Assembly: GCA_965263395.1 (NCBI GenBank)
Contig: OZ253670.1
Location: 1,387,958-1,451,957, forward strand
DNA length: 64,000 bases
From: Dehalococcoidia bacterium
GTDB taxonomy: Bacteria; Chloroflexota; Dehalococcoidia; Lucifugimonadales; UBA3495
Direction of reading: 5' to 3'
The stretch's first letter is position 1, and each line of letters opens with the position of its first letter. The notes beneath the pieces were generated by a model. It was not told where the DNA came from. It saw only the letters and a program-made list of their open reading frames with translations, and did not search any database. This document shows positions 1 through 64,000 of the stretch, piece after piece. Made by a program: the position numbers and the translations under genes.

Positions 1-1
1 G

Positions 2-526
2 ATAAACTCGGCCATAATGGAGATTGCCACCGTGCTGCGGCTGCGGCACCGCATTACCCGGGATGACGACTTCATCATTACCAGCCAGCAGGACACGCTG
101 GAAACGCTGGAGCAGACCACCGACACCTTCATCATGTTCCTGGCGTCCATTGCGGGAATCTCACTGCTGGTTGGCGGCATCGGCATTATGAACATCATGC
201 TGGTGTCGGTTACCGAGCGCACCCGGGAAATCGGCATCCGCAAGGCGATGGGCGCCAAGCGGCGGGACATTCTCTTGCAGTTTGTGGCCGAGGCGACGCT
301 GCTCAGCCTGGGCGGGGGCGTGGCAGGGGTGCTGTTGGGCTGGGCGCTGGCGACCCTGCTGAACGGGTCTGCCCTTTTGGGCGGGCGGCCTACACCTACC
401 GCCGCCAACCTGGACATCGCTATACTGGCATTGGCCGTGTCGGCGGGCATCGGGCTTTTCTTCGGGATATATCCGGCCATTCGTGCGGCGTCGCTGCATC
501 CCATTGACGCCCTACGGCACGAATAG
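2..526 (+). CDS. ABC transporter permease, FtsX/MacB family (C-terminal fragment, 5' end outside window)
   Basis: Frame is open to the window edge. Contains VTERTREIGIRKAMGAKRRDILLQFVAEA followed by TM helices and the tail IYPAIRAASLHPIDALRHE, typical of MacB/LolCE-type FtsX permeases. Confidence 0.85.
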   Translation: MNSAIMEIATVLRLRHRITRDDDFIITSQQDTLETLEQTTDTFIMFLASIAGISLLVGGIGIMNIMLVSVTERTREIGIRKAMGAKRRDILLQFVAEATLLSLGGGVAGVLLGWALATLLNGSALLGGRPTPTAANLDIAILALAVSAGIGLFFGIYPAIRAASLHPIDALRHE

Positions 527-549
527 CGGTCGGGACGGGAGAACAAACC

Positions 550-1332
550 GTGAACAAGTCGTTTGTGGCTCTGGCAATAATCGCCCTGGTCCTGGGCGTC
601 AGCCTGGGCGGGGCATTCGTCGGCGGGTCCATCTATGGCCAGTCCACCGCGTCCGACGCTGCGGGCGCCGCCGTTCCGCTGGGGGGCGGCGGGCCGGGGT
701 TCGGTCAAGCCCAGCGCGGGGGGCAGTCTCAGACCGGCGCCGGCGCCGGCTTCCAGGGCCGTCAACCGGGGAATGCTCCCGGCGCCCAGGCACTGGGACG
801 GACCAACGCGCCGGCTGCGGGGGGCGCTCCCGGCGTCGGCGCCAACGCTTCCGGCAGCGATGCGGCGGCCGGTTCCGGTCCGGGAACCCGCTCGGAAATT
901 CCTTCCTCAGAAAGCGCCGCATCCAACGGTGACGCCGCGCCAGACCGACGCCCGGGACAGGACGGCGCACTACGCGGGGGCAGACTGACCGGCGTAATCG
1001 AAAAAATAAAAGACGGTACATTGACCATTCGGACTGCTGACGGCCCGGTGACGGTTACCATGTCCGAGGGCACCAGAGTGGCCACCCTGTCCGCAGCTGA
1101 GACCGCCGATCTTGAGGTGGGCGCAACCGCCATCGCTTTCGGGCGGCTCGGCGAAGGCGGCGTGGCTGCCGTCGCCATCATCCTCAACCCGTCGGAGGTG
1201 GACATTCCGCTGTTGGGCGGACAGCCCCGCAACCGGGCAACCGGTCAAGTCAGTTTGGAAGCCCCGGACGACGGGGGAGATGACGACCGGGACGACGGCG
1301 ACCGGGACGACGGCGACCGGGGAGAGTCTTGA
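550..1332 (+). CDS. membrane-anchored or secreted low-complexity protein
   Basis: GTG start just after the permease gene. N-terminal hydrophobic helix FVALAIIALVLGVSLGGAFVGG, then a ~130-aa Gly/Ala/Pro-rich linker. This is followed by a beta-rich segment LTGVIEKIKDGTLTIRTADGPVTVTMSEGTRV (DUF5666-like pattern, tentative) and an acidic DDRDDGDR tail. Confidence 0.5.
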   Translation: MNKSFVALAIIALVLGVSLGGAFVGGSIYGQSTASDAAGAAVPLGGGGPGFGQAQRGGQSQTGAGAGFQGRQPGNAPGAQALGRTNAPAAGGAPGVGANASGSDAAAGSGPGTRSEIPSSESAASNGDAAPDRRPGQDGALRGGRLTGVIEKIKDGTLTIRTADGPVTVTMSEGTRVATLSAAETADLEVGATAIAFGRLGEGGVAAVAIILNPSEVDIPLLGGQPRNRATGQVSLEAPDDGGDDDRDDGDRDDGDRGES

Positions 1333-1468
1333 CCCTGGTAACGGTGCAACCCCGAGTGTTGATGCAGGGGAAGCCCCGGTCTCCCCCCAATTTGCCCGCA
1401 ATCCGGGGAGTTTCCCGGCGAAATTCCGCCTGATTTTCGTATAGGATATATCAGGTGGAGGGTGCGGG

Positions 1469-2674
1469 ATGAGGAAGTTGGTTTTGTGGGCCGCCTTGAT
1501 TCCCCTGGCGTTGCTGATGGCCTGCATCGGGGTGGATGAGGAAAAGGCGCAGGATGTTGCAGTCTCAGACCCAGCATACTCAAGCTCAGGCCGAGCCGTC
1601 CGCATCCAATCGAACGACTCCGGCGCAGATATGGCCGCCTTCCCCACCCCCGGAGCCGAGTTCTACGACACTGCCGAAGGATCGGCCGGACCGGACACAA
1701 CCGGCGTAACTTCCGGATCGTCGACATCGGACACTTCTCTGCTTGGGGAGCGGCGAGAGGTAATCTCCAACGCGTCGGTTTCAGTAGAAGTTGACTCGGT
1801 GCAATCGGCGGTGGGACGTATCCGAAGCATCACCGAAGGTTACGGCGGTTTCGTTGAGAGGCTTTCCAGCTCCGGCGGCCCCGCCGCCATGCTCGCCGAC
1901 ATGACAGTGCGGGTCCCCCAGGCCCATTTCCTAGACGCGGTGGAGCAGATTCAGGAGTTGGGGGTGGTGCAGGAAATCAACCTCGGCCGGGACGACGTGA
2001 CGGGACAGTTCATTGACCTGGGAGCGAGATTGAAGAGCGCAAAGCGCGAGGAAGAGAGCCTGCTGGCCCTGATGGACCCGGCCCCCGACATTGAATACAT
2101 CCTGACCATTGAGCGGGAACTGTCGCGGGTGCGGTCGGAAATCGAGCGGCTGCAAGGCCGGGTCAACCACCTTCAGCAGCTCACCGACCTGGCCACCATC
2201 CAAGTACATCTGTCCCCGCCGTATGAACTGGTGCGCCGCCCGCCGTCGGCCCACCTCAGCATTGAATTGGACCGGGTGAGCGGCCGGGTGGACCAACTGC
2301 GGAACGTGGTTGCGTCGTTGAACGGCGAACTGGAACGGGTCTTGATTAGCACCTATGAAGACGGGGAAAGCGCCGAGGTCTCGCTGCTGGTGGCGCCCCA
2401 GGACTTTCCCAAGGTTATGGCCTTCCTGGAGAGCGACGGCAAGGTGGTCTACAAAGAGGTGGAGGAAAACACCGGCCCCCCGGAACGGCTTGGAGATGCC
2501 AACTCCCGGATTGATGTGGACTTCCGGCAGCCCGAATCCTTGGGTATGGTGACGGTTATTGCGGGCATTTCGCTGGGGGTAATCCTTGTTATCGGACTGG
2601 CCGTCGCGTTCTTACTGACCTACCAGCGCGGCCGCAGCCGCCGGGACCGCCGGGACCGCTTCGCGCAACTGTAA
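1469..2674 (+). CDS. DUF4349 domain-containing lipoprotein-like protein
   Basis: Lipobox-like N-terminus LIPLALLMACIG. Segments ISNASVSVEVDSVQSAVGRIRSITEGYGGFVERL, MTVRVPQAHFLDAVEQIQELGVV, DDVTGQFIDLGARLKSAKREEESLLALM and ILTIERELSRVRSEIERLQGR match the DUF4349 pattern. C-terminal TM helix VTVIAGISLGVILVIGLAVAFLL. Confidence 0.75.
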   Translation: MRKLVLWAALIPLALLMACIGVDEEKAQDVAVSDPAYSSSGRAVRIQSNDSGADMAAFPTPGAEFYDTAEGSAGPDTTGVTSGSSTSDTSLLGERREVISNASVSVEVDSVQSAVGRIRSITEGYGGFVERLSSSGGPAAMLADMTVRVPQAHFLDAVEQIQELGVVQEINLGRDDVTGQFIDLGARLKSAKREEESLLALMDPAPDIEYILTIERELSRVRSEIERLQGRVNHLQQLTDLATIQVHLSPPYELVRRPPSAHLSIELDRVSGRVDQLRNVVASLNGELERVLISTYEDGESAEVSLLVAPQDFPKVMAFLESDGKVVYKEVEENTGPPERLGDANSRIDVDFRQPESLGMVTVIAGISLGVILVIGLAVAFLLTYQRGRSRRDRRDRFAQL

Positions 2675-2712
2675 CCCGCCGCCGCCCGACGAGGCGCGCC
2701 CGTGAAGGAGCC

Positions 2713-2991
2713 TCAACTATTGGTCTCAATTGTCAACGGCTCAATCCGTTCTCGCCCAATGACCTTGCGGGCGTAGAGCAGGCAAGCCTGAACATCCTCC
2801 GGCTCCAGCCAAGAATAGCCGCTGAGGATAATCTCTGGAGAGTCGCCCGCAGCTAACATTCCCAGAACGTGCTCCACCGCAAGGCGCTTCCCGCGGATGA
2901 TGGGCTTGCCCCCGAAGATGTCGGGGTTGACGATGATTCTGGTTAACAGGTTGGTTTCGTTCATAACTGATAAATCCTGCCATTTGGACAA
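2713..2991 (-). CDS. DUF433 (COG2442) antitoxin-like protein, orphan
   Basis: IIVNPDIFGGKPIIRGKRLAVEHVLGMLAAGDSPEIILSGYSWLEPEDVQACLLYA fits the DUF433 pattern. No DUF5615/PIN partner is adjacent. Confidence 0.8.
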   Translation of the reverse strand: MSKWQDLSVMNETNLLTRIIVNPDIFGGKPIIRGKRLAVEHVLGMLAAGDSPEIILSGYSWLEPEDVQACLLYARKVIGRERIEPLTIETNS

Positions 2992-3080
2992 ACGTTTTCC
3001 GAAGATGCTGACGGAACCGCCGCCTCTGCTGCCGCCGGCCGTGCCCTGATCTGGTGGTAAGCGGGCCTGCGCCGGGCCAG

Positions 3081-3212
3081 GATCTTTTCATTCTCGAAAG
3101 AATCCCCTCTCCCTCTGGGAGAGGGTCAGGGTGAGGGCGTTCCGGCCAAGGGCAACCGTAGTTGATGCGCACGATTCCCCCTCACCCCCGGCCCCTCTCC
3201 CCCTGGGAGAGG
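3081..3212. repeat. Family-1 palindromic MITE/REP-like element, interrupted by IS copy 1 (remainder at 4547-4573)
   Basis: Left arm GATCTTTTCATTCTCGAAAGAATCCCCTCTCCCTCTGGGAGAGGGTCAGGGTGAGGGCGTTCC and right arm CCCTCACCCCCGGCCCCTCTCCCCCTGGGAGAGG, which continues GGAGAATGAAAAGGCC after the IS. Same architecture as the intact copy at 22996-23141. Confidence 0.8.
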
Positions 3213-4546
3213 CTGACAGGGGTATGTATAGGGTTTCATGTAGGGGCATGGCGGGTGACCTCCAGGTTGGGCTTGGGTTCCGGCCAGGGTTCGGGCAGCA
3301 GCCATACCCGGCGCCATAACCGGCCCCGGTGCAGCAAGCGTCTCAGCCAGTCGATGCCGTGCCGGATTACGCTGACGGTCCGTCCCGGCTTCTCCCTGCC
3401 GCTGCGGTGCGTGGGCGCCAGCGCCCGGGGCGGCGCTCGCAAGCTGCCGGGGGGCATCTTCCGGTCATAGGCGTCTTCCACCCTGGTCCCATAGGCCAGG
3501 GTCAGGAGCGTCGCCACCGGCAACACGAACCAATGGCGCGAAATCCGCGCCGGGTCAGTCCTGCGGGTCTTGTGCCATTGCCAACCCAGGCTCTTGACCG
3601 CCTTGAACCCCAACTCGATCCAGAAGCGGAGGGCGTACCAACTCACCCCAACTTGGTCCGGCGGAAGGTCGGTCAGGATGATCCACGGCTCCTCCTGTTC
3701 AACGTACCAGACCGCCAGCAGGGTGCAACGGCGTTTTGCGGCGGCTCCGCCGAAGGCGGTCCCGCTGCCGGTCCAGGCGGTATCCGGACTGGAAACGAAG
3801 GCGCGCGCGGGCAGCCGCCGTCCGCCATCGGCGCAGAAAGTGACGTTTCTCGGATACCTCATGTAGGGATGCCAGCCCTGAGCGAGTATCTGTTTCCACA
3901 ATTTCGGACTGGCCAGGCCCCGGTCGCACATCACAATCACGGTCATTTCCCTGGGGACCGCCGGGGCCAGGGCCTGCAGCAGTTCCACTATTGGGTCCAT
4001 CCAGGCCCCGCGCTGGTTGGCCCGCAGGATTCGCCAGGCCACGGGAATCGCGCAACCCCGGTAGACCACGCTGATGACGATGGCGGTGGTGTCGTCCCCT
4101 TTCAACGTGGGGTCAACCGCCAGCGCCAGCCTATCGGAACGCCACCACGCCAGGACCCACCGGAGCAGCGGCGCGAAGCAGAGACTTACGTCCAGTTCGG
4201 TCTTGCAGGGGCAGGGACGGGCCCGGTCGCCGCCGTCGTACAACCACTCTCTGAGATACTGCCGCAGGTTGTTCCAGTTGCCCCGGGTGGAGAGGGCGGA
4301 CGCGACGGTATTCTGGCAGGCGCTCCCAGCCAGAATGGTCCCGCACCCCCACCAGGCCAGGCCGGTCAACTGTGGCTGAGTGAGGTGCGGTAAATGCGTT
4401 TCAATGACCTGCTGCATCTGGCAGCATTCCCTTGGAAGGCGCATGGGATACCTCCGGCATCCGGTTTCGTCATTACAACCAAGATGACGGATTCCTGTGC
4501 GCTTTCCAAGCTCTCAGACCAATTTCAGTATACATACCCCTGTCAG
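3213..4546 (-). mobile_element. IS4-family insertion sequence, copy 1 (1334 bp)
   Basis: Perfect 18-bp terminal inverted repeats CTGACAGGGGTATGTATA (3213-3230, reverse complement at 4529-4546). 11-bp direct target duplication CCTGGGAGAGG (3202-3212 and 4547-4557). Confidence 0.9.
3236..4444 (-). CDS. IS4-family DDE transposase
   Basis: 402 aa. Candidate DDE residues lie in LALAVDPTL and VMCDRGL, and YALRFWIELGFKAVK gives the Y-x2-R-x3-E-x6-K signature of IS4-type transposases. About 90% identical at protein level to ORF 14972-16174. Confidence 0.9.
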   Translation of the reverse strand: MRLPRECCQMQQVIETHLPHLTQPQLTGLAWWGCGTILAGSACQNTVASALSTRGNWNNLRQYLREWLYDGGDRARPCPCKTELDVSLCFAPLLRWVLAWWRSDRLALAVDPTLKGDDTTAIVISVVYRGCAIPVAWRILRANQRGAWMDPIVELLQALAPAVPREMTVIVMCDRGLASPKLWKQILAQGWHPYMRYPRNVTFCADGGRRLPARAFVSSPDTAWTGSGTAFGGAAAKRRCTLLAVWYVEQEEPWIILTDLPPDQVGVSWYALRFWIELGFKAVKSLGWQWHKTRRTDPARISRHWFVLPVATLLTLAYGTRVEDAYDRKMPPGSLRAPPRALAPTHRSGREKPGRTVSVIRHGIDWLRRLLHRGRLWRRVWLLPEPWPEPKPNLEVTRHAPT

Positions 4547-4654
4547 CCTGGGAGAGGGGAGAATGAAAAGGCCTTGGCGCTGGGCTCGGGAGTGTTGACA
4601 AATTGGGCATACTGTAGTTAGATAATAGCAATGGATAGCGGATTTCCGTTATCG

Positions 4655-4686
4655 GCGCTTACCCTCCTTGAGGGTGAGCGCTTTTT
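4655..4686 (+). terminator. intrinsic terminator-like hairpin plus T-run
   Basis: GCGCTTACCCT (4655-4665) pairs with AGGGTGAGCGC (4671-4681): 11 bp with one G-U pair and a 5-nt loop. TTTTT follows at 4682-4686, and this T-run overlaps the stop codon of the convergent minus-strand gene. Confidence 0.55.
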
Positions 4687-5848
4687 AATTATCTGCTCCC
4701 ATGGATTGATCGCGATGGAGGTCTATCGTTTCCTTGATGTCGGCGTCAGGAAACACTTTTACACCGAATTTCCCCATTCTTCCGTCCCCTCGCCAGTATA
4801 TCTTGCGACTAAACAAATCCCATCTGCCTGGATACTGCTTACAATCCTCTCGGACCCATTCATAGATGTCCCTGGAAATCATGTCAGCTAACTCACAAGG
4901 GTTAGAAGCTGATTTTGGGATAAACCGAAGACCGGTTTCTAACCAGTTGCGAAAAGCTGTGTCTGGAACCCATTGTGTTCCTTCGACCAGAATTCTAGCG
5001 TATTCCAACTGATGTAGGGCATCTTCCTTAGGTCCTTGACTTTCAAAAGTGATTCGTCCCATACGCTTTACACCATCGTTGGCGAGGAAATCAACATATC
5101 GTTCTAAGAGCATCAATATAGCTACCGAGTAAACATCTGTGGGTAAATATGGGTCACCCTCTGCTTCTACGAATTCTTTTTGGAAGGCGGTTTTTCTAAT
5201 CCCTGCACCGAACGCTTTGCAGTCACTCGTGATCACCAATTGTCGTATTGCATCGTCAAACGCCGATTGTTTTCCTTCGTCATTCTCGAAGTAATAGACT
5301 CCCTTCTTCTGTCGCATTTCAGGTTCATGGAAAGTGATTTCGGTGGTTCCAAAAAAATCCCTTTTGATTCTGTCAGCTTCCCTGATGTATGCCTCCTCCG
5401 CTTCTACGGACATAGCGATTCCGCCCAAGGAGAAAAACTGTGGCGAATCCAAATGGGGCTCAGGATTTGACTTGCCATTTTCATCCAGATAAAGGCCGCC
5501 GGTTGGCCGTCGCTCCAACAACGGTTGACTGGCATTACGCTTGAATCGTTTACGGGGTTCAACGTATCCGTAGGACCGTTGAAGTTCAGCTTGTTCGCGG
5601 TTGACGATAAGGTCACCAAGTTCTTTGCACAAGGCTGGATCTACTCCGGCCCTAAGCAATAGCACTTCGAGAGAACGAACAACCCTCGATGCTTCTGCGA
5701 GCAAGAGCGCATTGTTCCTAGCGAGTCTGCGTCCATGAGGGTCCCCGCGTTCTGGTCGGCTGCGTTGATTTTCCATGTCGGCAGTATAACATTTGAGCCT
5801 TTCAAGACCGCGAACGGCGAGGCGTCCTATTTCAAATAGTGCCCCCAA
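4685..5848 (-). CDS. DUF3800 domain-containing protein with N-terminal extension
   Basis: LYLDENGKS (DUF3800 N-terminal DExG-type motif), ITFHEPEM, and near the C-terminus NPCELADMISRDIY (the LQxAD-type motif). Visibly AT-richer than neighbours. Alternative start at ATG 5776. Confidence 0.6.
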   Translation of the reverse strand: MGALFEIGRLAVRGLERLKCYTADMENQRSRPERGDPHGRRLARNNALLLAEASRVVRSLEVLLLRAGVDPALCKELGDLIVNREQAELQRSYGYVEPRKRFKRNASQPLLERRPTGGLYLDENGKSNPEPHLDSPQFFSLGGIAMSVEAEEAYIREADRIKRDFFGTTEITFHEPEMRQKKGVYYFENDEGKQSAFDDAIRQLVITSDCKAFGAGIRKTAFQKEFVEAEGDPYLPTDVYSVAILMLLERYVDFLANDGVKRMGRITFESQGPKEDALHQLEYARILVEGTQWVPDTAFRNWLETGLRFIPKSASNPCELADMISRDIYEWVREDCKQYPGRWDLFSRKIYWRGDGRMGKFGVKVFPDADIKETIDLHRDQSMGADN

Positions 5849-5942
5849 CCCCTTCCTTGTCCCTGGCGGTTCAACCGGGTATCATGGGCGGACAATTCAT
5901 CCGCATTGCCCGACAAATTTCTCAGCTTGGGGAGGTCCTGTT

Positions 5943-7442
5943 TTGCCCGACAAAGTTTACGACGTAGTGGTGGTGGGCGCCGGCAACGCCGCCCTCAGCG
6001 CGGCCATCGCCGCCAGGGAAAACTGCGAAGATGTGCTGGTGGTGGAGAAAGCCCCCGAATACTTCCGCGGCGGCAATACCTACTTCACCGGCGGCATCAT
6101 CCGCTTCGCCTTCAACGGCATCGACGACATCAAGGCCGTCATCCCCGATATGTCCGAGGCCGAGGAAAACTCCATTGAGGTGGGCAGCTACACCGAGGAC
6201 GATTACTACGACGACATGATGCGGGTCACCCACGGCCTGACCGACCCGGAGCTGGCCCAAATTCTGGTAAGCCAGTCCCACCCCACCATGAAGTGGCTCC
6301 AAGAAAACGGCGTCCGCTTCCTGCTGTCCTTCGGGCGGCAAGCCTTCAAGGACGGCGACAAGTTCCGCTTCTGGGGCGGCTTGGTGGTGGAGGCCGTGGG
6401 CGCGGGCAAGGGACTGTCGGACCAGCAATTCGAGGTCTGCCAGCGCCAGGGCGTCGAAGTGCGCTACGCCACCCAGGGCGTCAACCTGATCCAGGACCAG
6501 AAGGGCCGGGTCAGCGGCCTGCGGGTGCTGGGACCCGAGGGGTTCGAGGACATTCACGGCCGCTCCGTGGTGCTGGCCGCCGGCGGCTTCGAGGCTAACG
6601 CAGAGATGCGCTGCCGCTACTTGGGACCGGGCTGGGAGATGGTGAAGGTTCGGGGCATTCCCTACAACACCGGTGACGGCATCCGCATGGCGCTGGACGT
6701 GGGCGCGCAGTCCCACGGCCACTGGAGCAGTTGCCACGCCGTCGCCTGGGACATGAACGCCCCCGCCTTCGGCGACCGGGTCATCACCGAGCTGTTCCAG
6801 AAGCATTCCTATCCCTTTGGCCTGATTGTCAACCTCAACGGCGAGCGGTTCCTGGACGAGGGGTTGGACTTCCGAAACTACACCTACGTCACCTACGGGC
6901 GGGCGCTGTTGACCCAACCCCAGGGACTGGCCTTCCAGGTCTTCGACGAGAAGGTCAAGCATCTGCTGCGGGACGAATACTGGATTTCCCAGGCCACCAT
7001 GGCGCAGGCCGACAGTCTGGAAGAACTGGCCGCACGGCTGGACATCGACCCCGAGGGCCTGGTCAACACGGTCAACGAGTACAACGCCGCCGTCCGCACC
7101 GACATTCCCTACAATCCCACGGTCAAGGACGGGCGCCGCACCGAGGGCCTGGCGGTGGACAAGACCAACTGGGCCGAGACCATCGACACGCCGCCCTACT
7201 ACGGCTGGGCGGTGACCACCGGCATTTCCTTCACCTTCGGCGGGGTCAAGATTAACAACCGGGGCCAGGTGGTGACCAACGCGCAGGAACCCATACCCGG
7301 CCTGTACGCCGCCGGCGAAATGGTGGGCGGGCTATTCTACTACAACTACCCCGGCGGCTCCGGCCTGTCGGCAGGCATGGTCTTCGGGCGTCTCTCCGGC
7401 AACAACGCCGCCGAAGACGCGAATCTGCTGAAGGATATTTAG
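5943..7442 (+). CDS. FAD-dependent oxidoreductase, tricarballylate dehydrogenase (TcuA)/fumarate-reductase flavoprotein-like
   Basis: Dinucleotide-binding motif YDVVVVGAGNAALSAAIAARE. Also VVLAAGGFEAN and the C-terminal LYAAGEMVGGLFYYNYPGGSGLSAGMVFGR. Start placed at TTG 5943, 7 nt after GGGGAGG; the track start at 5793 overlaps the upstream gene. Confidence 0.75.
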   Translation: MPDKVYDVVVVGAGNAALSAAIAARENCEDVLVVEKAPEYFRGGNTYFTGGIIRFAFNGIDDIKAVIPDMSEAEENSIEVGSYTEDDYYDDMMRVTHGLTDPELAQILVSQSHPTMKWLQENGVRFLLSFGRQAFKDGDKFRFWGGLVVEAVGAGKGLSDQQFEVCQRQGVEVRYATQGVNLIQDQKGRVSGLRVLGPEGFEDIHGRSVVLAAGGFEANAEMRCRYLGPGWEMVKVRGIPYNTGDGIRMALDVGAQSHGHWSSCHAVAWDMNAPAFGDRVITELFQKHSYPFGLIVNLNGERFLDEGLDFRNYTYVTYGRALLTQPQGLAFQVFDEKVKHLLRDEYWISQATMAQADSLEELAARLDIDPEGLVNTVNEYNAAVRTDIPYNPTVKDGRRTEGLAVDKTNWAETIDTPPYYGWAVTTGISFTFGGVKINNRGQVVTNAQEPIPGLYAAGEMVGGLFYYNYPGGSGLSAGMVFGRLSGNNAAEDANLLKDI

Positions 7443-7683
7443 AGAGAGCCATTTAGGAGAAGACCCGGTACGCCTTGAGCGAATTTGCCCGCGCCGGGAC
7501 GCAAGTATGCGCTCCGGCGCACTGCACTGGCGCGGAGCTTTGGTTCACCGCCGGAGAATTCGTCCGAATCATATCGTTGAAGCGTGCGCTAAACAGGGGG
7601 AGTTTCAGGGGCCAATAGTGAATCACTGCCCCAGAGGACTATTGCCCCTCGGAAATTTGCAGCCCCCACTCCAGGAGCATCCC

Positions 7684-8538
7684 ATGACCACCCCCACCGA
7701 CCGCATCGCCCTCTTGGAACGTGAAGCGCGCGAGTTACTCGCCTTTCTGCGGGAGTTAAGCCCTGCGGACTGGCAGACGCCCAGCGCCTGCGCCGGCTGG
7801 ACGGTGGCCGATGTGGTGGGCCACCTCACCAGCGTCGACTTCGCGAACCGTATGGTGCGCGGACTGGACGGCGATTACTCTCCGCCCGAGGGTTCGCCCG
7901 CGCCGGAGCAGCACGACGAGGACGTTTTTGCCCAGAGCATTTATCAGCGGGCCATCACCACCAAGGAGCGGCTGGGTGAGGGCCTCCTCGACAACTTCAC
8001 CCAACGCATCGATGAGGCCGTGGCACTCTTCCGGCGGGTGCAGCCGGACCAGTGGGACAACCTGGTCTACTGGCCGCCGGGACCCCTCTCCATCCGCACC
8101 CTGCTGACCCAGCGCATCTCCGAGCTGACCATGCACGGCTGGGACATCCGCTCCCGGTTGGAAGGCGATTACCACCTTTCCGACGGAAGCATCGCCGCTC
8201 TGCTGGACACCGTGGACCGGGCGGCCCGCCGCGCCTTCCGCCCCGACGCTGCTCTGAGCACTCCGTTGCGCTACCGTTTCGACATCGCCCCGCCGGTTTC
8301 GGCCCTGATTGACGTCGTGCTCAGCAGCGATGTCGCCCGGGTGGAGCCGGCCCCTGCTGCTGCCGCCGGGAATGACTCACTCCCGTCAGCTACCTTTAAC
8401 TGCGACGGCGAGACCTGCGTCCTCGTCATGTACGGCCGCCTCAACCCCGAAGACGCCGTCGCAGCCGGACGCCTGACCGTGGTTGAGGGCGATGAAGGGA
8501 TGGCCGCCGAATTTGGCCGCCGGTTCGTGGGCGGGTGA
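7684..8538 (+). CDS. DinB/maleylpyruvate-isomerase-family (mycothiol-dependent-like, TIGR03083-type) protein
   Basis: Begins MTTPTDRIALLEREARELLAFLRELSPADWQTPSACAGWTVADVVGHLT, which fits the MDMPI_N/DinB pattern. Start taken at ATG 7684. Confidence 0.65.
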   Translation: MTTPTDRIALLEREARELLAFLRELSPADWQTPSACAGWTVADVVGHLTSVDFANRMVRGLDGDYSPPEGSPAPEQHDEDVFAQSIYQRAITTKERLGEGLLDNFTQRIDEAVALFRRVQPDQWDNLVYWPPGPLSIRTLLTQRISELTMHGWDIRSRLEGDYHLSDGSIAALLDTVDRAARRAFRPDAALSTPLRYRFDIAPPVSALIDVVLSSDVARVEPAPAAAAGNDSLPSATFNCDGETCVLVMYGRLNPEDAVAAGRLTVVEGDEGMAAEFGRRFVGG

Positions 8539-8648
8539 TTCTTGGCGTCGCTGGCTTCAACCGCTTGAGCGTTACTGACAGATGAGGGTTTCGCCTTGGC
8601 TTGGTTTAGGGTATTCTTTGCCGCAATAGATTACCCTGTGGGCGATTG

Positions 8649-9944
8649 ATGACCACTAAAGTATTCCACGAAATCCGCGACCCAGTCCATGTTTTCATTA
8701 CGCTTGATTCCGATGAGAGGGACGTGGTTGATTCCCTTCCGGTTCAGCGGTTGAGACACATTCATCAATTGGCGATGGAGTACCTGGTCTATCCGGGCGC
8801 CACCCACAAACGATTCGAACACGCTCTCAGGGTAATGGAACTTGCGGGCAGGGTATATGACGTAATAACCCGAACCGACCTGGTCACTGACGAGGTTAGA
8901 AATCTGGTCCCTGACATTGCGAACGACGACCATAGGAGATACTGGCGGAGAGTGCTGAGAATGGCTGCCTTGTGTCACGATATAGGGCATCTCCCATTCT
9001 CGCACGCGGCCGAGCACGAGTTGCTTCCTGATGGGTGGACTCATGAAACAATTACCGCAGAGCTAATCCGAAGCGACGAAATGCAGCAGATTTGGCAATC
9101 TGTGACTCCGCCTCTGCGAGTCGACGACATTGTGAAGCTGTCGGTTGGGCCGGCCAAATCACCGGAGTTGGTCTTTTCAAATTGGGAAGCCGTGCTGTCT
9201 GAGATTGTTGTAGGGGACGCCTTTGGCGTGGACCGCATGGATTATCTACTTCGGGATTCTCTCCACGTTGGGGTACAGTACGGCAGGTTCGACCATTACC
9301 GCTTGATCGATACTCTCAGAATACTACCTGAGACCGACAATTCCGATCGACCAACACTTGGATTGGAGGGAGGTGGAATCCAGTCGGCAGAAGCCTTGCT
9401 GTTGGCCCGATACTCCATGTTCTCACAAGTGTATTTTCATCCGGTTAGGCGGGCCTACGACTTGCATCTCAAGGACTTCTTGCGGGAATGGCTTCCTGGA
9501 GGTGTATTCCAGACCACTACCCAGGAGTTCTTGGAACTGTCTGATGTTGAAGTGTTAGCCGCGATCCGGCAAGAGGCGCAGAAAGGGTCAGATCCGGCAA
9601 TGAGAATAGCCCACAGGCAGCACTTCAAGGTAGCCTACTCACGGAATCCTGATGACCTCAGGTTAAATCAGGGGGCAGGCGAGGCTGTGTGGCAGGCATT
9701 AGTCCAAAGGTACGGTGAGGAAAACGTGAAGCTCGACAATTACGTGCCATCGGGAAGTGTGGTTGATTTCCCAGTGTTGCAACCCGACGGCCGCATCATG
9801 GCTTCTCTAACCGCATCAGACCTGCTGCGTCAAATACCCCCTGCGGCCGTGGACTTCGTTTTCGTAGAACCTTCGATTCGGGACGAAGCGCGGAGGTTCG
9901 TAGTTGCTAATCGCCAGAACATTTTGTCCGGAAAAGGTGAGTAG
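8649..9944 (+). CDS. SAMHD1/EF1143-like HD-domain phosphohydrolase (putative dNTP triphosphohydrolase, COG1078)
   Basis: Motifs FHEIRDPVHVFI, HKRFEHALRVMELA, AALCHDIGHLPFSHAAEH and FGVDRMDYLLRDSLHVGVQYGRFD supply the H...HD...D metal-site pattern of the family. About 431 aa, the typical family length. Confidence 0.8.
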   Translation: MTTKVFHEIRDPVHVFITLDSDERDVVDSLPVQRLRHIHQLAMEYLVYPGATHKRFEHALRVMELAGRVYDVITRTDLVTDEVRNLVPDIANDDHRRYWRRVLRMAALCHDIGHLPFSHAAEHELLPDGWTHETITAELIRSDEMQQIWQSVTPPLRVDDIVKLSVGPAKSPELVFSNWEAVLSEIVVGDAFGVDRMDYLLRDSLHVGVQYGRFDHYRLIDTLRILPETDNSDRPTLGLEGGGIQSAEALLLARYSMFSQVYFHPVRRAYDLHLKDFLREWLPGGVFQTTTQEFLELSDVEVLAAIRQEAQKGSDPAMRIAHRQHFKVAYSRNPDDLRLNQGAGEAVWQALVQRYGEENVKLDNYVPSGSVVDFPVLQPDGRIMASLTASDLLRQIPPAAVDFVFVEPSIRDEARRFVVANRQNILSGKGE

Positions 9945-9959
9945 AAAGGGGGTGTGTCA

Positions 9960-10523
9960 ATGCTGGAGAACGTAGAACGATGGGCGGTTGTTGCCCAGCT
10001 TATCAAGAATATGCGTGCCGAAGGCGGATGGGCAGGCGAGACTCATATCCAAAAAGCCCTGTTCTTCCTGCAAGAACTGCTGAAAGTCCCCAGTGATTAC
10101 AACTTCATGCTGTACAAGCATGGGCCGTATTCCTTCGACCTCCACGACGATTTGGGGAAAATGCGGGCATACTTGGTCCTGGATATTCAACTTCAGCGTC
10201 CTTACGGCGCTTCATTTGGGCTAGGGGACACGGGAGGCAATGTAATCCAGAGGGGTAAAGCGGCCGTTGAGCGGTACGAAGGCCAACTGGAGTTTGTTGT
10301 TGGCGCCTTGGGTACAAAAGACGTAAGAACGCTGGAAAGGTATGGCACCGCTTTATTCGTAAAAGGCCGTCAACCGGAGTTCGATGATGTCGCTATGGCG
10401 AACAAAATTATTGAACTCAAGCCGCACGTTACGGGGGATCTGGCCCTTGAGGCAGTTCGGGAGGTCGCCAAGATTGAAAGTGATGCTAGAGCCAAGGGGC
10501 TAATTGTTCAGCAACCGACATGA
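9960..10523 (+). CDS. hypothetical protein, Panacea(DUF4065)/YwgA-like (tentative)
   Basis: Starts 15 nt after the HD gene stop, preceded by AAAGGGGG. THIQKALFFLQELL...YKHGPYSFDLHDDL follows the KLQKLLYF...W.HGPV...LY pattern of DUF4065. No catalytic motif recognised. Confidence 0.6.
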   Translation: MLENVERWAVVAQLIKNMRAEGGWAGETHIQKALFFLQELLKVPSDYNFMLYKHGPYSFDLHDDLGKMRAYLVLDIQLQRPYGASFGLGDTGGNVIQRGKAAVERYEGQLEFVVGALGTKDVRTLERYGTALFVKGRQPEFDDVAMANKIIELKPHVTGDLALEAVREVAKIESDARAKGLIVQQPT

Positions 10524-10581
10524 GCGGGATGCCGTGGATGATCGGCCCCCGGGTTCCAATCGTAACCAGAACCGTTTGCCG

Positions 10582-10899
10582 CTAATGCCAAAAGCCCTCC
10601 CGCCGGCGGTTGTTGGCCCGCAAGGAACTGAAGACCGGCATGGGGTTCACCGTCACTTCCTTCGCCATGCTTCGGGTGACTTCAACCAGCCTCGAATCGG
10701 GTGACGATGCGCCCCTTCCCATAGCTGCTTCAATCCATCGGAAGGCTGCCATTCTTTGCCAACCCGGCAGGCTGCTTTTCCCGTCTGCTTCCAGGCACAC
10801 CCACCCGTCGGGGTCGGAATTGACCAAAACGCCGGTTTGGGGAGTATAATCCAACCAACGGCCGATGATGGCCGGGGAGTATCCAACCAACCCCATCAA
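10582..10899 (-). CDS. hypothetical protein (weak call)
   Basis: 105-aa ORF in an otherwise unassigned gap, with protein-like composition (GWVCLEADGKSSLPGWQRMAAFRWIEAAMGRG). No recognisable family and no clear RBS. Confidence 0.25.
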   Translation of the reverse strand: MMGLVGYSPAIIGRWLDYTPQTGVLVNSDPDGWVCLEADGKSSLPGWQRMAAFRWIEAAMGRGASSPDSRLVEVTRSMAKEVTVNPMPVFSSLRANNRRREGFWH

Positions 10900-10926
10900 C
10901 GATTCTACCTAAGGAGGTACGGAGCT

Positions 10927-11373
10927 ATGACTCAGGAGGCAATGCACACCCGCATGGGCGGAGATGTGGCCGGCTCGGAAGAGCTGATCCCCGCGGGAGC
11001 CGTAACCTTCGGCTTGATGTACCGCACCGGCGTGGGTGAGAAGAACGACGAAGGCATCTGCATCCACGTCTACGGCAACGACATCCCCGGTGACGACAAG
11101 GAGCTGCTCCGCCTGGACTGCTTCAAGTACGACCCCCACTACCACTACCGCAACGCCACCGTCAAGCAGAACGAGCGCCTGATGCTCGACTACACCGCCG
11201 AGGGCGGCTCGGTGGAGTGGGCGCTGGACAAAATCCAGAACCGTCTGCCCGCCATGCTCCTGCGGTGCCAGGCCGGCTCGACCGCCCGCGGCCTGGACCA
11301 GCGGGATGTTGACGCGGCCCTGCCCAAGATTGCCGCGTGGGCCGAGAGCAAGACCCGGGAGAGCTACGGCTAA
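10927..11373 (+). CDS. hypothetical protein
   Basis: ATG 10927 is preceded by AAGGAGG. 148 aa, GC and codon style like the backbone. No family recognised. Confidence 0.55.
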   Translation: MTQEAMHTRMGGDVAGSEELIPAGAVTFGLMYRTGVGEKNDEGICIHVYGNDIPGDDKELLRLDCFKYDPHYHYRNATVKQNERLMLDYTAEGGSVEWALDKIQNRLPAMLLRCQAGSTARGLDQRDVDAALPKIAAWAESKTRESYG

Positions 11374-11614
11374 ACGACTCCCGGTTGGGCCGGTCAACAC
11401 CGGTCCGACCCTGACCAATGGCGCAGGCGAGGGCCTCGGAGCGCTCCGAGGCCCTCAATTTTGCCCAAACCCTGCCCTGCCGCCCTGTCCGCTTCTGACC
11501 GGGCCGGTTAGAGGCTCCCCAGCAGTCAATCAAAACCCCGGGCAACGAACCAGCAGCAAGCTGGGTTGTCATCCGGTTATGGTTGGCGCCCGATTAAATC
11601 GAAAGGAACGAATT

Positions 11615-12163
11615 ATGCCGCCGAAACAGTACCAACACGCTCCCAGCCTGATTCTCAACCCCGAAATGCGCTACACCGCCACCATCAAGACCAATCAGGG
11701 CGATATGACCCTGGAGTTGTTCCCTACCGAGGCCCCGCGGGCGGTCAACAACTTCGTCTTTCTGGCCCGGGACGGCTACTACCAGGGAAACAGCTTCCAC
11801 CGGATAATCAAGGACTTCATGATTCAAGGCGGCTGCCCCAAGGGCGACGGCACCGGCGGGCCAGGCTACCGCTTCCCGGATGAGAAGGGCAACCGTTCCT
11901 ATACCAAGGGAACGCTGGCGATGGCCAACGCCGGCCCCGACACCAACGGCAGCCAGTTCTTCATCGTCCACGGCCAGAGGGCAGGTCTGCCCCCCAACTA
12001 CACCATCTTCGGGCAACTGCTGGTGGGCGAAGAGACCCTGGACGCCCTGGCCAATTCCCCGGTCCAGGCCGGTTCCGGCGGCGAAAATTCACGGCCCGCC
12101 GAGCGTCTGGAAATCAACGACATCGAGATTGTAGAGCAGCCCCACGAACCCCGCTCGTCCTGA
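11615..12163 (+). CDS. peptidyl-prolyl cis-trans isomerase, cyclophilin type
   Basis: NNFVFLARDGYYQGNSFHRIIKDFMIQGGCPKGDGTGGPGYRFPDE and LAMANAGPDTNGSQFFIV are the cyclophilin signature. Confidence 0.9.
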   Translation: MPPKQYQHAPSLILNPEMRYTATIKTNQGDMTLELFPTEAPRAVNNFVFLARDGYYQGNSFHRIIKDFMIQGGCPKGDGTGGPGYRFPDEKGNRSYTKGTLAMANAGPDTNGSQFFIVHGQRAGLPPNYTIFGQLLVGEETLDALANSPVQAGSGGENSRPAERLEINDIEIVEQPHEPRSS

Positions 12164-12304
12164 GCGCCTCGAAGCGCTTCCTCGCTGACTCCTTGGGGGC
12201 CTCGATAGACTTCCCGGTTGATCGGCCCACCCGGAGCGGACCGGGGATGGTTCGGGTTTTCAACGTCTTTCGAGTCCCCCAAGACGAGCGGGTTCAACGG
12301 CCTA

Positions 12305-13512
12305 GTACTACTTCCAGATAGATTTACAAGAATATGAGAAGGCAGCCATACTTGGGTATGATCTTTCTGTGGGGGAGTATCCAGACATGGCTGCCATCAA
12401 GTATAAAGTCAAGCTGGCTGAATCCGAACGAGCCCGTCTCAATGAGGTTTCCCACCGGGGCAAGCTGTCAGTCCGCACCGTCAAGCGGGCGCTGGCGCTG
12501 CTCAAAGCAGATGAAGGACTACGGGACGGTGAGATAGCCGGTGTGCTTTTGATCAACGCGGCCACCGTTGCCAGAGTGCGGAAGCGGTTCGTCGAGGAAG
12601 GACTTGAGGCCGCCATCAATGACAAGCCACGGCCGGGCCGGGAGCGCAAGTTGGACGGCAAGCAGGAAGCGCACCTGGTTGCCATCGCGTGCAGCAGTCC
12701 ACCCGAAGGACATGTAAACTGGACGCTCCATCTGCTGGCGGACAAGGTGGTGGAGATGGAGTTTGCCGGGAGCATTTCCCTGGAGACGGTGCGCCAGATA
12801 CTCAAAAAAACGAACTCAAGCCGTGGCGGAAAAAGGAATGGTGCATCCCCAAGCTGAGCGGGGAGTTCGTCGCCCGGATGGAGGAAGCGCTGGACCTTTA
12901 TCACGAAGAGTACGACCTGGAGCGTCCGGTGGTGTGTTTTGACGAGTCCTCCAAGCAGTTGCTCGGGGATGTGCGGCCTCCCATTGAGGCCGCTCCTGGA
13001 CGGGTGGAGCGCTATGACACCGAGTACCAGCGGAACGGGACCCGGAATCTGTTCATGTTCTGTGAACCGAAGGGTGGGTGGAGGCACGTCGAGGTGACTG
13101 GGCGCCGGACTGCTGTGGACTTCGCTCAACAGATGAAGTGGCTGGTGGACGAGGCATATCCTGACGCCACAGAGATCCGGCTGGTGCTGGACAATCTCAA
13201 CACCCACAAGCTCGGCTCGCTCTACGAAGCGTTTGCACCGTCCGAGGCGCGCCGCATCGCCAAACGCCTGGAGCTTCACCACACACCCAATCACGGAAGC
13301 TGGCTGAACATGGCTGAAATCGAGTTCAGCGTCTTCAGCAGACAGTGTCTGAACCGCCGGGTCGGCGATGAAGCGTTGCTGAGACGGGAGGTCGCGGCGC
13401 TCGAACGCGAACGCAACGAGGCCGCCGCCATCATAGACTGGCGGTTCTCCACCCAGGACGCTCGCAGTAAGCTCAAACATATCTATCCAATAGATTTAAA
13501 TTGAAACGGTAC
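12305..13512 (+). mobile_element. IS630-family insertion sequence (boundaries +/-10 bp)
   Basis: About 1.2 kb, with GTAC at both termini and flanking TA dinucleotides (12303-12304 and 13513-13514), as expected for TA-targeting IS630/Tc1-mariner elements. The terminal inverted repeats are only imperfect. Confidence 0.65.
12387..13504 (+). CDS. IS630-family transposase, two frames joined by a -1 shift in an A7 run
   Basis: The HTH part (12387-12857 frame) reads ...VRQILKK. The DDE part (12689-13504 frame) continues NELKPWRKKEWCIP...VVCFDESS...VLDNLNTH...HHTPNHGSWLNMAEIEF. The frames meet at CTCAAAAAAAC (A7 at 12804-12810). Confidence 0.8.
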
Positions 13513-14726
13513 TAGACGGTCAACTCCAGGATGTACAGGCCGCCCTTGAGACGGTCCACCACGTACATGATGCCGTTCTCGTCAACATATACGTCGTTGA
13601 TGCCGGTGGAGGGCGCGCCCTCGGCAAGCTCCGGCACGAAGTAGGCCACCTCTTCCGGCTGGAAGGGATTGCTGGTGTCGAACACCCGGACGCCGCCGTT
13701 GAAGAAGGTGCCGTAAATCAGGGTATCCGAGAAGAAGCAGGTCGGCCCCGGCTGGTTCTCGTAGATGTTGTGCGCCCCGAACCGTCCCGGACGCTGGAAG
13801 AAGTCGTCGGTATCTCCCATCGGGAAGGTGCTGATGATGACCGGCTTGGTCTCGTCCCGAATGTCCATCATCCAAATCAGCTTGGGGTAGTCCTCGCCGT
13901 TCATCCGCACCGCCTCCTGCGTCACGACCATCAGGTCCCGGTTGAACAGGGGCAGCACGGTATGGGTAAAGCCGGGGAAGGGCGGCGCGTAGTTGATGTG
14001 GCTGATCATGGACGGGTTTGCCATGTCGGAAACGTCCAGAATGACCACGCCCGAGTCCATGTAGGCACAGTAGGCCCGGTCCGGCCGATCCGGGTAGACA
14101 TTGGCGTTGTGCAGCCGGTGCCCCGAGTCGAATTGGGGATGCCGGGCTACCGGCGGCGCGTCGTCGCCTTCCCTGACGCCGGGGAACCACCAGCGGCCCG
14201 CCTCGACGGGGTTGGTCGGGTCTGCCACATCTACAATCATGTAGAACTGGTCGTCTTTCTGGTCCCGTGGCTGGAAATCCGCCGCCCCGGTGGACAGGTG
14301 GGCGTACCTGCCCTCGACCCACCAGAGGCAGTGGCAGCCCCGGGAGTAGGGGCCGGAGGTATCCAGCCACCCGATGCGCCGCGGCTCTTCCACGTTGCTG
14401 ATGTCGTACACGCCCATGCCGCCGCCGGGCTGCCCCGGGTTCAGCGACTGGTAGGCCACCAGCATGGTGTCGTCAACAATGGACAGCGAGTTGGAGCGCA
14501 GGTGGGGGTAGGCCAGCTCGGTCTGGACCATAACTTTCGGGTTGGCGATGTCGGTCACGTCGACGCTGGTAATGTCCTTGGGCGCGCTTTCGTGGGCCAG
14601 GTAAAGGATGCGGCGGCCATCATTGGACTGGTGCAGGTGCATACCCTCGCCGATATTGCCGAACCCGTTGAGGCCGTGGTGGGAGATTAGCCGCATATTC
14701 CTGATTTCCTGTGTCTGCGTAACCAT
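13512..14726 (-). CDS. LVIVD-repeat beta-propeller protein
   Basis: Recurrent blades SVDVTDIANPKV, GVYDISNVEEPRRI, MIVDVADPTNPVEA, VVILDVSDMANPSMI, VRVFDTSNPFQPEEV and YVVDRLKGGLYILEL fit the LVIVD (COG5276) pattern. Confidence 0.7.
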   Translation of the reverse strand: MVTQTQEIRNMRLISHHGLNGFGNIGEGMHLHQSNDGRRILYLAHESAPKDITSVDVTDIANPKVMVQTELAYPHLRSNSLSIVDDTMLVAYQSLNPGQPGGGMGVYDISNVEEPRRIGWLDTSGPYSRGCHCLWWVEGRYAHLSTGAADFQPRDQKDDQFYMIVDVADPTNPVEAGRWWFPGVREGDDAPPVARHPQFDSGHRLHNANVYPDRPDRAYCAYMDSGVVILDVSDMANPSMISHINYAPPFPGFTHTVLPLFNRDLMVVTQEAVRMNGEDYPKLIWMMDIRDETKPVIISTFPMGDTDDFFQRPGRFGAHNIYENQPGPTCFFSDTLIYGTFFNGGVRVFDTSNPFQPEEVAYFVPELAEGAPSTGINDVYVDENGIMYVVDRLKGGLYILELTV

Positions 14727-14867
14727 AACGACTCCTTCTCAAAATGGGCGGCTCGGTTTTTGTTGGGTTGAGTATACCCTAACGGTTTACTTGAACGGTT
14801 TACTTGGGACGGTTGCAAAGTCGCGGGCTTCATCGGGACGGGGCATCGTCTTTCCCCCGTCTCCACG

Positions 14868-16197
14868 CTGACAGGGGTATGTATGGACTGAAATTGGTCT
14901 GAGGGCTTGGAAAGCGCACGGGAATCCGGCATCTTGGTTGCAATGACGAAACCGGATGCCGGAGGTTTCCCATGCGCCTTCCCAAGGAATGCTGCCAGAT
15001 GCAGCAGGTCATTGAAACGCATTTGCCTCACCTCAGCCGGTCACAATTGGCCGGGCTGGTCTTGTGGGTGTGCGGGACTATCCTGGCCGGGAGCGCCTGC
15101 CAGAATGCCGTCGCCGCCGCTCTCTCCACCAAGGGAAACTGGGACAATCTGCGGCAGCGCCTTCGGGAATGGCTCTACGACGGCGGCGACCGGGCGCGTC
15201 CCTGCCAGACCGAACTGGATGTGAGTCTCTGCTTCGCGCCGTTGCTCAGGTGGGTCCTTGCGTGGTGGTGTTCTGACCGGCTGGCCTTGGCGGTTGACCC
15301 GACGTTGAAAGGGGACGACACCACCGCCATCGTCATCAGCGTGGTCTACCGGGGTTGCGCGATTCCCGTGGCCTGGCGCATCCTGCACGCCAACAAACCT
15401 GGGGCCTGGATGGACCCGATAGTGGAACTGTTGCAGGCGCTGGCCCCGGCGGTCCCAGAAGACATGACCGTGATTGTGCTGTGCGACCGGGGCCTGGCCA
15501 GTCCGAAATTGTGGAAACAGATACTCGCTCAGGGCTGGCATCCCTACATGAGGTATCCGAAAAACGTCACTTTCTGCGCTGAGGGCGGTCGGCGGCTGCC
15601 CGCGCGCGCCTTCGTTCCCCGTCCGGATACCGCGTGGATCGGGAGCGGGACGGCGTTCAGCAAGGCAACAGTAAAACGCCGTTGCACCCTGCTGGCGGTC
15701 TGGTACGTTGAACAGGAGGAGCCGTGGATCATCCTGACCGACCTTCCGCCGGACGAAGTTGGGGTGAGTTGGTACGCGCTCCGCTTCTGGATCGAGTTGG
15801 GGTTTAAGGCGGTCAAGAGCTTGGGTTGGCAATGGCAAAAGACCCGCAGGACTGACCCGGCGCGGATTTCGCGGCATTGGTTCGTGTTGTCGGTGGCGAC
15901 GCTGCTGACCCTGGCCTACGGGACCAGGGTGGAAGACGCCTATGACCGGAGGCTGGCCCCCGGCAGCTTGCGAGCGCCGCCCAGGGCGCTGGCGCCCACT
16001 CACCGCAGTAGCCGGGAGAAGCCGGGACGGACCGTCAGCGTAATCCGTTACGGCATTGCCTGGCTGAGGTGGTTGCTGCACCGGGGCCGGTTCTGGAGCC
16101 GGGTATGGCTGCTGCCCGAACCCTGGCCTGAACCCAAGTCCGACCTGGAGGTCACCCGCCATGCCCCTACATGAAACCCTATACATACCCCTGTCAG
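14868..16197 (+). mobile_element. IS4-family insertion sequence, copy 2 (1330 bp)
   Basis: Terminal repeats CTGACAGGGGTATGTAT (14868-14884, reverse complement at 16181-16197). 11-bp direct target duplication CCGTCTCCACG (14857-14867 and 16198-16208). Confidence 0.9.
14972..16174 (+). CDS. IS4-family DDE transposase
   Basis: 400 aa and collinear with ORF 3236-4444, carrying the same LAVDPT, LCDRGL and YALRFWIELGFKAVK motifs. Scattered substitutions and a 2-aa indel (ARPCQTELD versus ARPCPCKTELD). Confidence 0.9.
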   Translation: MRLPKECCQMQQVIETHLPHLSRSQLAGLVLWVCGTILAGSACQNAVAAALSTKGNWDNLRQRLREWLYDGGDRARPCQTELDVSLCFAPLLRWVLAWWCSDRLALAVDPTLKGDDTTAIVISVVYRGCAIPVAWRILHANKPGAWMDPIVELLQALAPAVPEDMTVIVLCDRGLASPKLWKQILAQGWHPYMRYPKNVTFCAEGGRRLPARAFVPRPDTAWIGSGTAFSKATVKRRCTLLAVWYVEQEEPWIILTDLPPDEVGVSWYALRFWIELGFKAVKSLGWQWQKTRRTDPARISRHWFVLSVATLLTLAYGTRVEDAYDRRLAPGSLRAPPRALAPTHRSSREKPGRTVSVIRYGIAWLRWLLHRGRFWSRVWLLPEPWPEPKSDLEVTRHAPT

Positions 16198-16307
16198 CCG
16201 TCTCCACGGGGGCAGGCCCTGCGCAGGCAGGAATCCACGGCAGTCTTGTCGGCAGCGGCGTTTGCTACCGCAGCGACGTATGGATTCCCGCTTTCGCGGG
16301 AAAGACG
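16198..16307. repeat. Family-2 palindromic REP-like element (left end at 14847-14867, split by IS copy 2)
   Basis: Reconstituted sequence is CGTCTTTCCCCCGTCTCCACGGGGGCAGGCCCTGCGCAGGCAGGAATCCACGG...CGTATGGATTCCCGCTTTCGCGGGAAAGACG. Same arms as the copies at 38680-38777 and 59365-59456. Confidence 0.8.
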
Positions 16308-16863
16308 AAGAGGGCGCACCGGCATGACCGAGGCGGTGTACTCCAGAATGATAGTTTTGCACAACGGACCGTAACTGTTCAGACTGGGGGATTTGAGCCA
16401 CGGGAGGCAGTTAAGCGCTAAAAAATAAAAAGTGGGGCATTTTGTGTCATTTTCTGTAATTTACGCTTGGCGATGGGGCGCTGACGGCGGGTCTTGGCGT
16501 CTTTTTGTCCCATTTGTGTGTCACCTTTGTGCCATTGTGAGCCGGTTTTGACGCACTTTGGGACGCTTGTCTTTCCGCCACAATCGCGATCGCAATTAAA
16601 TCCGGGAGCGGCCGGGGCCGGCAATTCCGGCGCAGGGGCCCGGCTCAGGATGATTGATGGTCATGGTAGGGTAGAGCTACCGGGCTTGGCAAGGGGCAGG
16701 TGTCAGCAGGGGCAATCAGGAAACCCTTGGTCTGAACAGTTACAACGGACCTGCGCCGGTTGACGGGGGCCGGTCGGCTGGGTACACTCGGCGCAACACC
16801 AAAATCCGACACCTTTTACCGCCGCTTTGTCCCGAAGTTGCGGCAGTTGAAGGAGAGGAATAT

Positions 16864-17268
16864 ATGCCGAGAATCAAGCACATTGCCATCAGGACATCGG
16901 ACCCGGCCAAGACCGCCGCTTTCTACAAAGAGGTCTTTGGGCTGGAAGAAGTGGGGCTGGCCCGCGCCGGCTATTACCTGTCCGACGGATACATCAACCT
17001 GGCCATCCTCAAGTCCAACGAGGATGCCGTTGGCGAAAGCCCCCGGGACGCCGCCGGGTACGCCGGCATCGACCACCTGGGTTTCGTGGTGGAGGACCTG
17101 GATGCGATGTGCGAGAAGCTGGAGGAGAACGGCGCCCAGGCCACCAACCAGCGCATCGACATGGTGCATCCCTCCGGCTCCGACGCCGTATCCTACTACG
17201 AGCTGAAGTATCGCGGCCCGGACAACCAGGTAATCGACATCACCGAGTCCGGTTGGATTGGCTCCTGA
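16864..17268 (+). CDS. VOC-family (glyoxalase/bleomycin-resistance/dioxygenase) protein
   Basis: MPRIKHIAIRTSDPAKTAAFYKEVFGLEEV and GIDHLGFVVEDLDAMCEKLEENG. RBS GGAGAGG lies upstream of the start. Confidence 0.8.
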   Translation: MPRIKHIAIRTSDPAKTAAFYKEVFGLEEVGLARAGYYLSDGYINLAILKSNEDAVGESPRDAAGYAGIDHLGFVVEDLDAMCEKLEENGAQATNQRIDMVHPSGSDAVSYYELKYRGPDNQVIDITESGWIGS

Positions 17269-17314
17269 GCCGCCCGGTGACTGCGGTGAAACACCACCCG
17301 GACAAATCTCCGCC

Positions 17315-18469
17315 GTGACCGGCCGAAAGGTACTGCTGCAACGGGCCAGGAAGTTGGCGCCGTTGCTCCGGGAGCGGGCGGGGGAGACCGAGCGGCAGAG
17401 GCGGCCGTCCCAGGACCTGGTCGACGCGCTGGTGGACGCCGATTTAATCCGCGCCGCCCAGCCGGAGCGGTTCGGCGGGCTTGCCCTGGATTTCGACGCC
17501 ACCTTTGACGTCGTGGCCGAACTGTCTCGGGGCTGCGCCTCCACCGGCTGGTGTTACTCCATCTGGTCCAGCCACAACTGGATTGCCGGTATGTTCCCGG
17601 AGCAGGCCCAGGAAGAATACTGGGCCGAGTCGCCCAACACCCTGTCCTCCACTTCCTTCAACCCATCGGGAGGGTCGGTTGTCCCGGTGGCGGGCGGCTA
17701 CCGGGTCTCTGGGCGGTGGGACTTTTCCAGCGGGTGCGACGCCGGAACCTGGGTAATGCTCATCGGCAACGCTCCCGAAGGGCCGTTGATGCTGATGCTG
17801 CCCCGGCGGGACTACCGCATTGACGACACTTGGTTCGTTTCCGGGCTGCGCGGGTCGGGGAGCAAAGACATCCTGGTTGACGACGCCTTCGTCCCCTGCT
17901 GCCGCAGCGTTTCGATGAACGACCTGCGGGAGGGCCGCTCTCCCGGACGGCTGATTCACGACACGCCCAACTACCGCATTCCCATGCGCAGCATCCTGTC
18001 TTTCACCCTGTCCGCCGCGGCGCTGGGAATGGCGCAGGGCGCGTTGGACGTTTTTGCAGACACGATGCGGGAGATGGTCTCAGGGCGCAACGGCGGCAAG
18101 CTGGCGGAGTCGGTGGGGCTGCAACTCCGGCTGGCCGAGGCGGACGCCGAAATCCGGGCGGCGCGGGCCTTGCTTCACGAGGACAGCCGGGAAATCTTCG
18201 ACCGGGCCCGGGAATGCCGGATGCCCACGCTGGAGGAACGGGCGCGCTACCGGCGGGACCAGGCATTCATCGCCAAGCTCAGCGTTCAGGCCGTCAACCG
18301 GATTTTCGAGGCAGCCGGCGGCCGCACCCTGTTCGATTCTCATCCGCTGCAACGGTTCCACCGGGACATTCACGCCGCCTCACACCATGTTTCCCTGGCC
18401 TGGGACTCGCCGGCGGAGCAGTACGGCAAGGCAAGGCTGGGCATCGAATTGGAGCGCCCCGATCTGTAA
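17315..18469 (+). CDS. acyl-CoA dehydrogenase-fold flavin-dependent monooxygenase (HsaA/HpaH/DszC-like)
   Basis: LIRAAQPERFGGLALDF, WFVSGLRGSGSKDILVDDAFVP and C-terminal LQRFHRDIHAASHH. Start uncertain (GTG 17315 or TTG 17258). Confidence 0.7.
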   Translation: MTGRKVLLQRARKLAPLLRERAGETERQRRPSQDLVDALVDADLIRAAQPERFGGLALDFDATFDVVAELSRGCASTGWCYSIWSSHNWIAGMFPEQAQEEYWAESPNTLSSTSFNPSGGSVVPVAGGYRVSGRWDFSSGCDAGTWVMLIGNAPEGPLMLMLPRRDYRIDDTWFVSGLRGSGSKDILVDDAFVPCCRSVSMNDLREGRSPGRLIHDTPNYRIPMRSILSFTLSAAALGMAQGALDVFADTMREMVSGRNGGKLAESVGLQLRLAEADAEIRAARALLHEDSREIFDRARECRMPTLEERARYRRDQAFIAKLSVQAVNRIFEAAGGRTLFDSHPLQRFHRDIHAASHHVSLAWDSPAEQYGKARLGIELERPDL

Positions 18470-18527
18470 CAGCCCGGGACCGAACACTGGCCGCGTCTTG
18501 CCATTCCTGCCAAGGCGGACCGACCCT

Positions 18528-18557
18528 CGTCTTTCCTGCGGAGGCAGGAATCCACGG
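18528..18557. repeat. Family-2 REP half-element
   Basis: CGTCTTTCCTGCGGAGGCAGGAATCCACGG lies immediately after the stop of the upstream gene. Confidence 0.7.
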
Positions 18558-18649
18558 ACGGCTTGCTGAGGCATAGTTGACCTTATACGATTACGCGAGC
18601 AACCCAAACCTCGGTCGCTGACTTGAGGGTTTAACCATAGAGGTTAACC

Positions 18650-19990
18650 ATGATGAACGCTGCCGCCGCCTGGCGGGTAAGACTGGCCCATTCCCTTCCC
18701 TTCTACTACGGATGGGTCATCCTGGGCAACGGCGTGGCGGTCAGCCTCTCCACCCGCACCGTCATGGCCGTGGCGACCCTGTCCGTCTTCGTCGTGCCGA
18801 TGACCGAATCGCTGGGATGGTCGCGGGGGTTGTTCTCCGGCGCCGTCAGCCTGGGCGGGCTGTGCGCCGTTTTCGCATCGCCGCTGGTGGGACGCTGGCT
18901 GGACAAGCACGGGGCCGGGGTTATCCTGGGCGTTGGCTCGCTTGCCACCGGAATCCTGGCCATTGGGCTGGCCTTCGTCACCAGCCCCCTGGCGTTCTAT
19001 TTCCTCTACGTCCCCGGACGGATGATATTCGCCGGGCCGATGGAGTTGGGGCTGCCCACCGCCGTCAGCAACTGGTTCATCCGCCGCCGTCCCAGGGGCC
19101 TGGCCATTGACCACATATCCAAGGGGGCGGGGCTGGCTATCATGCCCCTGGCGGTGCAGATAATCATCAGCGGATACGACTGGCGGACGGCCTGGATTGC
19201 GCTCGGCTGCCTCACCTTTGCTCTGGGGATTGTTCCATCCCTGCTGTTGGTGGCCCGCCGCCCGGAAGACATGGGCCTGGAGCCGGACCCTGCGCCCGCC
19301 CGGAGCAATGCCGACGCGGATAAGCCGGGGGCGCCGGCAGCCGGGGGCAATTCGGGCGCATTGGCCGAAACCAACTTCACCGTGCGGCAGGCGCTTCACA
19401 CCCGCGCCTTCTGGATTCTCTCCGTATTTTCCGGGGCCGGGCTGATGGTACAGGCCGGGGTGAGCCTGCACCAGGTCCCCCATTACATCAACCAGGGCAT
19501 CGACGGGCCGATGGCCGCCCTGAGCGCCAGCACTTTCGCCCTGGCCCAGATGCCCGCCAGCCTGTTCTGGTCGGCGCTGGCCCGGCGGGTGCCGGTGCGG
19601 TTCCTGATGACCGCCGCCGCCTTCGTGGTGGGGATTGCCACGGTGGGGACGATTGCCAGCGATTGGGTGCTGCCCAGCCTGGTTTCCGCCGCCGGCGTGG
19701 GGTTCGGGGTGGGCGGCCTGCACCTGCTGATACGGCTGGTCTGGGCCGACTACTACGGGCGGCAGAACCTGGGGACGATTCGCGGTCTCACCATGTCGGT
19801 GCAGGTTGGAGGACAGGCGCTGGGGCCGGTGATTGCCGGGAGAATGTTCGACTCGTTTGACAGCTACCGCGTTCCCTTCACCATGTTCGCCGCCGCCGTA
19901 TTCCTGGCCGGACTGCTGGCCCTGGCCGCCATACCGCCCAAAGCTCCCACGCCGGCGCCTTCCGGAGAACCGGCAGCGGTGTCGGGCTGA
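18650..19990 (+). CDS. MFS transporter
   Basis: 446 aa with about 12 hydrophobic helices. MFS loop motif in PLVGRWLDKHGAG. Confidence 0.8.
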   Translation: MMNAAAAWRVRLAHSLPFYYGWVILGNGVAVSLSTRTVMAVATLSVFVVPMTESLGWSRGLFSGAVSLGGLCAVFASPLVGRWLDKHGAGVILGVGSLATGILAIGLAFVTSPLAFYFLYVPGRMIFAGPMELGLPTAVSNWFIRRRPRGLAIDHISKGAGLAIMPLAVQIIISGYDWRTAWIALGCLTFALGIVPSLLLVARRPEDMGLEPDPAPARSNADADKPGAPAAGGNSGALAETNFTVRQALHTRAFWILSVFSGAGLMVQAGVSLHQVPHYINQGIDGPMAALSASTFALAQMPASLFWSALARRVPVRFLMTAAAFVVGIATVGTIASDWVLPSLVSAAGVGFGVGGLHLLIRLVWADYYGRQNLGTIRGLTMSVQVGGQALGPVIAGRMFDSFDSYRVPFTMFAAAVFLAGLLALAAIPPKAPTPAPSGEPAAVSG

Positions 19991-20035
19991 CCCTGCCCCG
20001 CTCATTCTCAGCTTGTAGCAGGACTTACCCAATTT

Positions 20036-20075
20036 ACGGGGTACGTTAGGGGATGCATCCCCTAACGTACCCCGT
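20036..20075. repeat. Family-3 perfect 40-bp palindrome between convergent genes (possible bidirectional terminator hairpin)
   Basis: ACGGGGTACGTTAGGGGA-TGCA-TCCCCTAACGTACCCCGT gives an 18-bp stem and 4-nt loop. No U-tract. Related copies at 32225-32262 and 61045-61082. Confidence 0.7.
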
Positions 20076-20141
20076 CCTAACCTTGTCCCAACCCTGCCCG
20101 TTCCCAGACCCTCAAAGGACTTCCATAATTAGCGGCGGCAG

Positions 20142-21494
20142 CTACGACGCTGCCGGCGACGCCTCCGTTTCCCGGGGCAGCGAGTCTTCCCAGTTGGGAA
20201 TCAGGACGCGGGAGCTCGACTCCAGAAGCAGGATAAACACGACCCCCGCCAGGCTGGCGGCGATGGATACGATCCAGGCCAGGTCGTAGGAGCCGCCGCC
20301 GATGGTGATGAATCCGAACAACTCCGTGGGTGTGGCGTCGTTGAGGCGGAAGTCGTAGACCAACCCGCCAATCAGCCCGCCCGCGGCCATGCCCAACCCG
20401 GAACCCAGGTGCTGGAACCCGAATATGGAGCGCACCGGCCCCATGCCGTAATACTGGCGGTTGGCGATGAGGAAGGCGGACATCTCCCCGCCGAACCCGA
20501 TGCCGAAGAGAACGGCAAACAGGTAAAACTCCCACGGACTTTGCGCCCAGAACAGCATCAACACCGTGACCCCTTGCAGGAAGTAGGGCAGGATCATGGT
20601 AGCCTTGGCCCCCCACCGGTCGGCCAGGATGGGAACGAACAAACGGCTGCTGACGCTGGCCATGGTGTAGACGGTGACTATCCAGGACGCTGCCGCCAGG
20701 GACAACCCCTGCTCGGTGGCGTGCAACACGATGTGCCACATGACGACGGAGTGGCCCATGCATCCCAGGTAGTGGATGAAGGGCAGGTTCCAGAATGCCC
20801 GGGTGCGGCGGGCGTGCTGCAGGAAGACCTTGCTGCGCAGCTTGGCGGTGGCCGGGTCGAGGCGTACCGGCGCCGGGTCGTCGGCGTCGGCTCCCAGGGG
20901 CTTCATGCCCCGGTCCGCCGGTTCGCTGTGGAAGAAGGCCAGCAGCGAGAACAGTATTACGCCGCCCACTGCGGGAATAATCCAGAAGGCCACCTGCCAG
21001 CCGGTCTGGGACACCAGCAGCGCCAGCGCCGGGGCGGTGATGGATGCGCCCATGCCCCCGATGGACTGCTGGATTCCGACGGCGACGCCCAGCTTCTTCT
21101 TGAACCAGGCCGCCACGGTGGTCGGGATGTTCACGCTGAAGAGGGCCTGAGCCAACCCCAAAAGCAGGCTGTAGTAGATGTAAAGCTGCCATAGCTGGTC
21201 CATGGTGCTCAGCAGCAGCATTCCGCCGACGTACAGGGTGGCGGCCACCAACAGCGACCGGCGCGCCCCGTAGCGGTCGCCGACCCACCCGGCGGCGGGG
21301 GACAGCAGGGCGCTGCACACACTGCGGAACACCTGGGCCAGGACAATGGCCGTCACGCCCCAGGCAAAGTCCTGCTGGAGCACGACGAGGATGACGGCGA
21401 AAGCCTGGCTGACAAAGTTGGAGGTGACCCGGAGCATGGTGCCCATGCCCACCACCACCCAGGCGTAGTGGTACTGTTCCCGCAACGAGTCCAT
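20142..21494 (-). CDS. MFS transporter
   Basis: Start taken at ATG 21494 (MDSLREQYHYAWVVVGMG). MFS motif A in GWVGDRYGARRS. About 12 TM helices. The track's N-terminal 79-aa extension looks non-coding. Confidence 0.8.
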   Translation of the reverse strand: MDSLREQYHYAWVVVGMGTMLRVTSNFVSQAFAVILVVLQQDFAWGVTAIVLAQVFRSVCSALLSPAAGWVGDRYGARRSLLVAATLYVGGMLLLSTMDQLWQLYIYYSLLLGLAQALFSVNIPTTVAAWFKKKLGVAVGIQQSIGGMGASITAPALALLVSQTGWQVAFWIIPAVGGVILFSLLAFFHSEPADRGMKPLGADADDPAPVRLDPATAKLRSKVFLQHARRTRAFWNLPFIHYLGCMGHSVVMWHIVLHATEQGLSLAAASWIVTVYTMASVSSRLFVPILADRWGAKATMILPYFLQGVTVLMLFWAQSPWEFYLFAVLFGIGFGGEMSAFLIANRQYYGMGPVRSIFGFQHLGSGLGMAAGGLIGGLVYDFRLNDATPTELFGFITIGGGSYDLAWIVSIAASLAGVVFILLLESSSRVLIPNWEDSLPRETEASPAAS

Positions 21495-21744
21495 CCGGGT
21501 TGACCAGTCGATATTCAAACCGAATCCCTCCACTCTGCCAGGGAATGCCCCCCGTCCGGCGCAAGCTCTGGGCCGGAAGCCGCCGAAGTTAACCGCCGCA
21601 GGACAGGACATCTGCAATTGAAGCATTGTACCCACGGGCGGGGCCGCTGGCAAATGCCCGTCCGCTCCCGTCCAATTGACCCGTGGCCTATAATTGGCCG
21701 TACTTGATACACCGATTGGGCACACCACCACACGGGAGGCTCCT

Positions 21745-22875
21745 ATGGGCTGGTCGCAGCATCACCGCAACGGGTTGATTTACTACGCTCCGCAGCACAG
21801 TTTTCGGGGGTACACCCTGACCACCAACGTCGGCGGGTCGTGGGCCAACCTGATTGACATGGAGGGGCGGGTGTGCCACCGCTGGCATCTGAACGAGGGC
21901 ATCGAGTACGCCCGCCTGCTGACCTACGGGACGCTGCTGGTCCGCACGGCCCCGGCCGAGGACGCCGGCGGCGCGGAACGCATCGGCGGTTCGTCCGCTG
22001 CTATCGTCGAATTGGACTGGGACAGCCACGTTGTCTGGAGCTACCGCAACCCGCTGCTGCACCACGACTACCAGCGCCTGCCCAACGGCAACACCCTGGT
22101 CCTGTTGTTTGAGCGCATTCCCGCCGAGCTGACGGTGCAGGTGCAGGGCGGTATGCGGAATGACACGAACCCGGAGCAGATGTTCGGCGACGTGGTAAAG
22201 GAGATTGCCCCGGACGGCGCCGTCGTCCACGAGTGGCGGTCGTGGGAACACCTGGACCTTGCCGGGGACGTGATCTGCCCGCTGGAAGAGCGGCGCGAGT
22301 GGACCCACGGCAACTCGATTAACCTGACGGCGGAAGGCCATCTGCTCATCAGCTTCCGGCTGACCAGCACCATCGGCATCGTTGACCGGGGCGACGGGCA
22401 TTTCCGGTGGAAGTGGGGCCCCGGCGAGGTCTACCACCAGCATCATCCCACCGAACTGCCCAACGGCCGCATCCTGCTGTTTGACAACGGCGGCCACCGG
22501 CCCCGGTCCACCTGGTCGCGGGTGCTGGAGGTTGATCCGGCGACCAACTGCATTGAGTGGCAGTACCGGGGCGACCCGCCCATATCCTTCCACAGCCCCA
22601 ACATCAGCAGCGCCGACCGGCTGCCCAACGGCAACACGCTGGTCTGCGAAGGCGCTCCCGGCAGGGCCTTCGAGGTGACCCCCGGCGGACAGATAGTTTG
22701 GGAGTACGTCAACCCCTTCTTCGCCCCCGGCGGCGGGGTGGCCGGCGGCAATCCGGGGGACATGACCAACTCCATGTTCCGCGCCCACCGCTACGCCCCG
22801 GACCATTCGGGGTTGAGCGGCCGAGACCTGGACCCGGGACGTTACGGCAACCTGAACCGGCTTTACCAAGCCTGA
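21745..22875 (+). CDS. arylsulfotransferase (ASST)-like beta-propeller protein
   Basis: ATG 21745 follows GGGAGG. Blades HHDYQRLPNGNTLVL, ELPNGRILLFDNGGH and RLPNGNTLVCEG. Confidence 0.6.
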   Translation: MGWSQHHRNGLIYYAPQHSFRGYTLTTNVGGSWANLIDMEGRVCHRWHLNEGIEYARLLTYGTLLVRTAPAEDAGGAERIGGSSAAIVELDWDSHVVWSYRNPLLHHDYQRLPNGNTLVLLFERIPAELTVQVQGGMRNDTNPEQMFGDVVKEIAPDGAVVHEWRSWEHLDLAGDVICPLEERREWTHGNSINLTAEGHLLISFRLTSTIGIVDRGDGHFRWKWGPGEVYHQHHPTELPNGRILLFDNGGHRPRSTWSRVLEVDPATNCIEWQYRGDPPISFHSPNISSADRLPNGNTLVCEGAPGRAFEVTPGGQIVWEYVNPFFAPGGGVAGGNPGDMTNSMFRAHRYAPDHSGLSGRDLDPGRYGNLNRLYQA

Positions 22876-22995
22876 GTGTTGTCTCCTAGCCCTTCCTTAA
22901 ATTCCCTGGGGCTGCACGTTTTACGTTGAGCTTCACTTCGCTCCATGATTCCGGCCTGCCTCACCGCGTAGGAGGCGCCCTCCGGTAGAGCTTGG

Positions 22996-23141
22996 GGTCT
23001 TTTAATTCTCGAAAGAATCCCCTCGCCCTCTGGGAGAGGGTGAGGGTGAGGGTGTTCCCTCCAAGAGCAACCGTTGCCGGTGCGCGGGGGGGCCTCACCC
23101 CCGGCCCCTCTCCCGCGGGGAGAGGGGAGAATTAAAAGACC
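22996..23141. repeat. Family-1 palindromic MITE-like element, intact copy (146 bp)
   Basis: Termini GGTCTTTTAATTCTCGAAAG...GAGAATTAAAAGACC. Internal arms CCCCTCGCCCTCTGGGAGAGGGTGAGGGTGAGGG and CCTCACCCCCGGCCCCTCTCCCGCGGGGAGAGGGG. Flanked by 16-bp direct repeats CTCCGGTAGAGCTTGG and CTCCGGTAGAGCCTGG. Confidence 0.85.
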
Positions 23142-23312
23142 CTCCGGTAGAGCCTGGCTGAATTGACAGGAATCAGCGCAATGGGTAGCATTGCGCCAAT
23201 GTCCGGGTGCGGGCAAAACCGGATCAGCCGACGCATTTCCACGACCGGCAACCGCAGCGAAGTCCGCACCGCACCACCAGCGCAATGCAAGAAACAATTA
23301 CGGAGGGAACCA

Positions 23313-24113
23313 ATGTTTGTCCGACGCAACCTTAGCGATTCAGTTCCTACGCCGGAAGGCGATATGCACTTCGTCAAGCAGGGGAGCGGTTATCCCCTGG
23401 TGATGCTGCATCCCCTGGGCACGTCCACCTGGGCGTGGCACACCGTCATCGACTCGCTGAGCCAGCACTTTACCTGCTATGCCTTCGATATGCTGGGGCA
23501 CGGCGAATCCGACAAGCCCAACCGTCACTTCAACATCCCCGACTATGCCCGCGCGCTGGACCACGCCTGCCAGCTGATGAACATCCACCGCGGCCACTAT
23601 GTCGGCAACTCGGTGGGGGCCTGCCTGGCCACCGAAATGGCCGCCAGCTACCCGGAGCGGCTGGACAAGCTGGCCCTGGTCGGCTGTCCGGTGTGGGACC
23701 CGCGCACCGCCGCCGCGCGTTTGGCCGAAGGCGCCGCCAACTTCAACGAGAACGGCCTGCCCACTCCAAGGACGCTGGAACAAATGAAGGACCAGACCAC
23801 TTTCGCCGAGCCCAGGCAGGAATGGGTGGACGCCACCAACGAGACCCGCGCCCAGGCCGGCGTGTGGGTCAAGAACCTGATGGAGTCGCTGGCCCACTAC
23901 GACATCATGTCGCGCCTGCCCCGCATCCAGGCTTCCGCCACGCTGGTTATGTACGGCGAGCACGACCGCCTGCGGGACGGCGAGGAATTGCTCCACAACA
24001 ACATCGCCAACGCCAGCAAGGCGGTCCTGCCCGGGTTGGGCCACATTCCCCAGATTGAAGACCCGGAAATGTTCGTTGATTCCCTGCTGGCTTTCCTGGA
24101 GCCCCACCGGTAA
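23313..24113 (+). CDS. alpha/beta hydrolase
   Basis: GSGYPLVMLHPLGTSTWAWH, nucleophile elbow GNSVGA, and GHIPQIEDPEMF. Start at ATG 23313 after GGAGGGA. Confidence 0.8.
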   Translation: MFVRRNLSDSVPTPEGDMHFVKQGSGYPLVMLHPLGTSTWAWHTVIDSLSQHFTCYAFDMLGHGESDKPNRHFNIPDYARALDHACQLMNIHRGHYVGNSVGACLATEMAASYPERLDKLALVGCPVWDPRTAAARLAEGAANFNENGLPTPRTLEQMKDQTTFAEPRQEWVDATNETRAQAGVWVKNLMESLAHYDIMSRLPRIQASATLVMYGEHDRLRDGEELLHNNIANASKAVLPGLGHIPQIEDPEMFVDSLLAFLEPHR

Positions 24114-24187
24114 CCGGCCGGTCCACCCTGGCGCAGGCCGGCGCCGGCGCTTAATCGTTAACCGAAATAAACTGTGGAGTAAGCCAA

Positions 24188-24637
24188 ATGCCAGACAATT
24201 CATTCACTTCGTGGGTCCACGGCTCCAGTATGCAGGTGGAATACCCCAACCGCATCACCGCGGTGCGTCACACCGGCCCCTTCGTCCGTATTGAAGGCTC
24301 GGAAGGGCAGAATACGTGGGTGCATTTTCCGGTGCCGACGCCCACGGTCAGCAACGGGAACAAGGTCAAGGCCGAGGCGGCTCTGGTCAGCTTCCGCACC
24401 CAGTCCTTTGCTGCCGTGAAGGAGGTCATCGTCTACGACGGCGAGAAGCGCATCGCCGAGCACATGGACATTGACCTGAAGGGCAACCATCTGGACGCCC
24501 GCTTTGAGGTGCCCGGCACGCCCGAAGTGGAAAAGGGCATCAACATCGTGGTGGGCGTGGTATTCGACTACAACTCGCCCAACGTGCGCTCGATGCAGAT
24601 TGAGATTGTGGGGGCGGGAATCGAATTCCAGGGATAA
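24188..24637 (+). CDS. hypothetical protein
   Basis: 149-aa ORF with backbone-like composition, lying between two same-strand genes. No family recognised. Confidence 0.5.
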   Translation: MPDNSFTSWVHGSSMQVEYPNRITAVRHTGPFVRIEGSEGQNTWVHFPVPTPTVSNGNKVKAEAALVSFRTQSFAAVKEVIVYDGEKRIAEHMDIDLKGNHLDARFEVPGTPEVEKGINIVVGVVFDYNSPNVRSMQIEIVGAGIEFQG

Positions 24638-24713
24638 CCGCACCTAAACGTCTAGCGGAAACCGTCCCCGTTCCCAAACCGCCGCGGACGCGGACACACC
24701 GGGAGGCAGCGAT

Positions 24714-25784
24714 ATGAAGTTCGGCCTGATGTACGAAATCCAGGTGCCGGAACCCCACCATCCCGGCATTGAGCAGGAACGCTACCAGCAAGTGCTGGCC
24801 CAGGTGGATCTCGCTGACGAGATGGGGTTCGACTACTTCTGGACGGTGGAGCACCACTTCCTGCGGGAGTTCTCCCACTGCTCCGCTCCCGAAGTGCTCT
24901 ACGGGGCCATCTCCCAGCGCACCAAGCGCATCCGCATCGGCCACGCCGTCGCGCTGCTTCCCGGCCAGTACAACCATCCGGTGCGGGTGGCGGAGCGGGC
25001 CGCGGTGCTGGACATCCTCAGCGGCGGCCGCGTGGACTTGGGCACGGGCCGGTCCACCACCCTCATCGAAATGGACGGGTTCGAGGTCAACCCGGATGAA
25101 ACCCGGGCGCAGTGGGAAGAGGCTGTCCGCATGATTCCCCGGATGTGGACCGAAGACCCCTTCTCCCACGAGGGACAGTTCTACACCATCCCGCCCCGGT
25201 CCGTAATCCCCAAGCCGGTGCAGAAACCCCACCCGCCGATGTGGGTGGCCTGCAGCCAGCCCGACAGCTTCCGCTCCGCCGGCGAGATGGGTCTGGGTGT
25301 CCTGTGCTTCAACCTGGGCGGCTATGCCCAAATGGAAGAGCGGGTCAGCGCCTACCGGGAAGCGGTCAAGACCGCCAACCCGGTGGGGAAGTTCGTCAAC
25401 GACCAGGTGGCGGCCCTCTGCCTGATTCACGTCGCCGAGGATGACGAAGAAGCCCGCCGGGTGGCCTCCCCGGAAGGGGAGTGGTTCGTCAACAAGGCCG
25501 AGGACCTCTACCAGCCCTGGCAGGGAAGGCAGGTCCCGGACTCTTACCAGTTCGCCGTGTCAGCGGTGCAGCAAGAGCGGGTCAACAAGACCGCCGCCGA
25601 CCACATCGAGTCCGGCGCCTTCGCCATGGGAGACCCGGACACGGTAATCAAGGTGCTGAAAAACTACGAAGCAGCCGGCGTCGACCAAATCCTGTGTTTC
25701 ATGCAAATGGGCAACCTGGCCCACTCCCGCATCATGGACTCCATCAAGCTCTTCGCCCGCCACGTAATCCCCTACTTCAAGTAA
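24714..25784 (+). CDS. LLM-class (luciferase-like) flavin-dependent oxidoreductase
   Basis: MKFGLMYEIQ, FDYFWTVEHHFLREFS and RIRIGHAVALLP fit the luciferase-like monooxygenase pattern. Confidence 0.85.
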   Translation: MKFGLMYEIQVPEPHHPGIEQERYQQVLAQVDLADEMGFDYFWTVEHHFLREFSHCSAPEVLYGAISQRTKRIRIGHAVALLPGQYNHPVRVAERAAVLDILSGGRVDLGTGRSTTLIEMDGFEVNPDETRAQWEEAVRMIPRMWTEDPFSHEGQFYTIPPRSVIPKPVQKPHPPMWVACSQPDSFRSAGEMGLGVLCFNLGGYAQMEERVSAYREAVKTANPVGKFVNDQVAALCLIHVAEDDEEARRVASPEGEWFVNKAEDLYQPWQGRQVPDSYQFAVSAVQQERVNKTAADHIESGAFAMGDPDTVIKVLKNYEAAGVDQILCFMQMGNLAHSRIMDSIKLFARHVIPYFK

Positions 25785-25915
25785 GGGAACGGGGAAGGAT
25801 GCACAATGCCCGTAACGCGCCGTGACGTGGTAATTTGCTATGCTGTTCATACATCGTTGTCCCGCTGGGAGTAATCAAGAGAACAAAAAAACCCCACAAG
25901 GAACGTAGGATCACT

Positions 25916-26164
25916 GTGGCCGCTAAACTACAGAAAGAGTTTGATTTTTACCTTGCCAATCAAGATTGGATGGTGGAGCAGTACGACGGAAAATGCGTTG
26001 TCATCAAAGACGGAGAGGTTCTCGGCGCATACGACAACGAGCTTGCCGCTGTAACTGAGACACAGAAGCATCACCCACTCGGGACATTCCTGGTTCAGAG
26101 GGTGAGCGAGGGTAACGAAGCCTACACAGTCATCGTTAATTCTCCCGGTGTGCGGATTCCTTAA
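25916..26164 (+). CDS. DUF5678-like small protein
   Basis: KLQKEFDFYLANQDWMVEQYDGKCVVIKDGEVLGAYDNELAAV fits the DUF5678 pattern. AT-richer than the flanks. GTG 25916 taken as start. Confidence 0.55.
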   Translation: MAAKLQKEFDFYLANQDWMVEQYDGKCVVIKDGEVLGAYDNELAAVTETQKHHPLGTFLVQRVSEGNEAYTVIVNSPGVRIP

Positions 26165-26648
26165 TGCAGCCTCCGGGCCCATACAGCTTCACCGTTGCTG
26201 GCGACCATCTACTGAACGTTTTGCAGAGCGAGTGTCATTTCTCTCGCTCCTGGGACTCTGGCAGCAGTGAACCCGCCCCTCCAACCCAGCCCTTCACTGC
26301 CACTTGGGACACGGGGACCACAATTTGTGTGATTACCCAGGCCGTCATTGATGCCTGTGGCTTGGCGCCAATAGGGGTCGCTACTGCCTATCATGCTCAA
26401 GGCGAAACCCCGAACGTAGACATATATTGGTTAACATTGGACTGCCAAACAGAATCATGTTCACCGGAGTCCCTGCTATGGTGGGCGTCGTCAAGAATAC
26501 CGACGCGCTGATTGGGATGAATATCATCAACCAGGGGGATTTCGCTGTAACCAACCTGAACGGCAGGACGAAATTCTCGTTTCGCTACCCGTCCATAAAC
26601 GACATCGACTTCGTAGAGGAAGAGAGAAACACCCAAACGCCGGAATAG
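26164..26648 (+). pseudogene. retropepsin-like aspartic protease, split by a frameshift near 26425
   Basis: Frame 1 has the catalytic TWDTGTTICVIT (D-T-G). Frame 2 continues ...VGVVKNTDALIGMNIINQGDFAVT (the ILGMD-type second motif). The frames change within GACATATATTGGTTAACATTGG. Confidence 0.65.
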
Positions 26649-26745
26649 CCGGCAATCCACGGCAACGGAAATTAAAGGCCCATGCACCTCGGTGAGTGCA
26701 TGGGCTTTTAATTTCCGTGGGTTACTCTTGAAAGGGGTGACCAAC

Positions 26746-27624
26746 CTATACCCCCGCCCCCTCAACCTCAAGGGCGCCGAACCATTGCAGCACCGCTTCC
26801 GAGGCTTCGGCGGGGCGGTTGGTGAGGGCGTGGCTGCCGCCGGGGATGATGACGTACTCGGCCCTGGGACAGTTGACGGCGGCGGTCACCATGTCCCGCG
26901 GGCAGTCCCGCAGCCGGACGTGAGTCTCCAACTCTCCCGCCACCACCAGCATGGGAATGCGGATGCGGGGCGCCAGCGTCACCAGGTTGTAGCGTTCGGC
27001 GGGGCCGTGCTTGTCCAGGTAGGAAGCGGCGCTGAACATCTGCGGAATGGGGAAGTTGACCGTCATCAGGTCCAGGGCCCGGTCCTCGGCCTCCATCTCG
27101 TCGGCACGGCGGATGTTGTCCTGAAACTCCTCGGCCGCTTCCGACTCCATGTAGTAGGAAAAGGACAGCCGCACCGGCGAAATGGGGATGACGGTGAACA
27201 CCCGCGGGTCGTCCTCGGCGGCGGCATAGTAGCCCACCTTGACCGCTCCCATGCTGTGGCCCACCAGCGCGATACGGCGATAGCCCCGCCCCCACAGGAA
27301 GTCCACGCCGGCTCTCAGGTCAAGGCGGCTGTTGTCCAGAATCTCATTGGCGTTGCCGTAATACCGGCCATCGCTGGTATCGGCCCACACCGTATCGTGG
27401 CCCTTGGTGTTCATGGCCAGACAGGCGTACCCCTGACGGCGCAGGTCCTCGGCCATAACCGTGGTAGACGGACGATAGAAGTTGCCCCCGCTGCCATGAA
27501 TCAACAGCGCCGCGTCCACCGGCCCCTGCCGGGATGCTGCTGAATCCGGCTCGCAGAAAATGCCGTCCAGGACAACGCCGTCGCCGGTGGTCACGGATAT
27601 CAGGTCTACCAACATGGGAATCAC
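26746..27624 (-). CDS. alpha/beta hydrolase
   Basis: LLIHGSGGNFY and nucleophile elbow GHSMGA. Confidence 0.75.
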   Translation of the reverse strand: MIPMLVDLISVTTGDGVVLDGIFCEPDSAASRQGPVDAALLIHGSGGNFYRPSTTVMAEDLRRQGYACLAMNTKGHDTVWADTSDGRYYGNANEILDNSRLDLRAGVDFLWGRGYRRIALVGHSMGAVKVGYYAAAEDDPRVFTVIPISPVRLSFSYYMESEAAEEFQDNIRRADEMEAEDRALDLMTVNFPIPQMFSAASYLDKHGPAERYNLVTLAPRIRIPMLVVAGELETHVRLRDCPRDMVTAAVNCPRAEYVIIPGGSHALTNRPAEASEAVLQWFGALEVEGAGV

Positions 27625-27666
27625 CTCGTCAACGTCAGATTGCGGGTAGTCCGGGCCTGCTGTAGG

Positions 27667-28425
27667 TCAGCCGCGCCCGATGAAGGGCATCTTGGTCGCC
27701 ATGACCGTCATAAACTGCACGTTGGCGTCCAGAGGCAGGCCGGCCATGTAGACCACGGCTTTGGCCACGTTTTCCACGTCCATTGTCGGCTCGACGGCGA
27801 TGGCGCCGTAGGGTTGGGGAACGCCGGTCTTGAAGATAGCGGCCATTTCCGTGTCGGCGTTGCCAATGTCAATCTGCCCGCAGGCGATGTCGTACTTGCG
27901 TCCGTCCAGGGATGTGGAGCGGGTCAGCCCGGTCATGGCGTGCTTGGTGGCGGTGTAGGGCGCGGAGTTGGGCCGCGGGACATAGGCCGACACCGAGCCG
28001 TTGTTGATGATGCGACCGCCCCGGGGGGCCTGCTCCTTCATAATGCGAAAGGCTTCCTGGGTACACAGGAAAGCGCCGGTGATGTTCACGTCCACCACCG
28101 CCTGCCACTGCTGGAAGGTCAGGTCTTCCAGCGGGATGGGCGGCGCGCTGATGCCGGCATTGTTGAACAGCAGGTCCAGCCGGCCGAACCGCTCCTTGGC
28201 AGCCGCGAACAGGGCCGCCACCGACTCAGGCTGGCCGACGTCGGTGGGGACGGCCAGCATCCGTTCAGCGGCGTCCCTGGCCCTGGCGATGGTATCTTCC
28301 AACAATTGGGCCCTGCGCCCGGCCAGCGCCACCGAATAACCCTCAGCGGCCAGCGCCAGTGCGGCGCTGCTGCCGATTCCGGTGCCGGCCCCGGTGACAA
28401 TCGCCACCCGTACTTGCTCGCTCAT
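27667..28425 (-). CDS. SDR-family oxidoreductase
   Basis: [17 protein letters not shown] and YTATK (YxxxK). Confidence 0.9.
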
Positions 28426-28470
28426 TTTACGACCTTTTCCAAAATGAAATTCACACCTGGAATTACCACC

Positions 28471-28722
28471 TTACCGGTCTGCTTTTCGGGGAAGTTCGTT
28501 ACGCACGATTTCCATTTCTGTCCGTAATTGTTTCACCCTGTCCTCAGCGAGGGTCAACCGCTCCCGCAGTTTTTGATAGTCCCGCAATTGTTCGGTGTTA
28601 GTCTTCACCTGGTTGGCCAGTCCTCCGTACTTGAAGGTCTGGGAAACTACAAAGATACCCACCAGAACCAGGACGGTTATTCCCGACGCGATGATAGGGG
28701 TTACAAAGGCGGTTGCATCCAT
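28471..28722 (-). CDS. small single-pass membrane protein with coiled-coil tail
   Basis: TM helix PIIASGITVLVLVGIFVV followed by a charged helix. AT-richer patch. Confidence 0.4.
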   Translation of the reverse strand: MDATAFVTPIIASGITVLVLVGIFVVSQTFKYGGLANQVKTNTEQLRDYQKLRERLTLAEDRVKQLRTEMEIVRNELPRKADR

Positions 28723-28731
28723 TCCGCTTGG

Positions 28732-29043
28732 CTACCCGTTCACGCCGGGTTTGATTCCCAGACAGTCGTCCAGTGCATACAGCAGTTTCTGACGGCGATG
28801 GTACTCTTCCCCTGGACCTGTTGACCGCAACTCCTCTGCCGTCGTGCAAGCCCACTCCACGGCTTCCCGCGGCGATGAAAAACGTTTTGATATATGCTCT
28901 TGCAAATGTTCCCGAGGCGGCGCTACGACGACATAGTAGGAATCATCATCCATCAATTGGATGTTAAGGTAAAACCCCTCCCAGAATGCCGACCTGGTAA
29001 GGCCATCCTTCCCGCTCCACTTCAAATCTTGCGGTTTCAACAT
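28732..29043 (-). CDS. hypothetical protein
   Basis: 103-aa ORF directly upstream of, and co-directional with, 28471-28722. No family recognised. Confidence 0.4.
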   Translation of the reverse strand: MLKPQDLKWSGKDGLTRSAFWEGFYLNIQLMDDDSYYVVVAPPREHLQEHISKRFSSPREAVEWACTTAEELRSTGPGEEYHRRQKLLYALDDCLGIKPGVNG

Positions 29044-29170
29044 ACGTCACCTCCTTCTCGAACCAAGTATCGCCTGCGCAACCGGCTCACGACTGCCACC
29101 CCCGGATTCCTGCGTGTGGCAATTGACGGCGCCCCCACGAAGAACGTGGTCTTACCAAGGGCCGCCGGCT

Positions 29171-29998
29171 CTACTCCTCGCCGGTCAGGTGGGGGAACAT
29201 GGCCAGCGGGGTGGCGGCCAGCAGGCCGGCATCCACCGGCAGGGTGACGCCGGAGACCCACCGCGCCTCGTCCGAGGCCAGGAACAGGGCAGCGTAGGCC
29301 ACGTCCCAGGCGGTGCCTTCAATGCCCAGCGGGCCGGCCCGGCGGCGCAGGGTCAGCATTTCTTCCGACGAGTGGCGGGCGACCATCGGGCTGCGGACGT
29401 GGCCCGGCGCGATGCAGTTGACCCGCACGTTGTCTCGTCCGTAATGCACCGCCATCGAGTTGCTGAGGCCGATGATGCCCCCCTTGGAAGCGGCGTAGGG
29501 ATGGCTTGGCCGGCCGCTGCCGGCGCGCAGGCCAACAATAGAGGACAGGTTCACGATAGAACCGCCGCCGGCGCTGATCATCTGCGGGATGGCGTGCTTG
29601 CTGGTAAGCATGACGCTCTTCAGGTTAACGTCGATTACCGTGTCCCAAAAGTCTTCATCCACGTCGGTGACGGAGCCGGGGCCGCTGATGCCCACGTTGT
29701 TAATCAGGACGTTTAGTTGGCCGTACCGGGACACCGAGGCTTCGGCCATTTCCTTGCAGGCATCATTGCTGGTAACGTCGCCCAGGAAAACCGATGCCTC
29801 GCCGCCTTCTTCCCGGATGGTTGCCAGAGTGGCATCCGCGTTGGCCTGGTCCCGGTCAACCAACAGGACTTTGGCGCCGTTCCGGGCGAACAGAATGGAT
29901 ATTGCCTGGCCGATGCCGACAAAATCGCCGCTGCCGGTGGCTCCGGCGCCGGTAACTATGGCGACCTTGCCGCTCAACCTGCCGGTCTGGTTCTGCAT
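29171..29998 (-). CDS. SDR-family oxidoreductase
   Basis: Start taken at ATG 29998 ([24 protein letters not shown]). NNVGI and YAASK present. The track's 150-aa N-terminal extension is not SDR-like. Confidence 0.85.
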   Translation of the reverse strand: MQNQTGRLSGKVAIVTGAGATGSGDFVGIGQAISILFARNGAKVLLVDRDQANADATLATIREEGGEASVFLGDVTSNDACKEMAEASVSRYGQLNVLINNVGISGPGSVTDVDEDFWDTVIDVNLKSVMLTSKHAIPQMISAGGGSIVNLSSIVGLRAGSGRPSHPYAASKGGIIGLSNSMAVHYGRDNVRVNCIAPGHVRSPMVARHSSEEMLTLRRRAGPLGIEGTAWDVAYAALFLASDEARWVSGVTLPVDAGLLAATPLAMFPHLTGEE

Positions 29999-30195
29999 TG
30001 CTCCACCAATCCTTACTCTGAAAATATGGGACTCTGTGAAAAGGGCCACCGGGCCGTTCGTCTTGGGGGCCTTGAAGGACTTCCTTGTTGGCATCCCCCT
30101 GAGCCTGGCGCACCCTGGATTTGAGACAGATTCCAAGAGTGTCCAGTATAAAGGGGGCGCAACCTGGGGCCAACCCGGAATCCAGACCTCCGCAA

Positions 30196-30462
30196 TCACT
30201 CCACGCGCTGGAAGTAGATTCGGTTCACCACTTCTTCCAGTTGGTTGTTGATGAAAGCCTCGTCGGGTTCGACCTCCATGGTCCAGTTCAGGTATGGGTT
30301 GGAGGGGTGGGAGAAGACGAGGACGAAGGTGTCGTAGGCAGCGCCCCCGTCGTTGGGCGTGATGGACGTTTGCTCCACTTCCACCTCCAACTCCGGGTCC
30401 AGGGCGGGGAGGAACTGCTCCACGCGGGCCTTGGCCTGTTGGTACCACTGGAAGGTGCTCAT
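30196..30462 (-). CDS. hypothetical protein
   Basis: 88-aa acidic ORF. No family recognised. Confidence 0.4.
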   Translation of the reverse strand: MSTFQWYQQAKARVEQFLPALDPELEVEVEQTSITPNDGGAAYDTFVLVFSHPSNPYLNWTMEVEPDEAFINNQLEEVVNRIYFQRVE

Positions 30463-30978
30463 GCTATGCTCCTCTCCGATTCGGGTTTCCGAGACGGGTT
30501 TCCCGGAAGTTTGCCCGCCGCCAACCGGCAGCGGCCATCGAACTTGAGCATATCACAAACAAAGGAATTCCTTCGATGCGCTTGGGCTACGCGCGCCTCA
30601 ACTTCTGGCCGGGTCAACCTTGGCGGCGATTTGGGGATATAATGCCGTTGGCAACTTGATCGGCCCGGTATATTGCGGCCGGAAACCGCGGCTGAAAATG
30701 CCAACGGCTTGGACTAATTCGCCGGCCGGACCGGAGACCACCGGATTGTGAGTCCGTAAGCCCGTGAGACCATCAAGGAGGCGCCCCAACGTCAACACCA
30801 GAGCAACCCGGGAACCAGTACAACTTCCTCAGAAAGCCAGACTCCCAGACCAAGCCCCCGGCGCCGGGCCCGTTTCGACACCTTTGCATCGCTGCGCCAC
30901 CGCGACTTTCTGCTGCTCTGGCTCAGCAATCTCTGCAACGCCTCGGCGGTCTGGTTCCAGCAAATCACGATTCCCTGG

Positions 30979-32091
30979 GTGGTGTGGGAAATCTCCGACT
31001 CCGCCTTTCTGGTGGGAATCGCCGCGGGAATGCGCTCGATTCCCTTCCTGGTCATCGGTCCCTGGGCCGGCGTCATCGCCGACCGCATCGACCGGCGCAA
31101 GATGGTGCTGGTGGTCCAGACCGCCATCGGAGTGGTGGTGGTGGCCTTTGCCGTGGCCGTCCACCTGGGGTATGTGGCCGGGGGATGGGGAGTCTTCTAC
31201 GCCCTGGTGTTTTCCTTCATCACCGGCGTCATGCACTCCCTCATCCAGCCGGTGCGGCAGGCTATGGTGGCCAACACGGTGCCTCGGGAAGACTTGTGGA
31301 ACGCCATCGCCCTTAACTCCGTTGCCGGCAACGTCGCCCGGGTGGTGGGGCCGGGACTGGGCGGAGTGCTAATCGCCTGGCTGGGGCCGGCGGTCAACTT
31401 CTACATCGAGGGCGTCTTCTACTTCCTGATGGCCCTGGCGCTGGTGCCCATATCGCTGCCCTACCGGGAAGCGGTGACGGCCACCCATTCTTCGATGCTG
31501 GCCAACCTGAAGCAGGGATTCGCATACGTGGTCTCCGAACAACGGGTGCTCCGGCTGCTGCTGGTGGCCTGCATTTCGGACATTCTGATTGCGCCCATCA
31601 TCCACCTGATGCCGGTGATTGCCGACAAAGTGCTGGGTCATGGGTCCGAAGTCTACGGGTTCCTGGTGCTGGCCACGGGCATCGGCGGAATCATCGCGAC
31701 CCTGTCCTTCGCCTCGCTGGGCGGCGCCTTCCGCAAGGGTTCCACCGGGCTGCTGGCGCTGCTGCTGTTGTCGGGTTCCGCCATCGTCCTGGGCGCGTCC
31801 ACCTGGTTGTGGGTGTCGCTGGCCGCCATGTTCGGACTGGGGTTCTTCCGGCTGGTGTTCAAAATCAACAACAACACCCTGGTGCAGAGCACCATCCCCG
31901 ACGGACTGCGGGGCCGGGTCATGTCCATCTACCACCTGGACCACGGGCTTACGCCGCTCGCCAGCATGACGCTGGGGTTAATGGCCGAATTCTGGCCCGC
32001 CAACCTGGTGGTGTTGATGGTTGGCGTGCTCAGCCTGGTCCTGACCATTTACGCCTTTGTGGCCTTCTCCGACGTGCGGCGGATGTCGTGA
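30979..32091 (+). CDS. MFS transporter (MFS_3/EntS-like); N-terminal helix is encoded upstream without a canonical start
   Basis: IADRIDRRKMVLV motif and about 11 TM helices downstream. In the same frame upstream (from about 30862) the sequence reads FDTFASLRHRDFLLLWLSNLCNASAVWFQQITIPW, the usual N-terminus of this family. No ATG/GTG/TTG occurs between the in-frame stop at 30757 and 30976. Confidence 0.75.
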   Translation: MVWEISDSAFLVGIAAGMRSIPFLVIGPWAGVIADRIDRRKMVLVVQTAIGVVVVAFAVAVHLGYVAGGWGVFYALVFSFITGVMHSLIQPVRQAMVANTVPREDLWNAIALNSVAGNVARVVGPGLGGVLIAWLGPAVNFYIEGVFYFLMALALVPISLPYREAVTATHSSMLANLKQGFAYVVSEQRVLRLLLVACISDILIAPIIHLMPVIADKVLGHGSEVYGFLVLATGIGGIIATLSFASLGGAFRKGSTGLLALLLLSGSAIVLGASTWLWVSLAAMFGLGFFRLVFKINNNTLVQSTIPDGLRGRVMSIYHLDHGLTPLASMTLGLMAEFWPANLVVLMVGVLSLVLTIYAFVAFSDVRRMS

Positions 32092-32112
32092 CCCGGTTGC
32101 TGAGCAGGCATG

Positions 32113-32363
32113 GGACGCCCTCACCCTAGCCCTCTCCCAGAGGGAGAGGGGATTTTTCGAGAATCGAAAGACCCTGTGCCTGGGCGCCAGGGTCTTTTAA
32201 TTGTCCAAGAAAACCGTTGGGTAAACGGGACACGTTGGGGGATTCATCCCCCAAACCCCCTGAGTTCAGGGGTTTGTTATGCTTGGCAAATATGCCGGAG
32301 TATTCACTGTGAACGGATTATCCAGCGGCTGCCGAGAATTAAAAGACCCTGTGCCTGGGCGCC
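32113..32363. repeat. nested family-1/family-3 MITE-like repeats
   Basis: A family-1 right arm (GACGCCCTCACCCTAGCCCTCTCCCAGAGGGAGAGGGGATTTTTCGAGAATCGAAAGACC) comes first. It is followed by a 158-bp element with the same termini (GGTCTTTTAATT at 32191, AATTAAAAGACC ending 32348) that encloses a family-3 palindrome. That element is flanked by perfect 15-bp direct repeats CTGTGCCTGGGCGCC (32174-32188 and 32349-32363). Confidence 0.8.
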
Positions 32364-32524
32364 GCCCGGTATGCGTCCCTGCGGGGTTTGTGGCATAATA
32401 TCCAGCGTCCCAAGGCCGAACAATACGGAATGAATACTCTGTACGCCGCCGTCGTAAGCCCCTTGCTGCGATGCGGCGCCAAGTTAATCGGGAACTAACC
32501 CGTCCCTTTCAGGAGCAGCAAGCA

Positions 32525-33346
32525 ATGTTCGACAAAATTCAGCACATCGGTTATCTGGTGGACGACCTGGATGCCGCCGTGGCGTGGTTCCGGGACACTT
32601 TCGGCGGAGAAAACGCCGGCGGCAGCGACCTCAACCCCAGCGTGGCCGTTCCCAGCGGCGGCCGCAACGCCTTCGTCCACTTCGGGCAGGTCGAAGCCGA
32701 GTTAATCGAACCCAACGACAAGACCGGCCTGGCCTCGGGCGCTCTGGTGATGCACCACGTCGCCTATGTCGTCTCCGACATTGACCAAGCCAAATCGGAG
32801 CTGGAGGCCCGGGGATTCCGGTTCGCCACCGAGCGGGCCTTTACCAACGTGCTGGGCCAGGGCGTCCTGTACTTCGACCCGGCCACCACCAACGGCTGCC
32901 TGATGCACCTGACCCAGCAGCCGGAGACGCCCAACGCCACCGGCGTCGGCCAGGGCGTAAACATTGCGAAAATCGTCCACGCCGGCTACCTCGTCCCCAA
33001 CCTGGAAGACGCCATCGCCTGGTACCGGGACAACCTGGACGGCGTTCACATCGGCGGGGGCGCATCCCGCCGCGGCGGGCGCAACGCTTTCGTCAATTTC
33101 GGCCAGGTCCAGGTCGAGCTTATCGAGCCCGGAGACCCAGCGGCCCTGGGCGGCAGTCTGAGCATGGACCACGTTGGCTACGTGGTTGACGACATCGGCG
33201 CCGGGATCGCCGACTGTTGCAGCCGCGGCTTCCAGTTCGTCGCCGACGCTCCCAACACCAACTCGGTTGGGCAGCAGGTGCTCTACTTTGAGACCGACAC
33301 TACCCAGGGCAGCCGGATGCACCTGACCCAACTGCCGCCGGATTAA
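32525..33346 (+). CDS. tandem VOC-domain protein (methylmalonyl-CoA epimerase/glyoxalase-like)
   Basis: Two repeats of the pattern: MFDKIQHIGYLVDDLDAAVAWFRDTFG...ELIEP...HHVAYVV, then KIVHAGYLVPNLEDAIAWYRDNL...ELIEP...DHVGYVV. Confidence 0.8.
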   Translation: MFDKIQHIGYLVDDLDAAVAWFRDTFGGENAGGSDLNPSVAVPSGGRNAFVHFGQVEAELIEPNDKTGLASGALVMHHVAYVVSDIDQAKSELEARGFRFATERAFTNVLGQGVLYFDPATTNGCLMHLTQQPETPNATGVGQGVNIAKIVHAGYLVPNLEDAIAWYRDNLDGVHIGGGASRRGGRNAFVNFGQVQVELIEPGDPAALGGSLSMDHVGYVVDDIGAGIADCCSRGFQFVADAPNTNSVGQQVLYFETDTTQGSRMHLTQLPPD

Positions 33347-33362
33347 ATCCGGTTCGCCCGTT

Positions 33363-33956
33363 GTGTCTTCAGACGTGACTTATCCCGATGCCCAACCGCA
33401 AAACATCATCCTGGTTGGATTCATGGCCACGGGCAAGACTCAGGTGGGACGCCTGCTGTCCGACCGCACCGGCTGGCCGCTACGGGATGCCGACGATGAG
33501 ATTGTCCGCCGAGCCGGCCGACCCATTGATGACATCTTCGCCCGGGACGGCGAGGCGTCCTTCCGTGACTTGGAACGCCGGGTTATCGACGACCTTTGCG
33601 CCGGTTTCCGCCAGATAATTTCCGCCGGCGGGGGCGCCTTCATCCCGGCGGGAAACCGGGACTTGATGCTGCGCCGCGGGGTGGTGTTCTGCCTGTTGGC
33701 GACGCCGGAGACGATTTATTCCCGGGTGCTTGCGGAAGCCGATCCCGACCCCCCGGTGCGGCCGCTTTTGGCAGGAGCCGACCCCTTGCAGCGCATTCAG
33801 GAGTTGCTGGACAGCCGGGCCGAAGCCTACTCCCACGCCCACCACACCATCCCCACCGACGCCCTGACGGTAGCGGAAGTGGCCGCCCGGGTAATGGCCC
33901 GCTGGGAAGAAGCTAGTGTCCCCTTGGAGGACTCCAATGGAGGTGGACTAAGTTGA
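33363..33956 (+). CDS. aroK: shikimate kinase
   Basis: Walker A NIILVGFMATGKTQVGRLLS, then DADDEI and ISAGGGAF. Confidence 0.85.
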   Translation: MSSDVTYPDAQPQNIILVGFMATGKTQVGRLLSDRTGWPLRDADDEIVRRAGRPIDDIFARDGEASFRDLERRVIDDLCAGFRQIISAGGGAFIPAGNRDLMLRRGVVFCLLATPETIYSRVLAEADPDPPVRPLLAGADPLQRIQELLDSRAEAYSHAHHTIPTDALTVAEVAARVMARWEEASVPLEDSNGGGLS

Positions 33957-35482
33957 TCTTCCACCGTTGGCGGCCAATCGAACCCCCCGGAAAGGAAATT
34001 GAGCAGTACGATTTCAGCGAAATTGACTCGTTGCAGCGGCAATGGTTAAACGTAAAGCGGGATAAAGAAGCGGCCAACCCCAACGCTTACCAACCGTTTC
34101 TCGAACGTCTGGAGCGCCGTTGGGCTATTGAGACCGGGATTATCGAAGGCATCTACGACATCAGCCGGGGGGTGACTCAAACTTTGGTTGAGAACGGTCT
34201 CGCGGCCGACCTGATTGAAGCCGGGTCCACCAATCGGGACCCGCAAGAACTAATCAAGGTGTTGAGAGACCATCAGAATGCGGCCGAGTTTGTGACCGAA
34301 AGTATCCGTCGGCAGACTCCATTTTCCAAGCATTACATCAGGGAACTGCACCAAATCTTGACCCGAAACCAGCCCACTTATACTGCGGTGGACCAATTCG
34401 GGACCGTGTTTGAGACCACACTGGACCGTGGCGGCTTCAAGGTTCTGCCCAACAACCCCACCAGACGCGACGGGGCGGTCCATGAGTATTGCCCTCCCGT
34501 CCAGGTGGACAGTGAACTGGACAACCTGGTTTACTTTTACGAGGAATCCGGCAAGGCGAGGGACGACTTTCATCCGCTGTTGGTTGGAGCCTGGCTGCAC
34601 CACGCATTTACCCAGATTCACCCCTTCCAGGACGGAAACGGCCGGGTAGCGCGGGCGATTCTGACCTGGCATCTGGTCAAAGAAGGATACTGGCCCATCG
34701 TCGTTTCCAGGGATGACCGCGAACACTACATCACGTGCCTCGAACAAGCCGATGCGGGCAACTTGACGCCCTTCGTCGAATTCTTGGTTCAACAAGAGAA
34801 GCAGACTATCTTGCAGGCCCTTAGCGAACCTGAATCTGCCCCCGCATTGCAGGCATTCGACCAAGTCCTCGACCACCTGGTCCAGGGCATCCATCGAAAA
34901 CAGTGTGCCCAGGAAGAACAACTCCGTGCGGTCAACCACGTAGCAGAATACCTCCAAAGCGCAGTAAGGTACTATTTGGCTGATCGTCATGAACAAATAA
35001 GCCGTCGATTGGGTGAGGCCGGTATGGTTATCCAACCATCTATAAGTGCTGGAGGCCCATACGATGGAAGGGAACACTGGTACGGACGAGAGGTAAACAC
35101 AACCGCACAAAATGCCGGTCATTGGGCATCTTCAAACGAAGCGCGTTATTTTGCGGCCCTATTGCTGCGGGGTTCTGCAGATAACCCCGCCAATGCCCGT
35201 TTGCCCGTTCTTCGCTTCGTGGTTTCTCTGCACCATGTCGGTAAGGAACTCTCAGGCGTAATGGCAGCCACGGCATTTGCCCGGATCGAGAGACCTCAGG
35301 GAACAGCGGATGATGACGAAGTAGGAGCGAAGTCTGGCGAACTTCACTTCCACGATTGCACCGTTAGCCCGTTCACCTTCACAAACGATGAATCCGATGA
35401 TGCCATACGGCCTCGGTTCACCCGATGGGTCGAAGAACACCTAACAATCGCGTTAACGAAATGGGGAGAGTATTTAACATGA
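33953..35482 (+). CDS. Fic-family protein (class II, internal inhibitory motif) with ~200-aa uncharacterised C-terminal region
   Basis: Fic motif HPFQDGNGRVARAIL (34619 onward). N-terminal TGIIEG (34133-34150) fits the (S/T)xxxE(G/N) inhibitory-helix motif. TTG start overlaps the aroK stop (TTGA). Visibly AT-richer than the flanks. Confidence 0.85.
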   Translation: MIFHRWRPIEPPGKEIEQYDFSEIDSLQRQWLNVKRDKEAANPNAYQPFLERLERRWAIETGIIEGIYDISRGVTQTLVENGLAADLIEAGSTNRDPQELIKVLRDHQNAAEFVTESIRRQTPFSKHYIRELHQILTRNQPTYTAVDQFGTVFETTLDRGGFKVLPNNPTRRDGAVHEYCPPVQVDSELDNLVYFYEESGKARDDFHPLLVGAWLHHAFTQIHPFQDGNGRVARAILTWHLVKEGYWPIVVSRDDREHYITCLEQADAGNLTPFVEFLVQQEKQTILQALSEPESAPALQAFDQVLDHLVQGIHRKQCAQEEQLRAVNHVAEYLQSAVRYYLADRHEQISRRLGEAGMVIQPSISAGGPYDGREHWYGREVNTTAQNAGHWASSNEARYFAALLLRGSADNPANARLPVLRFVVSLHHVGKELSGVMAATAFARIERPQGTADDDEVGAKSGELHFHDCTVSPFTFTNDESDDAIRPRFTRWVEEHLTIALTKWGEYLT

Positions 35483-35528
35483 CCGATGCAGATTTGGCTG
35501 CAACCGTAAATCATTCCGGCGGCAGCTA
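35459..35528 (+). repeat. decayed duplicate of the aroB ribosome-binding site, start and first codons
   Basis: AAATGGGGAGAGTATTTAACATGACC...GATTTGGCTGCAACCGTAAATCATTCCGGCGGCAGCTA versus 35855-35945 AAATGGGGAGTATTCTCATGACC...GACCTGGCCGCAACCGTACATCATTCCGGCGGCAGCTA. The upstream copy encodes a 16-codon relic, MTDADLAATVNHSGGS-stop. Confidence 0.8.
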
Positions 35529-35542
35529 AAGGAATCACAGAA

Positions 35543-35815
35543 ATGTTTGCCCGTCTCCCCGCCTCCGTTTATGGTATGCCGGAGCGCGCTTCCCGCCGGT
35601 GGGTTATTGAAAACTCCGACCTGTCGGGGCAGATAATGATGAAGACCCCCGATTTCGCCGACGTGCCGATCCCCCAAGAACGGCGAGATGGGAAGTTCAC
35701 TCACGCAGCCTATCTGGTCGATTGCGACCACGAAGAGGTATGCGCCTGTTCCGACGACGATTCCGTGGAGTGGATGTTTGTGGAGTTCCTGAATTTTGAC
35801 AGACCGGGCCCTTAA
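35543..35815 (+). CDS. hypothetical protein (weak call)
   Basis: 90-aa ORF between the two aroB-5' repeats. No family recognised and the start is uncertain. Confidence 0.3.
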   Translation: MFARLPASVYGMPERASRRWVIENSDLSGQIMMKTPDFADVPIPQERRDGKFTHAAYLVDCDHEEVCACSDDDSVEWMFVEFLNFDRPGP

Positions 35816-35871
35816 GCCATAATCGGCTCCGGCTCCGTCCATAACCCTATCGATAAATGGGGAGTATTCTC

Positions 35872-36996
35872 ATGACCAACACTACGACAAATCCAGGCGT
35901 CGACCCCGACCTGGCCGCAACCGTACATCATTCCGGCGGCAGCTATCCCGTGGTGGCCGGCTGGGGCCTGCTGGACCGGCTGGGGGAGCGGCTGCTGGAG
36001 CTGGGCGTGAAAAGCCCGGCCTACATCATCACCGACGAAAACGTCATGCGGCTGTACGGACGGGCGGCCCAGTGGTCGCTCCAACGGGCCGGCATCGCCG
36101 CCCACTGCTTCGTTATCCCGCCCGGCGAACCCAGCAAGACTTTCGGGTTGGCCCAGTCCATCTACGAGTGGCTGGTCGGTCTCAAGGCCGAGCGCGGACA
36201 GGCCATCATCGCCGTCGGCGGCGGCGTCGTCGGAGACCTGGCCGGATTCGTCGCGGCCACCTTCCTGCGGGGTGTCCCGTTCATCCAGGTCCCCACCAGC
36301 ATGGCCGCCATGGTCGATGCCTCTATTGGCGGCAAGGTGGCGGTCAACCTGCCCCAGGCCAAGAATCTGGTGGGCGCCTTCTACCAGCCCCAGGCCGTGC
36401 TGGCCGACGTGCAGGCCCTGTCAACCCTGGGCAAGCGGGAGCTTTCCGAGGGCTGGGCCGAGGCCATCAAGCACGGGCTGATTCTTGACGCCAGCCTGCT
36501 GGACGTTTTCGAGGAACACGCCGAGGCGTTGATGGACGTGGAGCCGGAGATTTCCACCGAGGTCATTCGCCGCAGCATGGCTATCAAGGCCGAGGTGGTC
36601 AGCCAGGACGAGCGCGAGACCCTGGGCATCCGCATCCTGCTGAACTACGGCCACACCATCGGCCACGCCCTGGAATCTTCCACCGAGTACGGCCGATTCA
36701 TGCACGGCGAGGGCGTGTCCATTGGCATGATGGGGGCCGCCGGGATGGCCTGCGAGTTGGGCATGATTCCGCAGGAATTGGTGGACCGGCAGCGCGGCCT
36801 GCTCCGGCGGTTCAACCTGCCCATCAAGGCGGCAGGGGTGCCGGTGGACGACATCCGCCGGGCCATGGCCCTGGACAAGAAAGTCCAGTCGGGCACCAAC
36901 CGCTGGGTCATGCTGGAAGGCGTGGGCCGGGCCGTCGTCCGCCAGGATGTTCCCTGGGACCTGGTTGAAGCAACCCTGGGCGAATTGGTGGGGTAG
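35872..36996 (+). CDS. aroB: 3-dehydroquinate synthase
   Basis: IIAVGGGVVGDLAGFVAATFLRGVPFIQVPTSMAAMVDASIGGKVAVN, LNYGHTIGHALE and HGEGVSIGM. Alternative start at ATG 35857. Confidence 0.9.
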   Translation: MTNTTTNPGVDPDLAATVHHSGGSYPVVAGWGLLDRLGERLLELGVKSPAYIITDENVMRLYGRAAQWSLQRAGIAAHCFVIPPGEPSKTFGLAQSIYEWLVGLKAERGQAIIAVGGGVVGDLAGFVAATFLRGVPFIQVPTSMAAMVDASIGGKVAVNLPQAKNLVGAFYQPQAVLADVQALSTLGKRELSEGWAEAIKHGLILDASLLDVFEEHAEALMDVEPEISTEVIRRSMAIKAEVVSQDERETLGIRILLNYGHTIGHALESSTEYGRFMHGEGVSIGMMGAAGMACELGMIPQELVDRQRGLLRRFNLPIKAAGVPVDDIRRAMALDKKVQSGTNRWVMLEGVGRAVVRQDVPWDLVEATLGELVG

Positions 36997-37112
36997 CCCG
37001 TCAATTCTTTCGTCCCCAAGCTATCGAAGGATCATCCTGCGATTGTCCGCAAGAAACCCTGCGGCAGCCGAATCCCGTCACTCACCCGTCACTCAAAGGA
37101 ACGTGCATCTCC

Positions 37113-37721
37113 ATGACGACTGACCCGGCATCTCCGTCCCAGGACAACCCCGCGGAAGACTCAAACGAGGACTACATCCGGCAGTTGCTATCTCCGGAGC
37201 GGGACCGCCGCGAGGACGTCGTTGCTATCCTGGGCCTTTCCGGCATCAACGACGGGGACACCGTGGCCGACATCGGCTGCGGCCCCGGCTACTACACCGT
37301 CCCGCTGGCCCGGATGTTGAGCAACGGCAAGGTGTACGCCCTGGATGTTGATGAAGAGATGCTCGACGCCTGCCGGCAGCAGTTGGCCGAGGCCGGCCTG
37401 GACAACGCCGAGGTCCTGAAGTGCGAAGAGTACGAGTTTCCGCTGGAGGACGGCTCCGTGGACGGGCTGTTTCTGGCTTTCGTCGTTCACCATTCGGAAG
37501 ACCGGGTCCGGTTCCTGCAAGCGGTGCGCCGGGTGCTGACGCCCCTGGGCTGGTGTACGGTACTGGAGTGGAGCCGCAAGGAATCGAACGACGGCCCGCC
37601 TCTGGAATACCGCATTGACCCCGGCGAACTGCGGCGGTTAGTCGCTGATGCCGGGTTCCGCTACCTGGATACCCGAGAACTGAACGACGGTCAGTACATG
37701 ACCACCCTGCGCAACGGGTAA
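37113..37721 (+). CDS. class I SAM-dependent methyltransferase
   Basis: Motif I VADIGCGPGYYTVPLA, with motifs DGLFLAFVVHH further downstream. Confidence 0.8.
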   Translation: MTTDPASPSQDNPAEDSNEDYIRQLLSPERDRREDVVAILGLSGINDGDTVADIGCGPGYYTVPLARMLSNGKVYALDVDEEMLDACRQQLAEAGLDNAEVLKCEEYEFPLEDGSVDGLFLAFVVHHSEDRVRFLQAVRRVLTPLGWCTVLEWSRKESNDGPPLEYRIDPGELRRLVADAGFRYLDTRELNDGQYMTTLRNG

Positions 37722-37732
37722 CTGTCCCGCCC

Positions 37733-38536
37733 CTAGCTCCCTGCTTCCAGAGACTGGATTTCGGCTTCCAGGTCGCGGGCGGAGCCGGAGTCTCCGGCGG
37801 ACAGGCGGAAGCAGCGGTCGAGGTAAAGCTGGGCCAGCCTGGACCCTCTCTGGGAAGCGTCCTGGGCCGCGGCCAGCAGGCCGGGCAGCCGGAACTCTTC
37901 AGGCAAATAGCGTCCCAGCGAGCTAATCTCGGTGGTGGCCTCGGTGACCATTCCCGAGTCGCTGCCTTCCTGGGCAAAACGCAGCTTCCCCAGCAGCCGG
38001 GACAACTCCGTCAGCTTGTCGTTTTCGCTCATCAGGCTGAACAGGACCTCGTTAACCTGGAAGGACGTATCCTCTTCTTCCAACCCCCTCGGCAATTCCA
38101 CCGCCGGGGCTGTCCCGCCGGCCGGTTCCGCAGGCTGATCCCCTGCTTTGGCCGTTTCCAGGAATTGGCCGCAGATGCGGGAATACTCCTGCACCGCCTC
38201 GGTCACCGCCTCCATCATGCGGGGCAGGTCGAAGGAGAACATACTGTCTGCGTAAATCAGGTCGTCGTCCCGCAGGCGGCACAGGTTGTCCAGCGTTTGA
38301 TAGCTGTCCACCGGCTCGGGCACCGGCGGCATGGCAAAGGCCGAAAATTCGCTCAGCGGCGCCGCTCCCAAATGGGATGCCAGGAAGGGCGGCACGTACT
38401 TGGTCAGGTCGGCCTGAATCGGCAGGGTCACCACATAGGTGGCATAAACCTTGTCCGGCTCGGTGGAAACGCGAAAATAAACCAGCGCGTGCCCCTTGGG
38501 CCGCTGCGGGCTGCCTTGGTCGAATGCCAGGTTCAT
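37733..38536 (-). CDS. hypothetical protein
   Basis: Start taken at ATG 38536 (MNLAFDQGSPQRPKGHALVYFRV). The upstream part of the track ORF runs into repeat DNA. No family recognised. Confidence 0.5.
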   Translation of the reverse strand: MNLAFDQGSPQRPKGHALVYFRVSTEPDKVYATYVVTLPIQADLTKYVPPFLASHLGAAPLSEFSAFAMPPVPEPVDSYQTLDNLCRLRDDDLIYADSMFSFDLPRMMEAVTEAVQEYSRICGQFLETAKAGDQPAEPAGGTAPAVELPRGLEEEDTSFQVNEVLFSLMSENDKLTELSRLLGKLRFAQEGSDSGMVTEATTEISSLGRYLPEEFRLPGLLAAAQDASQRGSRLAQLYLDRCFRLSAGDSGSARDLEAEIQSLEAGS

Positions 38537-38679
38537 ATTGGGGCTCACTACTGCGGAAGCGTTATGTACTAGGACTGCCAGCCTATTATAGTGTAAATCG
38601 CCCGGACTTAACCAGCCGTGTTTGCGGCAGGACGATTGCAAAATCCGCCCTCTGGTCCCGGGCAGGGGCAGCTTCTCCT

Positions 38680-38777
38680 CGTCTTTCCCGCGAACGCGGG
38701 AATCCACGGCGGTCTTGCCAACAGCGGCGTTTGCTGCCGCAGCGACGTATGGATTCCTGCTTTCGCAGGAAAGACGA
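38680..38777. repeat. Family-2 palindromic REP-like element (98 bp), nested inside a 17-bp inverted-repeat pair
   Basis: CGTCTTTCCCGCGAACGCGGGAATCCACGG...CCGCAGCGACGTATGGATTCCTGCTTTCGCAGGAAAGACG. Bracketed by CAGGACGATTGCAAA (about 38627) and TTTGCAATCGTCCTG (about 38821). Confidence 0.8.
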
Positions 38778-38852
38778 TGTGTGCGGTGCCCGCAATGGGG
38801 CTTCTCTACTAAGAAAGACTTTGCAATCGTCCTGGCGTCCCCAGGACCTTTC

Positions 38853-39079
38853 TATTCTCCCCTCTCCCCGCGGGAGAGGGGCCGGGGGTGAGGGCGAACC
38901 CCTATGACAGTAGGCCGTTGACGGCTGCCGCCAAGTCCCGTTAACGTTAATATCAGCCGGTGAACATCTCGTTTCCTGCGGGAAGGGGCTTGCTCCCGTA
39001 CCAGGTGAAGGGCGCGGTCAAGTGACACCCCTCTCCCGTGGGGAGAGGGGCCGGGGGTGAGGGCGTTCCCCTATGACAA
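38853..39079. repeat. two direct copies of a family-1 half-element
   Basis: CTCCCCTCTCCCCGCGGGAGAGGGGCCGGGGGTGAGGGCGAACCCCTATGACA (from about 38856) and CACCCCTCTCCCGTGGGGAGAGGGGCCGGGGGTGAGGGCGTTCCCCTATGACA (from about 39026). Confidence 0.75.
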
Positions 39080-39190
39080 AAGCGGACAAAACCAGGACAT
39101 TTCCATGACAAAAGCGGACACTGACCGGACATTTCAGGACAAAATCCCCCCTGGCCCACGCTTAAATGTCCGGAAATGTCCGCTTTTGTC
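39073..39190. repeat. tandem 32-bp direct repeat plus an inverted partner
   Basis: ATGACAAAAGCGGACAAAACCAGGACATTTCC (39073-39104) and ATGACAAAAGCGGACACTGACCGGACATTTCA (39105-39136). The reverse-complement word GAAATGTCCGCTTTTGTC lies at 39173-39190. Confidence 0.75.
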
Positions 39191-39448
39191 CGGTATTCCA
39201 GGAAGCGCTCCCCGTCCTGTGAAATTAGCGGCTTCGCAATCGTCCTGCCCGGGATTCGAGACGATTGCCTGTTGGACGGGGCGGCCCGTTCAATCCGTTT
39301 ATGCCGCGGGCCACGAGGGGTTTGCCGGGGAATTGCCCCGGCCCAAAACCGCGTTGACTTGCCTGGGGAATTACAGTAATGTATACGCGATTCCATTGGC
39401 CGGGGCCGTGCCCGTCCGTGGGCGCTTTCCCCGAAAGGAGTTGGATAA

Positions 39449-39874
39449 ATGGCCGAACAGCAACTGCCGGAACTGGTCTACGACAATCTTGAGATTGGCG
39501 AAGAACTGGGTTCCTACGAGTATGTCCTGACCCAGGAGATGGTCGACGAGTACCGCAAGTCGGTGGACGACCCGGAGGGCGTGTTCCCAACCATTGCGGT
39601 CAAGCACGACGCCACCGCCCTTGGAATGGCTTACGAGGACAACACCGGAGGAGTCAACGCCGGCAATGAAATGGAGTTTTACAACCCCCCCATTCCCGGC
39701 AAGGTTATACGAGTGACCGGACGCATCCACGACAAGTATTCCCGTCGCGAAAAGCCGTACCTGGTCATCGAGGCCACCGCCACCGATGAAGATGGCCGGC
39801 TGATTGAAAAGATGCGGACGTACCAGATGAAAAAACCGGATGAGGTGGGAAAGAAATGGCATCCACAGGGCTAG
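39449..39874 (+). CDS. MaoC/FAS1-like hotdog-fold dehydratase subunit
   Basis: 141 aa, overlapping the next hotdog gene by 19 nt. The pairing resembles heterodimeric HadAB/ChsH-type hydratases. Confidence 0.65.
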   Translation: MAEQQLPELVYDNLEIGEELGSYEYVLTQEMVDEYRKSVDDPEGVFPTIAVKHDATALGMAYEDNTGGVNAGNEMEFYNPPIPGKVIRVTGRIHDKYSRREKPYLVIEATATDEDGRLIEKMRTYQMKKPDEVGKKWHPQG

Positions 39875-40275
39875 AGGAAAAGACCATCCCCGCGCTGACC
39901 AAGACCATCAGTCAGGTCAAGATTAACCAGTTCGAATCGTGCGGAATCCGGGAGCGGGAGAACATTCACAACAGCCCAGAACTGGCAAAGCAGCGGTTGG
40001 GCACCACCTATCCCATCGCCTCCGGGCGTATGTCGGTGGCCTTCGCCTCCGAGCTTCTGCGGCGGTACTTTGGGGCCGAGAACTTCCACCACAGCGGCGT
40101 GGTCAACCTGAAGTTCCTGCGCCCGGTCAAGGAAGGCGACACCGTAACCATCAGCGGCGCTTACAACAGCAGCCAGGGTGTCGAGGACGGGACGCTGGTC
40201 ACGGTAGACATCTCCTGCCAGAACCAGAACGGCGACACCACCGCCGTAGGCCAGGGCAGCGCCGTCGTAAAATAG
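39856..40275 (+). CDS. MaoC-like hotdog-fold dehydratase subunit
   Basis: IHNSPELAKQRLGTTYPIASGRMSVAF and VVNLKFLRPVKEGDTVTISG fit the MaoC dehydratase pattern. Confidence 0.7.
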   Translation: MASTGLEEKTIPALTKTISQVKINQFESCGIRERENIHNSPELAKQRLGTTYPIASGRMSVAFASELLRRYFGAENFHHSGVVNLKFLRPVKEGDTVTISGAYNSSQGVEDGTLVTVDISCQNQNGDTTAVGQGSAVVK

Positions 40276-40386
40276 CCTCGCAGAAGTGTCCAGAGGCTTT
40301 GTTGGGGATCCCCGCGTCCTTCGTGTTGGGGGGGGATAGCCTCGCCCAGGACAGGATTTCGTAAGATAATTCCGCTAAGGAGCGCC

Positions 40387-40686
40387 ATGCCGGGAGCAGA
40401 GTTCGGAAAAGTTGAAGTCGAAGTAGTCTATTGCGTACCTTGAGGGTACCATGCAGTCGCCATGTGGCTGGCGGCAGAATTCTGGCGGTCTCAGGAACCG
40501 GGCGACATCGCCATCAAGCTTACCCCCGCCGGTGGCGGCCGGTTGGAAGTCAACCTCGACGGAGAGAAGATTTTCGACGTTAAGGAAGAGGGCGGAGTCC
40601 ACCCCAACCTGTCCAAGGCCAACGAGTTGAAGATGGTCATCGCCGAAAAGGTTTTTGAGGTCGAAGAGGCCATCACCGCCAACTAG
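40387..40686 (+). CDS. SelW/Rdx-family selenoprotein candidate (in-frame UGA at 40441-40443)
   Basis: ATG 40387 lies 4 nt after AAGGAG. Reading through the TGA gives MPGAEFGKVEVEVVYCVPUGYHAVAMWLAAEF...LTPAGGGRLEVNLDGEKIFDVKEEGGVHPN. This is the IEYCxxU...P..gG.FEV..dG pattern of the Rdx family. The ORF track reports only the part after the TGA (40462-40686). Confidence 0.7.
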
Positions 40687-40806
40687 CGGGCAGGTCCGGC
40701 GCTAAAGTCCGCTGCATCAACTCAGCAGCCCGGGCCCGCGTGTCTGGGCTGTATGCTTTTGGCCCGGACTTGGCAACTGTCTCAAAGCAACTGTTCAGCC
40801 AAAAAT

Positions 40807-41553
40807 ATGCCGGCCGCGTCCCACCGGGACGGCCGGGTTGGAGCTAGGAACTTGGCTAATCCAGAGCACGTAGAGCTACTCAAACAGGGTCCCGCCGGGT
40901 TTGCCCAGTGGCGCAAGGAAAACCCCAACGCTGCGCTGGACCTGGAGGGCGCAGACCTTTCCCAAATGGACCTCACCGGAGCCAGAATCCGCAACGCCAA
41001 TCTCAAGGACGCTAATCTGACCGGGGCGAAGCTGTCCCGCGCCAGTCTGGCCAAAGCCGACCTGCGGGGCGCCGACTTCACCGGCGCCGACCTGGGCCGG
41101 GCCAGCCTGGCCGACGCCAACTGCCGCGGCGCCAACTTCACCAACGCAAACCTGCACTGGGCCGACTTCCGGGGGGCCAACCTGGAAGGGGCGCTGCTGC
41201 GGCACGCCCGCACCATGCGGACATCGTTCTTCAACGCCAACATGTCCCGCGCCGATGCCAGCCAGTCCACCATGATTGAGGTGGACCTGCGCAATGCCAA
41301 CCTGACGGGCGCCAATTTCACCGCGTCCAACATGAACGGCGCCGACATCAGCCGGGCAGTGCTGGAAGGGGCCAACTTCACCCAGGCCATGATCCGGGAT
41401 TCCATGTGGATTATGACCGATATGCGCCACGCCAACTTCGACAAGGCCAGCCTGCATCGGGCCGACATGACCATGGCCAGGTACGACAACACCACCCGTT
41501 TCCCCAACAAGTTCGACCCCACCAACACCGGCCCCAAGGAAGTAACCGATTAG
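40807..41553 (+). CDS. pentapeptide-repeat protein
   Basis: A long run of A(D/N)LxX pentapeptides: ADLSQMDLTGARIRNANLKDANLTGAKLSRASLAKADLRGADFTGADLGRASLADANCRGANFTNANL... Confidence 0.9.
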   Translation: MPAASHRDGRVGARNLANPEHVELLKQGPAGFAQWRKENPNAALDLEGADLSQMDLTGARIRNANLKDANLTGAKLSRASLAKADLRGADFTGADLGRASLADANCRGANFTNANLHWADFRGANLEGALLRHARTMRTSFFNANMSRADASQSTMIEVDLRNANLTGANFTASNMNGADISRAVLEGANFTQAMIRDSMWIMTDMRHANFDKASLHRADMTMARYDNTTRFPNKFDPTNTGPKEVTD

Positions 41554-41641
41554 GGACCGGTGCTCCCAACCCATTTAGAATCGCGCCAAGCCGCCGGTGT
41601 TCCCGGTTTATCCTGGCGCATGGTGGCAATGTCAGGTAGCC

Positions 41642-41671
41642 CCGTGGATTCCTGCCTGCGCAGGAACGACG
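41642..41671. repeat. Family-2 REP half-element
   Basis: CCGTGGATTCCTGCCTGCGCAGGAACGACG is the reverse-orientation arm of the 18528 copy. Confidence 0.7.
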
Positions 41672-41808
41672 AAAATAGCGCCGGAATAACGGCGATCCCA
41701 ACACGAATGACGAATACCCCGCCACTGCAGCGGCTGAGTCCGCCCCCGGTTACGTGTTAAAATTCCTACCGAACCCGACAGCAACGAGGACCCGGTGGGA
41801 GTAATACA

Positions 41809-42852
41809 ATGGGCGTAGTACAAGTCGCTGCCAATCAGCCCGGCGCGGGCAAGACCTGCCTGATTGCCGCCATGCTCCGGCGCTTAACTCAGGCTGGACG
41901 CCGGGCCGGTTACTACAAGCCCTTTTCCGCCACCCCCGGGTCCGACCCCGACCGGGCTTTTCTGGTCCAAATGCTGTCGGAAACCGCTTCCCCGGATGCG
42001 CCGGCAGTACCGGTCCCGGAACCCCATTCGTTGCCGGAGCCAGAAGAGGGCTTCGCCAACGGTGGAGCGGCGCAGGCGATTGGCGCGGTGGTGGCCGGAA
42101 TAGAGGCCGACGCGGGAACGGTGTTGGTCGAAGCCCCTGACCTGACCGTTTCCGGCGGCGCAGACTCCCCTCTGGCGGTCGAGCTGTCCGCAGCGATCAA
42201 CTCCGCCATAATCGTGGTCTTGCGGTGGCGGCCGGAGTTGGATGCAGCTGCGGTGAAGTTCTTAATCGAAGGCTGGGAGGAGCGCGTGGCCGGCGTGGTG
42301 TTCAACCAATGCCCGGTCTACCGCGGCCGGGAGTTGGCGCTGACGGTCATCGCGCCGCTGCGGGAGGACGGGATTCCGGTCTGGGGGGCGATTCCTGAAG
42401 ACCGGGCCATGCTGTCGGTAACTGTCCAGCAGATTGCCGACCACCTTGCCGGAAGCTGGGTGCAGGAACCGGCCAACGTGGAAGCTCCGGTTGACCACTT
42501 CCTGATTGGCGGCAACATCATGGACTCCGGCCCCAACTACTTTGGACGCTACGCCAACCAAGGGATCATAACCCGGGCCGAGCGTCCCGACATTCAGTTG
42601 GCCAGCCTGATGTGCGACATCCGCTGCCTGGTACTCACCGGCGGGGGCGAACCGGCGGAGTACATTCGGGTCGAAGCGTCCAAGCGCGATGTGCCCCTTA
42701 TTTCGGTGGCTGGGGACACCATCAGCACCGCCGAGGCCCTCAACGGAATCCTGGATGAAGCAACCGCACACACCCACGGCAAGGCCGAACGGTTCGCCCA
42801 ACTCATGGAGCAGTTCCTGGACATGGACGCCGTAATGGCTGCCCTGGAATGA
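41809..42852 (+). CDS. phosphotransacetylase-N-terminal-like protein (P-loop BioD/CobQ-type domain plus DRTGG domain)
   Basis: VQVAANQPGAGKTCLIAAMLRRL at the N-terminus and IRCLVLTGGGEP in the C-terminal half. Confidence 0.6.
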   Translation: MGVVQVAANQPGAGKTCLIAAMLRRLTQAGRRAGYYKPFSATPGSDPDRAFLVQMLSETASPDAPAVPVPEPHSLPEPEEGFANGGAAQAIGAVVAGIEADAGTVLVEAPDLTVSGGADSPLAVELSAAINSAIIVVLRWRPELDAAAVKFLIEGWEERVAGVVFNQCPVYRGRELALTVIAPLREDGIPVWGAIPEDRAMLSVTVQQIADHLAGSWVQEPANVEAPVDHFLIGGNIMDSGPNYFGRYANQGIITRAERPDIQLASLMCDIRCLVLTGGGEPAEYIRVEASKRDVPLISVAGDTISTAEALNGILDEATAHTHGKAERFAQLMEQFLDMDAVMAALE

Positions 42853-42954
42853 TGCCCCGCCATCCCAATTTTTCCTGCGGGAGAGGGAACACCGGCCAAT
42901 AGACCCGTTCGGCCCGCTGCCCGGTAAGCGCTGCCCCGGACTCTTGGGACAGCG

Positions 42955-43242
42955 CTACTCCACCACCTCGAATCTTTCGGACTCGGGCGGCTGGGACCAC
43001 ATTTCCCCGGCGCCGGCCATGGCCGCGGCCCGTTCCGGGCTGGCGCGCCAGGCGTCGTAAATCTCGTTGCTGTCCCAAGTCACCAGGGTGGTAATCTTGG
43101 TGGCATTGCTCAAGGAATAAAGGGTCTCCCGGCGGCCAAAGCCCGGAGCCTTGCTCTGGGCCAGACCGTTGCCGTCGAGCAGCTTTTTTGCTGCCTCCAC
43201 CTGGTCTTCTTTGGCCCAATGATGGGTTAATACGCCAATCAT
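42955..43242 (-). CDS. antibiotic-biosynthesis-monooxygenase (ABM)-like small protein
   Basis: 95 aa with a ferredoxin-like pattern: MIGVLTHHWAKEDQVEAAKKLL...ITTLVTWDSNEIYDAWRASPE. Confidence 0.55.
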   Translation of the reverse strand: MIGVLTHHWAKEDQVEAAKKLLDGNGLAQSKAPGFGRRETLYSLSNATKITTLVTWDSNEIYDAWRASPERAAAMAGAGEMWSQPPESERFEVVE

Positions 43243-43364
43243 ACTTCGCAGTCCTCCGCTAGTTCGTTCTTGATAAGGAAGTCTTTTTAGTGTCTCGGGG
43301 CCAACCGCTTTGGCCGGGAAATTCCTGGATGCCTGACCATCAAAAGACTTCCCGGCAGCCCGCG

Positions 43365-44744
43365 TCAGTGACTCCCTTGGGCTTCACCCGTCGGCATGGC
43401 CGTGCCGTCCGGGCCCGTCTCAGGGCGGCGGGTGCCGCTGCCCCCGCTTTTGAACAGGGGTATCAGGGCCATGGGAGCGAGCAAGGTGGTCAACACGGTC
43501 ATCATGATGGAGACGCCGAACAGTTCCTGACCGATAATCCCCTGGCTCAGGCCGATTCCGGCGATAATCAGGGCGACTTCTCCCCGGGGCATCATGCCGA
43601 ACCCGATGCGGCTGCTGCCCCGCAGGTTGAAGCCGCTGAAGAAGGCGGGAATGCCCGACCCGAACACCTTGGACCCCGCGGCCAGGACCGATACCACCAA
43701 CCCGAACACCACCGAGGCGCCCATTTCGGCGACGTTGACCTGCATCCCCATGACCACGAAGAACACCGGCACTATAACCTGATTCAACGGCACGAGTTCC
43801 CGCTCGACCCGGTGGGCCATGTCCGTGTTGGACAGCGCCAGCCCGATGGAGAAAGCGCCGATAATGAAAGCCAGCCCGAACGCTTCGGCTAATCCTGCCG
43901 CCAACAGCGCCAGGGCTACGGTGAGAACCAGGGCAGAGCCGGGTACCCGCAGGTGGCCGATGCCTTTCTCCAGGTAGGGCGCGGCCAGGATTCCCACCGC
44001 GGACAACCCCAGCCAGAAGGCGATGGCCTTGAACGCCACCCAGCCGATGCCGCCCAGGGAGAAGGCGCCCACGGTGCTGATTCCCACCACCATAGTCAGC
44101 ACCAGAATGCCGATAACGTCGTCCACCACCGCCGCAGCCAACACCGTCACGCCCTCCGGCGAGTCGAGGCGGTTCAGGTCGGCCAGCACCCGGGCGGTGA
44201 TGCCCACCGAGGTCGCGGTTAACAGGGCGCCCATGAACAGGGCCGGGGGCGCGAAAATCCCGCCGCCGCCGTCAAAACCGAAGAAGACGGTCGCCCCCAC
44301 TCCCAGGACGAAGGGCACAATCACGCCGCCCAGGGCCACGGCGGTGGCCGGGCCGACGTAGCGCAGGAACTGCCGCAGGTTGGTCTCCAACCCGATGCCG
44401 AACAAAAGCAGAACGGAGCCGATTTGCGCTATGGAAAACAGCTCGTGGCCGATGGGGACCAGCTCTGGGTGTCCGTCGGGGGTCAATGGCAGGGGGAAAA
44501 GAGGTCCGAAACCGGGTATGGGCAACGCTCCCAGGGCAAAGGGACCGATGGCAACCCCGATGGCCAACTCTCCCAGCACCGGGGGCAGCTTCAGGAAGCG
44601 GATGCAAATTTCGCCGGCCATCTTGGCGGCAAAGAGAATAATCGACAGTTGAATGAGCAGCTTGAGGATTACTTCGGTAAGTTCTCCGTCCCCGGCTGGC
44701 AGGACGGACAGCAACGGAGCGGCGCCAAATATGTGGTCAAGCAT
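43365..44744 (-). CDS. cation:proton antiporter (CPA2/Kef-NapA type)
   Basis: 459 aa with about 12-13 TM helices and Na+/H+-exchanger-family sequence style (LPPVLGELAIGVAIGPFALG, MMPRGEVALIIAGIGL). Confidence 0.8.
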   Translation of the reverse strand: MLDHIFGAAPLLSVLPAGDGELTEVILKLLIQLSIILFAAKMAGEICIRFLKLPPVLGELAIGVAIGPFALGALPIPGFGPLFPLPLTPDGHPELVPIGHELFSIAQIGSVLLLFGIGLETNLRQFLRYVGPATAVALGGVIVPFVLGVGATVFFGFDGGGGIFAPPALFMGALLTATSVGITARVLADLNRLDSPEGVTVLAAAVVDDVIGILVLTMVVGISTVGAFSLGGIGWVAFKAIAFWLGLSAVGILAAPYLEKGIGHLRVPGSALVLTVALALLAAGLAEAFGLAFIIGAFSIGLALSNTDMAHRVERELVPLNQVIVPVFFVVMGMQVNVAEMGASVVFGLVVSVLAAGSKVFGSGIPAFFSGFNLRGSSRIGFGMMPRGEVALIIAGIGLSQGIIGQELFGVSIMMTVLTTLLAPMALIPLFKSGGSGTRRPETGPDGTAMPTGEAQGSH

Positions 44745-44783
44745 TCCTATACCCCGGGTACCTGCGCTAAAGCGGCGCCCCCG

Positions 44784-44792
44784 ATTATATCA
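44784..44792 (-). promoter_or_regulatory. extended -10 element (TGATATAAT) upstream of the antiporter gene
   Basis: The minus strand reads TGATATAAT about 40 nt upstream of ATG 44744. The -35 is weak. Confidence 0.35.
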
Positions 44793-45016
44793 CCGGCCCC
44801 AAACGTTGCGTAACCGCGCCGGAGGCCCCGGTTTGTCCTGTTTGGATGGTGGGAATGGTGGAGACCTTGAAAGCTCCTGCCGGAACCTGCTTGCCCGAAA
44901 CGACCTTGATAGAGCCGGACCAACCGTAACTCTAACACAGGCAGGGAGCGCCTCCGCCATCAGGGTCTTTCGGTGCCTTGCCCTCGAGAGCCTCCTGCCC
45001 GCCGCCATCACGTTTC

Positions 45017-45045
45017 TTGACAACAAATAGGGCCTTTGTTAACAT
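45017..45045 (+). promoter_or_regulatory. sigma70-like promoter upstream of thrC
   Basis: TTGACA (45017-45022), 17-nt spacer, TAACAT (45040-45045). About 70 nt upstream of GTG 45116. Confidence 0.4.
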
Positions 45046-45115
45046 CGGCCTTGCCTTGACCTTCCGGTCAACTGCCCCTCAGCCTCTCTTCCAATCCTCG
45101 GAGGTAGCCTACGCT

Positions 45116-46405
45116 GTGTCTTTTGTAAGTGGACTGAAATGTCGGGAATGCAGCCGGGAATACCCTGCTGAGGCCATCAACGTTTGCGACTTCTGCTTCG
45201 GCCCTTTGGAAGTTGTCTACGATTACGACGGCATATCCGAGACCATCAGCGCCGGCAGTATTTCCGCCGGGCCGCTGAGCATCTGGCGCTACCAGGACCT
45301 GCTGCCCGCCAGCGGCGAAGACCCGGTGGACATTATGGCCGGGTTTACCCCCCTGATTAAGGCCCGCAACCTGGGCCGGCGGCTGGGACTCAACAACCTG
45401 TACATCAAAAACGACAGCGTCAACCCCTCCTTTTCCTTCAAGGACCGGGTGGTTTCCGTGGCGGCGACCAAGGCGGTGGAATTCGGGTTCGAGACGCTGG
45501 CCTGCGCCTCCACCGGCAACCTGGCTTGCAGCGTCGCAGCCCACGCCGCCCGCGCCGGGGTGCGGTCGGTGGTCTTCATTCCCTCAGACCTGGAGCGCGG
45601 CAAGGTCATCGGAGCCGCGGTCTACGGCCCCACGATGGTGGCGGTGGACGGCACCTACGACGAGGTTAACCGCCTGTGCAGCGAGGTGGGCGACAACTAT
45701 CCCTGGGCCTTCGTCAACATCAATATGCGCCCCTACTACGCCGAGGGCAGCAAGACCCTGGGCTACGAGGTGGCCGAGCAGTTGGGGTGGCGCCTGCCGC
45801 AGCACGTTGTGGTGCCGTCGGCGTCCGGCGCCATGTTCACCAAGATTTGGAAGGGCTTCAACGAACTGGCCTGCCTGGGCTTGCTCGACGGCGTGAATGC
45901 CATGTCTTTCGGCCCCGACCAGAACACAGTGCATCATCCCGCCGTCACCACCAAAATGCACATGGCGCAGGCTGAAGGGTGCTGTCCCATCGTGACTGCC
46001 TGGAAGGAAGGGCAGACCCACGTCCGGCCGGTGCGTCCCAACAGCATCGCCAAGTCGCTGGCCATCGGCAACCCGGCCGACGGCATTTACGCCCTGCGGG
46101 TTATCAAGAACTCCGGCGGCAGCGGCAGCATCGTGCCCGAGTCCGAGGTCGTGGACGGCATCAAGACGCTGGCCGAAACCGAGGGCATCTTCACCGAGAC
46201 TGCCGGCGGCGTGGTAATCACGGCGCTGCGGGACTTGGCCCTTTCCGGGGCCATCAAACCCGACGAGTTGACCGTTGCCTACATCACCGGCAACGGGTTG
46301 AAGACCCAGGAAGCGGTGGAGGAAGTGGTCAATCCCTTGTTAATCAAGGCCACCCTAAGTTCCTTTGAAGAGGCACTGCAGGGCCGGGCCGTGGTTGGGT
46401 TGTAG
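45116..46405 (+). CDS. thrC: threonine synthase-family PLP enzyme with N-terminal zinc ribbon
   Basis: CRECSREY...CDFCFGPLEV zinc ribbon, PLP-lysine motif NPSFSFKDRVVS, and ACASTGNLA. GTG start lies 11 nt after GGAGG. Confidence 0.8.
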   Translation: MSFVSGLKCRECSREYPAEAINVCDFCFGPLEVVYDYDGISETISAGSISAGPLSIWRYQDLLPASGEDPVDIMAGFTPLIKARNLGRRLGLNNLYIKNDSVNPSFSFKDRVVSVAATKAVEFGFETLACASTGNLACSVAAHAARAGVRSVVFIPSDLERGKVIGAAVYGPTMVAVDGTYDEVNRLCSEVGDNYPWAFVNINMRPYYAEGSKTLGYEVAEQLGWRLPQHVVVPSASGAMFTKIWKGFNELACLGLLDGVNAMSFGPDQNTVHHPAVTTKMHMAQAEGCCPIVTAWKEGQTHVRPVRPNSIAKSLAIGNPADGIYALRVIKNSGGSGSIVPESEVVDGIKTLAETEGIFTETAGGVVITALRDLALSGAIKPDELTVAYITGNGLKTQEAVEEVVNPLLIKATLSSFEEALQGRAVVGL

Positions 46406-46532
46406 CAGTAGGGTTATAGTCGTCGGGTTGCAGCCCCAGGGTTGCCGTCGGCGCCAGTCGCCGCCGCATCGGCCATCGGGCCGTTAACCGGGATTGGCGC
46501 TTTGGATGATGGGAGCGGGAAGGTAGCTGAAC

Positions 46533-46775
46533 ATGGACCGTCAACGAGTCCGGTTCACCTTCGAAGGTGAGCAGGTCAAAGAGCCTATAATCTACCGGCT
46601 GGGACAGGACTTCCACATTGTTACCAACATTCGCCGCGCCGACGTGCGGGACCGCATCGGCTGGGTGATACTGGAGTTGGACGGGGAAAAGGAAGAGATA
46701 GAACGCGGCTTGCAGTGGGTCAGTTCCACCGGCGTCCGCGTAGACCCGGTGGGCGGAGACGTAATCGAGGGCTGA
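46533..46775 (+). CDS. NIL-domain protein
   Basis: 80 aa. EPIIYRLGQDFHIVTNIRRADVRDRIGWVILELDGEKEEIERGLQWV fits the NIL (MetN C-terminal-like) pattern. Confidence 0.65.
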   Translation: MDRQRVRFTFEGEQVKEPIIYRLGQDFHIVTNIRRADVRDRIGWVILELDGEKEEIERGLQWVSSTGVRVDPVGGDVIEG

Positions 46776-46888
46776 GCAGGATGAGTCCGCCGGCTTGATG
46801 CGCTCAAAGGACTACTTCATTGACCGCCCGTCCTGAGTTTATCGAAGCACCCGAAGTCCACCATGCAATCAGAATAAGGAGTTCCCAC

Positions 46889-47164
46889 ATGGGCGTCTTA
46901 GTTCGCATCCCCACCCCCCTGCGGCGCATGACCAACGGCCTGGACAAGGTTGAAATGGACGAATCCAACTTGTCGGAGATGATTGACAAGCTGGAGTCGG
47001 ACTACCCCGGCTTCAAGGAGCGCCTCATCGACGAGGATGGCGAGTTGCGCTACTTCGTCAACATCTACCTGAACGGCGAAGATGTGCGCTTCCTCGACGG
47101 CCTGGCAACCTCCACCAAAACCGGCGACGAAATCAGCATAGTCCCTGCCGTAGCCGGGGGGTAA
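46889..47164 (+). CDS. MoaD/ThiS-family ubiquitin-like sulfur-carrier protein
   Basis: 91 aa, with ATG after AAGGAG. Contains YFVNIYLNGEDVRFLDGLATSTKTGDEISIVPAVAGG and ends directly in Gly-Gly-stop. Confidence 0.75.
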   Translation: MGVLVRIPTPLRRMTNGLDKVEMDESNLSEMIDKLESDYPGFKERLIDEDGELRYFVNIYLNGEDVRFLDGLATSTKTGDEISIVPAVAGG

Positions 47165-47368
47165 ACCCAGCGCAACCCGGCCCCGGCATCCTCCGCTACG
47201 CATTCCCGCAGAGCCCGCCGAAACGCTATTGCTCCCCGGGATCCCGCAGTTCTGACGATCCTTGCAAGGCAACTGCAAGGCTCGTCTTATCTCGGTAACC
47301 ATCCGGTAATTGCAGCCCAGGGCTGCCACCCACTGACCTTGCTTCGAAAATCCCACGGAGTTGAGCCG

Positions 47369-50300
47369 ATGGTTACAGCAGAACACCTGGACGTAAACGA
47401 CCCCCAATATCCGTCGCTGGCCGCCAGCATCCTGCGGCGGCACGACGACGGCGACCTGGAAGCCAACATCACCAGCGCCGTCCGGGATTTCCTGATTCAG
47501 ACCGGCCTGGCCAAAAGCGATGAGATTTCCGAGGAAAACCCGCCTTCCGACACCTCCCGTTGTGCCGTTGACCTGACCGCACTGGACACCTTCATTGAGG
47601 TCAAGCGGCGGATTGGCACCCAGGGCGGTCTGAACCCCAACCCAGAGTACATCGCTCAACTCGACGATTACCTGTCCCAATCGGAGAAGCAGCAAGGGCG
47701 GGTTCGCATGGGCGTACTTACCGACGGCAGGCATTGGCTGCTGCGCTGGCCCGGCGCCGGGGAAGTCAACACGGCCCAACCCTACGCCTTCACCCTGGAC
47801 TCTGCCGGCCGTTGGCTCCCTTTATACGAGTGGCTGCGCGATAATGCCCTGGAATCCCGGGTCAACATACCGTCGGATCGGGACAGCATCGCCGCCCACT
47901 TTGGCCCCAACAGCCCCAACTACCAACGGGACATAACCGCCCTTGCCGCCCTGTACCGGCAGGCCGCGGACTACGAGACCGTCAAGGTGAAGCGGCAGCT
48001 TTGGCAGGACTTGCTCCGCACCGCTCTGGGGGAAATTGCCCGCACCCCGGCGGAAATGGACGACCTGTTCATCCGTCATACCTACCTCGGCGCCGTCATC
48101 GGCATGGTGGTGCAGGCTTCCTTTGGCATAGACATCCGCCAACTGGCGGCCATCGAGCCGGAGGACCTGCTCTACGGACGCCGCTTCCGCAACGATACCG
48201 GTCTGCAAGGAATTGTGGAGTCGGACTTCTTCACCTGGCCCGCCGAGGTTGGCGGCCGGCCCCTGCTGCAAACCCTGGCCCGCCGGATTGCCAGGTTCGA
48301 CTGGCCCGCGGCCCCGGCAGACATCGGGGCAATTCTTTACGAGACCGTAATACCGCCGGAAGAGCGGCGGCAGCTTGGCGAATACTACACTCCCGACTGG
48401 CTGGCCCGCATCATGGTCCGGGAACTGGTGTCCGACCCGCTGCGCCAGCGCGTCCTGGACCCGGCCTGCGGCTCCGGCACCTTCATCGCCCAGGCGGTGG
48501 CCCACTTCATTTCGGCTGCCCGACAAACCAGGTGGGAACCCAAAGAAGTCCTGGACCGTCTGCGGGGCGCCGTCACCGGCATTGATATTCACCCCGTGGC
48601 CGTTCACCTGGCCCGGTCTGCCTGGACTCTGGCCGCCCGCCCCGCCATCAAAGCCGCCGCCGATGCCGGTTTCGACGCTTCCCTGTCCATCCCCGTTTAC
48701 CTGGGCGACGCCCTGCAACTGCGCTTTCGCACCGGCGATATGTTCGCTCAGCAGAACGTAACCATCCAGGTGGACGATGACGACAACACCGAGTTGGTTT
48801 TTCCCATGGCCCTGGTGAGCCGGGCCGAGAACTTCGATTCCGTGATGGGCCAGGTGGCCGAGGCCATCGAACGCGGCGAAGACCCCGCCTTTGTCCTGGA
48901 CGACCACCGCATAGACGACCCCGGCGAGCGGCAGACCCTTCAGGCGACCATTGCCGCCATGCAGGAACTCCACCGCCAGGGCCGCGACCACATCTGGGCC
49001 TACTACACCCGCAACGTGGTGCGGCCGGTGGCCCTGTCCCAGGACCAGGTGGACGTGCTCATCGGCAACCCGCCCTGGCTGAACTACAACCAGACCGCCG
49101 ACGTGCTGCGGGAAGAGCTGCGCAGCTTGAGCCGCGACCGCTACGGCATATGGGCGGGAGGGCGCTACGCCAGCAATCAGGACGTGGCCGGGCTGTTCTT
49201 TGCCCGCAGCGTTGACCTGTACCTGAAGGACGGCGGCGTCATTGGCTTCGTGATGCCCCACAGCGCCCTGCAGGCCGGCCAGTACAGCAAATGGCGCAGC
49301 GGACGCTGGCGGGCGGGGAACTCGGGCCAGAGCGTCCAGGTGGACTTTGAGGTCAAACCCGCCTGGGACCTGGAGCGGCTGGAACCCAACACCTTCTTCC
49401 CGGTGCCGGCCTCGGTGGTCTTTGCTGCCAAATGCCGTCCCGACACTCCGGGTAAAGCCCTGGCTAAGTCAGTAGAACAATGGCTCGGAACGGCCGGCAC
49501 TGAAGATGTGCGTCGGGTAGACAGAGGTATCACTGATACGTCCAAAAGTGGGGATTCCCCTTATGCCGATCTATCACGGCAAGGAGCGGCAATTCGGCCT
49601 CGGCGGTTTTTCTTTGTGCAGGAAACGGAAAACACGGCAATCATCCAGGCAGGCCGGACTGTCACCGTCAACCCCCGCCGCGGCGCGCAGGACAAAGCGC
49701 CCTGGAAAAGCCTCGACCTGACCGCCATCAGCAGTCAGACCATTGAGAGGGACCACCTCTTCGACGTGCATCTGGGCGAAACCGTTGCGCCATACGTCAC
49801 TCTTGAGCCGTTGAAGGCGCTGCTGCCGTTGAAACAGGGAGACGTTGCCATTCCCGCCGACGATGACGGCCCGGGAGGAATCCGTCTGGGCGGCCTGGAA
49901 CGACGTATGCGGGGCCGCTGGCGCACGGTGAGCGATCTTTGGGAGAAAAACCGGCAAGTCTCCACCAAACTGGACTTGCTAGGTCAGATAGATTACTTGC
50001 ACAAACTCACGGCGCAATTAGATTGGCAAAGTGACCATCTCTTGAGGCCGCTACGCGTAGTATATACTTCCGGCGGTGAACCGACGGCGGCGTTGCTCAG
50101 AGATGACGACTCTATCGTTGACGAAAGGTTATATTGGACAACCTGCAAAGGTATAGAAGAAGCCAATTATCTGCTGGCTGTTATCAACAGCGAAGCGCTC
50201 TATAAAGCAGCAACCCCTCTGATGTCTAAAGGGCAATTCGGTGCCCGAGACCTGCACAAACACCTTTGGAAACTGCCGATACCGGAGTATGACCCTGAGC

Positions 50301-50512
50301 AGAAGCTCCATGCGGCTATCGCCAGGGCCGGGGAACGGGCGGCGGCGGGAGCGGCGGGCAGGCTGGAGCAGCTTCGCGAGGAACGGGGCGCCAAGCTGAC
50401 CGTGACCGTCGCCCGGCGGGAACTGCGGGCGTGGCTGCGTTCATCCCCGGAGGGCAAGGAGGTTGAAGCGGCGGTGGCGGCGGTGGCGGCGCTGCTGGGG
50501 CCGGCGGGGTAG
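47369..50512 (+). CDS. single-polypeptide type IIG/IIL (MmeI-like) restriction-modification enzyme
   Basis: N-terminal PD-ExK-like motif VDLTALDTFIEVKRR. gamma-class N6-adenine methyltransferase motifs: motif I VLDPACGSGTFI (about 48452) and motif IV VLIGNPPWLNY (NPPW at 49067-49078). About 400-aa C-terminal region, a presumed target-recognition domain. Confidence 0.7.
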   Translation: MVTAEHLDVNDPQYPSLAASILRRHDDGDLEANITSAVRDFLIQTGLAKSDEISEENPPSDTSRCAVDLTALDTFIEVKRRIGTQGGLNPNPEYIAQLDDYLSQSEKQQGRVRMGVLTDGRHWLLRWPGAGEVNTAQPYAFTLDSAGRWLPLYEWLRDNALESRVNIPSDRDSIAAHFGPNSPNYQRDITALAALYRQAADYETVKVKRQLWQDLLRTALGEIARTPAEMDDLFIRHTYLGAVIGMVVQASFGIDIRQLAAIEPEDLLYGRRFRNDTGLQGIVESDFFTWPAEVGGRPLLQTLARRIARFDWPAAPADIGAILYETVIPPEERRQLGEYYTPDWLARIMVRELVSDPLRQRVLDPACGSGTFIAQAVAHFISAARQTRWEPKEVLDRLRGAVTGIDIHPVAVHLARSAWTLAARPAIKAAADAGFDASLSIPVYLGDALQLRFRTGDMFAQQNVTIQVDDDDNTELVFPMALVSRAENFDSVMGQVAEAIERGEDPAFVLDDHRIDDPGERQTLQATIAAMQELHRQGRDHIWAYYTRNVVRPVALSQDQVDVLIGNPPWLNYNQTADVLREELRSLSRDRYGIWAGGRYASNQDVAGLFFARSVDLYLKDGGVIGFVMPHSALQAGQYSKWRSGRWRAGNSGQSVQVDFEVKPAWDLERLEPNTFFPVPASVVFAAKCRPDTPGKALAKSVEQWLGTAGTEDVRRVDRGITDTSKSGDSPYADLSRQGAAIRPRRFFFVQETENTAIIQAGRTVTVNPRRGAQDKAPWKSLDLTAISSQTIERDHLFDVHLGETVAPYVTLEPLKALLPLKQGDVAIPADDDGPGGIRLGGLERRMRGRWRTVSDLWEKNRQVSTKLDLLGQIDYLHKLTAQLDWQSDHLLRPLRVVYTSGGEPTAALLRDDDSIVDERLYWTTCKGIEEANYLLAVINSEALYKAATPLMSKGQFGARDLHKHLWKLPIPEYDPEQKLHAAIARAGERAAAGAAGRLEQLREERGAKLTVTVARRELRAWLRSSPEGKEVEAAVAAVAALLGPAG

Positions 50513-50538
50513 GCGTGGTAGTGGCCCTCCTGCTCTAA

Positions 50539-50715
50539 GCCAAGGGTGAGCGCCGCGGCCAGCCCTGCATCCGCTATATCCGCATGACCGTTAAAGACGT
50601 GATGGAATACCTGGCCGGAGGTGAAACCTGGGCGTCAATGCTCTATCACTTCGACAATCTGACCGCGGAAGATATGTACGCGTACCTATCCTTTGCGGCG
50701 GCTGAGAAAATGTGA
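50539..50715 (+). pseudogene. 5'-truncated DUF433 gene remnant
   Basis: Reads AKGERRGQPCIRYIRMTVKDVMEYLAGGETWASMLYHFDNLTAEDMYAYLSFAAAEKM-stop. This is the DUF433 core without its N-terminus or a usable start. It begins 27 nt after the RM gene stop, and a short PIN/DUF5615-like scrap (IDRSDEAVLAISRGCI) follows. Confidence 0.6.
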
Positions 50716-50763
50716 TTGACCGCAGCGATGAAGCGGTTTTGGCAATTTCCAGAGGCTGTATAT

Positions 50764-51222
50764 CTACCGGCGACCGGTCATTCTGCCGAGGCCGAAGCCG
50801 GCGCCAAGCCCGGCAACTCCGGTAATAATGGCGGTGAGCAGGTCAAACTGCTCTCGTAAAGTAAAGAATACCAATAGAGACAACAAACCGACAATGGTCA
50901 CGATGAAATAGGAGAATTGATAGCGTCGGTTCGATTTCTCGGCTTCGGCATCCCGGCTACTCTGAGCTTCGGCATTGCCCAGCATCTGGGTAAGATGTTC
51001 CGAGGTAATCCGTTGCAACACTGGGTTGACAACCGGCCCTGGGAATTGGGTTATGTGTGAAAATGAGCGGACAACCCTCCCGCGCGACTCCGGGGGCATA
51101 CGCTCCAGGATTTCGGGAGAGAGTCCGGTTTCTTCCGCTGGATTTTGTCCCTCCGTCTCAAGAGGGGCGTCCGGGTCTGTATCGCGGTTATCTTCTTCCA
51201 TTTCGTCCGCCCGCTCCGGCAA
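50764..51222 (-). CDS. hypothetical two-TM membrane protein
   Basis: Acidic N-terminus, then helices YQFSYFIVTIVGLLSLLVFFTL and LLTAIITGVAGLGAGFGLG. No family assigned with confidence. Confidence 0.5.
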   Translation of the reverse strand: MPERADEMEEDNRDTDPDAPLETEGQNPAEETGLSPEILERMPPESRGRVVRSFSHITQFPGPVVNPVLQRITSEHLTQMLGNAEAQSSRDAEAEKSNRRYQFSYFIVTIVGLLSLLVFFTLREQFDLLTAIITGVAGLGAGFGLGRMTGRR

Positions 51223-51532
51223 TCGTCAGTCCCGCAGCCCAATCCTGAAAGAAAGCGTTGATTTGCTGGTTGATTGTTGCCGCGGCATAGGCAGCCACGA
51301 ATGAATCAATGAGCGCGGCGGCCTGACCTTCAGACAAGTTCCCGGCTTTCATTTCGGCTATGATGGTTTTGACCCCGTCGTGAAAGGCACTGTCAAGCGA
51401 CTCATAAACCGGCTCTGCCAATCCGAAGGCTTGGGAGAGGGCAGCGGCAACATTGGATTCTATGGGGGGTGGTGTTTGCCGGGAACTATGCCCGGTTGTC
51501 TCTCTGGCTGTCATAACAGGACACCGCCGCAC
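51188..51532 (-). CDS. hypothetical protein
   Basis: 114-aa ORF overlapping the start of the downstream membrane-protein gene by 35 nt. No family recognised. Confidence 0.4.
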   Translation of the reverse strand: MRRCPVMTARETTGHSSRQTPPPIESNVAAALSQAFGLAEPVYESLDSAFHDGVKTIIAEMKAGNLSEGQAAALIDSFVAAYAAATINQQINAFFQDWAAGLTIAGAGGRNGRR

Positions 51533-51801
51533 TGATTCTAAAAGGGCCTGTGCTATGGATAAAAGCGCAGTAAATGGACGCTAGTAGCGCAGGCTCTAAC
51601 CATCATACCACTACCTGAGTTTCAATGGCGCCGCCGGCGTCGGCAGCGTCCCGTTTTAGGTGGGTTGGCCAGTCGGCTACGGTAAATCTGATGCTGATGC
51701 CTGCCACGCCGGCAATAACATGTACGGCTGACGAAACCACCTGAATTGCAACGCTGCCCGATTCAATTCGCCGCCTTGCCCACCCAAGATGCTATCATTG
51801 C

Positions 51802-52425
51802 TTGACGGCAGGAGCGATTGCAGAGGGCATTGTGAGAAAGAAAACTTACCAAATTGACCGGGTCCTGGAGCAGCACTGGGCCGAGCAGGATGCCGCCCTG
51901 GGCTTGGATCGGGTACTGGACCGGCAAAAAAAGGCGCAGCAAGCTGCCGCTGAGTTGGACCGGACACTGGAACAACAACTGAAAGCGTCGCTGTCCGGCG
52001 ATCTGAGCAGGAGCCTGGAACAACAAAAAAATGAATTGGCGGCCGCCGGCGGCCTCGGCCAAATCATACAGCAGCACCAGGACGCCCTGGCGGCTTTCGC
52101 CGAGGCAGGCCAGGAACTGAAACGATACAAAGATACCCTGGAAGCCGCCGGAGGCCTGGAGCGGATTTGGGAGCGGCACCAGATATTCATGGCCGCCGCC
52201 CGGGAGTTCAGCCCCCTCTTCACCATCGAACCGGGCAAGCGCAGCGGGCAACCCTGCCTCCGTCGCATACGCATGACAATCTACGACGTGCTGGAATACC
52301 AGACGTCGGGAATGACCGATGCGGAAATACTCCACGAGTTCTCCAACCTGACCCAGGAAGACCTGGACGTTTGCTGGGCCTTCGGGACCTACATGGAAGA
52401 GCGCTTCAAGTCCATCGAATCCTGA
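51802..52425 (+). CDS. DUF433 antitoxin-like protein with long coiled-coil N-terminal extension
   Basis: C-terminus GKRSGQPCLRRIRMTIYDVLEYQTSGMTDAEILHEFSNLTQEDLDVCWAF is DUF433. It is preceded by about 130 aa of repetitive LEQ/LDR-rich helix. Start uncertain. Confidence 0.7.
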   Translation: MTAGAIAEGIVRKKTYQIDRVLEQHWAEQDAALGLDRVLDRQKKAQQAAAELDRTLEQQLKASLSGDLSRSLEQQKNELAAAGGLGQIIQQHQDALAAFAEAGQELKRYKDTLEAAGGLERIWERHQIFMAAAREFSPLFTIEPGKRSGQPCLRRIRMTIYDVLEYQTSGMTDAEILHEFSNLTQEDLDVCWAFGTYMEERFKSIES

Positions 52426-52757
52426 TGAAGCTGCTCTTCGACCAGAACCTGTCGCCGGACTTGCCGCGACTGCTGGAAGACCTTTTCCCTGAATCGCTCC
52501 ACGTCATCGGCATCGAATTGGATGCAATCGAGGATGGCATTATTTTGGCCTACGCCAAAGCCCACGACTTCATCGTAGCGACAAAGGATAAGGATTACCG
52601 AGAATTAAGCAGGATTTTGGGACCGCTGCCGAAAGTCATCCTGATTACCTCGGGCAATGGCCCCACCTCGGACGTGGCGTCGCTGCTGCGGGAACGCCAC
52701 GCTGAGGTGATTGCTCTGCAACAAGACGACGGACGGGGATTGCTGGAATTGCCCTGA
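52425..52757 (+). CDS. DUF5615 (PIN-like, COG4634) toxin-like protein
   Basis: ATG overlaps the DUF433 stop (TGATG). MKLLFDQNLSPDLPRLLEDLFPESLHV...DGIILAYAKAHDFIVATKDKDY fits the DUF5615 pattern. Confidence 0.75.
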   Translation: MKLLFDQNLSPDLPRLLEDLFPESLHVIGIELDAIEDGIILAYAKAHDFIVATKDKDYRELSRILGPLPKVILITSGNGPTSDVASLLRERHAEVIALQQDDGRGLLELP

Positions 52758-52785
52758 CCGCCTTTGCTATGCGGACAAGCTCTCG

Positions 52786-52813
52786 TTGCCCACCACGCTT
52801 TTCCTGCTACAAT
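52786..52813 (+). promoter_or_regulatory. sigma70-like promoter with extended -10
   Basis: TTGCCC (52786-52791), 16-nt spacer, TGCTACAAT (TACAAT at 52808-52813). About 250 nt upstream of the TauE-like gene. Confidence 0.4.
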
Positions 52814-52936
52814 GAGCGGCGCCATGCCACGTATTGCTTACCCCCGGAGGCCTTCCCCTGCCCGCTCCACCACGGACTGCCGCAACGGTCTGAAGCCGCG
52901 CGAAAACGGCATCTTTGCCGAGGGAGTAACCTGGCG

Positions 52937-52981
52937 GCAACTCTCCGTGATGCAACTCCCCGGAATGCAACTCTCAGAGAT
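52937..52981 (+). repeat. 3 x 15-bp tandem repeat
   Basis: GCAACTCTCCGTGAT, GCAACTCCCCGGAAT and GCAACTCTCAGAGAT. Confidence 0.8.
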
Positions 52982-53067
52982 GATGGAACAGGCTGGCATG
53001 GCTGAGACTGCCGGTTCACCGTGACCAACGTCACTCCTGAATATGCAGGGTCCCGCCAGGGCGCGCG

Positions 53068-53907
53068 GTGATGCTCCTTTCCGACTGGGGGCTGCCGTCT
53101 GAGCTGGCTGTATGGCTGGCGGCGCTGCTGCTGGCGTTGTCGTTCGGCATCGGCCTGCTGGGCGGAATGATCGGCTTATCTCTGGGCACCATGAGGCTGC
53201 CGGCGATGCTGCTGCTCGGGGTGCCGCTGCCGCTCGCCGCCAGCGCAAATATCCTGGTCAGCAGCCTGACCGCCATTTCGGGCAGTTATCGTCACCTGCG
53301 CGACGGCCGGGTAAAATTCCCCATCGTCCTGGCCGTGGGCCTGCCGGCTTTTGCCGCCGGATTCCTGGGAGGTTTCTTCAGTGGCCGCGCCCCGGTAAAC
53401 CTGCTTATCGGAATAGCCGGTGTCCTGATTCTGTGGCAAGCCGCCGAGCTGCTCCTGCTGGCAAAACGCCGGATCCGTGGCGGCGAGCGCGCATCGGACG
53501 ACGAATTAACCGGGTCTGAGGGCCATTTCACGGCGGCCCGCCTTATCGGCGGCAGCAGCGCCAGCTTCGGAATCGGCCTGTTGGCTGGGGCCATCGGCCT
53601 GGTGCTGGGTTCCGTTCGGCTGCCGTTGTTGATACGCATATTGCGGGTGGACCCGCGCATAGCCGCCGGCTCCAACCTGTTCATCGGCATGGCCATGGGC
53701 GCGCTGGGCTGGGTGGGGCACTTGTTCAATAGCCCGCCCGACCTGGCGCTCCTGCTGATATTGGGTTTGCCTGCCCTGGTTGGCAGCTACCTGGGCGCCA
53801 GGCTGACCGGCCGCATCAGCGTTAACGCCCTCCTATTGCTGATGGGGGCACTGCTGACGGGTTCGGGAATAATGATGCTGTGGCGGGCCGCCAGCGCGCT
53901 GTTCTAA
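53068..53907 (+). CDS. TauE/SafE-family sulfite-exporter-like membrane protein
   Basis: About 8 TM helices with an internal duplication (GIGLLGGMIGLSLGTMRLP and GIGLLAGAIGLVLGSVRLP) typical of TauE/SafE. Confidence 0.75.
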   Translation: MMLLSDWGLPSELAVWLAALLLALSFGIGLLGGMIGLSLGTMRLPAMLLLGVPLPLAASANILVSSLTAISGSYRHLRDGRVKFPIVLAVGLPAFAAGFLGGFFSGRAPVNLLIGIAGVLILWQAAELLLLAKRRIRGGERASDDELTGSEGHFTAARLIGGSSASFGIGLLAGAIGLVLGSVRLPLLIRILRVDPRIAAGSNLFIGMAMGALGWVGHLFNSPPDLALLLILGLPALVGSYLGARLTGRISVNALLLLMGALLTGSGIMMLWRAASALF

Positions 53908-53935
53908 CACTACTCTTCCGTCCGACGCTGCGTCC

Positions 53936-54469
53936 CTATCCCTCAACCTCGGTGCCGCCCAAGCCCTCTTCCTTGAAGAGTTGCGCCTTCCGGGCGTAGT
54001 TTTCCGCGGTGCGGATAATCATGGCGTGGTGGCGTTCGTTGGTCGGTTCTTCGCGGGCCGACGCGGGGACGCCCACCACGAAGGAGTTGGGGCCGAACTC
54101 CTTCCGTTCCAGGACCACCGCGCCGCTGGCGATGATGGAATTCTCCCCCAGAATCACGCCGTCGTTGAGCGTTGCGCCGTTGCCGATGAGGCAGTGGGTC
54201 TTGATGTGCTTGGCGTGGCTGGTAACGCCGTGGCCCAGCGTAACGTAGTCCTCGTAAATGGCGTCGCTGTCGGCGTGGAGCACACAGTTGTCCTGAATGT
54301 CCACGTATTCGCCCAGGGTGATTTTGATGGTGTCGGCGCGGATGACCGAGCCGGGCCACACGCTGGAATAAGCGCCGATTTCCACGTCGCCCACCACATA
54401 GGCGGCCTCGCTGACCCAGGCCGTGGGGTGAATCTTGGGGGTCTTGCCCTGATAGCTGCGAATGGTCAT
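53936..54469 (-). CDS. gamma-class carbonic anhydrase-like hexapeptide-repeat (LbH) protein
   Basis: MTIRSYQGKTPKIHPTAWVSEAAYVVGDVEIGAYSSVWPGSVIRAD...LGHGVTSHAKHIKTHCLIGNGATL. Start at ATG 54469. Confidence 0.85.
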   Translation of the reverse strand: MTIRSYQGKTPKIHPTAWVSEAAYVVGDVEIGAYSSVWPGSVIRADTIKITLGEYVDIQDNCVLHADSDAIYEDYVTLGHGVTSHAKHIKTHCLIGNGATLNDGVILGENSIIASGAVVLERKEFGPNSFVVGVPASAREEPTNERHHAMIIRTAENYARKAQLFKEEGLGGTEVEG

Positions 54470-54538
54470 GTTCTCCTCTTCGGCTGGTTTATCGAAGTTT
54501 ACCATTGACGCGGGGACCGGGGGCCTTTGGGGGAGGCT

Positions 54539-55738
54539 CTACGATTGCGCTGATTCGCGGGCGGCCAGCCACTTTTCCTTTTGACGGCGGCGGGTATCCT
54601 CGTCGGTGGGCCGGTATTCGGCCCAGAAGGACCGGCGAAACTGCTCGAACCGGTCCTGCAAGATGGCCTCCCGCGCCGCCTGCATCAGCCGGAAGATGAA
54701 CCGCAGGTTGTGGACGCTGGCCAGCCGCAGCCCCAACACTTCCCGCGCCTTGAACAGGTGCCACAGATAAGCCGCGGTGAAGTTCTGACAGGCGTAGCAG
54801 TCGCAGTCCGTCTCCAGGGGGGCATCCCAATCAGCGAACCGCCGGTTGGTGATGTTGACCCGTCCCTGCCGCGTGAACAGCGCCCCGTTGCGGGCCACCC
54901 GGGTGGGCAGAACGCAGTCGCACATATCCACGCCCGCGGCCACTGCTTCCACCAGGTCTTCCGGCGAGCCGACTCCCATCAGGTAGCGGGGTTTGCCGGC
55001 GGGCAGCAGGGCGGCCACCTGCTCCGTCATCTCATACATCTGGGCCTTGGACTCGCCCACCGCCAGCCCGCCTATGGCGCAGCCGTCGAAGGGAATGGAC
55101 GTGATGAACTCGGCCGACTCGGCCCGCAGGTCGGGGAAGGTGCCGCCCTGAACGATGCCGAACAACGCCTGGGAAGCGGCCGTGTCCGATGCGGCGTGGG
55201 TCTCGTAGCACTCCCCGGCCCAGCGGTGGGTGCGGTCCATGGCCCGGGTTATCTCGCCCCGCTCGGCCCCGAAGGCGATGCACTGGTCGAGGCACATGAT
55301 GATGTCTGCGCCCAGCCCTTCCTGGTTTTGCGTCGCCAGCCGGGGCGTGAACCGGTGCTCGCTGCCGTCAACGTGGGAGCGGAAGCTGATGCCGTCGTCG
55401 TCCACCTGCTTCAGCGAACCCATACTGAACGCCTGAAACCCGCCGCTGTCGGTGAGGATGGGACGGTCCCAGCCCATGAAGCGGTGCAGGCCGCCCAGCC
55501 GCTCCACCATGGCCACGCCGGGCCGCAGGTAAAGGTGGTAGGCGTTGCTCAGCACGATGTCTGCCCCCACTGCCGCCACTTCTTCGGGCGTCAGCGTCTT
55601 GACGGTGGCCTGAGTCGCCACCGGCATAAACGCCGGGGTTGCCACCGTCCCGTGGGGAGTGCTGAGCTCCCCGGCCCGGGCGGCGGTCCCGCCGTTGTCC
55701 TGGTGGTGCAGCTTGAAGGAAAATTCAGGTTCGGTCAT
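54539..55738 (-). CDS. tgt: tRNA-guanine transglycosylase (queuine tRNA-ribosyltransferase)
   Basis: LTDSGGFQ, GGLAVGE, DCVLPTRVARNG and the zinc site CDCYAC...H. Confidence 0.92.
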   Translation of the reverse strand: MTEPEFSFKLHHQDNGGTAARAGELSTPHGTVATPAFMPVATQATVKTLTPEEVAAVGADIVLSNAYHLYLRPGVAMVERLGGLHRFMGWDRPILTDSGGFQAFSMGSLKQVDDDGISFRSHVDGSEHRFTPRLATQNQEGLGADIIMCLDQCIAFGAERGEITRAMDRTHRWAGECYETHAASDTAASQALFGIVQGGTFPDLRAESAEFITSIPFDGCAIGGLAVGESKAQMYEMTEQVAALLPAGKPRYLMGVGSPEDLVEAVAAGVDMCDCVLPTRVARNGALFTRQGRVNITNRRFADWDAPLETDCDCYACQNFTAAYLWHLFKAREVLGLRLASVHNLRFIFRLMQAAREAILQDRFEQFRRSFWAEYRPTDEDTRRRQKEKWLAARESAQS

Positions 55739-55739
55739 A

Positions 55740-56339
55740 TTATTCCATGATTAGTTTGACTGATATTGCTTTCAACCGTGGAATGGTTACGAAGTTACCA
55801 AATATCGCCGAGTAAGTTTCCAGCCCTACCGATTCTCCGATGAACTCTATTTTGTCATCTTCCAACAAACGCTCTCCTTTGTAATCTGCCAAGTAAACAA
55901 CTTCATCTTCGGTCCAATCGTCGCCCAAGGTGACACGAAAATCGTAGCCATCATCCAAGATATGCTCCATTACCTGAACTACCGTTCCTTCAAAATAGAA
56001 GACTTGGGATTCGTATTTTTCGTTATACCTGAACAATTCTTTGTAGTCGATTGTTTTGGCACTGTCTTTGAGTTGGGCGAGTGTCGGGGTTGGAGTCGGT
56101 ATTGAGGTTGGAGTTGATACAATAGCAACATCCACATCATCTCCAACAATTGCTCCCAAGATTACCAGAACTATGAAAATTCCGAATAAACTACCGCCGA
56201 TAATAGAACCCCACTTCAGAAACCCTTTATGAGAAGTATGGGGCTTGGTTCTATTGATTGGGTTACCGCACTGGGTGCAAAAACTTGCACCTGCGCTTAT
56301 TCTGTTACCACACTGAGTACAATAGCTTATAATAGACAT
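55740..56339 (-). CDS. zinc-ribbon single-pass membrane protein
   Basis: N-terminal double CxxC (YCTQCGNRISAGASFCTQCGNPI), TM helix IIGGSLFGIFIVLVILGAIV, and a ~120-aa extracytoplasmic beta-rich domain. Strongly AT-rich. Its stop lies 1 nt from the tgt start. Confidence 0.65.
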   Translation of the reverse strand: MSIISYCTQCGNRISAGASFCTQCGNPINRTKPHTSHKGFLKWGSIIGGSLFGIFIVLVILGAIVGDDVDVAIVSTPTSIPTPTPTLAQLKDSAKTIDYKELFRYNEKYESQVFYFEGTVVQVMEHILDDGYDFRVTLGDDWTEDEVVYLADYKGERLLEDDKIEFIGESVGLETYSAIFGNFVTIPRLKAISVKLIME

Positions 56340-56508
56340 ATTGGTTACTTTCCTCTACGACTGTTGCCTTCAGCGGAATCAGGACGAACGGATTAAGTAA
56401 CTAACCGTGGGAGATCCCCCCACGTTTTACTGGCATACGGAACCAAGAATATGCAATACGCCTGATTTGAAAATTACGGTTCACAAGGCGTATCAGGTTG
56501 CAGGATTT

Positions 56509-58044
56509 CTAGGAGTCACGATTGAGCCTCTGTATAGACCCGGGATAGTCGATAAACGGCTGGCTGCCTCGAACAACAAAAAATATCTGTTGTTCAATCT
56601 TCGACAGATTACCTTCATGATACACGTCTTCCTTGATTTCACGGTCCCTTTCGCCAATTAGATGATCTGCCAGTCTCTCTCCCCATTTGGCTCCTTTGCT
56701 CAGCTTGAATTGCTCCGCATGTTTGTGCAGAACATCGTTGAACGCCTTCTGAAATCCTACCTGTTTGTCACTGATACGCTCCTTTATTTCTTGTACCAAG
56801 GTATCTTGATCTAAGGTTACGGGTTGAGACAAGTCTGATGCCCAAGCCACAGCAACTGCTACCAATTGCTCCACCTTGAAATTCTTAAGCTCAAAATCCG
56901 GGTCATTCAAGACACAGGGTAAATTGACGAGCCCATCTTGTTCCAGTTTTTCCGCACGTGTACGTACTTGGGGTGAATCGCTATCAAACGTCAAGGTCAC
57001 GAAGCATTGTTCCTCTCTGGCGGTATTAAGGGCAGCGTCCAGATCTGGACGCTGTTTTCCTAATGCTCCTTCTCCACCAAAATTTCTGATAGTAACAAAT
57101 TCTAAGGCACTCGATCCAATCGCCTTCGCGTATTCGAGAATAAATCCTTCTTCGGTTGCACCCTCTACAAGCCACAGCACCCTAAATGCAGGGTCAAGCC
57201 CATAATGTCGAACCACCGGCCTCAAGAATCCGGGGGAGCCGAACTTCGGTTGGCTTCCAAAGTTCCGCTCGACCCAAATCGTATCTGGATGCCCAGTGGG
57301 GTCCCATTCCTTGGTCACCGGGTTGTCAGAAACCTGCTCCAGGCACATCCTAGTAATCTCAGCTAGTTCATACAAATCGTGAGCTAATCTAAGCCGTCCC
57401 TTGAATTTGCTTCGTTGTGCGAAAGGCATTGACCTAAGGAGGAGGTATAAGTCTGGAGTCGGGTCAATAGTTGATGTGCCAAAGAGCAAGTCACTTCTCC
57501 ATTCGGTTAGACGCTCAACTGAGATTGAATGCTTATCAAGCCAGTCTTGGATTTTGGTTTCCTCTTTCCACCTCATCCAACTGTCGGGATCGTCGCTTGC
57601 ATAATTAACAACGCCGGGTCGTGGCCCCCGCACGGTTGGCAAAAAGTATGGTTCCAACCATAGCAAAAGTGGTAGGAATTGTTGATTGAATTCTCGGCAG
57701 GCGCCGCTTTTTGGCCAGTCAGTCAAATGCTGCGCACAATAGGACCAATTCTGGTCAATGAATTCCTTCAACCTTGCCGGCTCAAGTCCGCAAAAATTGA
57801 TTCCGGAATCAATTCTGGTCTCTAAACCGCGACATGACATTCTTATTGGCCAGATCTGGAAGGGATGAAAGTCTCCGAGTTCAGTATCAAGTTTTTCAAT
57901 TAACCCAGCATCTACAAATGCCCGAACTCCTTCAACCCCTACATTCAAATCGCGATCCCGCAGAAAAGTGTTAAACTGGCGCTCGGACATGAAAGGGATT
58001 TGATGAAAAAGTCTGTTTGTTACTGCCTCTTCAATGAGAGTCAT
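56509..58044 (-). CDS. hypothetical protein: novel N-terminal region fused to a Toprim-like (RloB/DUF4276/OLD-type) C-terminal domain
   Basis: VLWLVEGATEEGFILEYA (Toprim Glu), TLTFDSDSP (DxD) and NDPDFELKNF (resembles the SNPcFElW motif of RloB-like proteins). The first ~290 aa are unassigned. Strongly AT-rich. ATG 58044 lies 2 nt after the stop of the upstream TauE-like gene; alternative start at 58083. Confidence 0.6.
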   Translation of the reverse strand: MTLIEEAVTNRLFHQIPFMSERQFNTFLRDRDLNVGVEGVRAFVDAGLIEKLDTELGDFHPFQIWPIRMSCRGLETRIDSGINFCGLEPARLKEFIDQNWSYCAQHLTDWPKSGACREFNQQFLPLLLWLEPYFLPTVRGPRPGVVNYASDDPDSWMRWKEETKIQDWLDKHSISVERLTEWRSDLLFGTSTIDPTPDLYLLLRSMPFAQRSKFKGRLRLAHDLYELAEITRMCLEQVSDNPVTKEWDPTGHPDTIWVERNFGSQPKFGSPGFLRPVVRHYGLDPAFRVLWLVEGATEEGFILEYAKAIGSSALEFVTIRNFGGEGALGKQRPDLDAALNTAREEQCFVTLTFDSDSPQVRTRAEKLEQDGLVNLPCVLNDPDFELKNFKVEQLVAVAVAWASDLSQPVTLDQDTLVQEIKERISDKQVGFQKAFNDVLHKHAEQFKLSKGAKWGERLADHLIGERDREIKEDVYHEGNLSKIEQQIFFVVRGSQPFIDYPGSIQRLNRDS

Positions 58045-58046
58045 TT

Positions 58047-59120
58047 TTACCTCAAAATTTTCCTGACTCCAGGCAGGCCCCATACCCTAAGGCGAGCCCG
58101 CGCCAGCAGTGCGGCGATTACCAGGCACATGGTCCCGGATACGCCCAGCAGCACGTAGGCGGCGATGTCTCCCAGGAATTCCAGGCCGGGCAGGGTGGCG
58201 GCTGCCTGCTCCAACGCCACCGCCGCGCAGCCGCTGAGCACCGTAATCCCGTACAGGATGCGGATTCGTCCGGCGTCCACGAACCGGGTGGCCGTGGCGC
58301 CAATCTGCGAACCCACCGAGGCCGCCCCCAGAATGATTATCGCCATCAGCGGGTCAACCCGGTTGCCCAGCGCGTAGAAGAAGGTTCCCACCGAGCCGGT
58401 GATGATGACCTGGAACAGGTCGGTGCCGATGGCGACGGTGGTTGGTATGCCCACTACGAACACCAGCACCGGCATCAGGATGAAGCCGCCGCCGGCCCCG
58501 AGCAGTCCGGCAAAGAAGCCGATGCCGAATCCCACCAGTACCGGGATGAAAACGGATATGCGGTCGATGCCCGACACGGGCAGGGCGATGTAGGTGGACC
58601 GAGCCGACAGTCCCGGCAGGTTTATCGAGTGGGGGGGAATCCGCAGCGACTGTACCCGCCGGGCCAGCCGCGCCGTGGACACCGCTTCGCCTTCCGCATT
58701 CCCGGCGGCGCGGCGCCGGGTCTTGATGTAGTCGTACACCAGGAAGCACCCCAGTATCAGCAGCACGGCGACGTAGACATAACGGATGACCGGCCCGGCC
58801 AGACCCGCCGCTGCCAGGGCGCTGTTCAGCCGCTCGGCTAGGAACACCGCCGGAATGGTGCCGCACACCATCAGGCTCCCCAGCTTGAAGTCCACGTTGC
58901 CCAAGCCCCGGTGCTTGAGCATATTGATAATGGACGAACCCATTATCAGGGTCAGGCCGGTGCCGACGGCGAAGATGGGCGGCACCCCGAACACCAGCAG
59001 TCCTCCGGTAATCAGGAAGCCGCCGCCCACGCCGAAGAACCCGCCCAGGGTTCCGACAATCACTCCCAGCAGCGCCAGCAGAACCGGATTCACCACCACG
59101 TCGGCGTTGGGAAAGAGCAT
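58047..59120 (-). CDS. TauE/SafE-family membrane protein
   Basis: Start taken at ATG 59120 (MLFPNADVVVNPVLLALLGVIVGTLGGFFGVGGGFLITGG). The motif recurs at GFFAGLLGAGGGFILMPVLV. The track's 212-aa N-terminal extension runs through repeat DNA. Confidence 0.8.
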   Translation of the reverse strand: MLFPNADVVVNPVLLALLGVIVGTLGGFFGVGGGFLITGGLLVFGVPPIFAVGTGLTLIMGSSIINMLKHRGLGNVDFKLGSLMVCGTIPAVFLAERLNSALAAAGLAGPVIRYVYVAVLLILGCFLVYDYIKTRRRAAGNAEGEAVSTARLARRVQSLRIPPHSINLPGLSARSTYIALPVSGIDRISVFIPVLVGFGIGFFAGLLGAGGGFILMPVLVFVVGIPTTVAIGTDLFQVIITGSVGTFFYALGNRVDPLMAIIILGAASVGSQIGATATRFVDAGRIRILYGITVLSGCAAVALEQAAATLPGLEFLGDIAAYVLLGVSGTMCLVIAALLARARLRVWGLPGVRKILR

Positions 59121-59122
59121 AT

Positions 59123-59323
59123 CTATCCCTGCCGCTCCTGCCCGCTGCCGTTCCGGTTCCGCGAGCCGCCGGAGAAGGCCAGGGCCAAGCCCCGCAGCGC
59201 CAACTCCCAGAACCAGTACAGGACCAGGCCGGTCGAGGCAATGACCACCATGACCAGCAGGGACCACAGCAAGGGAGACTCGGCGCTGAAAGTCTTGAAG
59301 AAGTGGGCCAGCGATTCGTACAT
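59123..59323 (-). CDS. small membrane protein, translationally coupled to the TauE-like gene
   Basis: 66 aa with TM helix [22 protein letters not shown]. Its stop lies 2 nt before the TauE-like start. Confidence 0.45.
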
Positions 59324-59364
59324 TTACCCAGTATAACCCACAGGAGCGGAGGGAACAGGCACCC

Positions 59365-59456
59365 CGTCTTTCCCGCGCAGGCAGGACGGCGTTTTGGCAA
59401 AGGAACGCTGTCCTTTCCTGGCGATTTCCTGGATTCCTGCCTGCGCAGGAAAGACG
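59365..59456. repeat. Family-2 palindromic REP-like element
   Basis: CGTCTTTCCCGCGCAGGCAGGACGG...CTGGATTCCTGCCTGCGCAGGAAAGACG. Confidence 0.8.
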
Positions 59457-59540
59457 AAGAGGGTGTAGGAGTGATGAGGAAGGCTCCAGATTGACGGTAA
59501 AACCAACACAACTACGGGATACCTGCGCCCCGGGTTTTCC

Positions 59541-59588
59541 ATTCTCCCCTCTCCCCGCAGGAGATGGGCCGGGGGTGAGGGCGTTCCC
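59541..59588. repeat. Family-1 half-element
   Basis: ATTCTCCCCTCTCCCCGCAGGAGATGGGCCGGGGGTGAGGGCGTTCCC. Confidence 0.75.
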
Positions 59589-59754
59589 GCAGTTTTTGAC
59601 TGGCCAAATCGCCGGGGTTATACTGGTACGGTTGCCGCGACCCCCTGCTTGGGCCACCCCCCTGCGGGCCTTCCCCGGCTTGACGACCCCGCCGCAACCT
59701 TCGTCTTTACGGCGAATTTGCTTACAACCCAGTTTTTTGCAACCAGGAGTATCC

Positions 59755-60999
59755 ATGCCCTTCTTGAAGGACCAAGACCCGGATGTCGCCCGGGCTATTG
59801 AGCAAGAGAACGACCGCCAGCGGGACAGCGTGGTCCTGATTGCTTCGGAGAACTACGCCAGCCGGGCGGTGCTGGAAGCCCAGTCCGGCGTGATGAACAA
59901 TAAGTACGCCGAAGGCTACCCCGGCCGCCGCTACTACGGCGGATGCGAGTTCGTCGACGTGGTGGAACAGTTGGCCATCGACCGGGTGAAGCAGCTCTTC
60001 GGCGCCGAACACGCCAACGTGCAGGCCCACAGCGGCGCCCAGGCCAATATGTCGGTCTACTTCGCCCTGCTGGAACCCGGCGACACCGTTATGGGGATGC
60101 AATTGGACCAGGGCGGCCACCTGACCCACGGCGCATCGGTCAACTTCTCGGGCAAGCTGTACAATTTCGTCCCCTACGGCGTGGACCGGGACACCGAGAC
60201 CATTGACTATGACGAGGTGGAGCGGCTGGCCAAGGAATGTCAACCCAAGCTGATTGTCGCCGGATGCAGCGCCTACGCCCGGGTAATTGACTTCCCGCGC
60301 TTCCGGGCCATCGCCGACGAAGTGGGCGCGATGCTGATGGTGGACATGGCCCACATCGCCGGTCTTATCGCCGGCGGCGCGCATCCGTCGCCCTTCCCTC
60401 ATGCCCACGTCGTGACCTCCACGACGCAGAAGACCCTGCGCGGACCCCGGGGCGGGTTGGCGCTGTCCCAGGAAGACCTGGCCCGCAAGATAGACTTTGC
60501 CGTGTTCCCCTTCATGCAGGGCGGGCCGTTCATGCACGTCATCGCCGCCAAGGCGGTCTGCTTTGGCGAGGCGCTGCATCCCGATTATGCCCGGTACGCG
60601 GCCCAGGTGGTGGCCAACGCCCAGGCCATGGCCCGGGAGCTTTCCGAAGCCGGTCTGCGGCTGGTGTCCGGCGGCACCGACAACCATCTGCTGCTGGTGG
60701 ACCTGACCCCGCTGGGCCTCACCGGCCGCGAGGTGGAGGTTGCCATGGAAAACGTGGGAATCAGCGCCAACAAGAACGCCATACCCTTCGACCCCAAGCC
60801 GCCCCGGGTCACCAGCGGCCTGCGGCTGGGGACTCCGGCCATCACCAGCCGGGGTTTCAAGGAAGAGGATTCCCAGCGGGTGGCCCAGTTGATTCTCCGG
60901 CTCGTGACCAACATGGGCGACGATTCGGTCAAGAAAGAGGTTGCGGACGGCGTAAAGGAGCTAACCGCCAACTTCCCGGTGCCTGGGTTGGACCTGTAG
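59755..60999 (+). CDS. glyA: serine hydroxymethyltransferase
   Basis: [23 protein letters not shown], and PLP-lysine region [15 protein letters not shown]. Start at ATG 59755. Confidence 0.92.
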
Positions 61000-61044
61000 G
61001 CCGGATGTATCCCGCGGATGGTGAATTGATCAAGCCGTATATAA

Positions 61045-61082
61045 GGGGGTTTGGGGGATGACCCCCCCCAACGTTCCCCGTC
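61045..61082. repeat. Family-3 palindromic repeat
   Basis: GGGGGTTTGGGGGATGACCCCCCCAACGTTCCCCGTCC is the reverse orientation of the 32225 copy. Confidence 0.7.
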
Positions 61083-61119
61083 CTGGCATACAATTGCCCG
61101 TAACACCCATTGCGGCGTG

Positions 61120-61148
61120 TTGAGCCTGTTCCCAGCCAATGCTATAAT
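61120..61148 (+). promoter_or_regulatory. sigma70-like promoter of the rpsF-ssb-rpsR operon
   Basis: TTGAGC (61120-61125), 17-nt spacer, TGCTATAAT (TATAAT at 61143-61148). About 34 nt upstream of the rpsF start. Confidence 0.55.
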
Positions 61149-61181
61149 CTGCCCTAGTGTGAATTTGTAGAGGAGTCCTGC

Positions 61182-61763
61182 TTGCGTAACTACGAACTGG
61201 TAGCCATCCTCAGCCCCATGCTTAACCAGGATCAGGCCAGCGAAGCCTGGGGCCAGATTAAGGATTTCATAACCAACCGCGAGGCCGAGATTACCCGGGA
61301 GCAGGCTTGGGGCACCCGTCGGCTGGCTTACCCCATCCGCAAGGGGTCGTACAACTTCCTTGAGGGAAGTTATTACCTGACCCAGTTCGCCACCGAAAGG
61401 CCCTTCAACGTCGAACTGGAGACCTTCCTGCGGCTGGACGAGCGCGTCCTGCGGTCGCTGGTGACCCTGACCGACCCCAGCCTTCCGCTGGCCCAGCCGG
61501 GCATGGCCGCCGCGCGCGCCGCAGCCCAGGCCCAGGCGCAAGCCGCGTTGGCCGCAGCCCAGGCTGCCGCCGAAGCGACGGCTGCCCCTGATGCGGAAGC
61601 TGCGGCCGATACTGACGCGGCCACGCCCGAAGCCGCCGAAGGTGAGGCGTCTCCCGCCAGTGAAGCAGCGCCGGTTGCGGAAGTTCCCGTTGCGGAAGCT
61701 GCTCCGTCCGCCGAGGCCCCCGCTCCCGCCGAGGCGTCTCCCGAGCCGGAAACCGGAAGCTAA
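61182..61763 (+). CDS. rpsF: 30S ribosomal protein S6 with ~95-aa Ala/Glu/Pro-rich C-terminal extension
   Basis: MRNYELVAILSP...WGTRRLAYPIRKGSYNF. TTG start after GAGGAG. The tail reads AAQAQAQAALAAAQAAAEATAAPDAEAAADT... Confidence 0.9.
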   Translation: MRNYELVAILSPMLNQDQASEAWGQIKDFITNREAEITREQAWGTRRLAYPIRKGSYNFLEGSYYLTQFATERPFNVELETFLRLDERVLRSLVTLTDPSLPLAQPGMAAARAAAQAQAQAALAAAQAAAEATAAPDAEAAADTDAATPEAAEGEASPASEAAPVAEVPVAEAAPSAEAPAPAEASPEPETGS

Positions 61764-61774
61764 GAGGAAAGACG

Positions 61775-62314
61775 ATGAACAAAATCATCGTAATCGGCAA
61801 CTTGGGCCGCGACCCGGAAATGCGCTACACCCCCAGCGGACAGACTGTTACGTCCTTCAGCGTCGCTTCCAACCGGAAGTACACCGTCAACGGCGAGCAG
61901 CGCGAGGAAACCGAGTGGTTCAATGTCAGCGCGTGGGGCCGCCTCGCCGAAACGTGCAACCAGTATCTGACCAAGGGCCAACAAGTGTACGTCGAGGGCC
62001 GGTTGCGCAGTCGTACTTATCAGGGGAACGATGGCCAAACCCGTTTTTCCAATGACATTAATTTGACCGAAATGCAAATGCTGGGCCGAGGCGGGGACGC
62101 TGGTGGCGGCGGTGGCGATCAAGCCCCTTACGGAGAAGACCAGGGGCAGGGTTACAGTGGCCCCGGCAGCGATAATCCCCAGGGCGGCGGCGGTTATGAC
62201 CGTGGACCATCCGGTAGCCCATCCGGCAGTCCTTCCGGCGGTGGCTATGGGGGAAACCAGGGCCGGGGCCATGACCGTTCACCCCCCGACGACGTGGACG
62301 ATCTGCCTTTCTAG
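61775..62314 (+). CDS. ssb: single-stranded DNA-binding protein
   Basis: MNKIIVIGNLGRDPEMRYTPSGQTVTSFSVASNR...WFNVSAWGRLAE, then a Gly-rich linker and an acidic tip DDVDDLPF. Confidence 0.92.
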   Translation: MNKIIVIGNLGRDPEMRYTPSGQTVTSFSVASNRKYTVNGEQREETEWFNVSAWGRLAETCNQYLTKGQQVYVEGRLRSRTYQGNDGQTRFSNDINLTEMQMLGRGGDAGGGGGDQAPYGEDQGQGYSGPGSDNPQGGGGYDRGPSGSPSGSPSGGGYGGNQGRGHDRSPPDDVDDLPF

Positions 62315-62347
62315 CCCAGGCAATTATTTGGGAGGAACATCCCGTTT

Positions 62348-62836
62348 ATGACGACGACACAACAGCCGACCCCCGCTGCGCCCCAGCCCCAACCGGGTGT
62401 TGCGCCGCAGCCCGGCGCCCCACCCCAGCCCGGCGTCCCGCCCCAACCCGGAGCGGCCCCTCAACCCGGAATGGCTCCCCGGCCTCCCGGCCCCCGTCCG
62501 GGTGGATTTCGTCCCGGCGGTGGCGGTGGCTATCGTCCCGGCGGCGGTCCCCGTCCCGGCGGCGGGACGCGCCAGGGAGGGCGGCCCCGCGGCCGCTACG
62601 GCCCCCGGCGGCGGGTATGTTCCTTCTGCGTCGAGCACATCAAGCACATCGACTACAAGGATGTTGACCGCCTGCGCCGGTTCGTGTCCGACCGGGCCAA
62701 GATTGAGCCCACCCGCAAGACGGGCGTTTGCGCCAAGCACCAGCGTCTGCTGAGCACCGCCATCAAGCGGGCCCGGCATCTGGCCCTGCTGCCCTTCGCG
62801 CCCACGCCGTCCATCAGCATGGGCTACCGCCGCTAG
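62348..62836 (+). CDS. rpsR: 30S ribosomal protein S18 with ~85-aa Pro/Gln/Gly-rich N-terminal extension
   Basis: Core [61 protein letters not shown]-terminus has five PQPGxx hexapeptides followed by RPGGG repeats. Confidence 0.88.
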
Positions 62837-62963
62837 GGCGGTGGTAGCCGGCGCCGTAACGGTTCCCTCCGCGCTGTACTGAATCCTGTCAGTCCGGTAC
62901 GGTTCCTGTACGGCGTCAATTTCCGTGTCATTCCCGCAGGTTTTTCGCAGAGGTTTGTTCACT

Positions 62964-64000
62964 ATGGCCTTCCCGTGGCAACGCCGGGATAATCCCCCGG
63001 AAGAGACGCTCGACCCGCGTCGGCGTTCTCGCCGACGGCAGCGGGGTTCCCAGCGCGCGTCCGTGGAAGAGGCCCGCCGGCAGACCGCCCGGGCCCAGGA
63101 AGAACGCCGCCGCCAGCGTCTCGCTATCACCGTCGGCGTCATGCTCATTCTGGTTATCATCGGCATCGTGGGCGTGGGCTATTACCGGGAGTTCTACGAA
63201 CCTCCCCGGGTTATGGCCGGCGAAATTCGCGGCGTCCGGTTCACCATGGGCAACCTGGTAGACCGGATACGGGTGCTCCAGGGAATCAACCGCTACCAGG
63301 GCGGTTTCGTGGACCTGAGCGTGGTCCCCTTCGAGTATCTCCAGGATCTGCTCCATGCCGAGATTCTCCGGCAGGCCGCCCCCGGCTTGGGCATTACCAT
63401 AACCGATGAGAACATTGACGAGGCGCTGAAGGACCAGTTTTATCCCACTCCTCCCGACGGCCAGACAGTCGGCACGGAGCAGTTGGACCGGGAGTTCGAC
63501 AACAATTACACTTCCCTCCTGACCCAGGTGCGGCTCACCGAAGACGAGTACCGCGACTTGGTGTCGGAGCAACTGCTTCGCCGCAACCTGACCCTGATGT
63601 TCGCATCCACCGTCCCGGAAACGGCCGAGCAGGTGGATGTGGGGTGGATTCGGATAGGTCTCCAGGACAACACGGTGGACCCCCGGGAAGTCCGGGAGCG
63701 GTTGGACGAGGAAGAGTTTGCCAACGTCGCCGCCGAGGTTGGTCAGTCCGCCGGGTTTGCCGGCTTCGACGGCTACGTCGGCTGGATACCCGAGGGGGCA
63801 TTTCCCGACCTGGACCCGGTGATTTATGGAGACCCGGAAAACGAGGAGGAAGCCTTGGCGGTGGGCGGCATCAGCGAGCCGGTGTTCCTTCAGGAAGGCG
63901 TTTACATCATACACAAAATTTCCGGCCCGGAAGAGCGGGAACTGGAACCCATTATGCAAGTAAAGGTGGCCAACGAGTTGGTGGAAAAGTGGCGCAACGA
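62964..64000 (+). CDS. SurA-N/PpiC-type peptidyl-prolyl isomerase-like membrane-anchored chaperone (3' end outside window)
   Basis: Not in the ORF track because it has no stop within the window. The ATG 62964 frame reads MAFPWQRRDNPPEE...TM helix LAITVGVMLILVIIGIVGVGYY...HAEILRQAAPGLGITITDENIDEAL...VGGISEPVFLQEGVYIIHKISG. The 343-aa minus-strand track ORF is its antisense shadow. Confidence 0.7.
   Translation, partial: MAFPWQRRDNPPEETLDPRRRSRRRQRGSQRASVEEARRQTARAQEERRRQRLAITVGVMLILVIIGIVGVGYYREFYEPPRVMAGEIRGVRFTMGNLVDRIRVLQGINRYQGGFVDLSVVPFEYLQDLLHAEILRQAAPGLGITITDENIDEALKDQFYPTPPDGQTVGTEQLDREFDNNYTSLLTQVRLTEDEYRDLVSEQLLRRNLTLMFASTVPETAEQVDVGWIRIGLQDNTVDPREVRERLDEEEFANVAAEVGQSAGFAGFDGYVGWIPEGAFPDLDPVIYGDPENEEEALAVGGISEPVFLQEGVYIIHKISGPEERELEPIMQVKVANELVEKWRN

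Follow-up and report, generated by a model that had tools for sequence, protein, structure and literature searches.

How does a 2.3-kb piece of strongly AT-rich DNA come to lie between the genes for a TauE/SafE-family permease and the tRNA-guanine transglycosylase Tgt, and what might the two genes that it carries do? We addressed this question for a locus in a 64-kb stretch of DNA, referred to as the window. The larger of the two genes (gene 1) encodes a Toprim protein and the smaller (gene 2) a membrane protein; their coordinates and those of their domains are collected in Table 1.

Table 1 Features of the TauE-tgt locus, with positions in the window
Feature	Position	Strand	Basis or remark
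Tgt, tRNA-guanine transglycosylase, downstream flank	54539..55738	-	TIGR00430, E 6.4e-149
AT-rich foreign segment	55713..58061	.	G+C 0.457, z = -6.3, tetranucleotide outlier; missing from the L005/L029 TauE-tgt junctions
Gene 2, 199-aa membrane protein	55740..56339	-	zinc ribbon, TM helix, Pro/Thr linker, OB-like domain
AT-rich spacer, 169 nt, two hairpins	56340..56508	-	G+C 0.456; MFE -47 kcal/mol, z = -2.2
Gene 1, putative ATPase-less OLD-like Toprim protein, 511 aa	56509..58044	-	homologues and AF2 model, pLDDT 85.5
Gene 1, C-terminal helical bundle, residues ~391-495	56560..56874	-	five helices after the Toprim core (AF2)
K450 codon, in helical bundle	56695-56697	-	conserved in 54/67 diverse members
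Gene 1, Toprim core, residues ~289-390	56875..57180	-	strand order, motif positions, 6nk8 alignment
E385 codon	56890-56892	-	Toprim residue
D356 codon	56977-56979	-	Toprim residue
D354 codon	56983-56985	-	Toprim residue
G324			key Toprim residue
E298 codon	57151-57153	-	Toprim residue
E294 codon	57163-57165	-	Toprim residue
Gene 1, all-helical N-terminal domain, residues 1-288	57181..58044	-	model pLDDT 93.3, pTM 0.90
TauE/SafE-family permease, upstream flank	58047..59120	-	PF01925, E 5.5e-37

Foreign DNA at the TauE-tgt junction

The G+C content of the region from 55740 to 58044 is 45.7% versus 61.7 ± 2.5% elsewhere (mean 0.617 and sd 0.025 from 25 equally sized windows without overlap), which is within 0.001 of the minimum found for any 2305-nt window in the 64 kb (0.456, start 55720). 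The tetranucleotide distance, too, reaches its maximum for the window in this region. Borders placed by maximum likelihood at 55713 and 58061 are 27 and 17 nt off the gene ends, and the final few codons and the stop codon of TauE already lie within AT-rich DNA. Because GC3 is only 0.47 in gene 1 and 0.43 in gene 2, far below the 0.87 of tgt, the compositional difference resides in codon usage; overall, the G+C content of gene 1 is 0.47 and that of gene 2, adjacent and on the same strand, 0.42. Both junctions are tight: the TauE stop codon TAA (58049-58047) is followed after 2 nt by the ATG of gene 1 at 58044, and the gene 2 stop codon TAA (55742-55740) after 1 nt by the ATG of tgt at 55738.

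Two syntenic, distant relatives (L005 and L029) keep the gene order TauE-tgt-gamma-CA and carry neither gene 1 nor gene 2 at the TauE-tgt junction, where the TauE stop codon overlaps the tgt start codon as ATGA. Because this empty site with its ATGA overlap is found in two syntenic relatives, the AT-rich segment is an insertion. TauE of the window is 75.5% identical to its counterparts in L005 and L029 as far as residue 335, beyond which the tails diverge, and Tgt is 72-78% identical to Tgt of Dehalococcoidia/SAR202. We conclude that the 2.3-kb AT-rich piece is foreign DNA that splits two normally overlapping housekeeping genes. No integrase was found at the island, no tRNA or tmRNA attachment site (0) in the whole 64 kb, and no Rfam family between 54 and 60 kb at E ≤ 0.1; searches for terminal direct or inverted repeats and for a target-site duplication around the island returned short matches at chance level, none of them significant. 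An earlier, sequence-only reading of this DNA had proposed a foreign insert between TauE and tgt, with an abrupt drop in G+C at the gene boundaries, the gene ends placed as above, and no visible integrase or att repeat, and our data agree with it in all these respects, including the assignment of the two flanking genes. We read the segment (~55713-58061) as horizontally acquired DNA with two unrelated genes as cargo, inserted exactly at the junction of the translationally coupled TauE-tgt pair in a Dehalococcoidia-type Chloroflexota genome.

The two halves of the gene 1 protein

The start codon assigned to gene 1 (ATG at 58044, giving 511 aa) is consistent with the N-termini of 40 homologues. 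Close homologues number 98, all of them full length and with 37-63% identity, and in an exhaustive search the family comprises ~950 clusters at 50% identity, the members of which are named "hypothetical" in every case where the source supplies a name. A scan of JGI metagenomes added a single locus. Neither gene 1 nor gene 2 was matched by the PADLOC models, and the same holds for the family members. A phage origin of gene 1 was considered and rejected, relatives being absent from IMG/VR, GenBank phages and PHROGs.

In the AF2 model of the protein, strands at residues 289-293, 317-321, 348-354 and 378-380 with flanking helices form a four-stranded parallel Toprim core, in which the motif Glu follows β1, the Gly follows β2 and the DxD follows β3. 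When the model was compared with the PDB by Foldseek, the top four matches were the C-terminal regions of Class 2 OLD proteins (6nk8, 6njv, 6njw and 6njx; probability 0.99-1.0, TM to target 0.42-0.48), with 219-247 aligned columns that cover the Toprim and helical domains; GajA and retron Eco8 entries came after these four, mixed with unrelated folds. Foldseek also matched DnaG-Toprim and RloB, and the top BFVD match was an RloB-like protein. In sequence comparisons, the close-family profile matched none of the PDB sequences, and OLD was reached only by the broader family profile (A2), which matched 6nk8_A with an E of 0.009 over a 39-residue stretch and aligned VEGxTE of the gene 1 family with VEGDAE (E400/E404) of 6nk8. 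The window protein did not match OLD-like_TOPRIM (PF20469), 25 of the 41 close members did so weakly (best E 2.6e-4), and the distant members P0128, P0131 and P0117 exceeded the cutoff of 23.2 bits, at 27.1, 24.6 and 23.8; a precomputed PF20469 assignment is present on many relatives. With DUF4276 (PF14103), the window protein scored 16.4 bits versus a cutoff of 30.2 and matched profile positions 1-81 of 192 only.

We assessed conservation in 41 close-family members and 67 diverse members of the broad family. E294 is present in all members of both samples, D354 in 67/67 and E298 in 66/67 diverse members, while G324 does not vary within the close family and is found in 62/67 of the broad family, and E385 in 60/67. 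The motif D-x-[DE], which reads D354-S-D356 in the window protein, occurs in 51/67 broad-family members and in only 10/41 of the close subfamily, where position +1 or +2 is acidic in 36/41. D383-F-E385 and K450 have the order and secondary-structure positions expected for OLD. The corresponding set in Bp OLD consists of E400, E404, D455, D457, T506, E508 and K562 (PMC6755086). The conserved residues of gene 1 appear to match this set, with K450 as the likely equivalent of K562; for E385 and K450, the equivalences are based on order, spacing and the Foldseek superposition. As far as the profiles and the model indicate, the C-terminal half of gene 1 is an OLD-type catalytic region composed of a Toprim core and a helical bundle.

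Foldseek of the N-terminal domain alone against the PDB gave a best E of 1.5, with weak hints of GntR/MerR winged helices only, and residues 1-288 contain no AAA/ABC or other Pfam match. The Walker A motif is found in 0/41 close and 0/67 diverse members, while H60 and D194 are invariant in the 67 diverse members. Moreover, no partner ATPase gene adjoins gene 1 in the window or in L001-L003, L085-L092, L095 and L096. Based on these sequence and model comparisons, the gene 1 family would retain the cutting half of OLD and have the ATPase motor replaced by a novel helical domain. The sequence-only reading anticipated much of this, i.e. a Toprim domain of the OLD/RloB/DUF4276 kind (supported by the Foldseek probability of 1.0, the 6nk8 alignment, PF20469 in distant members and the conserved acidic residues), an unassignable N-terminal region of ~290 aa and the missing partner ATPase; the fusion that it described is not a local event, the architecture being fixed across the ~950-cluster family.

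Gene neighborhoods and rival explanations

Gene 1 homologues are solo genes in 15/15 loci. All-against-all blastp of 16 neighboring proteins returned only two local paralogue pairs, and there is thus no conserved neighbor that could be a shared partner. In 7 of the 8 loci measured, the G+C content drops sharply by 10-20 points within the confines of the gene; the exception is L084, in which the whole contig is AT-rich (difference 0.02). An ICE-like element that encodes a coupling protein, a relaxase and a serine recombinase carries some of the homologues, and one identical protein with differing flanks lies within an element equipped with an integrase and DDE transposases. The defence-type neighbors include Eco57I-like RM with PIN/Phd, HsdR with Mrr and helicase-PLD, GmrSD with DEAD/DUF559 and PIN, and PIN/MazE; homologues are often found next to restriction, toxin-antitoxin or GmrSD genes of this kind or within integrative elements. 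These neighborhoods amount to about ten loci and do not represent a statistical enrichment, and the immediate neighbors of the window copy are housekeeping rather than defence genes.

From these neighborhoods we infer a role in defence, and our working hypothesis, which we hold to be moderately probable, is that the insert was horizontally acquired and that gene 1 is a single-gene, ATPase-less OLD-like defence nuclease of which gene 2 is not a partner. Specifically, gene 1 would encode a single-polypeptide nuclease with a predicted two-metal site, in which E294, D354 and D356 would hold metal A and E298, D383 and E385 metal B, with K450 in addition. The novel 288-residue helical domain would stand in place of the ABC ATPase, the regulator in every OLD class described so far, as a sensor or autoinhibitory module and would keep the nuclease off until a signal from an invading element is received. 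Upon this signal, the Toprim site would cut nucleic acid (DNA, by analogy with Class 1/2 OLD, or tRNA, by analogy with AriB) and thereby bring about defence or abortive infection.

Alternatively, gene 1 could be a toxin, addiction or exclusion nuclease that serves its carrier elements, e.g. in their stabilization or in competition with rival elements, rather than the host against phages, with the window copy as a stranded remnant. The occurrence of homologues as cargo in ICE-like and transposon-rich elements and near TA modules would fit such a role; however, no small antitoxin-like gene is conserved next to gene 1, and the window copy has an intact ORF and the full set of catalytic residues. 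We consider this explanation unlikely while giving it some weight, and because it overlaps with a defence role the two are hard to separate by sequence alone.

We also considered that gene 1 is a selfish, self-spreading nuclease gene, i.e. a Toprim analogue of a free-standing homing endonuclease that would cut sites without the gene and then be copied into them by repair as a bare gene without a carrier element. This would explain why AT-rich islets the size of the gene lie at unrelated sites in GC-rich Chloroflexota without integrase or repeats, and it is consistent with the near identity of islet and gene in the window, L001-L003 and L086, with the insertion precisely between two overlapping genes with spacers of 1-2 nt, with the winged-helix hints, albeit weak, in the N-terminus of a predicted nuclease, and with the failure to find an integrase, tRNA or repeats. 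By contrast, other members travel as ordinary cargo of elements that themselves encode an integrase or relaxase, no motif is shared among the 300-nt flanks of eight homologue loci, the family is missing from viral contigs and phage genomes, the islet in the window also carries an unrelated second gene, and Toprim is, to our knowledge, not among the known homing-endonuclease folds. Altogether, we regard homing as improbable.

Gene 2 bears on a further possibility. As the earlier reading had recognized, its product has a zinc ribbon (residues 6-27; PF13240, E 6.8e-8) and one TM helix (~44-66, KD 2.7); a Pro/Thr linker and a C-terminal OB-like domain (~86-197; phrog_5319, E 5.7e-12) follow, and in its homologues the latter weakly matches tRNA_anti-like OB. 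Only 11 homologues were found, and their N-termini vary (zinc ribbon, CD225 or none). In the spacer between the two genes, the GC-rich hairpin at 56406-56424 has no U tail on the coding strand, and the spacer has no Rfam match. The sequence-only reading joined genes 1 and 2 into a defence or conflict cassette, for example of a membrane sensor and a nuclease effector, and their adjacency, shared strand, similar AT-richness (0.47 and 0.42) and joint absence from the empty sites of L005 and L029 would be in line with this. However, a gene 2 homologue is found in 0/15 gene 1 loci and, by tblastn and six-frame HMM search, a gene 1 homologue in 0/2 gene 2 loci; moreover, the contig sizes of the two homologue sets do not overlap, the genes are parted by the 169-nt hairpin-bearing spacer, and gene 2 relatives stand alone inside housekeeping operons. 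A 441-aa protein beside the gene 2 homologue in L093 was considered as a hidden gene 1 relative and rejected: it proved to be a membrane protein with a Pro/Thr linker and no relation to gene 1. Because the two genes do not co-occur in any of the 17 relevant loci, the cassette is unsupported and, at the level of sequence comparison, largely refuted; we consider it highly improbable. We rather suggest that gene 2 may encode an independent membrane-anchored OB-like protein of the prophage-moron type.

Finally, the idea that gene 1 is a native housekeeping enzyme for RNA or DNA processing (RNase M5-like or repair) that happens to be AT-rich is scarcely credible: the Toprim active site is common to RNase M5 and DnaG (PMC6755086) and the family is under clear purifying selection, but its positions are non-syntenic across loci, it is missing at the syntenic site of relatives, its codon usage is foreign, members turn up in mobile elements and no NCBIfam or Pfam housekeeping family matches it.

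Returning to our working hypothesis, the gene 1 family is probably a large unstudied family of defence nucleases. Should it act in defence, it would constitute a new single-gene class and a natural experiment in the gating of a Toprim nuclease without nucleotide hydrolysis. The TauE-tgt locus itself is a clean case of foreign DNA in a translationally coupled gene pair with spacers of 1-2 nt, and such an insert would escape genome-island finders that are keyed to integrases, tRNAs and repeats.

Relation to known systems

What defines OLD-family nucleases is an ABC ATPase that is linked to, or encoded beside, a Toprim nuclease, and control of the nuclease is generally ascribed to this ATPase. 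With OLD proteins of Class 1 (P2 Old, Thermus scotoductus OLD) and Class 2 (GajA of Gabija; Burkholderia pseudomallei and Xanthomonas OLD, PDB 6nk8 and 6njv), gene 1 shares a Toprim core with a helical bundle behind it, as well as the E-x3-E pair and the first DxD Asp; it probably also shares the acidic residue that opens the first helix after the core and the conserved Lys of the bundle. Like Class 1 OLD, it is a single gene. Unlike OLD, it has no N-terminal ABC ATPase/dimerization domain and instead carries the 288-residue helical domain without a PDB match; no UvrD-like GajB adjoins it as in Gabija, and at the sequence level it resembles OLD only marginally (E 0.009 over 39 residues).

A Toprim domain that is OLD-related and not fused to an ATPase is also found in PARIS AriB (DUF4435 Toprim), RloB/AbiLii and DUF4276 proteins (Mad4; Menshen NsnC variants), and gene 1 gives weak DUF4276 and RloB-like matches. 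Toprim effectors of these types have a defence-associated role (PMC12065111). Effectors of the AriB/RloB/DUF4276 type are ~200-350 aa in size and require an ABC ATPase encoded next to them (AriA, RloA/AbiLi or NsnB), whereas gene 1 has no such ATPase gene beside it in the loci examined, possesses a large N-terminal domain of its own and has no PADLOC match. In retrons, Toprim effectors (the Class 3 OLD of retron Eco8, which is among the Foldseek matches, and the RT-Toprim fusion of retron Eco2) are fused or coupled to a different sensing module, a build that gene 1 would share; in contrast to retrons, no RT or ncRNA adjoins gene 1 (Rfam returned nothing) and its N-terminal domain is not an RT.

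Gene 2, in turn, has the same C-terminal domain as the phrog_5319, phrog_26308 and tRNA_anti-like (PF12869) proteins, and with zinc-ribbon- or CD225-anchored OB-like proteins it shares a modular build of anchor, linker and OB-like domain in which the N-terminal anchor is the part that varies among relatives.

Insertion of an AT-rich island between TauE and tgt

The island at 55740-58044 has a G+C content of 45.7% against a mean of 61.7% (sd 2.5; z = -6.3) in 25 non-overlapping windows of equal size from the rest of the 64 kb, and lies within 0.1 point of the lowest 2305-nt window of the 64 kb (45.6%, start 55720). A two-state likelihood fit placed its edges at 55713 and 58061, bearing out the abrupt drop at gene boundaries described in the sequence-only reading, and its tetranucleotide profile is the most deviant in the window. 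G+C at third codon positions is 0.47 in gene 1 (the OLD-like Toprim protein) and 0.43 in gene 2 (the zinc-ribbon membrane protein) against 0.87 in tgt; therefore, codon usage differs and not amino-acid content. The gene ends agree with those read earlier: the TauE stop TAA (58049-58047) is followed by two bases and the gene 1 ATG at 58044, a start backed by homologue N-termini, and the gene 2 stop TAA (55742-55740) by one base and the tgt ATG at 55738. Profile matches identify the flanking products as a TauE/SafE permease (PF01925, E 5.5e-37) and Tgt (TIGR00430, E 6.4e-149).

When species-representative genomes were searched with Tgt, relatives with 55-78% identity came from Dehalococcoidia, SAR202 and other Chloroflexota. 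Two of them, L005 (OZ253548) and L029 (SAR202 bin22), keep the gene order of the window; their TauE is 75.5% identical, their Tgt 72-75% and their gamma-carbonic-anhydrase-like hexapeptide protein 86-93%. Both have an empty site, TauE directly adjoining tgt with stop and start overlapping as ATGA. Homology of the window TauE to these proteins stops ~22 residues short of its stop codon, its final codons and stop lie inside AT-rich DNA, and homology restarts at the tgt ATG. Therefore, the window has foreign DNA at a junction where the two coupled genes elsewhere overlap by 4 nt, and the island is an insertion between TauE and tgt. As first noticed from the sequence, neither integrase nor att repeat is evident: no integrase lies inside the island and repeats around it do not exceed chance; no tRNA was found in the window.

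In four other related tgt loci (L004, L007, L010 and L011), the TauE gene adjoins tgt on the opposite strand, and the co-directional overlap is therefore specific to the sub-lineage of the window, L005 and L029. A TauE/SafE paralogue also lies on the other side of the tgt region (PF01925, E 3.2e-32). The mechanical ORF for the flanking TauE is over-long, the conserved protein beginning near 59120. Conflict-type genes also occur in four milder AT-rich dips elsewhere in the window (0.50-0.57 G+C); small foreign islets that lack integrases seem to accumulate in the source genome.

Coordinates of features in the window and in loci with homologues
Sequence	Feature	Coordinates	Strand	Product
Window	Gene 1	56509-58044	-	511 aa
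Window	Gene 2	55740-56339	-	199 aa
Window	TauE/SafE paralogue	53068-53907	+	
Window	TauE/SafE, flanking	58047-59120	-	
Window	TauE mechanical ORF	58047-59756		569 aa
Window	Milder dip	4685-5848	-	DUF3800 protein
Window	Milder dip	8646-9944	+	HD/HD_assoc_2 protein
Window	Milder dip	33953-35482	+	Fic/DOC protein
Window	Milder dip	51802-52757	+	DUF433 + DUF5615 (PIN-like) pair
L001	Gene beside homologue	9547-9750	-	
L001	Gene beside homologue	11630-12529	-	
L002	Large paralogue	12683-14092		
L002	Large paralogue	14888-16543		
L087	Recurrent block	~2600-9100		
L093	Gene 2 relative insertion	4521-7023		
L094	Gene 2 relative insertion	6001-6732		

Predicted catalytic half and helical half of gene 1

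A word-indexed search gave 98 clusters of full-length gene 1 homologues (37-63% identity), none of which (0/98) has a precomputed Pfam domain; the two with a source name, from Chloroflexota or unclassified bacterial MAGs, are labelled hypothetical. An exhaustive profile search returned 950 representatives at E <= 1e-3 (581 at E <= 1e-10), and because many of these (520-640 aa) match profile positions ~57-465, both halves are common to them. Every named distant member is called hypothetical, and searches of IMG/VR contigs, GenBank phages, PHROGs and PADLOC found no member of the family.

The best four PDB matches to the full-length AF2 model (pLDDT 85.5) are C-terminal catalytic regions of Class 2 OLD proteins (6nk8, 6njv, 6njw and 6njx; probability 0.99-1.0, TM to target 0.42-0.48), with GajA and retron Eco8 entries lower in the list, and among viral structures an RloB-like protein matches best. 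At the sequence level, a profile built from 67 diverse members also matches 6nk8_A (E 0.009), aligning the family VEGxTE with VEGDAE (E400, E404), which upholds the Toprim domain of the RloB/DUF4276/OLD kind recognized earlier. Pfam OLD-like_TOPRIM matches weakly in 25/41 close members and above threshold in distant ones. The Bp OLD active site comprises E400, D455 and D457 (metal A), E404, T506 and E508 (metal B), plus K562 (Schiltz et al. 2019, PMC6755086). Family residues match this set in order and secondary-structure position, the Toprim acidic residues are conserved among homologues, and the window protein carries all eight tabulated residues. The alignment shows E294 and E298 as the counterparts of E400 and E404, and we infer that E385 and K450 correspond to E508 and K562.

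Conservation of gene 1 residues over 67 diverse members
Residue	Members	Proposed Bp OLD equivalent or role
E294	67/67	E400
E298	66/67	E404
G324	62/67	Toprim Gly after beta2
D354	67/67	D455
D356 (D-x-[DE])	51/67	D457
D383 (D-F-E385)	D in 47/67	T506
E385	60/67	E508
K450	54/67	K562

Modelled alone, residues 1-288 (pLDDT 93.3, pTM 0.90) are all helix except for two short bridges. The best match in a PDB fold search reached only E 1.5, in keeping with the earlier view of this region as unassignable; small winged-helix regulators (GntR, MerR) recur at a probability of 0.1-0.3, which may hint at a winged-helix likeness. A Walker A motif is lacking in every member. Two residues, H60 and D194, do not vary over the broad family and may point to a functional site.

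Genomic setting of gene 1 and gene 2 homologues

Among 15 loci with a gene 1 homologue, composition was measured in eight, the window included. In seven of these eight, no stretch is more AT-rich than the homologue (gene G+C against flank: window, 0.47 and 0.62; L001 and L002, each 0.46 and 0.59; L003, 0.52 and 0.68; L085, 0.50 and 0.64; L086, 0.47 and 0.67; L087, 0.50 and 0.60); L084 (0.47 and 0.49) is an exception to the gene-confined dip because its entire contig is AT-rich. Neighbours vary from locus to locus, with no conserved partner gene beside the homologues and no shared sequence motif in the flanks. Defence-type genes are present in L086 (Eco57I-like enzyme and PIN/Phd module), L003 (PIN/MazE), L095 (HsdR, Mrr and a helicase-PLD protein) and L096 (GmrSD, DEAD/DUF559 helicase and PIN). 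The context is mobile in L085, an ICE-like element with coupling protein, relaxase and large serine recombinase, and in L087-L092, where a block with an identical homologue (P0051), a LexA-like repressor and a 415-aa uncharacterized protein recurs, twice within one sample. Because its outer flanks differ and include a tyrosine integrase, DDE transposases and an RE_SacI fragment, this block looks like an active mobile element. One distant relative lies on an Ideonella megaplasmid, adjoining an IS3 transposase, an integrase and a DGR.

In L001, the genes either side of the homologue, within the same AT-rich island, have a common 67-residue N-terminal region (51% identity), which may reflect either duplication or a gene disrupted where the insert lies. 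Downstream of the L002 homologue lie two large paralogues of unassigned function that share 70% identity over 463 residues.

On the evidence of its fold, its conserved catalytic residues, its occurrence as a solo gene and its neighbourhoods, gene 1 is best read as a putative single-polypeptide OLD-like nuclease that would act in conflict with invading genetic elements. The weightiest alternative is that such a nuclease serves the mobile elements that carry it. Next in weight, a self-propagating homing-type gene would account for the gene-sized islets, but this explanation is weakened by the occurrence of homologues as cargo and by the lack of a shared target.

Gene 2 combines a zinc ribbon (PF13240, E 6.8e-8), a single TM helix, a Pro/Thr linker and a C-terminal domain that matches phage protein families (phrog_5319, E 5.7e-12) and, in relatives, weakly a tRNA_anti-like OB fold. 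The source genome as publicly annotated has just a 131-aa C-terminal product (P0099), omitting the zinc ribbon and TM helix, both backed by homologues and by a 199-aa ENA call (P0293). The 11 homologues found differ at their N-termini (zinc ribbon, CD225 or none). Relatives in L093 and L094 are AT-rich insertions in amino-acid biosynthesis operons (leuA-leuC and serA-apbA), with very short spacers, and no gene 1 relative is near them; the L093 relative has a further Pro/Thr-linker membrane protein next to it. The 169-nt spacer between genes 1 and 2 has two hairpins (z = -2.2) and no Rfam match. The sequence-only reading had proposed a two-gene defence or conflict cassette; none of the loci examined has homologues of both genes, which are therefore independent cargo, adjacent here by chance, and the cassette is rejected on co-occurrence. 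A housekeeping role for gene 1, the weakest alternative, is rejected on distribution and composition.

Proposed role of gene 1 and comparison with OLD proteins

We propose that the gene 1 product, a putative OLD-like nuclease, would act against invading genetic elements, and that its novel helical domain would stand in for the ATPase as a regulatory or sensing module. The family is sizeable and uncharacterized and comes with a clear testable hypothesis, its function being read from sequence and context alone. Its catalytic module appears to be shared with OLD/RloB/DUF4276 nucleases, an already known kind; the ATPase-less architecture with its PDB-unmatched domain has no description in the consulted papers on OLD and Menshen and no PADLOC model. 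With a helical N-terminus and no Walker A motif, the gene 1 family therefore lacks the ATPase that defines OLD proteins but keeps a predicted counterpart of their nuclease half.
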